From an uncultured virus (IMG/VR IMGVR_UViG_2061766007_000547) (taxonomy: Duplodnaviria > Heunggongvirae > Uroviricota > Caudoviricetes), in the IMG/VR virus record IMGVR_UViG_2061766007_000547: a stretch of 64,000 nt of DNA. One strand, given 5' to 3'. The translations under genes and the position numbers were made by a program. This document shows, piece after piece, positions 1 to 64,000 of the stretch (positions are counted from its first letter, which is position 1; each line of letters opens with the position of its first letter). The notes under the pieces were generated by a model that was not told where the DNA came from, ran no database searches, and saw nothing but the letters and a program-made list of their open reading frames with translations.

Positions 1-2
1 AA

Positions 3-914
3 ACTATTGGTTTATATTTTGATAATCTTTATTTCTTAACTGGCATAGTAAGTTGGATGTATAATTTAATTCAGGGGCTTAAAGACGATTATCGTTTTGT
101 TATTTATACAAAACATGTATCTTCAAGAGTGGCTGATAGATTTAAACGTCTTGCAGAGATTATTGAGATTAATGAAGAGATTGATTATGATTGTGACATC
201 CTTCTTAATAATTCGTTGTTTACGCCTTTGCCTGATTGTTTAAAATATAAACAACTTTATGGTGTGATACATTGTGATTATGCACGATTTAAAAATGCTG
301 ATGAGATTAATCTTAATCCTGATATTGATTACATAGCAGTGTCTGATATTGCTGCTGATGGAGTGCGTAAACGCTGGAATGTCAGATGTCAATCTATTGA
401 AGGTCTGTTCGTTAAGACTAAACCTGTATGCCGAAAGGTATTACATCTGATAAGTGCCACGAGATTTACAACAGAAAAGGGTTTTGCAAACTTTGTTAAA
501 TTTGCAGAGTTGCTTAAGGATAATGACATCCTTTTTGAATGGCGTATATATGCCGATATGGATATGATGTCAGCAAGAAAGATGATGCCATATCCTGAGA
601 TGGTCAGATGTAATGGTATTGACCATGAGATATTAATGAATTATATGGCTGATGCTGATTATGTCGTACAGTTATCTGATTCAGAAGGTTTTGGGATGGT
701 GGTACATGAGGCGCTTATGATGGGTACACCAGTGATTGCTTCAGATATACCGATATTTAATAAGTATATTAAAAACGGATATAATGGATATTTACTGCCA
801 GTTAATATGGAGAATGTAGATGTCTATCAAATATGTAACAATATTCCAAAAGATTTTGTATATGATAATCAATATGATTCATTACAGAATCAATGGAAAA
901 CAATATTAAAATAA
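3..914 (+). CDS. Glycosyltransferase, GT4/GT-B fold (5' end probably just outside the window)
   Basis: Frame is open from base 3 (TIGLYFDNLY...). Motifs ISATRFTTEKG and SDSEGFGMVVHEALMMGTPVI. Paralogous to the C-terminal half of 3467..5272. Confidence 0.85.
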   Translation, partial: TIGLYFDNLYFLTGIVSWMYNLIQGLKDDYRFVIYTKHVSSRVADRFKRLAEIIEINEEIDYDCDILLNNSLFTPLPDCLKYKQLYGVIHCDYARFKNADEINLNPDIDYIAVSDIAADGVRKRWNVRCQSIEGLFVKTKPVCRKVLHLISATRFTTEKGFANFVKFAELLKDNDILFEWRIYADMDMMSARKMMPYPEMVRCNGIDHEILMNYMADADYVVQLSDSEGFGMVVHEALMMGTPVIASDIPIFNKYIKNGYNGYLLPVNMENVDVYQICNNIPKDFVYDNQYDSLQNQWKTILK

Positions 915-929
915 TGGAGGTACAAACAT

Positions 930-2546
930 ATGGCTGATCCATATCCTTGGATATTTTACAGTAGTGCTTCAAGATCAACTTTTGGTTCGTTCTATGACGG
1001 CAGTAGTAGTACTGAGTCCGCACAGCCTTTGAGTTCGTGTCCTGTTGCAGTGTTAACTAAAAATACTGATTTTGGACGCATACATAGGTCTGCTATCTAT
1101 GTTAAAAATGCTGTTAGTGGCATCAATTATGAATTTGAGGCGGCATTTATATTTTCGGCTGACAATTTACCAACAGACGAATTAAATCTTGATCTGTATA
1201 ATGTGTGCGATCTTGATTTGAGGTCTTTGGTGCTTGATAATAATAATGGATATAGCGGCTTCTATGTTCGTGTTGGTTATAATATAGAGGGCGGCAGTGA
1301 TACTTCAAAGGGTATTTATAGTAGATCGAATAGTTCAAGCACAATGGCTAATCTGTCAACAAGCTACTCATATACTGTTCCTCCTGTACCTATCTATACT
1401 GACAGAGACCAATGGCTTGCTTATGTAAGGGCGCAGGATTGGGAAACAGTTTCTTCTGTCAGAGGTAAGTTAGGCACTCAGTATTTGTCAAAGGTAAAAG
1501 CAGATGCACTTAATAATGGTGAATCGGTTACTGGCGCAAGCGGCTCTGTTATAGATGCGCTTGTAGATTCAACTAAATTAGCGACTTTGGCTCAAGGTTT
1601 GTCGGCAGAAACGCCAGTATTATATACTGATGATGTAAATTATATGAGTCTTACGCCTACAGCAAATAATACTTGTACATTAAAGTTTTATTTGGATAAT
1701 AGTGTAATTTATACATTAACAGGTGTAAGTACCAATGCATATTTGCAGTTTCTTAAAGATGAAACAAGTGAAATTATGAAGCCTAGTATTATATATAAGG
1801 CTGGACAAGAGTCGTATTTATTCGCTCCAAACTTTTATTCAGATGGTAGAGATACAGTCAGATATGATCCTAATGCCTTAGTTACTGTAGCAACGAATTC
1901 TGGTGATCTTGTGCATAATTATGCTGAAGGTGCATTATTTGATGATTCTTATAATAAGGACTTTATAATCAGTTCAGGTGAGGCTTATTGGAATGATGTA
2001 ACAGATGATATAGCATGGGGATTTGATATTACTAAAAATCAGGCAGTTATTGATCCTTATAGCAGTGTGATATTTCATATAAAATGTAAGCGAACAGGGA
2101 CGGTTACACCTAGTTCATGGGGTACTCAGGCTGTTACATTGGGTTTATATTCGGATACTTATTATATGCCATCACTTCCTAATGATTCTTATTATGTCAT
2201 GGATCTTGTTCCCTTATCTAGTCAGTATGTATATGCAACGGCTCAAGATGCTGATAATGGAAGTACAAATTTTGGTCAAGATTGGGATGGTGATATGAAT
2301 TTTGATGCTAATTCAATGACAATTGACACTTGGTATGATTTCAAATTTGTATGGCAATTATCTGGCGGCATTATATCTACTATAACTTATTATATTAATA
2401 ACGAACAGATTGGCACAACTAAGGATGTGTTATCTGCAGGAGTACCCTTTATTAATGTAACTGGGACAAATAGAAAATTATCCACAATTGACCTTTGGTT
2501 AGAAAATAATATACACGTTAAAGATTTATATATTGAATATACTTGA
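930..2546 (+). CDS. Putative tail fibre / receptor-binding structural protein
   Basis: 538 aa, rich in S/T/Y/N/G with beta-type sequence; late-arm position; C-terminal domain shared with the next gene. Confidence 0.5.
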   Translation: MADPYPWIFYSSASRSTFGSFYDGSSSTESAQPLSSCPVAVLTKNTDFGRIHRSAIYVKNAVSGINYEFEAAFIFSADNLPTDELNLDLYNVCDLDLRSLVLDNNNGYSGFYVRVGYNIEGGSDTSKGIYSRSNSSSTMANLSTSYSYTVPPVPIYTDRDQWLAYVRAQDWETVSSVRGKLGTQYLSKVKADALNNGESVTGASGSVIDALVDSTKLATLAQGLSAETPVLYTDDVNYMSLTPTANNTCTLKFYLDNSVIYTLTGVSTNAYLQFLKDETSEIMKPSIIYKAGQESYLFAPNFYSDGRDTVRYDPNALVTVATNSGDLVHNYAEGALFDDSYNKDFIISSGEAYWNDVTDDIAWGFDITKNQAVIDPYSSVIFHIKCKRTGTVTPSSWGTQAVTLGLYSDTYYMPSLPNDSYYVMDLVPLSSQYVYATAQDADNGSTNFGQDWDGDMNFDANSMTIDTWYDFKFVWQLSGGIISTITYYINNEQIGTTKDVLSAGVPFINVTGTNRKLSTIDLWLENNIHVKDLYIEYT

Positions 2547-2561
2547 TGAAAGGAGATAAAA

Positions 2562-3470
2562 ATGGCAGTAACATATTCATATAATCAGGAGTCTCCTACT
2601 AGTCAACAGATGGAGGACTTATATAGTTGGTTAACGGCTAATGAACGTATTGTGCTTGGCGCTGGTGGTGGCGGCTCAGGATATATTGCAAATCCTGACA
2701 CATTCAATAAGAAAATGGTAGGATATAATGTACCGACTTCTTCTGATTCAGATACATTAACTCAGAATACTACACATTATTCTTCCAGTGCAATCAGTAA
2801 TTATGCAAAAATGGGCAATGGTTTTGTCAGGATAACATACTTAAGACCAGCGCCTGTTACATTATTTCAGCCTGACTTTAGTACTGATGGTAGGGATACA
2901 TTACGTTATAACCCTAATAAGACTATTCATATTGGCGAAACAGCAAGCGGTTATGATCCTGGAGGAGAAGGCTTTGATGTTATATGTGGAGCATTATTTG
3001 ATATGGATGACCATTCTGATCCAGCATATACTATTCAAAATAATATCTTGACTATTGATGGACATGCAGTTGCGTGGGCTTATGATACTACTGTCAATCA
3101 GAAAATTATTCCAGCAACTTGTACATTGTGGTTTAATTTTGATTGTTATTTTACAAATGGTGATGGATATTTAGATTGGTTTATGTTTGATGACCATGAT
3201 ATAGAGGTTATATATTGGTGCTGGGATACTAGTTATAGTTTTGCTGATAATCAATGGTATAATTGTAGACTTGAAGCTACAGTTGTTAATGGGTATATTA
3301 CTTATGTAAGCTATTATGTTGGTGATACCATTGTTCGATCTGACAGGCTGAATATTCATATGGTATGGATAGATGAAACAACACCAAGGGCTTGTAAGTA
3401 TATAATGTTTAGAACAACAAAACTTACACAAATAAAAAATATGAAAATATATTGGGAAGTTAATGTATGA
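2562..3470 (+). CDS. Putative tail-associated protein with Gly-rich motif and lectin-like C-terminal domain
   Basis: GAGGGGSGYI...GNGFVRITY glycine-rich tail motif; RBS AAGGAG. Confidence 0.5.
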   Translation: MAVTYSYNQESPTSQQMEDLYSWLTANERIVLGAGGGGSGYIANPDTFNKKMVGYNVPTSSDSDTLTQNTTHYSSSAISNYAKMGNGFVRITYLRPAPVTLFQPDFSTDGRDTLRYNPNKTIHIGETASGYDPGGEGFDVICGALFDMDDHSDPAYTIQNNILTIDGHAVAWAYDTTVNQKIIPATCTLWFNFDCYFTNGDGYLDWFMFDDHDIEVIYWCWDTSYSFADNQWYNCRLEATVVNGYITYVSYYVGDTIVRSDRLNIHMVWIDETTPRACKYIMFRTTKLTQIKNMKIYWEVNV

Positions 3471-5272
3471 TTTCAGTTATATTAGCCACATATAATACCG
3501 CTGATTATTTAGAGAAATGTATTAATTCTATTATTAATCAGACATACAAAGATTTAGAAATTATTATAGTGGATGATGGTTCTACAGATAATACTGCTGA
3601 GATTCTAAATGGGTTTCAGCAGAAAGACTGTAGGATTAAGGTGATCCATCAGGAAAACAAGGGACACTCTGAAGCACGAAATGTAGGTGTGGATAATGCT
3701 CATAGCGATTATTATTTCTTTATTGATTCGGATGATTATCTTCATAGACAAGCAATAGAAATATTGTGGAATAATATGCAAAAAACAGGTGCAGATATTT
3801 CTATCGGCAATACAACACGAGAAAAAGAGTTGGAAACTACTCTTGAAAATGATTATTATGTGTATACAACAATGGACGCTTTTAGTATTTTAACCGATTA
3901 TCATTCGCCGCTTAAAACACATAAACTGCCGTTTACTGCAACATGGAATAAAATCTTTAAGGCGAGTTTATTTTCTAACGTCCGCTTTCCTACTGGACAT
4001 ATAAGAGATGATAATTTTACTTGTCATCGTCTTATATATAATGCAAAAAAGATAGTTTTTACAAAAGCAAAAACATATTTCTATACTTACAGGGAAGGTT
4101 CAGTATCAAATAAAGGTCTAATCAATAAAGATTTTATGCTTGCATATAAGGATAGAATTGACTTTTTTAAAGAGAAAGGGTTAACAAAATTTCTACCTGA
4201 TACATGTTCGTATTATCTAAATGCTTGCTTAAATACATTTTATAGAATGCAAGATTATTCTATTATACAAGAGGCTAAAGAGTTTATTAAGGATAACCAG
4301 ATATATTTTCAACATCAATATCTGGGATTGAAACATAAGAAAGAGATAGAAAAAATGACAGATATTATAATTTATGTAGATCATTTATATGTTGATACTG
4401 GTATTTCTAATTGGATAAGAAATTTTTGCATGGCTTTTCACAAAGAGTATTCAATTAGTATTTTGACTCCCCTATATGTTAAAGGAAGTAAAGAAATATT
4501 TGGACAATATGTACAGTGTGATATATATGATGCTACAAAAACATATTATTGCAAAATTTTCTTGCATAATTTCTTTTATGATAAGGTGCCAGAAAATATT
4601 ATTGCTCATAATCGGTTTGTAATTTTACATTGTGATTATGGTCATATGACAAAAGAAATTCATTTTGATAAAAGATATAAATATATAGCCTTAGCAGATA
4701 TTGTAGCTAAAGGCATGAAGGAAAAATTTGGTATAGATTGTATAACGACAAGGTCTTTTATGAATCAGCACAAACCTCAGAAGGTATATCGTCTTTTATC
4801 AGCGACAAGATTACATCCAGAAAAAGGAATTGGCAGAATATTGCAATTATGTCAATTGTTTAAAGACAAAGATATATGTTTTCAATGGTTAATATTCTGT
4901 GATAGGTCACTTGCTTCATCAATGTTCAGGAGCGATTATCCAGAACTGATTTATGGTGGCTCAGTACCAAACGACACAATCATTAACTATATGGCAGACG
5001 TTGACTATGTAGTCCAGTTAACTGACTATAATGTCGAAGGCTTCTGTTATGCAGTGCATGAATCATTAAAGGTTGGCACACCAGTTATCGTAACCGATAT
5101 CCCTATCTTCAAGGATTTGGTAAAAAATGGTTACAATGGATATCGTGTACCGCTTGATATGCAGAATATTGACCTTGATAAAATCTTAAATGAAATACCA
5201 AAAGGCTTCCAGTACGATGATCACTTTGAGGAACTTAAGACAGAATGGAAAAAAATTTTTGACAATGAATAA
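3467..5272 (+). CDS. Bifunctional glycosyltransferase (GT2 + GT4 fusion)
   Basis: N-terminus has ISVILATYN, VDDGSTD, IDSDD, WNKIF; C-terminus has LSATRLHPEKG and EGFCYAVHESLKVGTPVI. Confidence 0.9.
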   Translation: MISVILATYNTADYLEKCINSIINQTYKDLEIIIVDDGSTDNTAEILNGFQQKDCRIKVIHQENKGHSEARNVGVDNAHSDYYFFIDSDDYLHRQAIEILWNNMQKTGADISIGNTTREKELETTLENDYYVYTTMDAFSILTDYHSPLKTHKLPFTATWNKIFKASLFSNVRFPTGHIRDDNFTCHRLIYNAKKIVFTKAKTYFYTYREGSVSNKGLINKDFMLAYKDRIDFFKEKGLTKFLPDTCSYYLNACLNTFYRMQDYSIIQEAKEFIKDNQIYFQHQYLGLKHKKEIEKMTDIIIYVDHLYVDTGISNWIRNFCMAFHKEYSISILTPLYVKGSKEIFGQYVQCDIYDATKTYYCKIFLHNFFYDKVPENIIAHNRFVILHCDYGHMTKEIHFDKRYKYIALADIVAKGMKEKFGIDCITTRSFMNQHKPQKVYRLLSATRLHPEKGIGRILQLCQLFKDKDICFQWLIFCDRSLASSMFRSDYPELIYGGSVPNDTIINYMADVDYVVQLTDYNVEGFCYAVHESLKVGTPVIVTDIPIFKDLVKNGYNGYRVPLDMQNIDLDKILNEIPKGFQYDDHFEELKTEWKKIFDNE

Positions 5273-5555
5273 TATTTACACTAAAGATGAATTTGTTATT
5301 GCAAGTATAGATAATGAGTTCATTGTGATCAACAAAAAGAAGAAGTTCAAGTATGGGCATACACATATACGGAATTTTAAGACCGCTAAGTATCTGATAG
5401 ATATGGTGTCTCATAAACGCATACCTTATCACCTACCGATATATTTATTGATATCATTAAGGCGGTTGTCGGATGATGAAGTATATGCTTATAAGATTAC
5501 AGAGTTGATAGAAAACAAAAAAAATAAACGTATGAATTACGTTAATCGTGTTTAA
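5265..5555 (+). CDS. Hypothetical phage protein
   Basis: ATG overlaps the end of the upstream gene; followed by a terminator. Confidence 0.7.
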   Translation: MNNIYTKDEFVIASIDNEFIVINKKKKFKYGHTHIRNFKTAKYLIDMVSHKRIPYHLPIYLLISLRRLSDDEVYAYKITELIENKKNKRMNYVNRV

Positions 5556-5630
5556 TGGCTGTTTAATATGCCAGATGAGTATTTTATCGACTAAAATCAG
5601 AAAAGCTGAATATGGGCATTCTGGTGCGTC

Positions 5631-5671
5631 AGGAGAGGTGTGTGGCTTCATACAGCACTCTCCTTTTTTTT
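5631..5671 (+). terminator. Rho-independent terminator of the late arm
   Basis: AGGAGAG-GTG-TGTG...CATACA-GCAC-TCTCCT hairpin followed by a T-run. Confidence 0.75.
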
Positions 5672-5832
5672 GATTACACTTTGATTACAGTAACCAAATA
5701 TATATTTCAAAATGCCCATAGATCAAGGCTTTTTAACGCGTCTAATGGGATTCGAATCGTAATGGTAGAGACCAAAACGCCGTATTCCGTAGGCTTTGCG
5801 GGCATTTTACACTTGTTTACATTTGATTACAC
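5669..5832. other. Putative attP: arm-type repeats flanking a tRNA-3'-end core at 5737-5756
   Basis: TTTGATTACA(C/G) at 5669, 5680 and 5822, with degenerate copies at about 5803-5821. The core reads TTCGAAT-CCCAT-TAGACGC-G on the minus strand. Lies directly downstream of the integrase. Confidence 0.7.
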
Positions 5833-6989
5833 TTTTCGAGTCGCTCCTTAATAGAAGCAGTTTCTTCCTTATTATAATAATAGAAACGTTTGGTGGTAAG
5901 AATTTCGGTATGTCCCATTTGCTTAGTAATGATCTTGTCGCTAACGTTTGCGTCGAGAAGTTTCGTGCCGTAAGTCTTTCGTATTTTATGGAAACTTCTA
6001 TGTGGTATGTTAACTTCTCGACAGACTGCTTCTATCCTGTTGGATAACCACGCTGCTTTAATGCGGGCGCCGTCTCTCAGGAAAATATATCCGTCTTGAC
6101 TTCCTGTATATTGATACAGGGTTTTGAGGATATTTATCGCCTCGTCGGTAAGGACAATTTCACGGATGCCGTCACGACCTTTAGTGAAGTTCCGAACTTC
6201 CTCAATCCACTTACCATCAATCTTATACTTGATCTCTGTCCTCTGGACTATAAGGATATCATCATTCCAGTCGCTCCATTTAAGAGCGGACACCTCTCCT
6301 ATCCTTAGTCCCGTACTGAAGGCTAACATGATGCCAAGCCCCAGTATTTCAGGGTGATCAGATACATAGTGTTTTATCTTGTTTTCTTCTTCAGTATTGA
6401 ATACCTGTTCTTCATCTTTCATTTGTACACGTCTGAAGATTTTATTCGACAGCTGTAGTTCAGATAGGAATAGGCTGATACGTATGTCTGTAAAGCCGTG
6501 CTTTCTAGCCCAGACCATTGTACCGCTGATCAATATTCGCATATTTCCCCAGTTCTTAGCCGTCAGATTGTTATCAGATATTTTCTGCCTGATAAAGTTT
6601 TCAAGATAAAGTTCGTTAATAGTTTTAATTTCTTTGTTTTCAAGTTCAGTTCCCGATATATAACGTTTATAATCTGCTGTATATCTGTCGTAAGTTTGGC
6701 GCTGAATTTCTCCATATTCTAATTTCTCATTGATCCATGCGTCAAAGCACTCCTTAAACTTGGGCTTAGGCTCCCTGAGTATTTTTACTACTTCATCTTC
6801 TAAGGTAGCCCTGTTACTTTTGGCTATCAGCTTTCGATGTCCAGCGACTTCAACATAAGTTTTCCATCGCCCATCGGAAGCCTGCCAGATTTTTTGTTTC
6901 TCAAGAATTTTCTGTCGTATCATTTTTTCATACTCATGCTGTATGAAGCCGATATCAATTATACCACGCTCTTGAGCAAACTGCAACAA
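5817..6989 (-). CDS. Tyrosine integrase
   Basis: Catalytic motifs TGLRIGE, TKG, FHKIRKT, QMGH, RFYY; exact start uncertain. Confidence 0.93.
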   Translation of the reverse strand: MLQFAQERGIIDIGFIQHEYEKMIRQKILEKQKIWQASDGRWKTYVEVAGHRKLIAKSNRATLEDEVVKILREPKPKFKECFDAWINEKLEYGEIQRQTYDRYTADYKRYISGTELENKEIKTINELYLENFIRQKISDNNLTAKNWGNMRILISGTMVWARKHGFTDIRISLFLSELQLSNKIFRRVQMKDEEQVFNTEEENKIKHYVSDHPEILGLGIMLAFSTGLRIGEVSALKWSDWNDDILIVQRTEIKYKIDGKWIEEVRNFTKGRDGIREIVLTDEAINILKTLYQYTGSQDGYIFLRDGARIKAAWLSNRIEAVCREVNIPHRSFHKIRKTYGTKLLDANVSDKIITKQMGHTEILTTKRFYYYNKEETASIKERLEKCNQM

Positions 6990-7011
6990 ATCGTCTATAG
7001 CATATCACTCC

Positions 7012-7371
7012 TTATTTTACATCTTGTTTGTAAGTTAAATAATTATGTATTGCCGACATGATAGTACCCTGTTCAAAGTATGCATAATGCTGGGCGTCCT
7101 CTTCAGTAAATTCTTCCGTGCCGTCCCATTCATATACAACTGTAGCGTCCCAGTCAGGCATAAGTTCGTCATCTGTCTGCGTGTAATATAAACCTTCAAT
7201 AACTAATATGCCATATTGTTCAATGTAATAAGGTTTACCAACAGTCAGTATGTAATCAGGATCGTTATCAACATTGATCTGAAAATCCTCATAGTCATAA
7301 GGAACGTCATCAATTGTTTCTCTCTCAAGAATATCAGCAAGTTCCTGCATAGTTACTTTTTCAATTATCAT
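7012..7371 (-). CDS. Acidic hypothetical protein
   Basis: ORF in operon context. Confidence 0.7.
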   Translation of the reverse strand: MIIEKVTMQELADILERETIDDVPYDYEDFQINVDNDPDYILTVGKPYYIEQYGILVIEGLYYTQTDDELMPDWDATVVYEWDGTEEFTEEDAQHYAYFEQGTIMSAIHNYLTYKQDVK

Positions 7372-7374
7372 AAT

Positions 7375-7548
7375 TTAATCCTCATTTATCTTATCTAATA
7401 ACTGCTTAGCCTTATTGACACAACGGGATAGAGAATAATCTTGCCCCATTGTATGTTTTGATGATACCTTGCGTCTTGCGTCGCGATCATCTTCCTGCCA
7501 CTTGAGCATTGTCTCAAGCAGTTCATAGTATGCTTCTTTATATGTCAT
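7375..7548 (-). CDS. Small hypothetical protein (57 aa, MTYKEAYYELL...)
   Basis: Translated by hand; ATGA overlap with the upstream gene. Confidence 0.6.
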   Translation of the reverse strand: MTYKEAYYELLETMLKWQEDDRDARRKVSSKHTMGQDYSLSRCVNKAKQLLDKINED

Positions 7549-8471
7549 AGTTTAGTCCCTCTTTTATAATAATCTGGATTAAATATATCAGCATTGTAGA
7601 TAATATTATTTTTACAAAAACATTCCTTTTTAAGTCTGTTTCTTAATGCATCAATAGTTATTTTATTATTGCAGAATTGCTGTATTAATTCACGAACTGT
7701 GTAATTTTTATTATTGTAAATATAATATTGTGTATTTCTTCTATTATTTGCTTGTATAATAGGTGTCGCCCATCGGCAATTGTCATAACAATAATCTCCA
7801 TTGACGTCTTTTCTGTCCAAAGATATATTTTTATTGGGATTTTTAATTTTATAATCCAAATATGATTGATACATATCATTAATGAAATTTTGTAATCCGT
7901 CTTTATTAAGCCATCTGTCACATATTTTTATTCCTCTGCCGCCATACTGTGCATATGATTTATCATTAGGTTGAACGCATCTATGTTTCATACAATAATA
8001 ATGATAATATAATGGGTGTTTATATAATCCATGCGTTATCAAAATATTATCACCATAACATCCGCATGACTTTGTATGTCCACTTATAATGTGGAAACGT
8101 TCAGCCGTAAATATTCTATTGCATATTTTTCCATTTGTTTGGTTAAGACATTTACATTCATACATATGTCTTTTATTCTTTTTACCAGAATATTTGTTTA
8201 CAATAAAATAAGCATATTTATTTCCAACTATATCTTCGGGATTGTTTATCGATCGTCTATCAGATGTAATTTTTTTACGGTAACACCCGCATGATTTAGA
8301 TCTTCCTTGTATTAAATTATACCTTAATACATTAGTACTTTTACCACACCCATTATATAAACAAGTACATTTATAAGTATGTTTATTATTAATTCGTCCA
8401 ATATATGTATCAACTTTTAAATATCCAATTGTTTGATTTATAATATCATTTAGATTTATTTGTCTCCCCAT
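7545..8471 (-). CDS. Free-standing HNH-type homing endonuclease
   Basis: Two KSCGC repeats, YGGRGIKICDRW, SLDRKDVNGDYCYDNCRWAT; very AT-rich. Confidence 0.85.
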   Translation of the reverse strand: MGRQINLNDIINQTIGYLKVDTYIGRINNKHTYKCTCLYNGCGKSTNVLRYNLIQGRSKSCGCYRKKITSDRRSINNPEDIVGNKYAYFIVNKYSGKKNKRHMYECKCLNQTNGKICNRIFTAERFHIISGHTKSCGCYGDNILITHGLYKHPLYYHYYCMKHRCVQPNDKSYAQYGGRGIKICDRWLNKDGLQNFINDMYQSYLDYKIKNPNKNISLDRKDVNGDYCYDNCRWATPIIQANNRRNTQYYIYNNKNYTVRELIQQFCNNKITIDALRNRLKKECFCKNNIIYNADIFNPDYYKRGTKL

Positions 8472-9052
8472 TTTTCATGATACTCCTTAATTAATTCTGG
8501 ACTAAATTTGTCACCATAATAAATATCATCTGCTTCTGGATAATGTTTTCTTGTCCATAATAAACCTAAAATGTTCCAGATAAAAGCTCTATCATGCCTT
8601 TCATCTTGATCACCTCTTAATAGTTTGCAACAATGACGCATTGCAGAATCTAAGAAACTGTGTGTGGGTATTTGCATTTGCCAATTCCGCGCTTTATATT
8701 TTATGCATCCTTGTTGATACAAAATGGAAACTTCTATCATGGCATTTTCAAAAGATTTAAATTTATTATAGATAAATGTTGATAACAAATAATATAAAGC
8801 ATCTTCATTAGAATTAATTATAAAATCATTAATACATTTAAATAAAAATGAAGATGTAAAAGAAACATACGTGTTCTCATCAATTGATGCATAATAATCG
8901 GCTAAAGCTGCAACAGTATCTATAGGAAGTAAATCCATACGTCCTTTGTCATCAGATATGTCTCTTACGGCACCCGATGCAAATTGCCTCCTGTTACCAC
9001 TGTCCAGAATCTGTTTCTGTGTTTCTTCGTGCATTTTTGTTTCTTGATTCAT
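8456..9052 (-). CDS. dATP/dGTP diphosphohydrolase-domain protein (DUF5664-like)
   Basis: GAVRD..KGRMDLLP, KYKARNWQ, FLDSAMRH, RHDRAFIWN. Confidence 0.75.
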   Translation of the reverse strand: MNQETKMHEETQKQILDSGNRRQFASGAVRDISDDKGRMDLLPIDTVAALADYYASIDENTYVSFTSSFLFKCINDFIINSNEDALYYLLSTFIYNKFKSFENAMIEVSILYQQGCIKYKARNWQMQIPTHSFLDSAMRHCCKLLRGDQDERHDRAFIWNILGLLWTRKHYPEADDIYYGDKFSPELIKEYHEKWGDK

Positions 9053-9358
9053 TTTTATCTCCTTTCAGATCTTTTCCCCATGTTTCAATTTCTTCTCTGA
9101 TAATCTTAATTTCAGGTTTGTAATCTTCCATTTCAGCAACGATACTTGCTAAGGACGTTAATGCTCCGTCGATACGATCCTCGCTAAAATCTTTGTCTGG
9201 CTTCATTTGTTTAAATTCAACCAGCCAGAGTACAAATGTTTCATAAATTTCTTTATATGCTCGTTCATAAGACATTAACGGCTGTTTAATCATGCTATTA
9301 TTAGAACGATTAGTATGATTATTTTTATTTTCATGTAATGACCTCATTACTTTATCCT

Positions 9359-9679
9359 CTATTCTATATTGATATAGTTGTCAGAATTACAGTATTCGCA
9401 TTTGATAATATTATTTTTCATCTTGTCAGCATCTAATTTAGCGTCACAACATTTACATTTTAATACAGAAATATTTTTAATAACCTTTTCTCTTTCTACA
9501 AGTGTAGTATAACCTGTGTTTGTTGTATAAACATATGTTGGAATGGTAATAGTTGCACATTGTTTTGTAGTCACGGATGTGCCGCTATAGTCTGGATCTG
9601 AAGTAGTTGTTATATCAGTAAAATAATCTGTTGGTTTTGTTGTAGTAGCATATCCATAACTTGGATCTATTGTTACCAT
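9359..9679 (-). CDS. Thr-rich protein with C-terminal zinc ribbon
   Basis: CKCC...CEYC; RBS AAGGAGG. Confidence 0.65.
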   Translation of the reverse strand: MVTIDPSYGYATTTKPTDYFTDITTTSDPDYSGTSVTTKQCATITIPTYVYTTNTGYTTLVEREKVIKNISVLKCKCCDAKLDADKMKNNIIKCEYCNSDNYINIE

Positions 9680-10026
9680 ATTGCCTCCTTAAAATATCGG
9701 ACATTTGACAGCCATTCATAGCCATTTTTAAGGAGTGTTTTCTCTGGCATTCTCCATCCGATGTTATACAAATTATTCTGTTATTGTTACCTTGTTATAT
9801 ACATTACATACATCAATACAATATACTTTCTTTTCTTGCTCAAGCCACTCTGCATATTTATTAGCAGATTCTTCATTGATAAATACACTAACAACTGGCT
9901 CTATATCAGTATTTGGAAAATATTCTGTTACGACAAAAACATTAGGTATTTGAAAACTTGAACAGCTTATCTTCATAATCATCCTCACTTTCCTAAAATG
10001 GTTTTATTGAGTTACTTCTTTATCAA

Positions 10027-10102
10027 TGGGCGGACTTGGGTTCGAACCAAAAATTACCGCTCGATATGCGACCAGTTGTATTACCACATATACTATTCGC
10101 CT
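10027..10102 (-). tRNA. Atypical tRNA / tRNA-like RNA, anticodon not assignable
   Basis: AGGCGAA-TA-GTAT(ATGTGGTA)ATAC-A-[21-nt anticodon arm]-AATT-TTTGG(TTCGAAC)CCAAG-TCCGCCC-A; the acceptor stem has two A.C mismatches. Confidence 0.6.
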
Positions 10103-10108
10103 AACAGT

Positions 10109-10588
10109 TTACTGCGTATCGGTACTGCCCATACCGCCATTACGAACTGCGATTGCGTCGTCGTCAAATGTTATACCATAAGGAACGAAAACGCCTTGTG
10201 CAAATGCTTGCCCCTCTGTAATGGTCACAATCTTGTCGCCATTATTGACTAGCTTGATCATAATATGACCTTCATTATCTGAATAATAATAATCTGAATC
10301 AATAATACCAACAGTATTTGCAAGCCCCAATCTAAAATTGAAGCCCAGTCCACTTCTGGGGAACAACATTAATGTCCAGCCTTCGTCAATACGACATCTG
10401 ATCCCAGTAGGGACAACGATCTCAGTATTAGGCTGCAATCTAAAAGTCATTGTAGAATAAAAATCATAGCCTGCTGAACCAGTAGTTGCCCGCTTAGGCA
10501 GCTTAATATAATCATAGCCAGCAGCCCCAGGAACGATCTGACTCCACTGCTCTTTACTAACCTTTTCAAATCTTGCCATTTTTTCCAC
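10109..10588 (-). CDS. dut: Trimeric dUTPase
   Basis: SAGYDF, PRSGLG, VGIIDSDYY, FAQG, RNGGMGSTD. Confidence 0.95.
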   Translation of the reverse strand: MEKMARFEKVSKEQWSQIVPGAAGYDYIKLPKRATTGSAGYDFYSTMTFRLQPNTEIVVPTGIRCRIDEGWTLMLFPRSGLGFNFRLGLANTVGIIDSDYYYSDNEGHIMIKLVNNGDKIVTITEGQAFAQGVFVPYGITFDDDAIAVRNGGMGSTDTQ

Positions 10589-10746
10589 GTTTTGTTACCT
10601 CCTTATTTTTCATCTTGTTATGATATGGACAAGGCTTCACCCTGTCAACATAATAATCTTCATATTCATCAAGTGTAAAGTTATTGATCATGTCGCATTT
10701 AACAGATTGATTGTGTTTACAGTTGTCGCAATCAGTTTTTCTCATA

Positions 10747-11169
10747 TTAATCTCCGTTTAAGAAATTTTTTGATAAATACTGTTCTAACTCATCGATATC
10801 TTTACATATATGCATAGCGGCGATCTTCCACCACGGATGCAATGTATCTTTTGGTTTTTGTTCTGTGTGTACTCCAATGATTGGTATGCCTTTTTCATAT
10901 GCTATACCTAATTCCCATGATGTACCTAAACTAGTCGGGTGTGAAAAATCACATACTACAACATCGCTTCTTTTAAGCTGCCACAAGTCCCACATCATAC
11001 AGCCTTTTTCAATAGCCTCTGTAAATGTTTTGACGTGTGGGATATGATCGCACGGATTGATGACTTTCCACTCTGAACGCCGTTCAATACGATTTTTGAT
11101 ATCGAACCTCCAACGCTCAGCTGTATCCCAGTCAAGCCCAGTAATTGCTCCAGCCAAATAAATCTGCAT
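10747..11169 (-). CDS. Nucleoside 2-deoxyribosyltransferase-like / nucleotide N-hydrolase
   Basis: IYLAG, INP, DL..LKRSDVV, SLGTSWELGIAYEKGIPII; start set by RBS GGAGG. Confidence 0.85.
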   Translation of the reverse strand: MQIYLAGAITGLDWDTAERWRFDIKNRIERRSEWKVINPCDHIPHVKTFTEAIEKGCMMWDLWQLKRSDVVVCDFSHPTSLGTSWELGIAYEKGIPIIGVHTEQKPKDTLHPWWKIAAMHICKDIDELEQYLSKNFLNGD

Positions 11170-11188
11170 ATATTTCCTCCAATAAAAA

Positions 11189-11276
11189 ACTGACAGAATG
11201 TTTAGCAACACACACTATATGCCTGTAAGCCCTTAGGTGCTCATTCCTTGGTGTTCTAAAACTATCTCCTGTCAGT
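11189..11276 (-). ncRNA. Candidate structured leader RNA
   Basis: Nested stems ACTGACAGGA/TTCTGTCAGT, TTTAG/CTAAA, AACAC/GTGTT, TGAGC/GCTTA, followed by a U-run. Confidence 0.45.
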
Positions 11277-11283
11277 CTTTGAC

Positions 11284-11604
11284 TTAGTTATTCTGTTCTT
11301 TTAAATGGTTGATCAGGCGATTTATATACCATCGGGCAGACATTAAATCCTTTAGTCCGTTCTTTTTCTTCCATCTGCATAAGCATTCAAGTGCATGCGC
11401 CGTACAGATTGCTTCTTGTCCACTCAGATCTGCGGTAACAGCTTCTATAAAATCTATTGCTCGCGGCTCTTTGCTGTCTGACTGAGTGGAAGCTGGGGTT
11501 TCAGGTTGAGCCTTCTTCATTCTTTCAGCCTTTTCCTGTTCTAATACTTCCTTAGGTTTAGGATTTTTGCCCTTATATCTTTTTGATACTTCAAAATCTG
11601 CCAT
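11284..11604 (-). CDS. DUF3310-like (T7 gp1.7 nucleotide kinase-related) protein, divergent
   Basis: RWKKKNGLKDLMSARWYINRLI. Confidence 0.65.
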   Translation of the reverse strand: MADFEVSKRYKGKNPKPKEVLEQEKAERMKKAQPETPASTQSDSKEPRAIDFIEAVTADLSGQEAICTAHALECLCRWKKKNGLKDLMSARWYINRLINHLKEQNN

Positions 11605-11605
11605 G

Positions 11606-11842
11606 TTATTCTCCTTTATCATTTTTATCCTTAAACTCTTTTAATGCCTGCACTGCGTCCGATCGTGTCCTAAATACATATGTATCTATCATATCTTCGG
11701 TAAAGATCATCGCCTGTTTGGTCTTAACGTCAACGCCTACATAATAAGAGTTTGTTACGGTTCGTATGATTAGTTCTAAGCACTCGTATATTCCACATGG
11801 AGGAACTACAGTGCAATAGAAACAAACACTGCCTATATCCAT
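11606..11842 (-). CDS. Hypothetical protein
   Basis: RBS AAGGAG; TG-TATAAT promoter just upstream. Confidence 0.65.
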   Translation of the reverse strand: MDIGSVCFYCTVVPPCGIYECLELIIRTVTNSYYVGVDVKTKQAMIFTEDMIDTYVFRTRSDAVQALKEFKDKNDKGE

Positions 11843-11874
11843 TGTATTTCTCCTTGTAATCATTATACCAAAGG

Positions 11875-12052
11875 CAAGAGCGTCATCAAAACGAGGCAAA
11901 GGAGAACAAAAGATGACGCTCTTGACGGAGGTTTGTCGCACACATGTAAACCTTCCTGCGGCTATGACACCGACTTGGCGACGCTACCAGTTCTTTCCGA
12001 TAAAGACAGGAAGGCATTTCTTAAGAAGTCTAACATATGGGTATTATCACCA
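11875..12052 (-). ncRNA. Candidate ~180-nt small RNA
   Basis: Has its own sigma-A promoter; stems CCTTCCTG/CAGGAAGG and a perfect 13-bp CAAGAGCGTCATC/GATGACGCTCTTG. Confidence 0.45.
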
Positions 12053-12057
12053 TAAAA

Positions 12058-12086
12058 AATATAACATACCCTTATGTTTTTGTCAA
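12058..12086 (-). promoter_or_regulatory. Sigma-A promoter
   Basis: TTGACA-17-TATATT with extended TG. Confidence 0.7.
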
Positions 12087-12123
12087 CTTAATTTTCAACT
12101 TGTTTTATACGTTCTGTAGTAAT

Positions 12124-13956
12124 TTATATAACATTTTGTGTTTCCATATTTAATATTGAAAACTCACTGATAATCTGTTCATATTGATCATCGCGTTGTT
12201 TCCACTTATTGTTCTCGTCTTTGTACCATTTGCGATCCTGCTTGACAGAGTAAATCTTAACGATCATACCGATATCAAACAGGTTCTTTTTTGCAAACTT
12301 GATCTTAAATATTTTACCTGTTTTTAATTGATATAACTGTCCAGTCCTGCCCTGTTTATCAATAATAAAGTAACAGCTTTTTTCAAGGTTGGGAAATACT
12401 CTACTAAGAGTATTTGTAGCTTCAAATTCATACTCAGCTGCCTCAATATCATTTGCTGGTTCTGGCGTTATATCCTTAATTGCAGTTCTGGTTAGTTCAA
12501 TCTTGGCTTTTCTGTTCTTATTTTCTTTGTAGGCGTCTAATATCTTCATCAGATATTTAATCGAGCCAAATTCCGAAAAGAAATTGAGCTTTACCAGTAT
12601 CTCAATCTGACGTAAGTTAACTTTATGCTCGGTTGCCCGTGCTATCAAGTCCACAAAATCATCAAATAATTCTACACGCATAGTATAAAGATTTTCAGAT
12701 GCGGTCTTGTTCATATACTTAACACCGAACAGCCCTTTATATATGGTGTGTTGTTGAGGATCACATCGATAATCCCATGTTGATTCTCTGAATTTAATAT
12801 CGACAATATTAATGCCTAATGACTGAGCCAACGCCCTACCATTGTTAAAATCGTCCTGATTTTTTGCACATGTAAGGAATGATGTGCAATATTCAACAGG
12901 ATAGTAATGACGATAATAGCCACAAAGATATGTAAGCAAGCTATAACCTAATGCATGGTTATAATTAAACATATAACTGCTGGCGTCCTCGATAACCTTT
13001 AAGAATTTCTTTGCTTCTGCTTCAGCTATCTCACGAGGCTTGTCTGATTTAGCACAATAGCCTTCTAAAATCTTAGGCATTGCTGCTTCAATCTTTGCCA
13101 GATCTTTCTTTCCTATTGCTCGTCTGATACTATCAGCGTCAGAACCACTAAAACCGCAGATATACTGCAAGAATGCCGTAACCTGTTCCTGATAAACCAA
13201 GAAACAATAACTATCTTTAAGTAGATTGTTGATAATTTCTGAACCATTATCATTGATTTCATGCCTAAAGAGCCTATCTCTATATGAGGCGCCTCCTGGT
13301 CTTAATGCTGCATTAGTTAATGTGATATCATCAATACTATGGCAATTCATCTTTTTAAAACAGTCGGCAGCATAATCTGATTCAAACTGAAATATAGCCA
13401 ACTGATTGTTAACCATATCGTCAAATACTGCCTGATCTGTAAAATCAATTTCTTCAGCCTTAGGGAAATGCCGTCCTATCATCTGGCAAACCTTATCAAT
13501 AACACCAATTGTTTTTAAGCCCAGTATGTCATACTTGATCAATCCGATATGATGCGATTCGTCCATATCCAATGGAATGATCTCTTGTCCATCAGAACCA
13601 ATAAATTTACTGCATAGGTCTGATAATACTACAGGACTTGCTATAATGCCAGCAGGGTGTTGGGATTGTGAAACAGGAGTATCTATAATGCCGTCATAAT
13701 AATAGAAAAGATCAGGATATTTATTGCGGGCTGCCTGAGGATCACTTTCAAATTCCTCCTTAATACCCATCATATCGTCCAGTTTATATCGACAATTGGG
13801 TTTCATTTTTCTCAAGCCACGGGCGATAGTATCAATGGTGCTTTTAGATGATAATGTACCAAATGCTACAATGTAGGCAGTCTTATCAGTACCAAAACGA
13901 TTAGTGATATAATCATAAATCTTTTGACGGTCATCCTCATACCAATCTGTGTCAAT
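12124..13956 (-). CDS. dnaE: DNA polymerase III alpha subunit, exon 2
   Basis: Frame opens IDTDWYEDDRQKIY...; SQHPAGII, GLIKYDILGL, IFQFES, LVYQEQ, YMFNYNHA. Confidence 0.93.
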   Translation of the reverse strand: MDTDWYEDDRQKIYDYITNRFGTDKTAYIVAFGTLSSKSTIDTIARGLRKMKPNCRYKLDDMMGIKEEFESDPQAARNKYPDLFYYYDGIIDTPVSQSQHPAGIIASPVVLSDLCSKFIGSDGQEIIPLDMDESHHIGLIKYDILGLKTIGVIDKVCQMIGRHFPKAEEIDFTDQAVFDDMVNNQLAIFQFESDYAADCFKKMNCHSIDDITLTNAALRPGGASYRDRLFRHEINDNGSEIINNLLKDSYCFLVYQEQVTAFLQYICGFSGSDADSIRRAIGKKDLAKIEAAMPKILEGYCAKSDKPREIAEAEAKKFLKVIEDASSYMFNYNHALGYSLLTYLCGYYRHYYPVEYCTSFLTCAKNQDDFNNGRALAQSLGINIVDIKFRESTWDYRCDPQQHTIYKGLFGVKYMNKTASENLYTMRVELFDDFVDLIARATEHKVNLRQIEILVKLNFFSEFGSIKYLMKILDAYKENKNRKAKIELTRTAIKDITPEPANDIEAAEYEFEATNTLSRVFPNLEKSCYFIIDKQGRTGQLYQLKTGKIFKIKFAKKNLFDIGMIVKIYSVKQDRKWYKDENNKWKQRDDQYEQIISEFSILNMETQNVI

Positions 13957-14819
13957 CCTTTATACTCTTATTCACATAAGGGAAGTAGACTATATCTTCA
14001 TCTCGCCTTGACGAGAGGTCTGCGCTTCGGGGTAAGGAATTGCACCTTACCCCTACGTCTTTCGACTAGTCGTTTGAGTTTCTAAATGAGTTATGCTGTT
14101 TCTACAAGTTTATAACCACGATGAGTCTTATGTTTTTCTAACATTGATATTAATAATTCTAAATTATTATCTTGTATGTATTTAATAATCTCACCACGCC
14201 CTTTTAATATTGGAGATTGTGTACCATCGGGAGCAATTAAATACCATAATTTGTAATTTCTTACTGGACTCATTGTTTCATATGAACGATGTAAATTTTC
14301 TTTGTGTGTTACCCACTCAAGATTTGTATAGTGATTGTTATGTTTATTGTGATCTTTATGGTCTATTTCAGCACCATCAAAATAACCAGCAACAAAATAT
14401 TTGCCAACCAATTGATGTATCTGAAAATAAAAATATTGATTGTTTTTACAGCAAAGCATTGATAAGTATCTTTTAGGATTGTTGCGTCCTCGCTGTGCTA
14501 ACTCTCGCAATCCGCTATATCCATTACGATTAGGATTAATGCTGTATGCTTTTCCACTTTCAGTAATAGCATAATTTTCAAACCCGTCAATCACATGCCA
14601 TCGTTCTGTTATTTCTTCAAATCCCATATGCACCACCCTTTCATGATGCATAACTCATTAGCTTACCACAGGATTACCATTACTGGCTTCCCCTGTTAGC
14701 CAAGACACTAACTGTCATTTCCTACAGTTCCTTAATCGTTGTCTTGACACCCTACATTTGTAGGTTCACAGACTTTTTTACTGCATGTCACCATGCAGGG
14801 AGACTATGACACGTTGTTA
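13957..14819 (-). mobile_element. Group I self-splicing intron (863 nt) in dnaE
   Basis: 5' exon ends in U with P1 GGAGAU/GUCUCC; terminal G; P10 GUGUCA/UGACAC; P/Q CUAACAGGGGAA and AAUCCUGUG; R UCAAACGACUA; S AAGAUAUAGUC. Confidence 0.92.
14091..14627 (-). CDS. Intron-encoded NUMOD4-HNH homing endonuclease (I-HmuI-like architecture)
   Basis: ERWHVIDGFENYAITESG (NUMOD4) and IDHKDHNKHNNHYTNLEWVTHKEN (HNH). Confidence 0.9.
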   Translation of the reverse strand: MGFEEITERWHVIDGFENYAITESGKAYSINPNRNGYSGLRELAQRGRNNPKRYLSMLCCKNNQYFYFQIHQLVGKYFVAGYFDGAEIDHKDHNKHNNHYTNLEWVTHKENLHRSYETMSPVRNYKLWYLIAPDGTQSPILKGRGEIIKYIQDNNLELLISMLEKHKTHRGYKLVETA

Positions 14820-15992
14820 ATCTCCAGCTTCGACTCTGTGTTCATTACAAAATCGAGAAAAAATTGTTCGCCACTTAATAGGATCAACATCTGTAATATT
14901 AGCTATATAAGCTACTATACTGCCCGATACTGATCCTCTTGAAAATCCAGTAGCTATATGCTGATCTCTCGCCCATGTCATCATTTCCGACATGAATAAC
15001 ATAAAGCCTATCATATTGACTTTCTTAAAGACAGCCATTTCCTCGTTAATTCTATTCAGATATTCTTTATCATCTGGTATGACGCCTCGCTCAAGCTTGT
15101 CTTGATAGTTTTTATGGATAACGTCCCAAAGGACTTCTTCATCTTTATCGCCATATAAATATGGATATTTGTCATGGGTGTCAATGACAATCTCCTCACA
15201 GCTATCAGCCATAACATTAGTATTGTCAATGGCTTCAAGGATAGTGTCTTTTGACATAACTCCTTGTGCCAAGAATGCCTCAACAAGCTGATCATAAGTT
15301 TTAAAGGTTAGATCACAGGCATTTTCAGGATCGCCCCATTCTGATTCAGTCTTGCCATATTGAAGCATTGTTCTGCACTCAGCTTTGTATTGATTGAGGC
15401 TATGAGTATCTGTACCAGCTATCAAAGGTTTGTGATATATAGTTGAATAGCCACAGAGCAACTTGGTATATTCAATATTATCTTCAAATGTATGATATTG
15501 TACTTCATAATAATCATACTTTTTTAATAAAGCGTCCATAATCTCTGGATTGTCTTTAAGTTTCCAGAGTGGTGATTGAATACAAGCTGATATCTTAATG
15601 ATATTGTCACTGATATTTAAAAACTCATCAACTGATATTCTTGGCTTGTAGTAGAAATGGTCAGGCTGGCTGGCTAGAAAACAAAGATTATTAAGCTCTG
15701 CAAAGCCCTTCATATTCTTAGCTATCAGGACAGTGTGCATATTATCTCGTATCTTTTGGTTGTGTGATATAGTCACATAACATTCGATGCCGTGAAGATA
15801 CTTGATGTTGTACTGCTTACACAAATTATATCGTAAGCCCCAATTATACAGATTTCCATGGTTCGATATACATATGGCTTTCATGCCCAGTTCAGAAGCT
15901 TTCTTGATGTAATCTTCTGGAGACGTACAGGAATCGAGAAGGCTATAATAGTCGTGAGAGTGGTACATCACGAAATTAGCCACCATCATCAC
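14820..15992 (-). CDS. dnaE: DNA polymerase III alpha subunit, exon 1 (PHP domain to palm)
   Basis: HSHDYYSLLD, HGIECY, GTDTH, GFSRGSVSGS, FSRFCN..R..GD. Confidence 0.93.
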
Positions 15993-16013
15993 CTACCTTT
16001 ATTCATATTCTAT

Positions 16014-17108
16014 TTAAAACAAATCATCTGTTTCTTTCTGATTATCCAATGTAGCAAGATAATCGTGAATATATGGACATTGTGCTGCATGCTGACACAA
16101 ACACTCGCAGAAAAATGAGTCACGAACAACCTTTCCGTTTTTCTGTGTTCTTGTAAACTCTCTATGTGAGTATGCCGTTTCGTCTTTACCCTTAAGAGAT
16201 TCCCAAAGCGCTATTGTATCAGCAATATACTTCTTGCAATCATCAATTGCCTCTTGAGTTACTTCGTATTCTACTAAGCATGGCTCAATTTTAAACTCGT
16301 TTTGTATATGTTCAGGCAATACGCTGATATCATTAGTTTCAACAAACTGTTTTAATATCAGATCATTGCCGACCTCATCGGGATCAAGCTTTTCGGTTAC
16401 ATATTTAAGTAATTCAGAGCCGATCTTTCTACGTTCAACAATCTTAGTAGCCAGCTGCCCTTTTTTATTGCGATATGTGGCATTAACATACTTCATAAAG
16501 TGCCATGCAATCTTATTGACTTTAAAGCCTTCCTGCTGTTTGGCAAGCATATACACAAGCAGCTGTTTAGCATGTTCTTCTAATGCTACACTTGAATACA
16601 TACTGGAAGTTTTGTGGTCGTAAATGTCTATTGTGCCGTCAAAGTGACAATCAATAAGGTCTATATAGCCTCTAAGATAATGTCCGTCGTCTGTTTTATA
16701 TATGAATAGCTGTTCAGTTTCATACTTACCCTCTGCCATTTTGTAATGATTGCAAAAGTGTGTCATATCCTGCAGCCAGCTATCTCTTATCTGTTCACTG
16801 GGAAATTTAAAGCCGAAAAGTTCAGCGTCGAGCATTTCAGATTCAAGAGCTGGCAATAAGTCTTTTTCAGTAGCCTCGCCCCTTGCGATAGATTCAAGCA
16901 CCTCATGCATTTTAGTTCCTGCAATAGCATAGATATTGTTGGCGCCCTTCTCGCCTTTGATATATGTTAAATAACTGCCGTATAAACAGTTATTGATACT
17001 GTCTAATTTAGATATGGAATAAAGCTCTATGCCCTGTTCCTGTAATTCCTGTATCCTTTTATCATCAGCACGATCCATTATGTTCTTTCTCCCATTCTTC
17101 TTCATCAA
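16014..17108 (-). CDS. Cas4-like PD-(D/E)XK exonuclease
   Basis: SISKL...C, GTKMHEVLE, GYIDLI, IYDHKTS, QLLVY, C-terminal CxxxC...C; start may be the later MDRADD. Confidence 0.85.
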   Translation of the reverse strand: MMKKNGRKNIMDRADDKRIQELQEQGIELYSISKLDSINNCLYGSYLTYIKGEKGANNIYAIAGTKMHEVLESIARGEATEKDLLPALESEMLDAELFGFKFPSEQIRDSWLQDMTHFCNHYKMAEGKYETEQLFIYKTDDGHYLRGYIDLIDCHFDGTIDIYDHKTSSMYSSVALEEHAKQLLVYMLAKQQEGFKVNKIAWHFMKYVNATYRNKKGQLATKIVERRKIGSELLKYVTEKLDPDEVGNDLILKQFVETNDISVLPEHIQNEFKIEPCLVEYEVTQEAIDDCKKYIADTIALWESLKGKDETAYSHREFTRTQKNGKVVRDSFFCECLCQHAAQCPYIHDYLATLDNQKETDDLF

Positions 17109-17218
17109 CAGTGTCGGTAAAGTTAATATAATTATCTATTACTTCATCAAGATTGGGTTCGTCCTTTCTCATCTTGATATTTTTTAGCATGGCAACAACC
17201 CGCCAACGTTTGATGCTG

Positions 17219-17578
17219 TCACTCTTCATGTACTACCTCCTCACATGCTAAGCAATTTTTAACGATCTTGTTAATTAAAGATATGAGTTCCGTTTTATGT
17301 TTGATCTTAGACTTTGAAGTGCCGTATGCTGGTATCAACGCCCTAAAAAATCTCTGTGTGATATATGGCGAGAAATAATATTTGCAAGAAATACTTCCCT
17401 CTTTTAAGACCATTTCTGAAGTATCTTCTTTATGTTCGATACAGACATCATATGTTCTATTATCAACTGAAAAGAAAACTGCCATCAGGCTATACGACAG
17501 TTTATCTTCTTTAGACGTGACCGATGTGATAACTGTAAACTGATCTTCTAAAATGTCATCAGGTATTATCCTGTCCAT
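17219..17578 (-). CDS. Hypothetical protein
   Basis: RBS GGAGG before MDRIIP. Confidence 0.6.
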   Translation of the reverse strand: MDRIIPDDILEDQFTVITSVTSKEDKLSYSLMAVFFSVDNRTYDVCIEHKEDTSEMVLKEGSISCKYYFSPYITQRFFRALIPAYGTSKSKIKHKTELISLINKIVKNCLACEEVVHEE

Positions 17579-17721
17579 GATGATTACCCTCCGATGTCGA
17601 TAGTATTCTTCGCCAGCATTGCCTCCCCTTATCAATATCACAATCGTGCTGGCAGTCAATTGTAATATTGGACATATCCTGCTTAGTTTCGCAGGGTTTG
17701 CCATATTTATGAACCATAAAT

Positions 17722-18309
17722 TCAACAATGGCGTCTTTGATCATTGTCATTCATATTCCTCTTTCGTTCAACTGTTACAATGGTATCGTTATGATGACCG
17801 CCATGAGCAACTAACAGAATTTCTATAATATCAAAGCCGTATTTACTGCCAATGCCACCACTATTCCAGCCGCAAGTAATAACGATACCATTGGGCTTTA
17901 CTATTCTGCCAATTTGTTCTTTATGCTTAGACCAGTATGAAGCCTGTGTTGTTTGCATATTAACTGTTTGATTGAGCCTTTTATAACATTCAGCCACCTG
18001 TCTTGGTGAGTAAGGCGGATCATACAGGACAGTATCTATGCTCTCATCGTCAAACTGTTTAAGAAAATCTAAGGCGTCAAGATGATAATCTGTATCATAC
18101 TGTTCATCAAGGTCGTTGGTAATAGTCGCCAGCTTATTCTTATTGGCAAACGGATCAATGCTGCGTCCATATATATACTTCTTAATTATCGTCCCGATTG
18201 GTTTTATATCAAAAGTATTGCTGTTAGGCATAGCCCATTCACGATTAATTATCATTCTTTGATACCTTCTGTTTAAAGTTGTAGTGGTATAATGCCCGAT
18301 CCTACTCAT
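17722..18309 (-). CDS. Phage adenine-specific DNA methyltransferase-like protein
   Basis: WAMPNSNTF, IDPFAN, VLYDPPYS. Confidence 0.8.
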   Translation of the reverse strand: MSRIGHYTTTTLNRRYQRMIINREWAMPNSNTFDIKPIGTIIKKYIYGRSIDPFANKNKLATITNDLDEQYDTDYHLDALDFLKQFDDESIDTVLYDPPYSPRQVAECYKRLNQTVNMQTTQASYWSKHKEQIGRIVKPNGIVITCGWNSGGIGSKYGFDIIEILLVAHGGHHNDTIVTVERKRNMNDNDQRRHC

Positions 18310-18746
18310 ATTTTATTCTCTGCAAAGGGATTAGGCTCGCCTGCTATCTCATATGCTTCCCCAAGTTCTTTAATAAACTCTTCTTTGGTCTGTCCTTCTC
18401 TGATACCAACCAATACACTGGGTGGAAGAATCATACTTTGATATGTGCAATGCCATAAGTGCAGACAGTTTTCTTTATTGTTGACATACTGAGCTTTAGG
18501 CGGGTGTATCTGGACAACAGCCTCATCGTCTTTAAAGAAAAGATCGCGAATATAACACATTTCACTCCATTCAGGAATAATATGATTTTTAAAAGGGCTG
18601 ACGCTTACATGATCCCAGCCAGCACCAGTTGAACAAACTACGCTGCCTGACCATCTATATAAATGTATTGTGCCACTAAATCCATCAGCACTTTGATGCA
18701 TAACATTAATCTTCTGGCTTGCCAGAATTTCTTCTCTTGTTTTCAT
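18306..18746 (-). CDS. Conserved phage protein (WDHVSVS...P.W.EMC...CLHLW family)
   Basis: Recognisable family motif; function unknown. Confidence 0.7.
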   Translation of the reverse strand: MKTREEILASQKINVMHQSADGFSGTIHLYRWSGSVVCSTGAGWDHVSVSPFKNHIIPEWSEMCYIRDLFFKDDEAVVQIHPPKAQYVNNKENCLHLWHCTYQSMILPPSVLVGIREGQTKEEFIKELGEAYEIAGEPNPFAENKI

Positions 18747-18978
18747 GTAATACCTCTTTTCTAAAGCGTTTGTAATATGGGCATTCTTTACACTTCTCAG
18801 CACCAGATATGCTCTTGCATACACCATAAAATGCCCGACGTTTATAAACACTTTGATTGTAACATTGATAATAATAGGCTGCGTCCTCTGTTTTGATTAC
18901 AAAAACCATTAATATAACAAATGCAACCATTATTAATAATAATATCAGCCACGATTCAATCCCCATAACATCACCCAT
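18706..18978 (-). CDS. Membrane-anchored Cys-containing small protein
   Basis: N-terminal TM segment; paralogue of 19210..19419. Confidence 0.65.
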   Translation of the reverse strand: MGDVMGIESWLILLLIMVAFVILMVFVIKTEDAAYYYQCYNQSVYKRRAFYGVCKSISGAEKCKECPYYKRFRKEVLHENKRRNSGKPED

Positions 18979-19213
18979 TCTCAACAGTATCAATTACAGG
19001 CGGATCACCTTCTAAGATGTATGTTGCAAATGTTGTCATTTGACCAAAACGGTTCGCCTGTTTTGTATTTTCTGTTTTGATCTTGTATCCGTCACTGCGT
19101 AAATCCCAAATTCTTGCGCCCAATCTCCTGATAGCATAGTTTCTATATGCTTCAAGGTCTGTAATCTTACCAAATCTCTGAAGATGTTGTAATACCGCTT
19201 CTTTTTGTGTCAT
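18971..19213 (-). CDS. Winged-HTH DNA-binding protein (HTH_39-like)
   Basis: ITDLEA...IRRLGARIWDLRSDGYKI. Confidence 0.8.
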   Translation of the reverse strand: MTQKEAVLQHLQRFGKITDLEAYRNYAIRRLGARIWDLRSDGYKIKTENTKQANRFGQMTTFATYILEGDPPVIDTVENG

Positions 19214-19419
19214 ACTTTCTCCTTTTGATAATTTTTTCTGTATTTACAATGCTTGCATATGTCACTTTCATTACTACTTTTGCATTTAAAATCATATGCC
19301 ATACCTTTAAACTCTTGCCTGAGATAACATTGATAATAGTTGCTTTCTTTTATCGCCGCCAACTCTGAAAGGAATATCAAAATGCCAATAAGCAATAAAA
19401 CAGCTATTATTATTCTCAT
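19210..19419 (-). CDS. Membrane-anchored Cys-containing small protein
   Basis: TM segment followed by YYQCY...CK...CKHC. Confidence 0.65.
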   Translation of the reverse strand: MRIIIAVLLLIGILIFLSELAAIKESNYYQCYLRQEFKGMAYDFKCKSSNESDICKHCKYRKNYQKEKV

Positions 19420-19428
19420 AATGTCACC

Positions 19429-19644
19429 TCAAATAAAGAAATGTTCATAAAATTGATCGTGTGGTATTTCAAGTTTCTCAGCAAAGTTAATCATATTTTG
19501 TTGAGTTAACGTGTTTCTTCCAGAAAAAATAAAAGATAATGCTGAGTCACTTAATCCGACAGCTTTGCCAAACTTACTCATAGTACCATAACGATCAATG
19601 ATCTTAGTTTTTAATAAGTTGTATGTTGGACTAACCTGACACAT
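19429..19644 (-). CDS. Cro/XRE-like HTH protein (DUF739-like)
   Basis: LKTKIIDRYGTMSKFGKAVGLSDSALS...LEIP....HFF. Confidence 0.75.
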   Translation of the reverse strand: MCQVSPTYNLLKTKIIDRYGTMSKFGKAVGLSDSALSFIFSGRNTLTQQNMINFAEKLEIPHDQFYEHFFI

Positions 19645-20125
19645 TATTTACCTCCTAAATATCTTCTCTTAAAAATTGTTTAAGCTTTTCTTTGTTGTTT
19701 TCTAATATGTTGACAATGGTACTGGGTGAGTACTTGATTGTTTCGCCTGGTTTAAAAGACGGATCATGTCGCCCTTCTTCTGTAAGGATATCTTCTATTG
19801 CTGCACAAAAATCATAATAGTCAGGCTGACTCTTGCTTAACAGCTTTTGCATATGATAACTAAATGCGTTGTCGCTGATAACGCCAGCCTGATTAAGACT
19901 TTTTAATTCTGATATATGAACGTTTATTTCAGCTAAATTCATTTTACCATCCCCCTATCTTTAGCCACCTGCTCAACTAAGTCGCCAACCCATTTGGCAA
20001 CGTCTGTAGCTAGCCCGTGTTTGATCTCATCTGGTACGCCGTGTACTTTGATATGATCCTTGATTAATACTTTTAATGATGTGATTTCTGTTTTACTCAT
20101 GATGTTGTTCTCCTTTTAATTCATT

Positions 20126-20620
20126 TTATTCATAACAAAAATACTCATACTTGACACCATCATTAGGTGTAGGTTCTTGCCAGAACAAACCACTGCCAGC
20201 ATTTTTATTTTTTCCTTGATATACTACGTTTGACGGGCATACAAGGTTTGTTCCATATATTAACAGATATTTAGCAATAGCCTTTACTCTGTCGCTTGCT
20301 TCAATCGTCTTAAATTTGTTTCTTGTAGAACTGGCATACTGCCAAAAACCGCCATCTTTAGCCATTATTACTTCTTCAATAGTATTGCCCTTCCAGTGTG
20401 ATGAATTTACGCGGTTGATAACAACCGCACCAGTCAATAAGCAATTTCTTTCAGTACCATAACCATTCTCACACATGATAGCGCCTGCCAGACATTGCAA
20501 GTCCCATGCGTCAACCTTGCCATATATCTGATCTGGATTAGTAATCGTGCCGTTCATGATCATTACTAAATAAACTACACTAAATAACGTGACAATACCT
20601 TTTGTTGTAACTTCTTTCAA
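20126..20620 (-). CDS. Cell-wall hydrolase, SleB/Hydrolase_2-like
   Basis: LAGAIMCENG, GAVVINRV, NTIEEVI...QY; N-terminal hydrophobic segment. Confidence 0.75.
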   Translation of the reverse strand: MKEVTTKGIVTLFSVVYLVMIMNGTITNPDQIYGKVDAWDLQCLAGAIMCENGYGTERNCLLTGAVVINRVNSSHWKGNTIEEVIMAKDGGFWQYASSTRNKFKTIEASDRVKAIAKYLLIYGTNLVCPSNVVYQGKNKNAGSGLFWQEPTPNDGVKYEYFCYE

Positions 20621-20964
20621 TATAATTCCTCCCTAAAAACCAAGTTGTCAAACAATGCCTGATGAGTATTTCGATATAAAGCATCAATAAAAGCAAAGCA
20701 TTCTACATGAGGACGATTTGTTAATGCGACATCGACAGATTCTTTAACTGGTGTGCATTCAAGTGTTAACATTTTACTGTTCTTCCCGATTACCTTTGCG
20801 TCATATACAACACCAGACACAAGATCATTTGTATTGATATAATAAACATGTTCTCCAACTTGTAATTTTTTAGCCTGATCATATGTCAGGCGATGCATTT
20901 TGCTAAGAACACAATTGTGGTTCCATACGTCAACATGGTTCATATTTCTTAATTCCCGTCTTGT

Positions 20965-21522
20965 TTAAAATACAACTTCAATATCTTTTCTTGAAGCAAG
21001 ATAATCTGCAAGGTGTAACATCTGTTGTGTTTTATCTTTAGGATCTGGCAGCATTATATCGCTGCGAGGACTGGTACGCCATTGTCCCATATGAGAAGCT
21101 ATTGCGCTTGCTATTGCCTGTATCTCATCGTCAGGGATAACACCACAACCCAGATATCGTAATACATTTTGTGCAGCTAAAAGTGGATGTTCGTGTTTTG
21201 TATATTTATTGCGTTGATAATCTTCCTGACTTCCACTTTTGAAAGTATCATGCATCATAGCTGCGATCCTCATGATATCACGACCTCTGGAGTCCCATCG
21301 ATTTTTAAAGCAATCGATCTCAAAGAAATGGTTAACAAACCTAACTACTGCTAAGGTGTGTCGATATAAGCCGCCTTCTCCTAATGCATAGGACGGGTGG
21401 TATTTGCCAGTTGAACTTGCGGGAACTTCATAGAAATATGATGGAATAGTAAAGATAAGTTTTTCTGCCATAGTACGCATGTCGGCATTTTCAAGAGTGT
21501 TAAGAACTTCTTCAAATTTCAT
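20965..21522 (-). CDS. HD-domain phosphohydrolase
   Basis: PASSTGKYHP...GGLYRHT...MMHD..K, SHMG, HLADYLASR. Confidence 0.88.
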   Translation of the reverse strand: MKFEEVLNTLENADMRTMAEKLIFTIPSYFYEVPASSTGKYHPSYALGEGGLYRHTLAVVRFVNHFFEIDCFKNRWDSRGRDIMRIAAMMHDTFKSGSQEDYQRNKYTKHEHPLLAAQNVLRYLGCGVIPDDEIQAIASAIASHMGQWRTSPRSDIMLPDPKDKTQQMLHLADYLASRKDIEVVF

Positions 21523-21568
21523 GTCTTTCTCCTTTTATTGTAGCGTAATTATCAACCTGTTTAATCGT

Positions 21569-21597
21569 ATGGTAGCACCTTTTAGTCATTTTGTCAA
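21569..21597 (-). promoter_or_regulatory. Sigma-A promoter
   Basis: TTGACA-17-TACCAT with extended TG. Confidence 0.55.
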
Positions 21598-22509
21598 TAA
21601 GTTTTTACAAAACCTTATGATTATTTTTGAATACGCATTATCGGGTAACGTGTGCCGATATTCCTTGTATATGTTGATCAGTTCTTTTTGATATTGTTCT
21701 CTAAGCTCAGCATTAATACCACTACGGCAAAGCTCATACATATTATTCAGCACTAAACATTGTGCATTTGGCAAAAGGTTGCTCTTATAGTCGTCCTGAT
21801 GAGCTTGAATAAAGTCAACTCGTTCTTGATATGCTTTAATTACGGACATGTCTATATGATCTTGTGGCATTTTAACTCTAAAATAATCACGAACTGCTAT
21901 CGTACCGACAGTCTGACATTTGAATAAGATTTGTAAGATCAAGGATACTTCACAGCCCATGTCATCAGATAGCTGTATGTCTTTAAACAGATCTGTCTTG
22001 TATAGTTTGTTCCAAAGCCGATTGAAACGCATGTCTGTATGTGAAACTGGAATATGCATACGCCAGATTAATTTATCTGGTGTAAACGTATCAACAACAT
22101 GATATCCAAGAGACTTAGTAATATTGGTAATCCGTGTTGTATAATGCACGTCTTTAAAATCACCAATAATCATATCGGCATGACTTTGTATAGCAGCCCA
22201 ATAAAAATAATTTAGCGCCTCAATATTTAAGAAATCATGCCCGTCCATTAAAAAGATATAGTCGCCTTTAACCCAATTCAATCCATAATTAATTGCTGCA
22301 TTATGTGATACGTGTTGTATGCGATGATAATGACAATTATGTATTTTAGTTGTAGTCATGATATCATCTACGGCTTGTTTAGACTGATCTGTTGAGCCAT
22401 TATCTATTAAAATTACCTCGTAATCAGCATATGTTTGCTCTGCTATAGATTCAAGACATCTACCGATCAGCCAGCCGATATTATAATAAGCTATAACAAT
22501 ACTTATCAT
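21586..22509 (-). CDS. GT2-family glycosyltransferase homologue with degenerate motifs
   Basis: ISIVIAYYN, IDNGSTD, WNKLYK; DxDD motif reads DGHD. Confidence 0.8.
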   Translation of the reverse strand: MISIVIAYYNIGWLIGRCLESIAEQTYADYEVILIDNGSTDQSKQAVDDIMTTTKIHNCHYHRIQHVSHNAAINYGLNWVKGDYIFLMDGHDFLNIEALNYFYWAAIQSHADMIIGDFKDVHYTTRITNITKSLGYHVVDTFTPDKLIWRMHIPVSHTDMRFNRLWNKLYKTDLFKDIQLSDDMGCEVSLILQILFKCQTVGTIAVRDYFRVKMPQDHIDMSVIKAYQERVDFIQAHQDDYKSNLLPNAQCLVLNNMYELCRSGINAELREQYQKELINIYKEYRHTLPDNAYSKIIIRFCKNLLTK

Positions 22510-23282
22510 GGTATTATCGTCCTCGCTTTTATTCTACAAGCGTAGATTACTGCGTCATTAATATATTTGGAGTTGATCGTTTCTGATAATTGGTCTGTAT
22601 ATTTTTTATATATCCTCATTGGCAATATTCTGTTAATAGCGCCTAAATCTCTCGCCGTTGGAACTTGAGGAAGAACCTGATTTTCAATTAAAGAAGAAAT
22701 TTCCTCACGAACAATATCATCAGTAATGATCTCACAGGCTTTACGTCGTGCAGCTTCCTGTGCAATATCTATAACGGCATGAGCTGGCTTTGTAAAATCT
22801 TCTGGTTTCATTATACATTCCTTTGATTCGTTATAAATAAAAATTCCTGCCTGTTTATCACCATAAGAAGGTTGATCTATAAACTGTTCAATAAAGCCCT
22901 TGCTTTTAAAACGTCCAGTATATTTACAATCTGCACATAAAAAACTATATTTTATGCAATAATCACGCACTTCTTTAACGGGTAGCCTATTACCAGCTGC
23001 ATCTTTTATCATGTAAACATAAAATTTATTATACGCGGCTTCTTTATATAAGGTTGTGCTGTCTTTATCAAGCCATACACCACAGATTGTCTTGTTTTTA
23101 AGATCAGGATAAGAGCGTTCTGATATAGTCTTGATATATTTTATGCATTCATCGGGTACATCAAAACATCCTAGATGACTATTAACAAAGTTACCATGAT
23201 CGTCCATTGTGATCTGCATGTTTTTGCCGTCAAGCCATTCCTGTATGGTAACAACTTCAGATTTATCAAATTCTGGTTTCAT
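22506..23282 (-). CDS. RNA ligase (Rnl2-like)-fold protein lacking catalytic residues
   Basis: IQEWLDG.N, ICGVWL, YNKFYVYMI, YTGRF.S, QAGIFIYN align with nucleotidyltransferase motifs I, III, IIIa and IV. Confidence 0.65.
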   Translation of the reverse strand: MKPEFDKSEVVTIQEWLDGKNMQITMDDHGNFVNSHLGCFDVPDECIKYIKTISERSYPDLKNKTICGVWLDKDSTTLYKEAAYNKFYVYMIKDAAGNRLPVKEVRDYCIKYSFLCADCKYTGRFKSKGFIEQFIDQPSYGDKQAGIFIYNESKECIMKPEDFTKPAHAVIDIAQEAARRKACEIITDDIVREEISSLIENQVLPQVPTARDLGAINRILPMRIYKKYTDQLSETINSKYINDAVIYACRIKARTIIP

Positions 23283-23293
23283 ATTGTTCCTCC

Positions 23294-24079
23294 TTATTTA
23301 AAAGGCAATTTTGTTCTGGCATTTGTATCAATAACGCCTTGTAACAATCCAGTATCCACGCCTTTTTCTTGTGCCTGAGTAGTTATAGATTGAATGTCTT
23401 TAGGTAAGCACTTGCCACCATAGCCACGATTGTCTGGATAAACCATTGTATGACTTTCACCGATACGAGGATCAAGTAGCCATGTTTCTCTAAGTTTATG
23501 ATAATCTACTCCGAATTGTTTTGCAATATCAAAAAATGTATTACAGAATGTTACTTTAGTTGCCAAGAAAGCATTTTCCATGAATTTTGCAAGTTCTGCT
23601 ATTGTAGAATCGGTACAATGTATCTTAACAGTTGACGGATACCAGCCCTGCATCATATCGGCAAATACCTTTACATCTTCTTCTTTGCCGCCAAGTGTTA
23701 ACCAGTTGCCGCCGTTTTCGGCATATGGGTGTTTGACTGTTTCGCCATAATATTCGGGTGAAAAGACAATATGATTATCATATTTCTCATTAGCAGCTTC
23801 AGTATAACCAACGGGAACTGTTGATTTGATACATATATACGGCACTTTACACCATGACAATACACGATCAACCTCAGTGACATCAAGTAAACCAGTAGTT
23901 TCATCGAGTGACGTAGGTACACATATAAAAGCAAAACCACATTCGTTGATATTTTCTTCAGTTCCATATTTATTGATATCATAAATGCGAATTGAATACT
24001 GTCTGTTACGAGGTATAAGCCTATCTATTGTCTTACCTACATGTCCATATCCTATTATACCTATTTTAATATCTTCCAT
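23294..24079 (-). CDS. ugd: UDP-glucose/GDP-mannose dehydrogenase family, short phage form
   Basis: GYGHVG, CVPT, KSTVPVG, SPE, AELAKFMEN, DPRIG, GYGGKCLPKD. Confidence 0.9.
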   Translation of the reverse strand: MEDIKIGIIGYGHVGKTIDRLIPRNRQYSIRIYDINKYGTEENINECGFAFICVPTSLDETTGLLDVTEVDRVLSWCKVPYICIKSTVPVGYTEAANEKYDNHIVFSPEYYGETVKHPYAENGGNWLTLGGKEEDVKVFADMMQGWYPSTVKIHCTDSTIAELAKFMENAFLATKVTFCNTFFDIAKQFGVDYHKLRETWLLDPRIGESHTMVYPDNRGYGGKCLPKDIQSITTQAQEKGVDTGLLQGVIDTNARTKLPFK

Positions 24080-24293
24080 TATATTTCTCCTTTCTTTTTA
24101 CTAATAGACATGGTATTACAGATACAATAAGCCCCGCTATGATCATTGGGATCATTATTCCCCAAAATGGTATCATAAGAATACATATACCAGCCAAATC
24201 TTCAAAAAGTTTTTCATCATATCGCTTTAAAAGTATTGTAGTTATTATACTGAATGCTAGACCAATTAGTAAGTAAATTTCAGACACAGTCAT

Positions 24294-24563
24294 TTAATCA
24301 CCTCCTTGATATAACATTAATGTCCCATCAGCATTATACAATGGGCTAAATGTGCCGTGATTGTCAGCACCCCAACTTTCAACATACATTACTCCAGTTG
24401 ATGTACAATATACTATTTTGTAATTGACATATTCTTCTAAAACTGTAAAGAAATTATCTTCGGCTTGAGTTGCTGTTGCCTTACAGCCTCCAAACGCTAC
24501 AACAATAATTGCCACAATCAGTATTATAACAATAGCTAATCTTGTTTTATCTGCCCTGTTCAT
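24294..24563 (-). CDS. Putative lipoprotein (DUF6440-like)
   Basis: Signal peptide and FGGC lipobox; IVY...TGVMY...PLYNADG. Confidence 0.65.
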   Translation of the reverse strand: MNRADKTRLAIVIILIVAIIVVAFGGCKATATQAEDNFFTVLEEYVNYKIVYCTSTGVMYVESWGADNHGTFSPLYNADGTLMLYQGGD

Positions 24564-24790
24564 TTATTCCTCCTTTAGAAAACCTATAACCTTATCAATA
24601 TCTATACTATCAATAATACTATACTGATCAATCCAAAGTTTACCAATAGTTATCGGTTCTAAATCTCTCATGTCAAGACAATAGAAACTATCTTCTCTTT
24701 CTTTGAGTATTAAATAATGTGCTCTAAAAAGTTCATCACATGTATCAACTATAATGTCTCCACGTTTAAATTCTCGCATTTATTTCCTCC

Positions 24791-25369
24791 TTATCTCATC
24801 ATATCCTTCTTAATATATAATCCTGACATAAATGAATTCGGATCATCAAACATACTTCTAAAATACGTATTAGGAAATATCTTTGTAGCTAAATGATACA
24901 ATGCAAGGTAAAGTTCACCTCTATCATCATAATCCTTTACTACAATTTCACCGTCTTCTACATCAAAAGCATTTTCTTTGATATCTTCATTTAAGTCAAC
25001 ATGCAAAGTTTTTAATAACAATTCAAATGCTTTCTGTTCATCTATTTCCATTTCTACATTTATTTTTGGCATTCTTTTTAACTCCTTTGCTACTTTATGT
25101 ATTGCTTCAACATATTTTATGTCTCTATCTTGAGTTTCTTTACGTAATTGATCAAACGGCACAAGAGATTTGTGATCGTGTCCATAACAATAAGGAGGAT
25201 TAGCTTCTTTATAATTCATTACCATACTCCAACCATCATGAACATCAGATAATGTAGTTTCTTCACCTTTAACTAAAGCAAGTAAAGTATACATTTTGAG
25301 TGTTTCTTTAGACTTTAATCCTGTTTCTTTTTGTACCATTTCATATACTTTATCTATATATGTCCACAT
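24791..25369 (-). CDS. Protein with N-terminal RyR-like motif
   Basis: VHDGW...HKSLVPFDQL..ETQDRD. Confidence 0.5.
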   Translation of the reverse strand: MWTYIDKVYEMVQKETGLKSKETLKMYTLLALVKGEETTLSDVHDGWSMVMNYKEANPPYCYGHDHKSLVPFDQLRKETQDRDIKYVEAIHKVAKELKRMPKINVEMEIDEQKAFELLLKTLHVDLNEDIKENAFDVEDGEIVVKDYDDRGELYLALYHLATKIFPNTYFRSMFDDPNSFMSGLYIKKDMMR

Positions 25370-25379
25370 CTTTTTCTCC

Positions 25380-25622
25380 TTATTTCTGCATTAACACGCA
25401 ATGAAATGAATTTGTAAGGTATACAACTCCATTTATCTTTACTTGTAATTGTTCTCCTTCGTAGTCATTCCAAGACTCTACTTTGCCTTCTATTATTTCA
25501 CCATTTGGCAACTCAATAATTGCATAGTTATATGTCCAAGTAGTATCAATCAACTGATAATTACCACAACCTGTACATAAAAGCAATACGCATAATAATA
25601 CCACAAATATCTTTCTTATCAT
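25380..25622 (-). CDS. Phage lipoprotein
   Basis: CTGC lipobox; GN..LIDTTW.Y..AII.LPNG..IEGKVESW. Confidence 0.7.
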   Translation of the reverse strand: MIRKIFVVLLCVLLLCTGCGNYQLIDTTWTYNYAIIELPNGEIIEGKVESWNDYEGEQLQVKINGVVYLTNSFHCVLMQK

Positions 25623-25653
25623 GCAATAGCCTCCCTTTTCTTTTCAATACCTT

Positions 25654-26397
25654 TTAAGTGTTGGGATCATCAATACGCTTTTTCGCCATTTCAAAATAGT
25701 TTTTATCTAACTCAATGCCTATAAAATTTCTATTCAAATGCTTACAAGCTACTCCTGTTGTCCCACTTCCCATAAACAAATCAAGCACAGTATCATTTTC
25801 CTTAGTGCTTAATAGTATGCAAGTTTCTGGTAATTCGATTGGGAAACCACTATGTCCCCATTTCGATTTTGTTTCTTTTCTTCCAAATCCTTGTATATTC
25901 TGTTTGCCACTATTGAATGGTAATTCCCAAACATTGCCAACATTTTTCGTCTTGAACATTTCAGGGTGTCTGTTATAGGCATCTGCCTTATTTAAATCAA
26001 TACCAGCACTTGTATGTCTAAGCATAAAAACATATTCACATTGATTAGTAAGTTGCCTATTTGTATTTGCTGGCTGTTGGTTGTATCGATACCAAATAAC
26101 TGTATCGTGTAGCTTATACATTAGTTTTCTTGTGGCAATTTCCATAATCTCAAATGCTCTAATAGTAACTTCGCTATCATTTATAACATCCAGCCAAAGC
26201 GTTCCGTTTATAGCTAATATTCTTTTGCATTCTTTAAGCCATTTTTCGCTCCACTCTAAATATTGAGCGTATGAATTAAAATATGCTTCATACTCAAATC
26301 CTTTCCAATATGGAGGTGATGTTACGATGCAATTAACACTTTTATCTGGTATGCTTTGCATCTTATCTAAACAATCTCCAAGTAATAATGTGATCAA
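25654..26397 (-). CDS. N4-cytosine/N6-adenine DNA methyltransferase (beta class)
   Basis: TSPPY precedes DLFMGSGTT and FIGIELD. Confidence 0.92.
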   Translation of the reverse strand: MITLLLGDCLDKMQSIPDKSVNCIVTSPPYWKGFEYEAYFNSYAQYLEWSEKWLKECKRILAINGTLWLDVINDSEVTIRAFEIMEIATRKLMYKLHDTVIWYRYNQQPANTNRQLTNQCEYVFMLRHTSAGIDLNKADAYNRHPEMFKTKNVGNVWELPFNSGKQNIQGFGRKETKSKWGHSGFPIELPETCILLSTKENDTVLDLFMGSGTTGVACKHLNRNFIGIELDKNYFEMAKKRIDDPNT

Positions 26398-26828
26398 CTT
26401 TTCTTTCCTCCTTACATAAAATCAAATATTGTCATTTGTGCTGTTTGTTGTACCCCTTCCAGAAGATGGATCACATACCGTATTACCTGACTTATACGGT
26501 GCGTCCCACCAGCTAGCGTCAAAGTATTGTCGGTGTGTTCCGTCTATATGAGAAGTAAATACATCATGTTCAGAGTCATATCGCCAATTGACATTAGGAA
26601 ATGCCGCTTTTATTACATCACCATTAGTTATTTGCCGACATCGTGGCTGGCTAATTTTTATTGTCATTCTCTACCTCCTCATCTGCTATCTCAAACTGAT
26701 AACCTAATGTCAATACTATTGTTTGTGTATCTTCTGTTCTTCTTACAAGTATGTCCTGTTCTTCCCATTCCTTTTGGTATTCACCTGCTAACTTTTCACC
26801 TTGTTCTGTATTTGGATAGATAGTTGTT

Positions 26829-27458
26829 TCAAAACGAGTAACTTTCATGCTTTACCTCCTTATCCTCGCTTTCCTGTAGCTCAATCATCCTTGCACCACA
26901 ATTAGGGCAATAGTTAATCTTCTTAATAGTATCGCTCCAACCCTCTTTAATAACCTTTTTATGGCATTCAGAGCAGTAATAACCGCTGTTTGAGCATTCA
27001 TCAAGTGCTATCCAATGCCCTATCTTTTCCTTTGGCATGACGGAGGGTAAATTGATTATGTCCGACATAATAACTCCTGTAGCTCTACCTCTTGATATGC
27101 AACATCTTTCATCACTTATTGCCCTTGCCAATTCATCAATTAAATCATTGACTGCTTCTCGGCTTATGCAATCTTCACAATATTGTGCTTTTGGTTTAAA
27201 GTTCAGATGTTCCTCATCTTCAAAACACCCATTACAAGCCTCATCATTTGCTCCGTTGTCATAATATGCACACTTATCACAATCTCTACTTATTACATCT
27301 TCACAAGGCTGTTGTTTTGGTGTGACGGATGGCAACTCTGCTATTTCAGCGTCTATAAGTTCAATTTTCCTTCTATCCTCGTCATATAAATAATCCGATA
27401 ATAACATTGCCATCAAATCATGTACAGCTTCTCGGCTTATGCAATCTTCTTTTGTCAT
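26829..27458 (-). CDS. Phage protein with CISREA repeats and C-terminal zinc ribbon
   Basis: EDCISREA-like repeats (x3); CSEC...YCPNCGARM. Confidence 0.75.
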   Translation of the reverse strand: MTKEDCISREAVHDLMAMLLSDYLYDEDRRKIELIDAEIAELPSVTPKQQPCEDVISRDCDKCAYYDNGANDEACNGCFEDEEHLNFKPKAQYCEDCISREAVNDLIDELARAISDERCCISRGRATGVIMSDIINLPSVMPKEKIGHWIALDECSNSGYYCSECHKKVIKEGWSDTIKKINYCPNCGARMIELQESEDKEVKHESYSF

Positions 27459-27904
27459 TCGCTCACCTCGTTTTCCTGTGGCTTATATGGTTCTGGTAAA
27501 GGCATCCATGCGATTATATCATCACCTTGTAAAAATATTTCTCCTGTATAAAAGTCCGTCATTACATCATTATATTTTGTGGCAACGACATACCTTTTGC
27601 TTTCTTCTGGCAACCTCTCACTAACAGGAATCCACCCTGTCTTTTCCTTTGGTGTGACGGAAGGTAAAGCTCTTATGTTATCACGCATCTGCCAGAATAT
27701 TGTTGTACTCATATCTTGTGCATATTTTGCTTGTAACGACAACATCGCTTCTCGACTTATGCAATCTCCACAAGGTTCTTGTTCTAACCATTTTGAAATA
27801 ATAGCAATCGAATTTCTCCATTTATTCCCATCAAATATTTTGTAGCCATTTACTTCTACAAAACCTCTGTTTATTAGTATATTTTTTGCTTCTTCAATCG
27901 TCAT
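27455..27904 (-). CDS. DUF551-domain phage protein
   Basis: WIPVSERLPE...IIAWMPLPEPY. Confidence 0.8.
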   Translation of the reverse strand: MTIEEAKNILINRGFVEVNGYKIFDGNKWRNSIAIISKWLEQEPCGDCISREAMLSLQAKYAQDMSTTIFWQMRDNIRALPSVTPKEKTGWIPVSERLPEESKRYVVATKYNDVMTDFYTGEIFLQGDDIIAWMPLPEPYKPQENEVSE

Positions 27905-28834
27905 TCAATCACCTTATTCCTTAGACTATCCTTTTTCTCATATAAAGGGCACCCATAAACTACCGATTGCCCCAATTTAGGACATTTTTCGTGTAACCCT
28001 TGCTTACAAGTATTACAATCTGGTCTGCTTGTTATATCTCTTAATAACATTAGTCTGTCAAGTATTCCTGCTGTTATAGCTATCAATTCATCTGTTGTCA
28101 TTCACTCACCTCTCTGTACTTATCGATAATATTTAAGCAATCCAATACTGTAATTCCTCGTCCATCAAGGTAGTTTTTTGTATTATACAACGCTTCAATC
28201 TCAGCTCTTATCTTGTCAAGTACATTAACCTTACACATGTCAATAGCTTCTTTAACCTCACCACAAGTCAATCTGTCTATGTGCTTTGAAAAAGTCAAAT
28301 ATGCTACAAACTTATCTGCATCAATTAATCTCATTCACTCACCTCCTTATCTTTCGCCCAATGTCTGCACCAACCTGTCATAAGCTCAGCGTAACTTAAA
28401 TATCTTCCTGTAAAGTTACCTGACCTCCTTTACGCTCATAGTGAGTATGAATACTTCACCGAACAATAAGCGCAGCATATCAAACTTTTCCTTAGCTTTC
28501 TCTTCATCGTACTCTGACAATTCTATTTTGCCCCAGTACATGCCATAAATATCACTTGGGTTTCGCTTTTTAGCTATATTAATTATGTAGTCATTCATTA
28601 TTACTCACCTCCGATAGATATCTTTCTATAACATCAAGACAGTAATTAATGCCGTCAATAAAACCTTCCTTGCAGCCGACCTCTTGACGATAGGCACCTT
28701 CGCTTTCTATTTCTAATTTGATTGCATAAAGTGTTTTCAAGCCTTTCTCATAGCCGTCAAAGTACGCGTTAAGTTTGGCTCCGTCTGCACCCGCTAATCC
28801 TGTATATTTCGGTATATCGGTTCGTCGTAACATG

Positions 28835-29086
28835 TTACACCTCCGACTCTTTATGCTTAGCTCTGATCAAATCGTTCCAAAGCCGTCTGGTTTCAGATTG
28901 TTTACCAATAACTGCTAGTCCACAACGTTTGCATTTTAATACTTCTGTATTTGTCAGATCAATCCAGTGTTCTCTTTGTCTGCAACCACATATACAAGGT
29001 AAGTAGTGTTCTCTGGGTGGTTTCTTGATCAGATTATAACCTAACTTAGCAGCTTCTTTTTTAAGTTCCTCTACTGTCATACCCAC
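28835..29086 (-). CDS. Lar (restriction alleviation)-like zinc-finger protein
   Basis: LPCICG...LKCKRCG...LWN. Confidence 0.5.
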   Translation of the reverse strand: MGMTVEELKKEAAKLGYNLIKKPPREHYLPCICGCRQREHWIDLTNTEVLKCKRCGLAVIGKQSETRRLWNDLIRAKHKESEV

Positions 29087-30063
29087 TTTGTCCTTTCCTT
29101 TACTATCTTTTTAAATGCTTTGTATCCCATGTCGGTAGGCGATACTTTATTATGTGCTTTGCTCATGTCGATATAACCAACTTTATTACGCCAAAACTTA
29201 CTATCTATAATAACTTTGCGAGCCTGTTCTTTAATTTCTTCTTCTGGAAGTCCTGCGTCAAATGCTATGATCACATCGACACCTAAAGATTTAATATGTC
29301 GTGCTTGTGCATTGCTGATATCATGACCGCCAACTGCAACCATAAGATTAAAGCCCCATGACGCTGCTTGACACACTGATTTTTCAGCTTCAACGATAAA
29401 AACAACCTGTTTCCGCATGATATAAGTATAATTTTGATGCCAGCCGTATAGAATTAAAGATTTGGCATACGGCAAATACATCGACCAGCGTTCTGATGGA
29501 TCACATTGTCCATTATATCTGGCTTTAGCACCAACAAGCTCGCCGTTTGTATTGTATTCTGGTATTACAATCCTGTTGCTTTCAAGATCAAGTCGAATAC
29601 CAAAGCGTTCTTGCGTAAGGTAATCAACGCCGTCTTTAAACCACATTTCGCTTAGTGCGTCGGGCGGCGGTAATACATTTTCTTCATAGACAGTCATTTC
29701 GGTATCGGTAGCACGTTCCGAACTGGTTAAGCCCCGATAAAACCCTGAAAACGGATAGCGTATGTAATTTTTCCTATCATCATAACCGATTGTGTTGGCT
29801 ATAAATCTTAAAGCTGTACCAAAACCGACGTCTTTTTCGTCCATAACAAGACTAAAGATGTTCCCCTTACGTCCTCTTGTATAATTATTGTATAGCAATC
29901 CTTCTTTAAGAATTGAGATTGCAGTATGATTATCGCCGTCAAGATTACTGCATTGATAATATCTGCCCCTGTCTCTAACGTCGCAATGTCCAAGGGCTTC
30001 TAGGATTACCTCAATCAATTCAGGATTGTTTTCTATCTTATTGATAATCCCAGATATATTCAT
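29077..30063 (-). CDS. DNA primase (TOPRIM)
   Basis: RIVIPEYN..GELVG.KAR, IVEAEKSV, IIAFDAG, SPTD. Confidence 0.88.
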   Translation of the reverse strand: MNISGIINKIENNPELIEVILEALGHCDVRDRGRYYQCSNLDGDNHTAISILKEGLLYNNYTRGRKGNIFSLVMDEKDVGFGTALRFIANTIGYDDRKNYIRYPFSGFYRGLTSSERATDTEMTVYEENVLPPPDALSEMWFKDGVDYLTQERFGIRLDLESNRIVIPEYNTNGELVGAKARYNGQCDPSERWSMYLPYAKSLILYGWHQNYTYIMRKQVVFIVEAEKSVCQAASWGFNLMVAVGGHDISNAQARHIKSLGVDVIIAFDAGLPEEEIKEQARKVIIDSKFWRNKVGYIDMSKAHNKVSPTDMGYKAFKKIVKERTKWV

Positions 30064-30065
30064 TT

Positions 30066-31523
30066 TTATACCCCACGATGATCATTTAATATATTGCAGT
30101 AGCCAACCTCTGTCCATTTGTTCCAGACGCTATCCCACTGATATAAGATACATCGTGCGTTTTCATCATTTCTGGTCTTGTCGATAAAGATAACAATATA
30201 AATCTTATCAGGATCAAGAGTGATATACTCTTTTGTCTTAGTTTGATTGTCAAATTTATATGGTTTACAATCATACTTTTCATTAGTGTACTCATCATGC
30301 CATAACTTTCTCATCATGATATGTTCACTGACAACTTCCTTGATCTGTTTGGAATTACTGAGACAGCCAGCATCAAGATAACGCTGATTAGTTGTATATA
30401 GTGCCAACTGAAATGTGCATACAAGACTCCATTTCTCTTTGGCTACCAGATTAAATACCCTACGGCTGCTCATAAGCAATTCCTGCCACATTTTATCGCC
30501 TGTAGTGTCGTCACTCTTGTAGGTATCCCACATAAATACCTGACTTCCATATAAACGATTGGCGCGTTTCATCTGTCGCATTACTGTCGAAGCATCGTTA
30601 CCAAATATCTTGATGAAATATATGTTAGTGTATTTAGTATTGATGATCTCCGCTGCTTCATTGATTTTCATTCGCTGCTCATCGTCCCATTTGCCCATTT
30701 TTAATTTCTTACGGGTTAGCTTGTAATATTTGAGATCATGAGTAAGTACATACATCAATAACAGTTGTTTGTATTGCTTCAGCTGCATTTCGTTTGATAC
30801 AATTGTTACAGGACTACCGCCTTGCGCTATTGATATCATCATATAGAAACAAAACGATGTCTTGCCAGCGCCAGAATGACCAGAGATTAGCATTATGTCA
30901 CCAATTGGTAAGCCTAACGTAGTATAATTCAGTAACGGATAAGCGGTATAATATGAAACGCCCTGATCTTCGCCGTTTTCAAGTGATTTGATATCCGTAT
31001 TGCTTATCATTAAGTTATCAATCCTTGATTCGTTTTTGCTTGTCATGATAGCCGAACTGTTAAGCAGATCAAATGTCTTATAAACTTCTTCAGACGAAAC
31101 ATTATCAAATCTCCCTAAGTCATTGAATACTTCGTCTGTTTTTGCGGCTATCTTGAGCAGCGCATTCTTTTTAACTATGTTGTCATAATAAGAGTCGATG
31201 TTGTCAGTAGATACAAGGCTTCTTAAATGCTCAACCTCATGCCAGCCACCATACTGTTCAAACTGCTCATAAAGCTGTGGTCTAGTAGATAAATAATTTG
31301 AAACTGATATATTATCAAATGTGTTCAGTCCTTGTTTCCGTAGCGCCCTGCCTAACTGGAAGTAAAAGATTGCGTCTTTTACGATCAGGGTATTATCATC
31401 GCCAATATTGATTTCCTTATAGTCATCATATAAGGTAGGCTCTCTCCAAAAGCAGAAAACAAACGAACACTCCAGCCGCTCTCTGTCTTTATATAATTCT
31501 TCTTTAATTTTATCTAAGTCCAT
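30066..31523 (-). CDS. DnaB-like replicative helicase
   Basis: Walker A GHSGAGKT, SNEM, WDTYK, FQL, DKTR. Confidence 0.9.
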   Translation of the reverse strand: MDLDKIKEELYKDRERLECSFVFCFWREPTLYDDYKEINIGDDNTLIVKDAIFYFQLGRALRKQGLNTFDNISVSNYLSTRPQLYEQFEQYGGWHEVEHLRSLVSTDNIDSYYDNIVKKNALLKIAAKTDEVFNDLGRFDNVSSEEVYKTFDLLNSSAIMTSKNESRIDNLMISNTDIKSLENGEDQGVSYYTAYPLLNYTTLGLPIGDIMLISGHSGAGKTSFCFYMMISIAQGGSPVTIVSNEMQLKQYKQLLLMYVLTHDLKYYKLTRKKLKMGKWDDEQRMKINEAAEIINTKYTNIYFIKIFGNDASTVMRQMKRANRLYGSQVFMWDTYKSDDTTGDKMWQELLMSSRRVFNLVAKEKWSLVCTFQLALYTTNQRYLDAGCLSNSKQIKEVVSEHIMMRKLWHDEYTNEKYDCKPYKFDNQTKTKEYITLDPDKIYIVIFIDKTRNDENARCILYQWDSVWNKWTEVGYCNILNDHRGV

Positions 31524-31524
31524 G

Positions 31525-32019
31525 TTACATATCCCCCAATAAATTTCCTACGCCCATGCTCGTTCTTGGACTGCAGCCGACATCTTCTAGGTTGTCGATC
31601 TCAATATTAACGGTCTTGGGCTTTTCTGTTTTGCGTTTTTCTATTTTAAGGGCGTCGTTCAGCCTGTTCTGTATAATTGCAGATAAGTATGCCACCCTTG
31701 AATTTTCATTTTCAAATGTCTTATATATAGAAGCTGAGCGCACGTCCATATCGGCAAGTGCCATAGCTGTATATACTACTTCATATCCGTATGTTGACCA
31801 GTCTTTAAGTTTTTTGTAGAATATGGTCGGCATTTTCATATAGCTGTCATATAACATAAAGTCATACATATACTCTATGCATTTCTTTCGCATTTCTTCG
31901 TTCTTAACTACTGCCTGATAAGCAGCTTCAGAGGAATAATAAAAACCGTTTGGAGCTTTATATGCATCTTTGCGGTCTATCTTATCATTACTATTCAGAT
32001 CATGTATCTTTACTAACAT
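31525..32019 (-). CDS. Hypothetical replication-module protein (SPbeta YorH position)
   Basis: Lies between the AAA ATPase and the helicase. Confidence 0.65.
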   Translation of the reverse strand: MLVKIHDLNSNDKIDRKDAYKAPNGFYYSSEAAYQAVVKNEEMRKKCIEYMYDFMLYDSYMKMPTIFYKKLKDWSTYGYEVVYTAMALADMDVRSASIYKTFENENSRVAYLSAIIQNRLNDALKIEKRKTEKPKTVNIEIDNLEDVGCSPRTSMGVGNLLGDM

Positions 32020-32032
32020 TGCTGTACCTCCG

Positions 32033-32068
32033 AAAAAAAAATACCCAGTGCCGTTATCAGCACTGGGT
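32033..32068 (-). terminator. Rho-independent terminator
   Basis: ACCCAGTGC/GCACTGGGT stem followed by a T9 run on the minus strand. Confidence 0.8.
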
Positions 32069-32074
32069 TATGGA

Positions 32075-33208
32075 TCATATTCCTGCGTCAATTGTTTGAA
32101 GCAGTTTTACAGGAACGTTGGGATCGGTCAATTTTGCATAACCCTCGGCTGTAAGCCATTCCTTAATCTTATTTTTCGTTTCGTTTGTTAGATTAGGAAA
32201 CTTTGCCTGTATGGATTTAAGTACGTCACTTCTCTTGACCTCCTCCTGTTCTTCAATTTTCTTTGCCTTAGCCGCTTTAGAGGTTTCTATTGCCTGTTCC
32301 TCTGCAGCCTTAGCTTGCTCGGCTTGTTTTGCCTTAGCATCCTCGATAGATATTCCGTCTTTTGCTTGTTCAGCACGGATCGCATCTTCCATAGCCTCGA
32401 TAAAGGCATCTGCGTCAAAAGGTATCTGATCTACGATATTAGCAAATCTGCATTTGCTATCAACCGAATAAGTATCATCACGGAAGTTGATAACACGGCT
32501 TTCTCCAGATATCTTGTTCTTGACAATAGCATTGCCTTCCTTGTCCTGTTTCTTGGTTTTGATCTTGACCATTTCCCTGTCGATATATGCCATACCTAAG
32601 AAGTCAAGCTTTGTCTTGATAGCGTTGAAGTACTTCTGAGTAGTTGAAGCAGTAAGCATTGAGTACTGTTCTTCACTCATAACATCAGTCACATCAGTTC
32701 TCTTAACATGAGCAATGATAATGAATGATACGCCAACGCTCTTTAATGACCAGAGCTTTTCAAGTATAAGATCAATTGCTTTATCAAGTCCTTTGCCGTA
32801 GCCGCCAAATGCTGCATTGATCGTATCAACTTGAGGTTTCTGTTGCTCCATGCATTTCTTATTCCAGAGTCTTACAACTTCCTTTTCAGCAAGATCACAC
32901 AGCTGATCATAAGTATCGATTGCAACTACTCTTAACTTAGGATAATCTTCCTGTTTGTTTTCAACGATATCGTCGATAACCTCAGCGAACTTACCCCATG
33001 TTCTTACAGGCTCGGAAACGATACCAGAGATTGCATGGTGACCATCTTCCTTACCGATATCAAGCATCATGTAGCCGTCATTGCCAGCGAGCTTCTCACA
33101 AACTTGCTTGATGATTGTTGATTTACCAATACCAGACTCACCCAAAAGTCCAATATTGTACGCCAGTGGATCAAGATTAATTTCGATTTTCTTACCGAAC
33201 TTACCCAT
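32075..33208 (-). CDS. AAA_24 / Sak4-like ATPase
   Basis: GESGIGKS, VAIDT, GGYGKG, IIAH. Confidence 0.85.
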   Translation of the reverse strand: MGKFGKKIEINLDPLAYNIGLLGESGIGKSTIIKQVCEKLAGNDGYMMLDIGKEDGHHAISGIVSEPVRTWGKFAEVIDDIVENKQEDYPKLRVVAIDTYDQLCDLAEKEVVRLWNKKCMEQQKPQVDTINAAFGGYGKGLDKAIDLILEKLWSLKSVGVSFIIIAHVKRTDVTDVMSEEQYSMLTASTTQKYFNAIKTKLDFLGMAYIDREMVKIKTKKQDKEGNAIVKNKISGESRVINFRDDTYSVDSKCRFANIVDQIPFDADAFIEAMEDAIRAEQAKDGISIEDAKAKQAEQAKAAEEQAIETSKAAKAKKIEEQEEVKRSDVLKSIQAKFPNLTNETKNKIKEWLTAEGYAKLTDPNVPVKLLQTIDAGI

Positions 33209-33317
33209 GTGTATTTCCTCCTTAATTTATAAATAAGCTTGCGGGGCTTGAAAGACAGGTTTCTTGGTTGATTGTATTTTTGGATTGTGAACACCCCGCA
33301 AGTTTATTCCAATGTAA

Positions 33318-34424
33318 TTAATTAAACAGATCGTCCAGATCAACGCCGTTATCGCTTGATACATCTGCAGGCTTAGCCGCTTCCTTTTTAGGAGCAGCAG
33401 GCTCTGCATCTGGTGAATAGATCATGCCCTTGAAATCATCAGGTGTGATGTCTTTAAGAACAATAAAGCCATCGGCATAATCATCACGGAGATTAAAACT
33501 GAATAACTTATATGTTGTTACTCTCTCACCATAAATAGTTCCCTTAGGTCTGAAGTCATCAAGCGTCATAAGACCACAAGCTATCAGTGACTTCTGATTT
33601 TCAGAAAGCTGGCTCTCGTCAAACTCTACGGTCTCGGCTCCGTTAGTATAGCGGCACCTGATAGGGAGCTGACAAACCGACTCTTTCTTAATTTTCGACT
33701 TGATTGTTCCGTTAACATATTCAAGTCCGATCTGCTTTAACTTCATATTAAGAACAGTCAAATGCTTCTCATCATTGAAGTCGATCTTGCTTGCATCAAA
33801 GATAACAGGGCATGATACATACTTGTTCTGTAATGTTGAGTTGATGTACTGGCTGAAGTATCCGTTGATATTAACAATCTTCTTCTCAGCCCACTCCTCT
33901 GTATCAATTGAAGCGGCTGTCCATACATAATCAAAGTCAACTTCAAGGTTGGGCTTCTCCTCATTCTCAACTTCGTACATATTCTGGATAACAAATCTCT
34001 GGGAAACTTTTCCGTTGTAAACATTTAGCTTGATAGTGCCCATTACGATAAAGTCCTTATCTTTTAACAGGCTTGCATTGCTACAAAGGAACTTAGAAAA
34101 ATCATAATCGGTGATAAATGAATGCTTTTCACCATTGAACTTAATAGAATACTGACGATAGTAAGCTACCTTTTTAAGCCAGCCCTCGTCATTACGCTGA
34201 TCCCAAGGGATAACGATTGAATCTCCGTTAACATCTTTGGTCTCAATCTTTTCCCTTATCTGACCATAAAGCTCACAGAATGCTCTGTTGTTCTTGTCCT
34301 GATTAACGATACAGTTGAAGGTCACATACTTATCTCCGTTAGTAGTCATACCTTCACGCTTGTATGGAATTTTAGAATCAAGAGCATTAAGTCCGATTTT
34401 GCCTACGAATCTGAATCTGTTCAT
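33318..34424 (-). CDS. Putative single-stranded DNA-binding protein
   Basis: Position in the replication module; acidic C-terminal tail DLDDLFN. Confidence 0.6.
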   Translation of the reverse strand: MNRFRFVGKIGLNALDSKIPYKREGMTTNGDKYVTFNCIVNQDKNNRAFCELYGQIREKIETKDVNGDSIVIPWDQRNDEGWLKKVAYYRQYSIKFNGEKHSFITDYDFSKFLCSNASLLKDKDFIVMGTIKLNVYNGKVSQRFVIQNMYEVENEEKPNLEVDFDYVWTAASIDTEEWAEKKIVNINGYFSQYINSTLQNKYVSCPVIFDASKIDFNDEKHLTVLNMKLKQIGLEYVNGTIKSKIKKESVCQLPIRCRYTNGAETVEFDESQLSENQKSLIACGLMTLDDFRPKGTIYGERVTTYKLFSFNLRDDYADGFIVLKDITPDDFKGMIYSPDAEPAAPKKEAAKPADVSSDNGVDLDDLFN

Positions 34425-34475
34425 ACGCGTCTCCTTTTCATCATTATTAAATTGTTGTAGGGGGTTTATGTTCGT

Positions 34476-34504
34476 ACTATACACCATTTTAGAACGATTG
34501 TCAA
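34476..34504 (-). promoter_or_regulatory. Sigma-A promoter of the replication operon
   Basis: TTGACA-17-TATAGT. Confidence 0.75.
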
Positions 34505-34536
34505 TACTTATTTTTTAACTTGTTTAAATATTTTTT

Positions 34537-34770
34537 CTAAAATTCAAAGCGGATATTATCATTCTGCCAGATTTCCATTACAGTATCATCTTCCTCACAC
34601 AATACAGGAAGATTATCAAGCGGAACTCTGATCTCGCCATAATCCAGATCGCTGAGGACGAGTTCGTTTTCCGTTACGTCCACATTACAGATATCAAATT
34701 TAACATCCTTTGCAAGACCAGTAGATATGTAACAAATTTCAAGTTCAGAAGCTCTTTCAATAAACGTCAT
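34537..34770 (-). CDS. Hypothetical protein
   Basis: RBS and TG-TATAAT upstream. Confidence 0.6.
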   Translation of the reverse strand: MTFIERASELEICYISTGLAKDVKFDICNVDVTENELVLSDLDYGEIRVPLDNLPVLCEEDDTVMEIWQNDNIRFEF

Positions 34771-34923
34771 AGTTCCTTTTCTCCTTTTAATCTTTTCTAT
34801 ATTATAACACAAATCTTTTAAAATGTATGTAGTTTTTATTAGCATAAATCGTTTTAAAATCGTTTTATTTTTTACTTAATTGTGTGTAAATTTCCGTTCT
34901 ATAGGGGAAAATAAATAGGCGGA

Positions 34924-35826
34924 CTATTCGCCACCTATTGCAACGCTATACTTATAAGCATATGCTTTATAAGACTGAATTTCTCCATATATCAATTCAA
35001 TATCCTTGTTCTTTGAGATCGCCTCCTCTATACTGCATCCATACTGTTTCATCGTTTCGGTTATCAGATGTATTCTGCCAGACTCTTTAAGTGCTTTGGC
35101 GGTAAAGCCAGACACACCGAGAATGTCCTGCATCTTTCTTAGCTTCTTTTGTATGGTACTGTAATGTACTTCTTCGTCCTGACCGCTATGAGTAATAACC
35201 TTCTTTATAATATGATCATCATTTACATCTAACGGAAATTCCTTACGTTTCCCTAATGAGCCACTATTATAATAGGTATATTCATCAGCCGCCCTCCTTG
35301 CATAACGCTGCAATTCTTCTGTCATAATTACTTTAACATCTGGCTTTATATAACAGAAACCATTATAAGCATCTTGCTTTGTTAAAGATAATAATGTTTT
35401 ACATTGATCGCCGCATATTCCTTCAAAGATTGCCAAAGGAATAAACTGATCAACAGGATTTTCTGACAACGACCGCAATAAGCTCAATAACTTTTCCCTT
35501 GTAACAATCTTATCTTTTAATAATCCAATATTGACACACGACATCAGTATCTTATAATCAATTTCGTTATAGTGGTTCTGGTTGTCTGGTATCAGGTTTT
35601 GTAGCTGGCACCATGCGGCATATTGACGGAATTGGCAGTTGATATTATTCAAGAAATCAACTGACGGGCTATATAATAACTTATAAAAGTCTGTTATTTC
35701 CCTTATACTGAAACATGACAGGTCTTTTGCCAACTTATCCTCATAATCCTTTACTTTTGCAAAGCACGGCTCTACTGCCTTGTTAGCAGTTTCTCTTATA
35801 TATCTTTCCTTTATGTCCATATTCAT
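34924..35826 (-). CDS. MrpR/YopR-like lytic repressor (inactive tyrosine-recombinase fold)
   Basis: EDKLAKDL..FS..EI, LAIFEGICG, KALKESG; lacks the R-H-R-H-Y set; follows the DndB-like gene. Confidence 0.7.
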   Translation of the reverse strand: MNMDIKERYIRETANKAVEPCFAKVKDYEDKLAKDLSCFSIREITDFYKLLYSPSVDFLNNINCQFRQYAAWCQLQNLIPDNQNHYNEIDYKILMSCVNIGLLKDKIVTREKLLSLLRSLSENPVDQFIPLAIFEGICGDQCKTLLSLTKQDAYNGFCYIKPDVKVIMTEELQRYARRAADEYTYYNSGSLGKRKEFPLDVNDDHIIKKVITHSGQDEEVHYSTIQKKLRKMQDILGVSGFTAKALKESGRIHLITETMKQYGCSIEEAISKNKDIELIYGEIQSYKAYAYKYSVAIGGE

Positions 35827-37007
35827 ACCATCACCGCCTTCCGTATGCGATTTACGATTGTTCTGTTGACAGTTTTTCCTATGACCATATTATTATCCTT
35901 TATTATTTTTTCGATAGATAAGAGCTTGTCTTTGTTCATCTTGCTATTAAAAGCAAGCAATGCAAAGGCTATTGTAAACGGCACCGACCATTTCTCTTTT
36001 AGGTCTATATCATATTCGTCCTGTACCAAATTAACAGCATTTACAAAGAGATTGCTTAGTTCGTTCTTTGCCTTGTTGTCATATCTAATACCACTTTTAA
36101 TACATAAACAACGGATCAATTCTGATAGCACAGCCTCATCTATCACGCCGCCGTTTCTTGCAATATTGATTGTGCCAGCGAGTTTATTTTTTATTTTAGC
36201 ACATATTTCATTTGCTGGATCGGTAGCTGATAGAGCATCAGAGTCAATCTTACGCATTTTTGTTTTCTGATCTTCCTGCCAGATAAAATGCCTTTCTTTA
36301 ATTTCAGGAAAGACAACGATCCTCAGTTCCATTGGATAATTAAACTTATGATTAAGATTATACATATTAGAAAGTGCAATAAGACGATGATAGCCGTCAA
36401 GGATGTCAAATTTTATCTCGTCCTTGATAGTTAACGTCATTGTTTCCTTATTATATGTAAAATCTGTATCGGGAGATATATTAAATGTTAATGTGTTTGG
36501 TACAAAGTCACCAGTTTTAAGCATTTCCATTATGCTATTGACCGCTTTACGATTAATATTGATAGTATAACCTTCTGGCAATTGCTTTAATGTTCTTTGT
36601 GCATTTTCATTGTAATTGATCAGCTGGGCGTCACGCAGACGGATCAGTTCTTTTACAGTGATACGACCAATATACTGTGAAGATTCTTTTATTTCAACCA
36701 TCTTTTCAAACTTATATGGAAATGTAACTTGTTTAGCTTGCATTACGGCAGCTCCATAATTATGTATTTCTGACGGTGTGAAATAATAGTCGATATTCAA
36801 CCCGCAAACCTGAGCCAGACTAAACAAGATAAAATCATCATAATCTTTAAGTTCCGTTCTTAGTGTTAAAATACTGGTTGAGATTTCAATAGGAATATTT
36901 TTTCTTGCGTACAGTGTAGTCGCCACTTCTTTTTGCCATGTTCTTGCCGCTATATTTGCTTTGAATAATCTGTCTAAATCTATCAACAGTTGGTCTTTTT
37001 GTAACAT
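35823..37007 (-). CDS. DndB/ParB-like (DGQHR-type) protein, YopQ-like
   Basis: YNENAQR, PNTLTFN, DILDGYHRL, FIWQED. Confidence 0.78.
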   Translation of the reverse strand: MLQKDQLLIDLDRLFKANIAARTWQKEVATTLYARKNIPIEISTSILTLRTELKDYDDFILFSLAQVCGLNIDYYFTPSEIHNYGAAVMQAKQVTFPYKFEKMVEIKESSQYIGRITVKELIRLRDAQLINYNENAQRTLKQLPEGYTININRKAVNSIMEMLKTGDFVPNTLTFNISPDTDFTYNKETMTLTIKDEIKFDILDGYHRLIALSNMYNLNHKFNYPMELRIVVFPEIKERHFIWQEDQKTKMRKIDSDALSATDPANEICAKIKNKLAGTINIARNGGVIDEAVLSELIRCLCIKSGIRYDNKAKNELSNLFVNAVNLVQDEYDIDLKEKWSVPFTIAFALLAFNSKMNKDKLLSIEKIIKDNNMVIGKTVNRTIVNRIRKAVMV

Positions 37008-37026
37008 ATACATACCTCCCTTCTTC

Positions 37027-37054
37027 ATTATATTTTTATTTAATATCTTGTCAA
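37027..37054 (-). promoter_or_regulatory. Sigma-A promoter
   Basis: TTGACA-16-TATAAT. Confidence 0.65.
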
Positions 37055-38022
37055 GCTAAATTTTGCATTGTAAGCTTGCTCATAATGTTGGACGCCGTTG
37101 CTACGCTCTTGTTTACCTGACCTCTGATATAAAGCTCTGTTGTTGTTGGACTTTTATGCCCCATTGCCACCTGAGTAAGATAGATATCTTTCGTTGCGTT
37201 ATAAACCTGAGTTCCATATGTTGCTCTAAGTTTATGAGGAGTGATGTGCTTTCCTTTTATATCTTTAGCATAGATCTGAATGATCTCAGCTATCCTATCT
37301 GTTGACAACCTCGTTCCTTTTTCAGATACAAACAATGCATTTTCAGTAATATCTGCTTTGCTAACACGTACTTTCAGCCAATCTTCTGCAAGCTTTAAGA
37401 GATCATCGTTAAGAGGATACGTTCTTACCTTGCCTCTCTTTTCTGTTGTAGTCAGCTGTCCATTTTCAAAATCAATATCATTTACATCAAGCTTCCAAAC
37501 ACCTGAACATCTTAAACCAGTGTTTAAGAATAGCTGAATAAGAAACATATCGCGCTCTTTCCAGTTTTTAGCTGAACGGCACCCAGTTCCCTTCTTAACA
37601 TTTTGAATAAACTGCGGGATTTCTTCTTCTGATAAGAAACCTCTTTCCCTTTTATCAACTGTTGACTGACGCTCAGTTGCATTCGGTCTTTCGATAAATT
37701 CCATATGATCCTTTATTGTCTTGCCTGATACAAACAGATATTTACTATATTTCTTTAACGCTGAATATATAACGATCTGTGCTGCTGGAACCAGCTTCCT
37801 GATACCAGCCATATAATTTGAATAGTCATCAAAACCGATTTCTCTTATCGGACGTGCAGTCTGCTCTAAGAACCTTGCTACTTCATACGCATACTTGTAT
37901 AACGTGCCGTAAGAAAGATTAATATTGAAGTTTGTGAACTCCTTTAGGTAATAGTTTGGATACTGTTCAATTACCGAATTAAGTTTTGCCTTCCAACGAT
38001 CTTCATGTACTGTATTGCTCAT
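37051..38022 (-). CDS. XerC/D-like tyrosine recombinase (YopP-like)
   Basis: TGLRCS, EKRGK, TPHKLRAT, MGH, TELY. Confidence 0.92.
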   Translation of the reverse strand: MSNTVHEDRWKAKLNSVIEQYPNYYLKEFTNFNINLSYGTLYKYAYEVARFLEQTARPIREIGFDDYSNYMAGIRKLVPAAQIVIYSALKKYSKYLFVSGKTIKDHMEFIERPNATERQSTVDKRERGFLSEEEIPQFIQNVKKGTGCRSAKNWKERDMFLIQLFLNTGLRCSGVWKLDVNDIDFENGQLTTTEKRGKVRTYPLNDDLLKLAEDWLKVRVSKADITENALFVSEKGTRLSTDRIAEIIQIYAKDIKGKHITPHKLRATYGTQVYNATKDIYLTQVAMGHKSPTTTELYIRGQVNKSVATASNIMSKLTMQNLA

Positions 38023-38690
38023 CTAATCCACCCCCTGTCTTTGCAAGCTTCAGGCTTTCTTGAATTGTACCTGAAGTTATTCCAATATGAACCACCGATA
38101 CCATTGTGGACACAGGTATTATAATCACCGATCAATCCGCTTCTGTCGATTTCATCTTTCATATTAAATTCCCTTATCATATCTCTGAAGCCTTCTTCAG
38201 TATAATACCTGTAACCCATTTGTTTGCACATTAATTCAAAGCGAAGCTGATTATCCGTAGGTCTCTCTACCTTTAATGTATCAAGATTTACCCAAAGATC
38301 AGCATTCTTATAATGTATGATCGTATAATAACCTAACGTATCATTCTTTTTTTGTACGATATATCTCTTAATGGTATGTCCACCAAGTAATACTGTTGTA
38401 TATTCAACTGGTTGTCCACCATTTTGCTTTGCTTTAAGCTTTGCTTTTTCTTCTGTTTCGTCCATAATAAAGTTACCCTTTTTATCACGGATATAAACAT
38501 GATTATTCCATGGTGCTCTAAAATCATATACGATCTGGTTGTTTGATTTCAAGTGCATCCGCCCCTTTGTATCTCTATATACAAAGGGATCGAATGATTG
38601 ACGTTTTAAATATGCATTGTCACTGGTTTCTCTTCCCGTCCTTATAAACCAGCATACAATATATATAATTATCGCAAATATACCAAACAT
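38019..38690 (-). CDS. Membrane-anchored hypothetical protein
   Basis: N-terminal TM helix. Confidence 0.7.
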   Translation of the reverse strand: MFGIFAIIIYIVCWFIRTGRETSDNAYLKRQSFDPFVYRDTKGRMHLKSNNQIVYDFRAPWNNHVYIRDKKGNFIMDETEEKAKLKAKQNGGQPVEYTTVLLGGHTIKRYIVQKKNDTLGYYTIIHYKNADLWVNLDTLKVERPTDNQLRFELMCKQMGYRYYTEEGFRDMIREFNMKDEIDRSGLIGDYNTCVHNGIGGSYWNNFRYNSRKPEACKDRGWIR

Positions 38691-38917
38691 TAAACCACCC
38701 CTCCCAATGTATCCAAAGCCTCGTCTATTGTGTCCATTGCATCGGATATGTCACTTATTGCATCTTCCATATTTGAAGCTCGTATTGTACACTGTAAATT
38801 CTCAGGAAGATTATCATATGCGTCCTGCTCCTCATCAAATACAATACCAAGTTCTGTCTTAGCGTCCTGCAGCATACTCATTATCTTTTTTATTTTATTC
38901 CGTCTTTCGTTATTCAT
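38690..38917 (-). CDS. Conserved small helical phage protein
   Basis: MNNERR...EEQDAYDNLPENLQ family motif. Confidence 0.75.
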   Translation of the reverse strand: MNNERRNKIKKIMSMLQDAKTELGIVFDEEQDAYDNLPENLQCTIRASNMEDAISDISDAMDTIDEALDTLGGVV

Positions 38918-38936
38918 AATTTTATTCTCCTTTTCT

Positions 38937-38966
38937 ATTATATCGTACTGTAGGTATTTTTGTCAA
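38937..38966 (-). promoter_or_regulatory. Sigma-A promoter of the lysogeny-like operon
   Basis: TTGACA-18-TATAAT. Confidence 0.7.
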
Positions 38967-39130
38967 GTATAATTATTAACTTGTCCGATCTCTTGCCCGA
39001 TACATAGTAACACCTCCCTTATAGTTTGTTCATAAAATCATCTGCTTGACTTTCAGTATCAAACAGATATACATTTCCATTGTAATATACTACCCATTGA
39101 TCTCTACACTCAGAAAATTTCTTCTCCATA

Positions 39131-39529
39131 TTATATCCTTTCATAATAGCCATACAGCTTGCACTGTCCGCTATCCCAAGTATCAAAATACCGACCATCA
39201 ACTACAGCAACTGCATGATGAGCTATTCTGCAAATATAAGTGCCTGTCGAATGTTCTTTGGCAAAGCTAAGCACTGTTGGTCTTTTCTTTCCCTTTTGTA
39301 CGGGGATACCATGATAATCAAAACCTAATTGTTTCATAGCTTCCTTTGTTTTTTCAAAGTTGCCGTCAAAGATTGTATAAGTCTGAAGTTCCCTACAGAT
39401 AGGGATTGTCAGGTCAAAAGCTTCAAGCCATGATATATTGAGCGCCTTTGACAGCGCTCTTACCTGACAATCTCCAGTCTTGTCTTTTAAGTCCTTATCA
39501 TTCGGTTGATAATAAACATATCTCTTCAT
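39131..39529 (-). CDS. Putative papain-like (Cys-His-Asp) phage protein
   Basis: GDCQVRAL, HHAVAVVDG, FDTWDSG. Confidence 0.55.
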   Translation of the reverse strand: MKRYVYYQPNDKDLKDKTGDCQVRALSKALNISWLEAFDLTIPICRELQTYTIFDGNFEKTKEAMKQLGFDYHGIPVQKGKKRPTVLSFAKEHSTGTYICRIAHHAVAVVDGRYFDTWDSGQCKLYGYYERI

Positions 39530-40374
39530 ATCTTTTCACCTCTCTGCATTGCATTCCACATTTTTTGAACTGATGCTGCACTTGTACCAATTACCTTAGC
39601 GATTGCGTACATATCATATCCATTAGCATAGTGAGTTGAAATATAGTGCTTCTTACACTCACTGTTAAAATGCTTTTGAAGTTCTGACATATATAACGCT
39701 TTAGGGTTATCTTTATATTTGTCTTTGGTAGCTTCTAATATGCTTTCACATGTTGCCTGATCAAGATAATCGGGAAATTCAATCTGTGTACGTCTGGTAT
39801 AACTACCTCTTGGCTTGCGAGGCTTGAGAGCTTTATTCAATATCCTTGCTGCCTTGCCTTTGCTGGCTTTAGGATTAGTAGCGGCGTCGATATATTTCCT
39901 TACATAATATTCAGTTATGCCTGTTTCTTTGCTTATTCGTTTAATACTGCAGCCAGCATTAAACAGATTGATTACCTTTTCATAGTCGCTCAGCGGAGCC
40001 TTTTTAACTGACTCTGATACGAACAATACTGGCTGTTCTTCTACCTTTTTAGGAAGCCACCTTGTAAATTCCTTGTACCAGTTCGGCTTATGTTCATCAT
40101 GTTCATAATAAGCTCTTACATGCATCATAGCGACAGTCTTTTCATCTCCGATAGGCTGCTTGTTTAACTTACCTTTGATCTTATCGTCGGTAGTTGTTAT
40201 CATGAATATCTGCTTCCAATGTGCGCTATTAACATACTTCTTTGTGATCGCCATAGCTAAGCCTGTCTCAGCATCAAATGCATCGTCCTTGTTTACCTTT
40301 ACTACTGTCTTTGTGTTGTCGTCCCAGATTACGATAGTTGCTGGATTGTGAAAAATAACGTTCTTAATTTTCAT
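39526..40374 (-). CDS. Phage protein with C-terminal HTH-like segments
   Basis: VIF.NPATIV.W.D.TKTVVK family N-terminus; SIKRISKETGI. Confidence 0.65.
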   Translation of the reverse strand: MKIKNVIFHNPATIVIWDDNTKTVVKVNKDDAFDAETGLAMAITKKYVNSAHWKQIFMITTTDDKIKGKLNKQPIGDEKTVAMMHVRAYYEHDEHKPNWYKEFTRWLPKKVEEQPVLFVSESVKKAPLSDYEKVINLFNAGCSIKRISKETGITEYYVRKYIDAATNPKASKGKAARILNKALKPRKPRGSYTRRTQIEFPDYLDQATCESILEATKDKYKDNPKALYMSELQKHFNSECKKHYISTHYANGYDMYAIAKVIGTSAASVQKMWNAMQRGEKI

Positions 40375-40389
40375 GTTGTTTTCTCCTTT

Positions 40390-40578
40390 TTAGTTTGTGA
40401 TTAAATTGTTTTCTTTGATCAATCTTTTGCATATCATAAAGTTAAGTTTGTGCTTTGGGATAGCAATATTAGGAAGATTGTCTTTCTGCCATATACTATG
40501 TATCCCGTTTTGCCTTGCTAACATATAGCCATTATTTATAAGTATCCGCTCAAACTCCTTTCTACTATAATTTTTCAT
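40390..40578 (-). CDS. HicA-family mRNA interferase-like protein
   Basis: FERIL..NGY...RQNGIHSIW...IAIPKH. Confidence 0.7.
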   Translation of the reverse strand: MKNYSRKEFERILINNGYMLARQNGIHSIWQKDNLPNIAIPKHKLNFMICKRLIKENNLITN

Positions 40579-41816
40579 TGTTTTCACCTCCTTAATCTGC
40601 ATTTAATATTTCAAATAATGTATAATCATTAGGATCAAGTATTCCATAACCAGTAAGATCTGTTGAGTTCCCGATACGTGACATCAACATTTCCTTTTGG
40701 TAATCGTTATCGCCTTCCTGCAGTTCCATACTTTCCACTCCACCGCCTCCATAACAAGCAAATACTAATGTAAAAGTATCTGCATTATATAATGTGCTGA
40801 CATCTTTACAGCCAAACCATGCGCTAGCATGTCCGTTAAGCCAGCAATCTTCGTCCAGATCATCTGGTACATCAGCGGCATAATCAAAATCAGGAAACCT
40901 TTTATTTTCCCAATCAATTCGTGTCCATAACTCGTTAACGCATTCCTTTAATGTTCCATATATATACCTGTTATTTTTAATCATAATTATTATCCTCCTT
41001 TTCGCTTAATTCCCAAAAGCCACTTGCTAATGTGCCAGAATTGCCGTCATCTCCGTCGCGGTTAAAAAATGCACAACTTAAGAACGGCGCTCCATCATTC
41101 ATTGGTTCCGTTGAAAAGATTGTGTCATGATTTTCCATAGCAAACTGAACAATCTCATTAAGTTGTTTTTCTGTTATCAAGTATTGTTCCATATTATTAT
41201 CTCCCTTCATGGCTTGCTTCTGTTCTGAATTTCATATAAATAAATTACAATTCCATCACTCCATATATGATGTTCATTACATTTACTATGACACCAAAAA
41301 CATAGCTGATCGGTTTCAAAACGTTCCTCGTAATATTGCCTATCTTCGTCTGATAACGCTTGTGTCATATTAGTTTCTCTTTCTATCCCTGCTGACCATC
41401 CGTCAAATATAGGATTAATTTGTTTTGCCATATAATCAAATGCTTCTTTAAATGTATCGAAGAGATATGCGCCTTCATCATCTCCCCAACTATTTGTTTC
41501 TATTGTGACAAACATATCATCATCTCCCTTCAAGGCTCACTGTCATCAGCGTTTAACCAATCAAGATATAATAGCGTTGCATCATACTCATCTTCAGTTA
41601 AGTAGCTGTAGCTTGCTAAGAAATCATCTTCAGCAAGTATTTTAAAATCTGCCATCTTTTCATGATCGGTTATAAACATTTTTTCTGTTATTATCTTGTC
41701 GTCAATAGCAATTGTTGACTCACACTCAAGACAATCAACATAAAAACCAGCGTCGTCATGTCTTAACTTCCAGATGTGACTTTCCTTATTGCAATTAGGA
41801 CATTTTATTTTCATGC

Positions 41817-42293
41817 TTACACCTCCTTTCTTTGTGGTTCGTAGCCGTTTGCCTTGCATATCTCTGCAACTTCAGTATCAGATAATATTCGGATTACTTT
41901 TATATTATCTGAAATAACCCATGGTTCCTTTTGTTTTGTGTTAGTCTTAAAGCGATACCAGCCTCTAGGTAAATGACGCAATCCGTTGCGTTCTGTAACG
42001 ATTTGTTCTTTTCCTGCTACTTCACACTCACACCATACTGTATCAGCTCTTTGCATAAGCGTTCCGTCGTCTGCTTTCTTGCCAATCCAATCGGTATAAG
42101 GAACATAAGTGCTGTGATACCCTGGTCTTAATGATAACGAACCGCCACAACCTTTTGCCTTGACGTGAGTATCATCTTTAAGCTCTCCAACCTCAGCCTT
42201 AATTTTTACCCCGATTGGCATTTCCTTATCGGCTAATACATACAGCGGATATAATTTTCCGTTCTTAATCCTGAATAACTTGTACGTTGTCAT
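41817..42293 (-). CDS. Conserved phage protein (YKLFR..NGKLYPLYV family)
   Basis: Recognisable motif; RBS AAGGAGG. Confidence 0.7.
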   Translation of the reverse strand: MTTYKLFRIKNGKLYPLYVLADKEMPIGVKIKAEVGELKDDTHVKAKGCGGSLSLRPGYHSTYVPYTDWIGKKADDGTLMQRADTVWCECEVAGKEQIVTERNGLRHLPRGWYRFKTNTKQKEPWVISDNIKVIRILSDTEVAEICKANGYEPQRKEV

Positions 42294-42322
42294 GCATTTA
42301 TCCTCCTTAATTTTCATCTTGT

Positions 42323-43024
42323 TTAGTGAACTTTTAAAATCAAATGTGTATCTTTCTTTAATGTCCAACAACCAGTTCCATTAGCAGCACATTCACTACA
42401 GTTGCCGCCACAAAATGTCGTTGCACATCCTTGAGGAGCCGTTGTCTTTCCGTCCTCATAAAGTACATGACTACAGGGCAAATGATGCGGATTATCCATT
42501 GGCATATCAAACCATGCCGACATGACTGTATGAACGTTACTAGGAAATGTTTCAGTATCAAGGAAAGCGTTAAGTTCTTTATAATTCTTTGTAAAGAACA
42601 TGATCATCGTATCAGGATTGTTTTCGCCCAGCTTCTTTATATAAGTAAAATCTCTATAAGCAAAATCACCGCCGACATTAAGTCTTAATTCTTTTACCTT
42701 GTTAACTTTAATTTGCGCGTCAATCTCGCCCCAGAACCTTGCAAGATCAGCTTCATGAATAGCTGAGTTTCTTGCTCTGCTGTTAATAACATTAGGATAT
42801 CGCATGTCACTTCTTAAATCGTAACAGTGCCACATGCATTCCTTACAGTTAGCACAATCAACAACGGGAAGTAATGATACCGTCCAGCAATGTATGCCAG
42901 TCTTTCGATTTCCCTTTTGTAATTTTACATGCTGATTTGCAACGTCGCTAAGCATTTTCCGCTTTGCATCGCCTAACATTTGTGCTCTTGCTAAAACTTT
43001 TTCTTTGCTCATAAAACTTGTCAT
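42323..43024 (-). CDS. Gp88-like Cys-rich protein
   Basis: GNRKTG, SL.PVVDC.NC..C...CY, R.NVGGD, C.GNC.EC. Confidence 0.7.
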   Translation of the reverse strand: MTSFMSKEKVLARAQMLGDAKRKMLSDVANQHVKLQKGNRKTGIHCWTVSLLPVVDCANCKECMWHCYDLRSDMRYPNVINSRARNSAIHEADLARFWGEIDAQIKVNKVKELRLNVGGDFAYRDFTYIKKLGENNPDTMIMFFTKNYKELNAFLDTETFPSNVHTVMSAWFDMPMDNPHHLPCSHVLYEDGKTTAPQGCATTFCGGNCSECAANGTGCWTLKKDTHLILKVH

Positions 43025-43152
43025 ATTTTTTTCTCCTTTTCTTTTTTATATTTGAAATATAAGGAGAAGTGTGATATATTAATATTGCACTCCTCCTTGC
43101 CAAAGTGGGTTGTGTAAGTCTTGTTAGTTGGGTGTTGTCAGCACCCAACTTT

Positions 43153-43584
43153 TTAATAATCGTCTAGTGCCTGATATGCTAACAGTTCGCTTGGTGTTCC
43201 GACAAATATCGGTTTATCATTCCAGTCCCAGTTAGTAACAGTTATCTGCACCTGTTCATCTATTGTGCCATTTTTTGTATTATCAATGACAACCTTATAA
43301 TTATAATCCTGTGCTTCACTATTAGACGGGAAGATATAGAACCCTCCAATGCCGCTTTTAAAATCCCTTATGAATTGAGCAACCAGACAGCCAGCTCCAT
43401 TACAATAGCCGTCTTTATCGGATTGACCACTAAAACCATTAAGAATTATTCTTTTCTTAAGCCAGCCTGCCAATTCATGTCCAACACCATCAATGTAACC
43501 ATCATACTGCTGATAGATAGTTACCAACTCGATCTCATCATTGCCATACTTCTCATAAAACTTAATTAAACTTCTTGTTCCCAT
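43153..43584 (-). CDS. Conserved phage protein (MGTR...Y.QYDGY family)
   Basis: Recognisable motif. Confidence 0.7.
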   Translation of the reverse strand: MGTRSLIKFYEKYGNDEIELVTIYQQYDGYIDGVGHELAGWLKKRIILNGFSGQSDKDGYCNGAGCLVAQFIRDFKSGIGGFYIFPSNSEAQDYNYKVVIDNTKNGTIDEQVQITVTNWDWNDKPIFVGTPSELLAYQALDDY

Positions 43585-43588
43585 AATC

Positions 43589-46500
43589 TTAATCCTCCTT
43601 TTCATAATGCATTTCGTTTTCAATCCACTCGTTACCTATCTTTTGAGCGCCTACATGTGTTCTGCAATATTTCTCAGCATCCGCTTCATTATCAAATGTT
43701 TCCATTAAAACTTTTTCTCCATGATATCCACGTGTTCTACCTTCTGGCGTCTCAAAGAAAACTGTCTTGTAATAATAGCATTGATATTTTGTCATATTCT
43801 CACCTCATTCGTCTGTAAATTTTGTATTGCTTTTCTTAACATGATTCCGTCTTGTTCAGGCAAGATATTAAACATTGAATCAACTCTTACGCTTTCAATT
43901 TTTAAAGCTCTTGTGATCAGCTGTTGAACAGGTGCTGGAAATCTCTGTTCGTCAAGCATTGCCGACTCAGACATGGTACTCAATATTGTATCTAATATCT
44001 CAACTGCCTTTAAGAGACAAGCCGTCTCATCCTCATTATCTATGTAAAAATATTCACCAACTCTTCTTTTCATACTGTTGCTCCTTTCTGTTCACTGAAG
44101 AACCTTTGTGCTGCAACGCCAAACAGTTCACAGATCCCATAGTCTAGATCGGCAATCTCTTCACAGCATTCCAAAACTACAATATTGTCGTCCAAATATT
44201 TACTTCCGATCCGTTCACTTGCGTCATCTTTATTGTCAGCTCTTACTATACCGACATTTCCCTTAGAAGTTTCATAATAAAACACATTCTTAAATACGCT
44301 CATCTTTAAATACCTCCCTTAAATATTCGATCAGGCTATCCTCACCTTGCCTGTAGTAATATTCCTCCCAGTTGGAATAATCCATACAGTTAACATCAGC
44401 GTCAACCTCCATGATCTTAGCGATCATTACTTGCGCTTCCTTTGTAAGCTCAGGCTGGATTAATTCCAGCGCCATACTTAATCTGTCCATATTGCCTCCA
44501 ATCTCCCTAACGGGTAACCATCTTGCTTTGCGAATAATTCGCAGAAGCCGTCGCTTGACCAATCAACTTCAATCAAATCTACGTCGTCTGTTGTAAGGAA
44601 GCCGATCTGCTTTAAAAAAGTCAACAACTCTTGATCTGTTGTATCATCTAAGATAAACAGATCATCTGCCCGTGTACACAAGTTGTTTACTTCCCAGCCG
44701 TCCTCTTCATTGCCCCATACATCAAAGTAATCGATCAGTTTGTACTTCATATAACCACCTCCCTTACAATCTATTTTGATATGATGTATCGTCATTAACT
44801 ATTTTCATAATTCTACAATTCTCTTCATCAATATCCTCACTTGTTAAAGCGCCGTCCCAGTCAACTATATCAACAGTAATGTTTTTATCCTGTGACCATA
44901 CTGCCGTTATCATTCCATCTTCAATCTCAATAATGATCCGCTTCATACCATCACCTCCCCTTCCTGATATCTTCAATTGCTTCCGTAACAACTCTGATCA
45001 AATCGCCAGCCCAGCTGCAATCAAAACGAGTTCCGTCATTAGCGTCAAAATAAATAGTTCCGTCATCTTCCATTCCCAATATGAACAAAGGATTGTTGTT
45101 TATTCTCTCTTCTACCTTAACAGCAAATACTCCCTTGTCATAATATATTCCCTGCTGCTTTAATGATGCGATATCTTCCATAGTAAATCTCTGGTTCTCT
45201 GCAGTTATCCATGTTTTCTTGCCGTCTGTTAATGTCTTATACATATCAATTCCTCCCTTAATATATTGATTTTAAAGTTCTGCTCTTATAAACTTCGTTT
45301 GCTCTCTGTTGCGTTGCCTCAAGCTCATCAGGATCGCTTGTGTCAAAATCAATTATTTCAACGTCCATATTCTGCGTTGCAAATACTGCCTGTACCATGC
45401 CATCTTCAATCTCAATCACAATCTTATTTTTCATCTTGTTTACCTCCCTTTAATCTTCAATAGTATATCTCTCATCAATAGGAACCCAACCGCCAGCGCC
45501 ACCTAATACCCAAAGCAGCATGTCAATCTGGCAATTTGCCTGTTCTTTAGCTACGTCATCTTTTCCGTTAACCTTCTTAGCAAACTCAGCAAGCTGTCCA
45601 AGCTTTTCATTGATCTCTTGTAAATCTCTCATAATGATTTCCTCCTTATCTCCACTTATCTTTGGTTTCGCCTCTGCATGTCCAGCGTGTCATTGATATA
45701 TGATATTCGTCACCAAACAACTGTCTGAAAAATTCTAATTTCGCTTCTGCTTCCTGTTCAAAATCGTTTGACAGTTCAATTGTGCAAAAATAAACACCAT
45801 ACTCGTCATCTGGGCTTTTCTTCTTTGCTACATTGATTTCATAATTGTCTGTTATACTCATAACTTATTCTCCTTTCATGCATATAAATTTAAATAAACC
45901 CTTTTGCGTTCTTTTCTTTCCCCATAATGAACGGGGATAGGAACGATTGCATAATAACCACAAGGCGTATTGCCCATATGATCGTCCCATGTCCGTTCAT
46001 GTCTGTAATACATTTTAAGATTGACAATCTTATAATTGTCGATACATAATGTAACCTTTTCCTTATCCCAGCCATACTCTTCAATCGTATGCTGTTTTCC
46101 ATATTTGTCTGTTACATAGTGCTTCATGCTTTCACCTCCTTTCTATAATGTTTTAAACGCTTCGTAATTCCATATGCGTTCAAGTTCTTTGTGTAAACTA
46201 CCATCAGTTACATATGTATCCTCAGTATCATCTACTGCTTTTCCATTCTGCGTCGTAACGATTATAACCATGTCGCTATACTCTGCGTCCACCGCTGCGT
46301 TATAATCCCCGTCTTTGTAAAGATGAAGCGTTAAGTCTTGATTGCTACCAAAATTATGTACTACCAGTTCATCGTTTGCCATCATAGTATGACAAACATT
46401 TACAATACTGTTGAACCAATAATCTTTGTTATAATATCCTGCGTTTAAATCTGTTGGTGAATAAGAATCATATTTCATAACACTATCTCCTTTCAAACTC

Positions 46501-49500
46501 AACTTTTATCAATAATCTGTTTTTGTTTCAAAATCTTGTCCAAGCAATTCTTTCGCTTTCTTTTTAGCCCATGCATCACAACTCATACTTGCAATTTCTT
46601 TTCTTGTAACAACTGCTACCCAACCAGTTACATATCGAAGGTTTTCATAACCACTGCTCTCTAAAATAAACGCCTCATCATCAGGAAGTATCTCTTGTAA
46701 CCTACTCAACCATTCGTCAAAATCATATTCATCACTTTCTTCGTCATAATATTCCACATCTCCATAGCACCCAAAACCATGATGAATAGTTCCGTCTGTT
46801 TTAGTTTCTGTAAAATCTTCTATTGTATCTTCACTCGTAAGCATCTCAAATAATTCTTTATATTTCTCTTCATCGGTTACTCTAAAATAATTTGTTCTTG
46901 ATACTGCCATATAATTTGCCATATTTCATTCCTCCCTTAAAAGTTATTTTATTTATTAAGCACCACTGTTAACGTAGCTAATCCATTTTTTCCTTCTGAC
47001 TTCCAGTTCACCACTTCTTTATTATTCATATTTCTTCGTTCGCTTTCGCTCTTGATTTCTATTTTATTTCCATCTGCATCAAGCAGGATTATAATGTCTG
47101 CATAATCCCATATCTTCATCTTCCGTAAATCTTTAAGTTTTGTCATTTTACCTCCAATTAAAACCTTTCCTTAATCAGCAATTGCTAATACTTCCTGTCC
47201 TGCAATATAATCAGCATACATCTGTGCGATTATCGCCTTATCTTCTATTGACAACTCAGCTTTATTCATTTCTGCGGCTCCGTTTTTATAACCATGCTCT
47301 ACCCAAAAACGCCATACAGGATCGGCTTTTATCGGAGCGTCAAAACCTAACAAATCATAACTGCCATCGTCATTTCTGTTGATATAACCAAGTGTGTAAG
47401 AATCCTCAATATAATGCTCAACCTTAACATCATATGCAATACCAAATTGTGTTGTAATATTCATAGTTTACTCTCCTTTTTAATTTTAGATTTTAAATAA
47501 TTGTATCTTCGCTTTGCCTTTAGTAACGTAGGATAAGTCCGCTCGTTAATTACATAGTAGCGACTACCATCAAATGTTTTAGATGAACCTACTTTGTACG
47601 CCATGCTATACTTATCTTGATCAATATACACATAGCACTCATTAATTTTTTCTTCTTGAATTACCTCAGTCATATATATCATCACCTCCTTAGTCTGTTG
47701 TTGTGAAGAAGTAATCAAGCTCCTCACCCTTTAAGTTACTTAATGCATAATCTCTTGCCTCATAATAATAGTCGGCATATAGTTCGCTGTACTGTGTGTT
47801 TCCCTTGCCATGCCAATCCCAACATTTCCAGTTGAGTACCAGCACCAGTTCCGTTAGATAAATATAGTCGGACTTCCATTCATTAAATGCCCGCTTATAA
47901 GTATCCTTGATAGCATTAATACCAAAACGATCTGCGATTGAAAAATCCTGCCAAAATGTTGTTTTAAATTCGTATCCCATAATTAATAATCTCCTTCATA
48001 CCAGCCGTCCCAGAAAGGAACATAATAACCGCCAAACATGCAATCAACTACCCATTCTCCATCGTTCTTGTATACCTGAGGCGAATCTTCAAGCATAAAA
48101 TCACTGAAGTCATCCCATAATAATTCGCTTACTTCCCTTGCCTCTGCTTCAGTATCAAACTCCCAGATAACATTTCCGCTTGTGGTGGCGCTAACTACAT
48201 AATGCAATATATTTACAACTGCCATCTTTGCATCTGTATCTGCTTTCTGTTTATACTCTTCAATAACTGAGTTCATATAATCAGCCTGAAAGTTTGATAT
48301 CTCTTCGTATCTCCGTTCCCACTCATCACCAGTTGCATATTTAAGCCAATCGCTTTTCTCATCCATAGCCTGCCTATATTCATCATGTGTCATATTATCA
48401 CCTCTCAATCTGAACTAATCGGCGGTTCGCTTGCTGCGTAACCTTCATCTGTCCAAGTTGCCTTCCACGCTGCACCAAGCACTGTATAGTTAAACATTTC
48501 AAGTGTTTCTGCAACTGTTTCTGCAATACCAGTTCCATCGTATTCCTCATCTGTTACTGCGATATCAACACTAATCTGTACTACCATATCATCACCTCCT
48601 TTTTACATAATTGCTTGATAGCATTGAATTTCAAAATCATCTGCGCTGCGCTCATACTCTATGGCAAGAGCATTTTCAATAAAATGATTTGCATCATTGA
48701 TTGCATCTTCCTTTGTATCAAACTCATAGTCGCCTTGATCCCCAACAAATTGCCCATCAAGTATGATGTCGTACAACCATTTGTCTTTCATATTATCACC
48801 CCTTTCCGCCAGTAATCTCATTCCAGATGTTCATGCCATCTTCCTTAGTTATCTTGCCCGCAACTTCTAATGCCGTTAGCACTCCATTCCAGAATGCCTT
48901 TGCTACCGCGCTGGGATTTGACACATAAAACTGCGCCAGATCATATCCCTTATATCCTTCACACAAATATTGCCACACATCATTCCATGTTTTCATGATT
49001 AACCTCCCTTCTGTTGCGCATATCAAGTGTTCTGCTTTCATCAGGCTGTCCTGCATAACTGCCAAGTGCCTTTTCACATATGACTTCTTCATTCATATCA
49101 TATGTAACATCAACTACATATGTTCTATCTTCCTGCATGGAGTAGAACACTTCCGTTACTGTCATGTTATCACCTACCTTTCAGAGTGGATATATAATAC
49201 GTCCTGTCTTTTTAATCTTAGGAACAAGCTGAATATAATCATCATCTTTAACCCACTCAACATACTTAGCTGCCTCACGTTCTGCTTCGTTAAGTTCCGC
49301 TTCATTCATAGCGTCTGCTGGCTTATCCAGATTGAATGCTTCAACCTCTTCATTAATCCGTTCAAGTTGTTCTTCAATAGAATAATAAATCATATCATCA
49401 CCTCCTTACCACATTTTCCGTATGAACTGATTTGTGATATCAAGCCAGATACCTATGCCAGAATCCCCTGTGATATTTACATCATAATAGCCGTCCTCAC

Positions 49501-49859
49501 CGCAGCCATCCTCAAAGATCGGTCTGGCTATTTCATCTCCGTTATCCTTTTTCATGTAACGGATTTCCTTTAGTGGATTATTGTCTGGTAATCCAGCCGC
49601 GTCTGTTGTTCTGAGTGCTATACAAATTGCTGTGCATACTGTCTGTTTGTTTTCCATAATTAATCTCCTTTCAGTCAATTTCAACTTCATACTGTTCGTA
49701 GATATATTCTTTAAACATTTCTTTTGCAGCTTTTTCCGAACGTATATCGGAGATTTCGGCATCAATCCTGTCACCGACGCATATTGTTACAGTGTGGTTG
49801 TCCTTGTCGAAAATGTAGTTTGCGAGATTTTTGATCTGTGTCTTTGATATTCTTTGCAT
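43589..49859 (-). other. Array of ~20 small, mostly acidic early genes of unknown function
   Basis: Tightly packed minus-strand ORFs with GGAGG RBSs and overlapping stop/start codons. Confidence 0.8.
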
Positions 49860-49904
49860 GTTTAATTCCTCCTTTTAATCAGGAGGGGCATTACGCCCCT
49901 CATT

Positions 49905-50840
49905 TTATGCGCTAAGTAATATTCCAACTGTCTTATCGAGCAAATCGTTTCCGTCCAGTGCTGACTTGAAATGATTTTCCTCATAGTTTGCGGTACGTCT
50001 TAATGGTATGATATGACTTGTGGTGTCAGCTACAGCCTGCACAAATCTTGCACCAGTCATCTCCCTATCCTTAAGATCAGGTGCATTGTAGAACCTGTAC
50101 AGAATATCATCTGATACTCTCTTCAGATTATCTCGCTGCTTAACCGATAAATCTTCTCCGATAGGAATAATCTTCTGAACAAGACTGTAAACTGTAGTGT
50201 CTGACATCTTTACCTTGTATAAGTCCTCAAACGTCTGCTTCTGAGCTTCGATATAAGCGTTTGCAAACTGTAAGGTTTCCATTGCATCGTCAAGCTTATC
50301 GGCTATGCTTCCCGTATGTCTTGCTGACCATACTCGCTTTGCCTGTTTTAAAGCAAAGTTAAGTGTATTCTGACAGACAACTCTAATGGGACTCATTGTT
50401 ACCCTTACAGCGCCACTGCCGTCATGAGTATTAGTGAATACCAGATAAGGTTCAATCTCATCGTCTAATATCTTGATCGTTTCAGGCATTCTTGCCAACA
50501 GCCAGATTGTCTTTCCGTCTTTCAACGAGCCTGCTGTTTCATATGTAACGCCCTCACCAAGCAGAGCGTCAGTGAAAGCAAACGCTTCGCTATTCTGAAC
50601 GATCTTATATCTATCACCTACGATACCTAACGGCTTTCCGTCACTGCTTCTTACGTTTGCATAACTACCAACGATCTTAGTTCCGTCTGCTAAGAATATG
50701 GGCTGCTGATGCACCTCCCAATCTAATCCTGCATAACGAATTGCATCCGCGCTTGTCGGTGCGCTTTCTACTGAAACGCCCAACTGATGCCAGGGCTTTT
50801 CTCTTCCTACAAAAAACATTGATTCTACGTTTGCTGCCAT
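49905..50840 (-). CDS. DUF932 / LGT_TIGR03299 phage-plasmid protein
   Basis: MAANVESMF..REKPWH.LG, AGLDWEV, ETAGSL, NTHDGS, PIRVVCQNTL. Confidence 0.9.
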   Translation of the reverse strand: MAANVESMFFVGREKPWHQLGVSVESAPTSADAIRYAGLDWEVHQQPIFLADGTKIVGSYANVRSSDGKPLGIVGDRYKIVQNSEAFAFTDALLGEGVTYETAGSLKDGKTIWLLARMPETIKILDDEIEPYLVFTNTHDGSGAVRVTMSPIRVVCQNTLNFALKQAKRVWSARHTGSIADKLDDAMETLQFANAYIEAQKQTFEDLYKVKMSDTTVYSLVQKIIPIGEDLSVKQRDNLKRVSDDILYRFYNAPDLKDREMTGARFVQAVADTTSHIIPLRRTANYEENHFKSALDGNDLLDKTVGILLSA

Positions 50841-50906
50841 AATAATTATCCTCCTTAAATTTGTGTTTGTGTTATAGTGATATCAAAGGGGCAACCGCCC
50901 CTCTGA

Positions 50907-51722
50907 TTAGAACTCGTATGCTCTCCATGAGAGCACATCTGCCTCAGGAACTTCTGAGCTATTAATTTCCTTTACCATCTGTGTAAGCTCCTGCTTAGTA
51001 ATATCAGTTGCCTTAGACATAACAATACATTCATGAATTGAACTGGGGATTACATAATAACCTTCAGGGAACATCGCGCCCAATTCATTTCGCATGGTGA
51101 TCGCTCCGATTGCTGCGTACATCTTTGTGTTGCTTGTGATAACATACTGAGGCAATGCATCGGCGGGAGTTGGCGGTAACATATCGGGATCAATGCCCAT
51201 GCTAGCCATAGATGCCTTGATCACATCCAGCATATTAAGAATACTAATCTGTACGTTAGCCTCGGTTGCTTCCATTGCGTCTGCGAACAGGATACATTCA
51301 GGCACTCCCCACATATCAACTAATGACTGATTTACTTTTGCAGCCATGCCTCTGTCAAGCTGGATATAAGGCACCAGAATAAGATCATCAAAGCCATAGT
51401 CTGCGGCTGACCTGAATACATCTGCCTTTGTTTTTTCGTTATATAACCTTAACCTGAGATTTCCTTTGACAACGTTATAATCTGTCATAGCGTCAATGCT
51501 GATGTTGGGCAGAGGCTGAGCTTTGATCTCCTCTATTTCTTTTACCGCCTGATCTACTGTATATCCCTCATCATACATATCCTCTATGTGAATCGATGGA
51601 GATATGTTGGCTCCTACATTTACCACTATACACTTCCGCTTAACGCCATTTGCCTTTTCCGCATCCTTGACTATTCCGTCGACCTGTTCTGCTACTGCAT
51701 TGATAAAATCTTCTTTAGTCAT
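50907..51722 (-). CDS. DUF5688-like protein
   Basis: K.NGVK, ISPSI, YYVIPSSIHE, MVKEIN..EV...DVLS...Y. Confidence 0.8.
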   Translation of the reverse strand: MTKEDFINAVAEQVDGIVKDAEKANGVKRKCIVVNVGANISPSIHIEDMYDEGYTVDQAVKEIEEIKAQPLPNISIDAMTDYNVVKGNLRLRLYNEKTKADVFRSAADYGFDDLILVPYIQLDRGMAAKVNQSLVDMWGVPECILFADAMEATEANVQISILNMLDVIKASMASMGIDPDMLPPTPADALPQYVITSNTKMYAAIGAITMRNELGAMFPEGYYVIPSSIHECIVMSKATDITKQELTQMVKEINSSEVPEADVLSWRAYEF

Positions 51723-51751
51723 GTTTTTATCCTCCTTAATTTTCCGTTTGT

Positions 51752-51825
51752 TAGAGTGCGTTTATACTCCCTAGCCACTACGCCCATGTGATATTTGCCG
51801 TTCACATGCCTTAAGAGACGGCTTG
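51752..51825 (-). ncRNA. Structured intergenic motif, copy 1
   Basis: Conserved with 52724-52794; covarying stem. Confidence 0.65.
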
Positions 51826-52723
51826 GTAATTTATTCTTCGTCTTTCTTAGGACTGAAGAATTTTTCGATATCTTCCTTGAACTGCTCAACAAGCTGTTCT
51901 TCTGTTCTCGGATATATATTGCAGTCTCCGTAGTTTCTGTCGTATCCAAGACAAACCAGAACTTTCTTTCCGATTAGCTCGTCAGTTATACTTTCGATGC
52001 CCGCCATATCATATGCCTTAATAAACATCTTGACAGTATGCAGATCGTCTGCGTTCTTGATTTCAATGACTGCCAGCATAAACTCTTCGCTTCCATATCC
52101 GAAGCGTTCCCATATGCCGCACTCAGCGAATGGCTCTCCGATCATCAGCTGCTTAAGATCATGCAGTATAACTCCCCTTGCAGTTTCCTCATACTTCTTG
52201 CATTCCTCTTCTGTTGCAAAAACATGCCCATCATCTGCCTCATATCCTGTGATAATTTCTTCTGTCTTTGTGTACTTAAGTGTTTTCATGCTTTAGCCTC
52301 CTTTGTTATGCTACGTTTGACCATTTGCCGTTTTCAAAATGAAGAACAGCTTCGTACTCACTACGCTCAAAGATTTCGATGCAACCTGAACTTTCTATAT
52401 CATATTTTTCACATTCTGCCTTAATTGCTTCAAGATCTGTGGTGGAAGTTATCGGAGTCATATACGTAGGCTCGCCTTTTTCACGCTGGACTGCATTTCT
52501 CCATACTACAATTCCATATTCAGTCGTAAGAGTATAAGCATGTCCGTCAAAATAATAGGTATCTCCATTTTTGGCTGTTTTTAACCATTTGTTCATGTTA
52601 GATAAGTAACTTCTCATTGTCTTTTTTGTAATAAAGTTACAGCAGCAATATCCTCTTAATAGTTCTTCAAATGCGTCTTTGATTTTCTGTTTTGTCATGT
52701 TATCCCTCCTTTAAAATATTGGC

Positions 52724-52794
52724 TAGAGTGCATTTATACTCCCTAGGCGCCACCCCCATACAGCTTCCGTCTGTATGCCTTAAGAGACGGCTTG
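52724..52794 (-). ncRNA. Structured intergenic motif, copy 2
   Basis: Conserved with 51752-51825; covarying stem. Confidence 0.65.
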
Positions 52795-53071
52795 ATGACC
52801 TGTCAGTTCTCGTCCAGACCTTCGGGACACTGCTCTACAGCGTGAATTTCCTTTTCACATTCGTCACATATCCACTCTCCGTTATCGCCTGCTACAAGTG
52901 CTATACAGTCCTGACATCTTATTTGTTTGCTGTCCATATTATCTCCTTCCAACGGACACTCCTCGTCCGTTATGTTATGTATTTCGTCCATACATTCAGT
53001 GCAGAGCCAGTTGCCCTCTTCGTCCTGCTCACAATAGCTGCACTTTTTACATCTGACCATTTCCTTTGTGG

Positions 53072-54856
53072 TCATGACACTCCCTCCTCTTCTTCATTTT
53101 CTTCCAGTTCGTCGGCATGCTCTTCATCATAGTCGTATGTAAACCACCTCTCTTTGATGTCGCTCCAGTATGCATTCTCACGCTGCATCCATACGCAATA
53201 ACCATCTTCATCGTAAGCACATATATTACCATCGGCTTTTGCATTATACTCTGAAACATAACAAAAGCCCTCTTCTGTACGTACTGCTAAGCTGTCGTCG
53301 TAATAATAACATTCGTCATAATCATCAACAAAATAATCTTCCGTTGATGACCATTCATCTGCGTCTGACATATAATGAACACCATCACGCTCTGCACAAC
53401 TTTCGCAACAATACCAATATCCTGTGGCTCGATCATAAACGGCATCGTTGTTATCTTCTATACTAAACGAATCGCCGCAACGATTACACTCTTCTAACTC
53501 CTCACTACCGTCGGCATATCCCTCATCGCGACAATATTCGCATACGAGGTATTCATTCTCTGAATGTTCATCTCCGCAAACGGGACAGATTGGACGATGT
53601 CCTACATATATTGTCGTATCCGTATTTTCCGCCTTGTTAATCGACACATTTACATCATCATAACACTCATAATCCCTGTAATGTGTTGAACCGCTGGCGG
53701 TTGTAATATAACTGCTGGTTTCTCCGCTTCCCTTTTTAAGCACCCAGTTGTTTGGAATGTCCCAGCACTGAGCGACTATATCCTGCATAATCGCTCTGAA
53801 CTGTGTAGCGATTCCCTTTTCTCCGCCGTCTCTGCCGTCTGGATATACGCGGCTTTCCACAAGGAGATTTCCGTTGGGGCTAACATAGAAGCAACATCTA
53901 CGGATCTTGTCTGCTTTCCACATCTGCTTTGTATTATCATATTCCTTTTCAACAGTGTAGAAAATCATTGTTGATTCATCAAGGGCATATGATAATGTGC
54001 CTGAACAGTAGCAGCCACCATAATTTCCAGGTGCCTTTCTTCTGTTCTTTTTGTCGATTGTATGACACGAAGCGTAATTCCTGCCAAATGCCATTGTAAG
54101 ATAATCAAGTACGTTAATGCTGATTATCGTATAGGTTTCGTACTTTAACGGGTTGAAACCATCAAAGAGGATAGCAGACTTACGGTTCCATTCTGCATGC
54201 TGGTCTAAGCCAATCTTCTTTGCGATTGCGTTGACAACCTTTGAGCACTTCTGCCCGTTGACGCAGTTAACATCGGGGAAATATTTCTTGACTTCTTCCC
54301 TTACGTCGTCTGTAACAAGCTGTTCACTTGTATCGCGCATTACACAAATGACCTTATATAAATTTTCATATGTCATTATGTAATCATATTCCTCCTGTGT
54401 TACAGGATAGCTACGATAGAACTTTTTATCGCGTTCAAGTTCTTGAATTTTCGCATAGACTTCCAAATACTCAGCATAAGCCTCACCACGCTGAAGCAAT
54501 ACATCATAAGTCTGTTCTTCTGCGTAGGAAAGCATCAGCCGCTTCTTCCTCCAATAGCTCAGTTCGCTATGGAGCTTATTGTTCTGCTGAGTTGTTGATA
54601 ACAGCTGGCACTTTGTCTGAGTAACTTCAAACAACCAGTCAAGGAATGTTTCGATACGTGTCTTATCGAAATCCCTTGAATATTCTGCCTTGAGCACGAT
54701 CGCCTGCTGTTCCTCGTCCCAGTATGGCGATTTTCTCAGATGTTCTCTGAGGTTATTTTTTGCCTCCCATGTTTCTGTGTCGATTTTTTCTACACCTTTA
54801 TCGGTGTATGCGTGATCGTAATCACCCAATAAATAAGCAATGTCTGTTTCGTACAT
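53072..54856 (-). CDS. Large hypothetical protein with SCHTID domain and Cys/acidic repeats (paralogue B)
   Basis: DYLTMAFG..ASCHTID, GCYCSGT.SY.LD, RVYPDGRD, CxxC arrays. Confidence 0.85.
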   Translation of the reverse strand: MYETDIAYLLGDYDHAYTDKGVEKIDTETWEAKNNLREHLRKSPYWDEEQQAIVLKAEYSRDFDKTRIETFLDWLFEVTQTKCQLLSTTQQNNKLHSELSYWRKKRLMLSYAEEQTYDVLLQRGEAYAEYLEVYAKIQELERDKKFYRSYPVTQEEYDYIMTYENLYKVICVMRDTSEQLVTDDVREEVKKYFPDVNCVNGQKCSKVVNAIAKKIGLDQHAEWNRKSAILFDGFNPLKYETYTIISINVLDYLTMAFGRNYASCHTIDKKNRRKAPGNYGGCYCSGTLSYALDESTMIFYTVEKEYDNTKQMWKADKIRRCCFYVSPNGNLLVESRVYPDGRDGGEKGIATQFRAIMQDIVAQCWDIPNNWVLKKGSGETSSYITTASGSTHYRDYECYDDVNVSINKAENTDTTIYVGHRPICPVCGDEHSENEYLVCEYCRDEGYADGSEELEECNRCGDSFSIEDNNDAVYDRATGYWYCCESCAERDGVHYMSDADEWSSTEDYFVDDYDECYYYDDSLAVRTEEGFCYVSEYNAKADGNICAYDEDGYCVWMQRENAYWSDIKERWFTYDYDEEHADELEENEEEEGVS

Positions 54857-54989
54857 AAACTTTACCTCCTTTTAGCCTGTTCTTTTTCATCATGCAATAG
54901 CCAACCAATAACTAAACCTATGATATACAATATTCCCGCGCCGATTAGCTCCATACGCTACCTCCTTAAAATGTGTTGTATCTTTGCCA

Positions 54990-55982
54990 TCACATCAATC
55001 CCATTCTTTTTTTATCTCTGTACCACGACCAATAGTCGTCGTCAGATGCCGTATCCAGATAGCACTGCAGGACATTTCCGTATGGTAGTGTCGGGTGATC
55101 TTCAGCCCAATAGCCAATCGCCTCTATTCTGGACATTGCCTCGTAAATTTCTTCCTGATTTTCGAGGTTCTCGTCGATATATTCGACGATATATACATCA
55201 TCATAATACCAGTGTTCATATGATGATCTCTTATTGCTGTATAATGATGTATATACGGGTTTATATTCTATGTACTCAAATTGTTCTACATCCGCAGCTG
55301 CCTTGATTAATTTTTCTGCGGCGTCGATTGCTGCAATCATTTCTTCCCATACAACATATTCATCTGTCGTATGTGCCTTATAATATCCACAACTGAGATT
55401 GACACCAGCAATCCCCGTTTCTGGACAGAAGTTGCTTATATCTGAGAACGATCCGTGATCTTCTTTCCAGCCCGTTACCTTTGCGCACCACTCATGGAAC
55501 TCCTTATTATTATCGTAGTAGTACACAAGATCATCTGCGTGTGCTCTGTCTAACTCAATAAAGAATTTCTCTGCGCCAAGCATTGTCAGCATAGTTTTGT
55601 TCCTGCATAATAGGTCACTACCTACACCGCCAACTTCCTCGTCCTCGCAGAAGATAACAGTCGGTCTTAACCCTCGTTCAGCTATGAGCCGCTGTATCAT
55701 ATAGACACCACAACGATCGTCACCTCCTATCCCTTGTGGTGACGATATGATTGTTGCTGTGCCGTCGTTTGTGATATCCACACGCTGCACTGGAGTAGGA
55801 TGTACTGTATCCATATGAGCTGTGACTACCACGCCTGCGCTTCCCTCTGCGTAGATATATCCGTCTGCAACGATTGGCTTATATCCGTTGCATTTTAACC
55901 ATTCAGGCAGATACACCTTTAACTGATCCTGTGTCATTTTGCAAATTTCGATAAAATGTTTAATTCCCTTCTTTAACCTCAT
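54990..55982 (-). CDS. M28-like zinc peptidase
   Basis: AHMDTV, GGDDRCGV, EDEEVGG, ELDR, SFSDI, GYYKAHT. Confidence 0.88.
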   Translation of the reverse strand: MRLKKGIKHFIEICKMTQDQLKVYLPEWLKCNGYKPIVADGYIYAEGSAGVVVTAHMDTVHPTPVQRVDITNDGTATIISSPQGIGGDDRCGVYMIQRLIAERGLRPTVIFCEDEEVGGVGSDLLCRNKTMLTMLGAEKFFIELDRAHADDLVYYYDNNKEFHEWCAKVTGWKEDHGSFSDISNFCPETGIAGVNLSCGYYKAHTTDEYVVWEEMIAAIDAAEKLIKAAADVEQFEYIEYKPVYTSLYSNKRSSYEHWYYDDVYIVEYIDENLENQEEIYEAMSRIEAIGYWAEDHPTLPYGNVLQCYLDTASDDDYWSWYRDKKRMGLM

Positions 55983-57736
55983 ACAACCGCCTCCTCTTCT
56001 TCTGTGCTATCCTGTTCTTCATCAGGATATGTATAGTAACAATCGTCTCTATGCCTATAGAGATCGTCAATAGGATACCAGTGGTAGTCATCACACGCCA
56101 TTTCGTATCCCATCTCATATGCATTATCATCACAACTGAAGGTGTGTCCATCTTCAGTTTCGATGTATGGAGTACCAGCGTAGTAGTGGTCGTTATACGA
56201 ATCAATATACCACTCATCACGCCAATCCTCTGTATCCTCACAGTAACGATAACCATCCCTTTGAGCACACTCATAATCGCAATAGATGCGATCGTCATAT
56301 GTTGTGATATAGTCATAGCTAGTTTCTTCGTCGATGACCGCACCGCAGTTATAACACGTGGTTTCTTCCACTCCATCGGTACATCGAGTGCAACAAATGT
56401 TATCATTTCTCGTATGCGTTTTACCGCACTGTGGACAGATCGGCTTAGCTCCGATATACACTTGCGGCATACGTTCAACAACTCCCTTGTTGACGCTGAC
56501 ATTACAGTCACTATAATGAAAATAGTCACTGTAATTTGTCTTTCCGTCATTCTCTGTGATGTAATCAGAACAGTTATCAGTGCCTTTCTTAACTTCCCAG
56601 TTGTTTGGCACTTCATAACATTCGCTGATTACATTCTGTACTATTTGTCTGAACTGCGGTGCATACGATGTATCATCGTCGTCTCTTGCGTCAGGATACA
56701 CCCTACCTTGCACAAGGACAGTACCGTCTACATTGACATGGAAGTTGCACCGCTTGATCTTATCTTCCATTTTACCTGTATATACGATGAATGTCGATTT
56801 GTCCAGCATGTAGCTTTCTGTTCCTGAGCTATAGCATCCATTGTATGTGTGCTCCCCGTTCAATTCATAACGGAGATTTTTTACATCAATGGTATGACAG
56901 CTCGACCAGTGGTGACCAAAGGACATTGTCCAATAGTCGAGCGGATTAAGACTGATGTACGTTTTCGCTATCACTTTAAGCGGATTGATAGCGTCTGCGA
57001 ACTGCGCGTATTCCTGTTCACACATCAGCTTTCCCTTGTCGTTTAGAGTTTTATCTTCAAACACTCCAAGCGGCGTCAGAAGCTTTTTTATAACTCGTGA
57101 AGTTTTTGCACCAATCGGCGCATCAAAATCACATGCTTCCTTAATCAGATCTTTTAATCTCTGATTAATTATATGCTCACCCTCTTCGATATCCTCAACG
57201 ACAGAAGATATCTTGCGCCACTGCAGGTATTTATTCCAATCTTCCTTACGCACCCAACTGTCGTGTCCATTATCCCACTGCAGCTGGTTAAAAATACTTA
57301 CCAATTCGCTTTGCTTTGCACCTGTTTCCATTAAGATATCATTAGGTATATCAACGCCCACTGATTTTAATGACGACAGAAGCGACATACATGTATTTAC
57401 GTTGTTTAAATTGCGCTTTAGATCGTAAATCTTCTCTCCATTGAAGTAGGTGATTTCGCAATTCGCAATCCATTTGCCTGCCTCGCGTCTCAAGTACTTT
57501 GCGTAATTTACGACATGTTTCTGATTAAATGTACGCAAATACTCTGCATCCAGTACAATCGCAAGACGCTGTTCATCCCAGTTAGGATGTTTACGGAACT
57601 TCTCAAGCAGCCCTGCGTTATTTTTTTCCCATGTGTAAATTATCGCATTAACTACGTCCCAGTCAATGTCATAGTCATACCGCTCAAGCAAGTTACATGC
57701 TTGATTTACTAAGTTTTCGCGTTCCATAATATTCAT
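55979..57736 (-). CDS. Large hypothetical protein with SCHTID domain and Cys/acidic repeats (paralogue A)
   Basis: DYWTMSFG..WSSCHTID, GCYSSGT.SY.LD, RVYPDARD, CxxC arrays. Confidence 0.85.
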   Translation of the reverse strand: MNIMERENLVNQACNLLERYDYDIDWDVVNAIIYTWEKNNAGLLEKFRKHPNWDEQRLAIVLDAEYLRTFNQKHVVNYAKYLRREAGKWIANCEITYFNGEKIYDLKRNLNNVNTCMSLLSSLKSVGVDIPNDILMETGAKQSELVSIFNQLQWDNGHDSWVRKEDWNKYLQWRKISSVVEDIEEGEHIINQRLKDLIKEACDFDAPIGAKTSRVIKKLLTPLGVFEDKTLNDKGKLMCEQEYAQFADAINPLKVIAKTYISLNPLDYWTMSFGHHWSSCHTIDVKNLRYELNGEHTYNGCYSSGTESYMLDKSTFIVYTGKMEDKIKRCNFHVNVDGTVLVQGRVYPDARDDDDTSYAPQFRQIVQNVISECYEVPNNWEVKKGTDNCSDYITENDGKTNYSDYFHYSDCNVSVNKGVVERMPQVYIGAKPICPQCGKTHTRNDNICCTRCTDGVEETTCYNCGAVIDEETSYDYITTYDDRIYCDYECAQRDGYRYCEDTEDWRDEWYIDSYNDHYYAGTPYIETEDGHTFSCDDNAYEMGYEMACDDYHWYPIDDLYRHRDDCYYTYPDEEQDSTEEEEAVV

Positions 57737-57921
57737 TATGCTTCACCCTCCTCTTCTTCAATAAAACTGCCTATGACCATCGCTACGACGATCAAACCAA
57801 TTCCCTTTGCCCATAACCATATCTGGTCGGACATCGGGGCTGTCGCCTCCGTTTCGCTAAACAGCAGGCACACGCCTGCCATTGCCATCAGGCAACATAA
57901 CCACATGAGCACCTTTTTCAT
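57736..57921 (-). CDS. Small two-TM membrane protein
   Basis: Two hydrophobic segments; first gene after the promoter. Confidence 0.7.
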   Translation of the reverse strand: MKKVLMWLCCLMAMAGVCLLFSETEATAPMSDQIWLWAKGIGLIVVAMVIGSFIEEEEGEA

Positions 57922-57944
57922 TCTATTTCTCCCTTCTGTACGTC

Positions 57945-57973
57945 ATTATAGACGTTTAATACATTTTTGTCAA
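57945..57973 (-). promoter_or_regulatory. Consensus sigma-A promoter
   Basis: Perfect TTGACA-17-TATAAT. Confidence 0.85.
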
Positions 57974-58631
57974 GGCGTATTTTTCGCCTTGTTATCTATT
58001 AGCAACTTTACATTAGCAAGAATTTCTTCGTTGCCTTGCTTTAACTTTTTAATGCCAGTCATTAGACGTTCGTTCTGCTCTGACAGCTTCTGCAAGCGCT
58101 GTTCTGACAATTCACATAGAATTGCCAGATCATTTACCAACCCGTCTATATCCTGTTGTCCCTTGACGTAGCGCATTAGAAACTCCGCTGCAAGTCCTGG
58201 GTGTCTGGCTGCGATTTCCTTTGCCTTTGTTCTGTTCATACAATTACCTCCTTTTCAAGCTGCGCTATACGCTCTTCTCTTACATCGCAGAGAATAGCCA
58301 AACAGTCAATTACATCAATAATTCTCACTTTTGGATCACGTGTGAGACTGCTAATAATGCTCGCTGCAAGTCCATGATGCTTGTCAGCGATTGCTTTTGC
58401 GTCTGTTCTTTTCATGACGTCACCTCTCTTTTACCACCACTGACCTGTGAATGCCAGTGAATCTATATCTACATTTTTATCACAGATAATATCATCTATA
58501 CCTTCTGTTGCTTCGCGATATGTATCCGCTGTGAAGATCATTTCCCTGTTATCATACACCTCATAGTGTCCATATATTTGGACTATGGTGTATCCCTCAT
58601 ATTTATATGTTCTGCCCATAACTATCCCTCC

Positions 58632-59000
58632 TTAACCTAATGCGTAACTTTCTACTCCGTTAGAATAACAACCGCTATATTTACTATCGATTGTGTGGCA
58701 ACTATGCCACGACTGCCCATAATCTATTACATATGATACTTTTGGCTGCATATAATCCCACTCTTGCTTACTGCGGGCATGCGGTCTCGCTTGTATATCT
58801 GGCGTATATTCGTATTCGACAGTTGGATAATGTGTGCATCTATATCCCCACTCCTCATCATAGTCATCTTTGCTTTCTTTGCGCCAAATGTCTATAGCTT
58901 CCGCTGGAGTATTTGCTTCCATAGTATATATCTCTGTTTCGTCGTCATACTCATAGTGATTACACCATTGTTCGATCACATATTTCTTTTTGAATGCCAT
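58632..59000 (-). CDS. Hypothetical protein ending in an isolated SCHTID/GCY motif
   Basis: C-terminus SWHSCHTIDSKYSGCYSNGVESYALG. Confidence 0.7.
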   Translation of the reverse strand: MAFKKKYVIEQWCNHYEYDDETEIYTMEANTPAEAIDIWRKESKDDYDEEWGYRCTHYPTVEYEYTPDIQARPHARSKQEWDYMQPKVSYVIDYGQSWHSCHTIDSKYSGCYSNGVESYALG

Positions 59001-60053
59001 TTATACCGCCTCCTTTTTCCAATTTCTTTTTATTAGCGCGTTTTCTGCCAGCGCTTTTGCAGACGTGTCAATTACTTTTTCTATTTCTTTTGAGAGTTTG
59101 CCATATTCACTCTCATATAGAGCCTCAACAACAAAATATGTATTCCATGAAGCTTCCTTTTGTGCTTGGAAATGCTTTATTTGAATATCGTCTGCCTGTC
59201 CTCTTGCAACAAGGATATCTATGACGGCTCTAGAAAAATTTATGTTGGCTTTTTCTACCAGCATAGACGTTATGAAGCGCTCCTTTAAAGGCATCTCTTT
59301 GAGTTCTGCTGTTGTTAGCACATTAAACATATTCATGATAATTTGCCCTCCTTTACAAACCAGTAACATTCAGGAAATCGCGTTTCCATATTTCTTGCAG
59401 CTTCTCTTGCGTCCATGTCGCATTTTGCAAAAATTTCCTTTTTGAATACCATTTTATCGGTACTCTTATTCTGAAACCAAATAGTAAATAACTTACTTTC
59501 TTGTAGTATAGTTGCCATATCAAGCAAGTTTTCTAAGTGCCACTGAGCCTCACCTATTTCGCCGCCCATTTCCATTGCGCCTAACGCTTCGGCTTGCTCT
59601 GCTAACTGCGATAATAATTTTATTGTTTTTTCTACCATATGTTTTCCTTCATTATCGCAAAGCATAACAATATAGTTGTCTTTATCACACGTCAAATCTA
59701 CTATCATACTTCTACCTCCTTTAAGGGCGTGATAGTGTACCACAATATATGATAATTATCATATCTGTTATCACCATAATCCTCAAAAGTATCATTGTAT
59801 TGCACATGAAATACGCGTTCTGTTTTTGCGCGCATTTCGTCATGCCAGCTGTCTAAAATGCCATCAGGATCGCCCTCAATCCATTCCAAATCTTTTGATA
59901 CACCATATATTCGAGTATGATATTTTTCTGGTGTATGATTTTTAATAAAATCTTTTGCCTTATTTTCCGTTTCGGCATATCCAATAGCATTGCTAATGTG
60001 CCTCCAATCGTAATCTTCTTCTCCGTTATCAAAATGCTCTTCAATTAAATAGA

Positions 60054-60622
60054 TCATACCTCTACCTCCTCCGTTATAATGGCGATGTCAAGTATATCCC
60101 GCAAAAAACTTGCCGCTTCTTCTAATTGCTCACTATCGTCACCGTCTACTAATGTTGACAGATAATATAAAAGTTCTATTGCATTTTGAGTTTGATCATA
60201 TTTTTCGCGCGTCAATTCAATTTCATTATAATTATCATAATCATCATCATAATANNNNNNNNNNNNNNNNNNNNNNNNNNNNNNNNNNNNNNNNNNNNNN
60301 NNNCGCAATCATCATCGTTGCAGCTATGCTTTTCAATATCCTGATCAATATTATATTTGCCGTTAGCATAATAAAAGAACCATGCTTTACCTAATGAAAT
60401 TCCTATGGTAATCGGAGCATAAGTAAAACGCTCTCCATGCGCTTCTGTTATACCGCTAGCGCAATAATCATATTTGCCGTCGTATAAGCTAATAGGCAAA
60501 TCTGGTCTGCCTTTGAGTGCCTCATAGATATCAGGTAGTATAGGCATAAAATCATCTTTGCCTATTAAAAATGGATCGAGAAATTCCTTGCATGCTTTTA
60601 ATAATTCTAAACCTTCGTTCAT
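60054..60622 (-). CDS. Hypothetical protein spanning an assembly gap (N at 60255-60303)
   Basis: Asp/Tyr-rich low-complexity codons on both sides of the gap; probably one gene. Confidence 0.55.
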
Positions 60623-61746
60623 ATTAGTCCGTCCTCCTTTATGTTAATTATAATTTCAGTTATTTCCAACCATTCTTCACGGGTGTAAATACCCCGTTTG
60701 TATCTTTTATCGGCAAGTTTAATTGCCTTATTACAGTTTTCGCCACACTCATCAATTAGAGAGTAGGCGTTTTTCTGTGCTATCGACATAATTTCACCTC
60801 CACTGCAAATCTAACAAACGCCTTGAGCTTTTTCTCTTGCTCAGACGTTATATCCTCTACGTACTTTGGACATTCTTTGCCTAAGATGACTTCCAGCATT
60901 TTGCGCTGTCCCTTAGGCAAGCCCTTGATTTTTGTTTTCATCTGTGATACCTCCTTCTGAGATATCTTAGATACCAATTATGTGGCATTTTCATTGTGTA
61001 TCACCTCCCTTATAGAAATAATATCCAGCCGATAAAGCCATCAACGCACTCCGTTGCAGGACGATAGGACACATTTTTGCCCTGTGCAACTAAAATAGCA
61101 ACCTCATCTAATAAGGTTGCCTTGTCTTTAAAATATTTCATGTTTATTTCCTTTCTACCAAATAGCGCAGCCGTACTTCAGATATACGACTGCCCTCTGC
61201 AGTTGTCCGTCCGTGACAGACACTTTCATTTGTCTTGCTACGGCGGACACTAACCGTTCGATACTTGCGTTGTCACTGCAACGCTTGTTCGCAAGGATTG
61301 CCTTGCATTTCTCTAAGACCTTACTCATAGCACACCTCATTATCGATCATTTCGGGCTTTCCATTGCGCCCATACATTGTGACGAAACTGCCCATTGTAT
61401 AGCATTCACACACGGCTACCTTTTCGCTATCCACAATAACAGCCTCTAAGCCATTATCATAGGGCAAGTACGGATAGTCGGCTTCGAGCTTCACGCCCTT
61501 TGCCTTTAAGAATTTCTTTACGCGGTTCATGCATTCACCTCCATTTTGTGCACTCTGTCCGATATACAGACAACCATTCTGCGCATAGTGCATGCATCAA
61601 GCTTTATCTTGAGCGCACGGCACTCAGCTATAACATACTTTGCAACCTGTTCCTTGCGTTCTCTTACACATAAGCCAGACAACTTCGCAAGGCGCTTTCC
61701 GTTTGTAACAATTCGCTTTGAAATAACGTCCATAATCATTCCTCCG

Positions 61747-61803
61747 TTTCCCTATGGATTGCCATTATATGTATGATTTCCCTATAGATTGCCATTATAT
61801 GTA
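61747..61803. repeat. 27-bp direct repeat x2 (30-bp period)
   Basis: TTTCCCTATRGATTGCCATTATATGTA at 61747 and 61777. Confidence 0.85.
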
Positions 61804-63363
61804 AATGCAATCTATACAAGTATGTAATATACATACTTTACAATGTGCATATTGATATAATATGCCCATTACAAAACGTGTATATTAACAATCGGAGCCT
61901 ATTATAAAAAACAGCTCCATGTTGTGTGCGGCTGGTATAAAATCAGCGGGCAAGTGCCGTAGTAGTGCGCAAGACTTGCCCGCCGTCGTTTCTATTATTA
62001 TCGTTATCACAGCCCTTGTGCCTCACATAACTCCATCATTTCGTGCTGCGTGAGCTTTTTCGTCAATTCACACCACTCGTCCGTGAGCTTCTGGAGTAGG
62101 TATGAATGCGTGGTTATTGCATTCCAGCCACTACACTTCATAAGTGCATCTTCTTGCACCTTAATTTTAACCTCTAAATCCATAATCTTTTTAACACGCC
62201 CACTCATAATCTAAACCTCCCACTTATCCCCTTTATCATGTTATTTATCCTCCAATTAACACATGTTTCTTACATCATGCATAACACGGCTTATCTCGGC
62301 ATATGTATCAGCATTATTTATGCGCTGTATAAAGTCAAGACGTGTTTCTAATGTATGATGTGCCAATAGCTCATTTATTGCTATACAAGCAAAACGCTTA
62401 CTCGATCTTATTCCATGTATATCTTCATAGCTCATAATTATACCTCCTACAGATAATGTGCGCCACTATTGCGAACCACAGGGTGCGCCAACTTAATCTC
62501 ATAATAATTGCGCGTAGATTTTACCATGCACATATTGCACTCTGCCTCCTGCGCACGTCTTAATAATATACGGCTTGCCAATACAATATCACCACTTGAT
62601 ACAATGCGCCTCTGGCGTCTTGATAATGCGCGTCTTATTGCACACTTCGCGCTTTCCATTTGAGCCGATGATGTGAGCACAATGCCCTGCGCGATAACCT
62701 TATTGATTGCGTCAACTAATGCTTTTTGCATAATGATCCCTCCTTATTATCCTCTGCCATATAAATCAGCGGTCTGCTCACCTTTGCGATGATAATATAC
62801 GCCGTTTTCATACTTCTCACACTCAAAGCCATCGAATACCATGCACACATGCGCATCGTCCTCATGCTCAAACGTATAACTCTTAGTCACGTTGCCCACT
62901 GCGTCTTTATAATCAATAACCCATTCTCTAATTATCATAGTAATACCAACCTTTCATAATATGTGCATGTGCTCAATATGGTGAATTGAGTGTCAACGCG
63001 CCACTTTCAACGTCAAACTCAAGGTGTAACAGGCTGCCGTCTGGATACGATATATCGCACACTTTACACGCAACCTTATTATCTTCGCCGTATGCTTCAT
63101 AGATAGCGCAATAGTAACCAGCCCTCTCAGCATGTAAGCGCACATAATCCAACTTAACACATTCTGACGCCCTCTCAGATAAAGCGTCCAACTTCTCAGA
63201 TATCACACATGATAATCTTGCCATAATATATACCTCCTCTGCGGCTTTGAGCCTTGCGCGTGTCGTTATGAAACAAGCCCTCACGCCGTGTTTTAAAAAA
63301 TACGCGTCCACGCCATGTATAATAAAAAATAACCAAATGTGCGCGTACACACGCGCGCGCACG

Positions 63364-63397
63364 AAAAAAAGGCAAACGGGGCAAAAGCCCCGTCGCC
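63364..63397 (-). terminator. Rho-independent terminator
   Basis: GGCGACGGGGC-TTTT-GCCCCGTTTGCC followed by T7. Confidence 0.8.
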
Positions 63398-64000
63398 CGT
63401 CCGTCCGTCCGACTGTATCAAACCTGAGTGATGCCCTTTTCATCATCAACGTAAAGCCCTGCCGTCTTGAGCATATAGTCAGCGATAAGCGAAATAACCA
63501 ACTCCTTGAAAGTGTACTTGTTCAGATATTTGGTGTGCTGGTCAATGCTCTTTTTGTCAATGGCGCGCTGAACCTGAATGGTATTAACGAAATTCTGAAA
63601 CGGTTTATCGTCGGCGGTTTCAACCTTGCCAAAACCTAAAGCCTTTACAGCCTTGCGCAGCCCGTCCGATAAATCAGCACAGCCCTCAGCGTTGATATAA
63701 GAAGCGTAAACGGCGTCCGAAATGTACTTGTTACAAAAAGCCTTTACCTGCTCACGGCTATCGGAAATATCGTTTTTGCATACCTCAATCTGACGGTCAA
63801 AATCAAGCATTTCAGCGTGGTATTTTTCAACTTTTGCGATATACTCAGAGTCTACAGCCTTATAATCGGAAACAGCCTTTTCTAAATCATCGCCCTTGTA
63901 ATTAGCGGTAAATTCCGAAACCATATCGGCAAGTTTTGCTAAATAGGTTTCCTGCCTTTTTGCCTGCTTCTTTTCAAGCGTCCGCTTCTTTTCTCCCGCC

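What the first reader, a model, noticed from the sequence alone, without database searches (positions are those of the whole stretch)
51752..52794. Two copies of an unrecognised, covarying, probably pseudoknotted RNA motif
Seen (minus strand): CAAGCCGTCTCTTAAGG-[stem]-GGSGTRGYGS-CTAGGGAGTATAAAYGCACTCTA occurs in two intergenic gaps 1 kb apart, each ending shortly before an RBS. The stem changes compensatorily (CATGTGA/TCACATG vs CATACAG/CTGTATG). Both loops begin ACGG, complementary to the upstream CCGT. GTAGTG/CGCAC vs GTGGCG/TGCAC also keeps pairing, and TCTCT can pair with AGGGA. I cannot match it to hammerhead, twister, pistol, hatchet or HDV cores. Known: self-cleaving ribozymes and RAGATH motifs are enriched among such small phage genes. 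Inference: a new ribozyme or processing element, or a put-like antiterminator for the long early operon.
Basis: partly seen in the sequence, partly recalled or inferred. Interest (0 to 1): 0.78.

Follow-up and report, generated by a model that had tools for sequence, protein, structure and literature searches.

The report
New pseudoknotted RNA in rumen phage operon
Two copies of an ~80-base RNA element that folds into a pseudoknot plus two small hairpins sit between genes of a rumen prophage operon; it matches no catalogued RNA family and most likely controls expression of the gene that follows it.

Summary
Both copies are real (minus strand, 52796-52719 and 51827-51747), and each conserved block occurs only twice in the window. 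I found two more copies elsewhere: one in a metagenome contig (L001) and one in a viral record (L016). Across the four sequences, 91 of 92 base-pair cells in five helices are standard pairs. Ten of 23 pairs changed on both sides. G-U pairs point to the gene-sense strand as the folded one. Rfam 15 has no match.

The element fills the gap between a stop codon and the next ribosome-binding site. It lies 5-6 kb inside an operon that starts at a consensus promoter. In 3 of 4 cases it precedes a DUF5688 gene. It is rare: no other copy turned up in IMG/VR, the GTDB species genomes, or the phage and plasmid collections.

Best reading (0.45): a new cis-acting intercistronic RNA that controls the downstream gene after transcription. 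A new self-cleaving ribozyme, a riboswitch, an antiterminator or a recoding/pausing signal are not excluded. Function is untested.

The parts
52719..52796 (-). Motif copy A (78 nt). S1 5' strand 52791-52787, loop L1 CUCUUAAGG 52786-52778, S2 52777-52771 with 52763-52757, S1 3' strand 52770-52766, mini-hairpin P3 52756-52745, hairpin P4 52742-52725.
   Evidence: sequence. (model R1, built without this copy, scores it 68.7 bits, E 1.3e-14). (pair counts).
51747..51827 (-). Motif copy B (81 nt). S1 5' strand 51822-51818, L1 51817-51809, S2 51808-51802 with 51791-51785, S1 3' strand 51801-51797, A-rich L3 51796-51792, P3 51784-51773, P4 51770-51753.
   Evidence: (108.4 bits; this copy is part of the model). 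Natural variants at 51759, 51760 and 51826 in contigs of other samples.
52803..53075 (-). 90-aa double zinc-ribbon ORF. Its TGA stop lies 6 nt before copy A, in the same frame as the UAG at the foot of P4.
   Evidence: (weak match to PF18912, E 5.3e-05, 23.4 bits, below the cut-off of 27)..
52306..52698 (-). 130-aa ORF of no known family, the first gene after copy A. It is absent from a relative in run X4.
   Evidence: (a contig joins 52296 to 52705, skipping 408 nt).
51831..52289 (-). 152-aa ORF of no known family. Its TAA stop lies 3 nt before copy B.
50907..51722 (-). DUF5688 gene (271 aa), the first gene after copy B. Its relatives follow copies C and D.
   Evidence: PF18941, E 3.5e-42..
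49905..50840 (-). DUF932 gene (311 aa), next in the operon.
   Evidence: PF06067, E 3.6e-51. (82% identical to the L001 gene).
57945..57973 (-). Consensus sigma-70-type promoter (TTGACA-17-TATAAT, 12 of 12), the likely start of the operon that holds both copies.
   Evidence: This is a consensus match only; no transcript data.

Best explanation
The element is an ~80-nt structured segment of the mRNA, on the gene-sense (minus) strand. Its fold is a classical H-type pseudoknot. Helix S1 (5 bp) pairs the 5' flank RCCGY with the first five loop bases RCGGN. Helix S2 (7 bp) follows with no base between the two helices. Loop 1, CUCUUAAGG, is invariant, and loop 3 is A-rich. A 3-bp mini-hairpin P3 with hexaloop GUNGYG follows directly, then an invariant 5-bp hairpin P4 (GGAGU/ACUCU, loop AUAAAYRC). 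The P3 and P4 loops can form three further pairs. The element fills the gap between the stop codon of one gene and the ribosome-binding site of the next, 5-6 kb inside a long operon. I think it acts in cis and after transcription on the downstream cistron. It would set the rate of translation initiation and/or protect the downstream mRNA. The trigger would most likely be a protein partner, in the manner of the phage T4 gene 32 operator, or the ribosome that terminates just upstream. Shown here: the copies, their placement, the helices and their covariation, the strand, the absence from Rfam, and conservation above that of the neighbouring gene. Inferred: that it regulates, that it acts on translation or stability, and what triggers it.
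For: Structure: 91 of 92 cells pair, and 10 of 23 pairs changed on both sides. By helix this is S2 6/7, S1 2/5, P3 2/3, the loop-loop contact 0/3 (2 one-sided) and P4 0/5 (invariant). For the percentage paired and the covariation score, 0 of 500 shuffles reach the observed value. Sliding the partners gives 26-51% paired. In columns 6-75, every variable column except loop 3 and column 49 belongs to a pair.

Strand: invariant G-U pairs at 44-55 and 58-75, plus U-G at 51-69, would be C-A mismatches on the other strand.

Constraint: motif identity between copies B-C, C-D and B-D is 89, 88 and 77%. The DNA of the adjoining DUF5688 gene is 65, 58 and 56% identical, and its protein 55-37%.

Natural variants: contigs from two other studies carry columns 68-69 as UA with the P3 loop unchanged. 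That gives U51-A69 and G52-U68, which still pair.

Placement: the element starts 6, 3, 0 and 3 nt after the upstream stop and ends 14-17 nt before the ribosome-binding site in 4 of 4 copies. Three of 4 copies precede DUF5688 genes even though the upstream genes differ. A 12/12 promoter lies 5-6 kb upstream.

Geometry: loop lengths of 9, 0 and 3-5 nt suit an H-type pseudoknot (established knowledge, recalled).

Possible toggle: loop 1 CUCUU and the P4 3' strand ACUCU can each pair with the ribosome-binding site AGGAG or with the internal GGGAG, at similar energies of -4.1 to -4.9 kcal/mol. A toggle is therefore possible.

Precedent: the T4 gene 32 operator is a 5' pseudoknot followed by an unstructured stretch that contains the ribosome-binding site, in an intercistronic region (PMC535899, passages read).
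Against: Only four distinct sequences exist. C and D share an identical 3' half, A and B come from one genome, and the alignment was fitted to a model that contains S2 and P4. The S1 covariation rests on one sequence (D); my rough estimate of the chance probability is about 0.02. No helix that masks the ribosome-binding site shows covariation, so the toggle is a paper model. Whole-element folding energies are unremarkable (z -0.89 and -1.13). No RNA data exist. No partner is identified: the DUF5688 model is confident (pLDDT 93.6) but has no informative fold match (best Z 5.0 over 71 residues). Copy A precedes unrelated genes, which weakens a simple autoregulation story. A compact fold with many invariant unpaired bases would suit a ribozyme or a ligand aptamer equally well.
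Confidence: 0.45

Rival explanations
1. It is a new class of small self-cleaving ribozyme, or a dedicated processing site. It would cut the polycistronic mRNA between cistrons and leave a structured 5' end on the downstream message.
For: The fold is compact and rich in pseudoknot-type contacts: 23 candidate pairs in 81 nt with two crossing interactions. About 25 unpaired bases are invariant. There are two copies 1 kb apart inside a phage operon. A relative keeps both copies with only one gene between them. Known small ribozymes are common among phage genes and often occur in clusters (recalled).
Against: No hammerhead, twister, twister-sister, pistol, hatchet, HDV or other Rfam model matches, even at E <= 10. 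New ribozyme classes are far rarer than new cis-regulatory motifs (recalled base rate). The association with one gene family in 3 of 4 cases is more typical of a regulator. No cleavage site can be proposed from sequence.
Confidence: 0.15
2. It is a small-molecule or ion riboswitch aptamer that controls the downstream cistron.
For: It has the same structural features as many pseudoknot aptamers, with invariant loop and junction bases and a position just upstream of a ribosome-binding site.
Against: No Rfam riboswitch model matches. It sits in the interior of an operon and not in a 5' leader. The downstream genes have no metabolic or transport annotation. Its distribution is very narrow: 0 hits in the GTDB species genomes with the two-block pattern. 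No expression platform shows covariation.
Confidence: 0.1
3. It is a signal read by the ribosome that is finishing the upstream gene. The pseudoknot would pause the terminating ribosome, or promote stop-codon read-through or termination-reinitiation.
For: S1 begins 11, 8, 5 and 8 nt after the stop codon, close to the 5-9 nt spacing of viral recoding pseudoknots (recalled). The knot has the zero-length junction and A-rich loop 3 typical of such knots (recalled). In 4 of 4 copies the upstream frame, if read through, stays open and ends at the UAG in columns 55-57. The chance that all four share one phase is about 1/27 (my calculation).
Against: Two of the 4 stops are UAA, the least leaky stop codon (recalled). 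Four unrelated upstream proteins would all receive the same tail. Of the 10 base differences between C and D in that frame, 8 form 4 compensatory RNA pairs, and 5 of the 7 changed codons change the amino acid. So the selection is on RNA, not on a peptide. No slippery heptamer lies at the right distance.
Confidence: 0.08
4. It is a processive antitermination RNA (nut- or put-like) that modifies RNA polymerase for the rest of the operon.
For: It lies in a long operon. Loop 1 and its flank read GUCUCUUA (GCCUCUUA in D), against lambda boxA CGCUCUUA, followed by a hairpin (PMC2724277 passages). GC-rich hairpins follow the DUF5688 and DUF932 genes.
Against: Only 6 of 8 boxA positions match. The G at position 2, which is changed in the defective boxA5 mutant, is missing. 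The hairpin loop is 7-10 nt and engaged in the pseudoknot, unlike a boxB loop. The downstream hairpins lack U-tracts on the minus strand. The two copies lie in tandem in one operon, not one behind each early promoter. No N-like protein was identified.
Confidence: 0.07
5. It is a DNA-level element: a promoter, a recombination site, or a cassette boundary of the kind seen as promoter-stem-loops in T4-type phages.
For: The two direct copies flank a two-gene cassette. Gene content between the copies varies among relatives. A TATAAA lies in the P4 loop.
Against: No sigma-70-like -35/-10 pair falls on the motif on the minus strand. The region has 12 promoter-like sites against 11.5 expected. The one observed gene loss has its joint at the ribosome-binding-site microhomology, not in the motif. 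Covariation in four helices, including a pseudoknot, together with strand-specific G-U pairs, is not expected of duplex DNA.
Confidence: 0.05

Closest known systems
Phage T4 / RB69 gene 32 translational operator (PMC535899; passages read)
   Same: Both are phage intercistronic RNAs with a small H-type pseudoknot on the 5' side, followed by a less structured A-rich stretch that carries the ribosome-binding site of the next gene. In T4 the knot abuts or overlaps the end of the upstream ORF. It works as a nucleation site for a protein that represses its own translation.
   Different: There is no sequence similarity. Here two further hairpins follow the knot, and no UUAAA/UAAA repeats were noted. 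The downstream protein is DUF5688, of unknown function with no fold match, not a single-strand-binding protein. One copy precedes unrelated genes. Binding is untested.
Small self-cleaving ribozymes with pseudoknots (twister, pistol, hatchet, HDV-like; Rfam models)
   Same: Similar size (50-90 nt), several short helices tied by pseudoknots, many invariant unpaired bases, and occurrence among small phage genes, sometimes in several copies (recalled).
   Different: None of the Rfam models matches. The order of helices here is: 5' flank pairs with hairpin loop, then two hairpins. From memory, this differs from those classes. No activity data exist.
Viral recoding pseudoknots (stop-codon read-through, -1 frameshift); recalled, not checked in a paper here
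   Same: An H-type knot with stacked helices and an A-rich loop 3, starting 5-11 nt after a codon at which the ribosome must act. The upstream frame is phased in 4 of 4 copies.
   Different: The stops include UAA. No slippery site is present, no conserved extension peptide is encoded, and the element is followed by a separate gene with its own ribosome-binding site.
Lambda nut (boxA-spacer-boxB) and HK022 put antitermination RNAs (boxA data from PMC2724277; put recalled)
   Same: A short CU-rich single-stranded word next to a hairpin in early phage transcripts, with two copies per phage.
   Different: BoxA matches at 6 of 8 positions without the critical G. The hairpin loop is not boxB-like. 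The copies lie in tandem inside one operon.
H-type pseudoknot riboswitch aptamers (preQ1, SAM-II/V, fluoride, guanidine-III; Rfam)
   Same: A small pseudoknot close to a ribosome-binding site.
   Different: No model matches. The element lies in the interior of an operon, has no metabolic gene context, and in the collections scanned here was found in only 3 records.

Membership tests
Any Rfam 15 family | Covariance-model score at or above the family's gathering score | tested here: not met
   0 matches of 4227 families over the whole window; at E <= 10 over 51600-52950 there was one match, IS009 at 17.6 bits against a gathering score of 117, inside a coding region and not on the motif.
H-type RNA pseudoknot (structural class) | Two helices in crossing order S1a-S2a-S1b-S2b, each supported by covariation | tested here: met
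   S2 has 6 of 7 pairs changed on both sides with 28 of 28 cells paired. S1 has 2 of 5 pairs changed on both sides with 19 of 20 cells paired. The S1 changes all come from copy D.
H-type RNA pseudoknot (structural class) | Loop lengths compatible with the helix lengths | tested here: met
   Loop 1 is 9 nt over a 7-bp S2, the junction is 0 nt, and loop 3 is 5 nt over a 5-bp S1 (3 nt over 4 bp in copy A). Read from alignment A7. The feasibility rule is recalled.
Gene 32-type autogenous translational operator | Pseudoknot 5' of an unstructured stretch that contains the ribosome-binding site of the regulated gene | tested here: met
   14-17 nt of A-rich sequence lie between the element and the ribosome-binding site in 4 of 4 copies. 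The definition comes from PMC535899.
Gene 32-type autogenous translational operator | The downstream gene product binds the operator RNA | not testable with these tools
   The DUF5688 model has pLDDT 93.6. Foldseek finds no match at E <= 0.001. The best VIA Z is 5.0 over residues 1-72, and profile E values against PDB sequences are >= 0.0095.
Known self-cleaving ribozyme classes | Match to the class consensus (Rfam models) | tested here: not met
   none matched, even at E <= 10 with permissive filters.
Self-cleaving ribozyme (function) | Site-specific self-scission | not testable with these tools
   This needs an in vitro transcription and cleavage assay.
Lambda-type nut site | BoxA word CGCUCUUA (rrn: UGCUCUUUA) | tested here: not met
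   The motif has GUCUCUUA (GCCUCUUA in D), 6 of 8, without the G at position 2. A change of that G is the boxA5 mutation (PMC2724277 Table 1 and text).
Lambda-type nut site | BoxB: short stem with a free 5-nt loop bound by an N protein | tested here: not met
   The loop is 7-10 nt and its first 5 bases pair with the 5' flank. No N-like gene was sought.
Programmed read-through / frameshift signal | Knot 5-9 nt after the recoding site, with a downstream frame that encodes a conserved product | tested here: inconclusive
   The spacers are 11, 8, 5 and 8 nt, and the frame is phased in 4 of 4 copies. However, 5 of the 7 codons changed between C and D alter the amino acid, 2 of 4 stops are UAA, and no slippery site is seen.
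Promoter-stem-loop cassette boundary / sigma-70 promoter | -35 and -10 hexamers at 16-18 nt | tested here: not met
   no minus-strand site falls on either copy. Only a 9/12 site on the opposite strand overlaps copy A, and copy B has none.

The most novel reading that the evidence does not exclude
The element is a new class of catalytic or ligand-sensing RNA. It would be a compact fold in which a coaxial S1-S2-P3 stack is locked to P4 by a loop-loop contact, and it would cleave itself (or bind a small molecule) to separate and stabilise the distal cistrons of a phage operon.
Probability: 0.2. Interest if true: 0.9.

Novelty: new variant of a known kind. Interest (0 to 1): 0.6.

Why it matters
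Phage genomes from the rumen and gut are full of intergenic sequence with no assigned role. This 80-nt element has base-pair covariation in four helices from only four sequences. It is more conserved than the gene beside it and is absent from Rfam. If it is a regulator, it gives a handle on how long phage operons tune distal genes, and on the unknown DUF5688/DUF932 module that also occurs on Butyrivibrio plasmids. If it cleaves itself or binds a ligand, it would be a new RNA class. It is small enough for direct biochemical and structural work.

Tried and rejected
- **Outer helix:** pairing the 5' block (GCCG) with the G-rich segment appeared in single-sequence folds. It is not conserved in C and D, and that segment is explained better by the P3 mini-hairpin.
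- **Leader peptide:** an AUG in the P4 loop opens a 12-codon frame ending at the next start codon, but only in copy A. B, C and D have ACG and the variants have AUA.
- **Intrinsic terminator:** no U-tract follows S2, and one search lists no minus-strand terminator on the motif.
- **Phage-polymerase promoter:** a T7-type resemblance around UAGGGAG was recalled from memory. The bases upstream of it are the variable ones, so I dropped it.
- **G-quadruplex:** the G-runs are not conserved.
- **More copies:**
  - Patterns in viral contigs gave 0. The 16-mer of block 1 gave 1 chance hit in a coding region (L015).
  - The two-block pattern in genome contigs gave 0.
  - blastn of the motif against phages and plasmids at E <= 10 gave 0. 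blastn of 4 kb of the region against phages gave 0.
  - Single-protein locus scans gave 0. The DUF5688 alignment in genome contigs gave 0 relatives among 299 candidate stretches.
  - Covariance models over 15 loci and 12 viral records found only copy D. One 14-bit partial hit in G006 lies in what looks like coding sequence.
- **Whole genome:** no genome is held for the window, so copies outside the window could not be sought.
- **RNA evidence:** no RNA holder is listed among the 13 runs. Contigs cannot show transcript ends.
- **DUF5688 function:** no informative fold or sequence match.
- **Literature:** 0 papers hold 'DUF5688'. 0 hold 'DUF932' together with 'structured RNA'. The 12 listed of 13 papers with 'DUF932' were not about RNA, judged from titles and abstract starts only. 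The listing for 'rumen / phage / novel RNA motif / pseudoknot' gave nothing that describes this motif (listing only).
- **Earlier notes of this scan:** none.

Full report
**1. The observation**

Read on the minus strand, the two gaps 52802-52699 and 51830-51723 each hold the same element.
- The 17-mer CAAGCCGTCTCTTAAGG and the 23-mer CTAGGGAGTATAAAYGCACTCTA each occur exactly twice in the 64-kb window, even with 3 mismatches allowed. Shuffles give 0.08 and 0.00 expected.
- A direct-repeat scan finds no third copy. The other repeat families shown are short and mostly overlap ribosome-binding-site leaders.
- A covariance model built without copy A finds A at 68.7 bits and B at 108.4 bits. The next best hit in the window scores 11.2 bits (E 0.78), with filters off.

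**2. What the window is**

- Bases 1-5272 carry glycosyltransferase genes on the plus strand.
- An integrase gene follows (5817-6989). After it comes a long run of minus-strand genes: a DNA polymerase III alpha gene split around an HNH endonuclease ORF, a DnaB-like helicase, a DNA methylase, two more tyrosine-recombinase-like genes, and many small ORFs.
- It therefore looks like a large prophage or related integrated element. No whole genome is held for it.
- DNA runs that hold the stretch are labelled bovine gut and gut metagenomes. The only plasmid relatives of its DUF5688 protein are on Butyrivibrio plasmids, at 24-28% identity.

The local gene order on the minus strand is:
1. a 12/12 consensus promoter at 57973-57945
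2. a small ORF
3. a 585-aa ORF
4. a 330-aa peptidase-like ORF (phrog_4191)
5. a 594-aa ORF
6. a 90-aa zinc-ribbon ORF
7. copy A
8. a 130-aa ORF
9. a 152-aa ORF
10. copy B
11. DUF5688
12. DUF932

The element is thus 5-6 kb inside an operon, not in a 5' leader.

**3. Relatives elsewhere**

- A two-block pattern found one metagenome contig, L001. Its copy C lies between a 94-aa ORF and a DUF5688 gene that is 55% identical to the window's. A 59-aa ORF and a DUF932 gene (82% identical) follow.
- The 18-mer of block 2 found one IMG/VR record, L016. Its copy D lies between a peptidase-like gene (49% identical to the window's) and a DUF5688 gene (37% identical).
- Nothing else was found. The full list of scans is under Tried and rejected.
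- Contigs of four other runs, laid at >= 80% likeness, added three things:
  - One relative joins 52296 to 52705. It therefore lacks the 130-aa gene but keeps copy A, the 152-aa gene and copy B.
  - Variant letters occur at 51759, 51760 and 51826.
  - Loose ends show D-like copies in two further samples.

**4. Structure**

I aligned the four copies to the model (A7, 81 columns). The helices are:
- **S2:** columns 20-26 with 37-43. Six of 7 pairs changed on both sides and none is broken.
- **S1:** columns 6-10 with 27-31. Copy D has ACCGC/GCGGU where B and C have GCCGU/ACGGC, so two pairs are compensated. Copy A has one G-A mismatch at the end.
- **P3:** Pair 45-54 is G-C in A and B and C-G in C and D. 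Pair 46-53 is G-C in A and C-G in the rest. The loop is GUNGYG.
- **P4:** columns 58-62 with 71-75, invariant.
- **Loop-loop contact:** three loop bases of P3 (50-52) can pair with three loop bases of P4 (68-70). The pairs are C-G/G-U in A and U-G/G-C in B, C and D. The field variants with UA at 68-69 and an unchanged P3 loop give U-A/G-U.

Altogether 91 of 92 cells are standard pairs and 10 of 23 pairs changed on both sides. For the percentage paired and the covariation score, 0 of 500 shuffles reach the observed value. Sliding the partners gives 26-51% paired.

Three further points follow from the alignment.
- S1 and S2 abut with no base between them, and P3 starts right after S2, so the three could stack into one rod.
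- Loop 3 is A-rich (AAAUA, UAAAA, AAG).
- G-U pairs at 44-55, 58-75 and 51-69 mark the gene-sense strand as the one that folds.

Caveats:
- There are only four sequences, and two of them share their 3' half.
- The alignment was fitted to S2 and P4.
- The tool's own text says that related sequences can beat shuffles without any structure.
- The three-pair loop contact rests on transitions, which often preserve pairing by wobble.

**5. Constraint**

The element is 89% (B-C), 88% (C-D) and 77% (B-D) identical. The DNA of the gene that follows it is 65, 58 and 56% identical over the same comparisons. The 80 nt before the element are unalignable. Almost all differences inside the element are paired changes or lie in loop 3.

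**6. Placement**

- The element starts 6, 3, 0 and 3 nt after the stop codon of four unrelated upstream ORFs.
- It ends 14-17 nt before the ribosome-binding site.
- S1 starts 11, 8, 5 and 8 nt after the stop.
- In all four copies the upstream frame, if read on, stays open and ends at the UAG in columns 55-57. The chance of equal phase is about 1/27. I cannot explain this.
- The codon changes between C and D are mostly non-synonymous and are accounted for by RNA pairing, so a conserved peptide is unlikely.

**7. What it is not**

- It matches no Rfam family.
- It is not a sigma-70 promoter or an intrinsic terminator.
- It is not a convincing boxA: 6 of 8 positions match, without the critical G (PMC2724277).
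- ARAGORN lists no tRNA or tmRNA there.

**8. Mechanism**

I commit to a cis-acting post-transcriptional element that acts on the downstream cistron (0.45).
- **Shown:** a conserved, strand-specific, pseudoknotted fold wedged between a stop codon and a ribosome-binding site inside an operon, tied in 3 of 4 cases to one gene family.
- **Inferred:** it sets translation initiation and/or shields the downstream mRNA, and a protein or the terminating ribosome is the trigger.
- **Precedent:** the T4 gene 32 operator (PMC535899).
- **A possible toggle exists on paper:** loop 1 CUCUU and the P4 strand ACUCU can each pair with the internal GGGAG or with the real ribosome-binding site at -4.1 to -4.9 kcal/mol. 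In constrained folds of A, B and C, loop 1 pairs with the ribosome-binding site. No covariation supports this.

The rivals are a new ribozyme or processing site (0.15), a riboswitch (0.10), a ribosome pausing or recoding signal (0.08), antitermination (0.07) and a DNA-level element (0.05). The evidence for and against each is in its own section.

**9. Novelty and verdict**

The searches listed under Tried and rejected found no description in the literature held here and no Rfam family. It is a new RNA motif of a familiar general kind, a small pseudoknotted mRNA element of a phage. It has unusually clean covariation for so few sequences, and its function is unknown. Interest 0.6. It would rank much higher if it proves catalytic or ligand-binding.

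Noticed in passing
window 12124-15992 (-): The DNA polymerase III alpha gene is in two ORFs: 14817-15992 with the PHP and N-terminal part, and 12124-13815 with the rest. A 186-aa HNH/NUMOD4 endonuclease ORF (14091-14651) lies between them, flanked by gaps of 165 and 275 nt. It looks like a homing-endonuclease insertion or an intron. No group I intron model reached the Rfam threshold.
   Followed up: no
window 52296-52705; read laying: A 733-nt contig of run X4 joins 52296 to 52705, skipping 408 nt that hold the whole 130-aa ORF. Eight bases fit either side, in the two ribosome-binding-site regions. This is a single-gene gain or loss by recombination at ribosome-binding-site microhomology.
   Followed up: partly
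window 52803-52805, 51831-51833; L001 2105-2107; L016 339-341: The stop codons of four unrelated upstream ORFs are all in one phase with the element (6, 3, 0 and 3 nt before column 1). That frame ends at the invariant UAG in columns 55-57. The chance is about 1/27. Unexplained.
   Followed up: partly
window 57945-57973 (-): A perfect TTGACA-17-TATAAT promoter-like site lies next to a hairpin at 57971-57991. A small hydrophobic ORF follows, then the 585-aa gene. This is the likely start of the operon.
   Followed up: partly
window 50841-50906 and 49883-49901: GC-rich hairpins (GGGGC..GCCCC type) sit directly after the stop codons of DUF5688 and DUF932. Similar hairpins follow DUF932 in L002, L003 and L004. 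On the minus strand they lack a clear U-tract.
   Followed up: no
window 10026-10103 (-): ARAGORN calls a 78-nt tRNA-Asp with the unusual anticodon AUC.
   Followed up: no
window 60255-60303: A run of 49 N (masked or unresolved) inside the minus-strand gene array.
   Followed up: no
L003 6889-7221: A 333-nt gap without an ORF in the related viral record, downstream of DUF932. It looks GC-rich and may be structured. I did not scan it against Rfam.
   Followed up: no
window 27018-27770: Two sets of 36-44-nt direct repeats, three copies each at 273-332-nt spacing, run across the adjacent ORFs 26829-27458 and 27455-27904 (families D2, D5 and D16). This suggests a repeated protein module.
   Followed up: no
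window, 7 sites (e.g. 42302-42323, 10598-10619, 51731-51752): A shared leader of the form AACAAGATGAAAATTAAGGAGG (minus strand) precedes seven genes, including the DUF5688 gene just after copy B (family D1).
   Followed up: no
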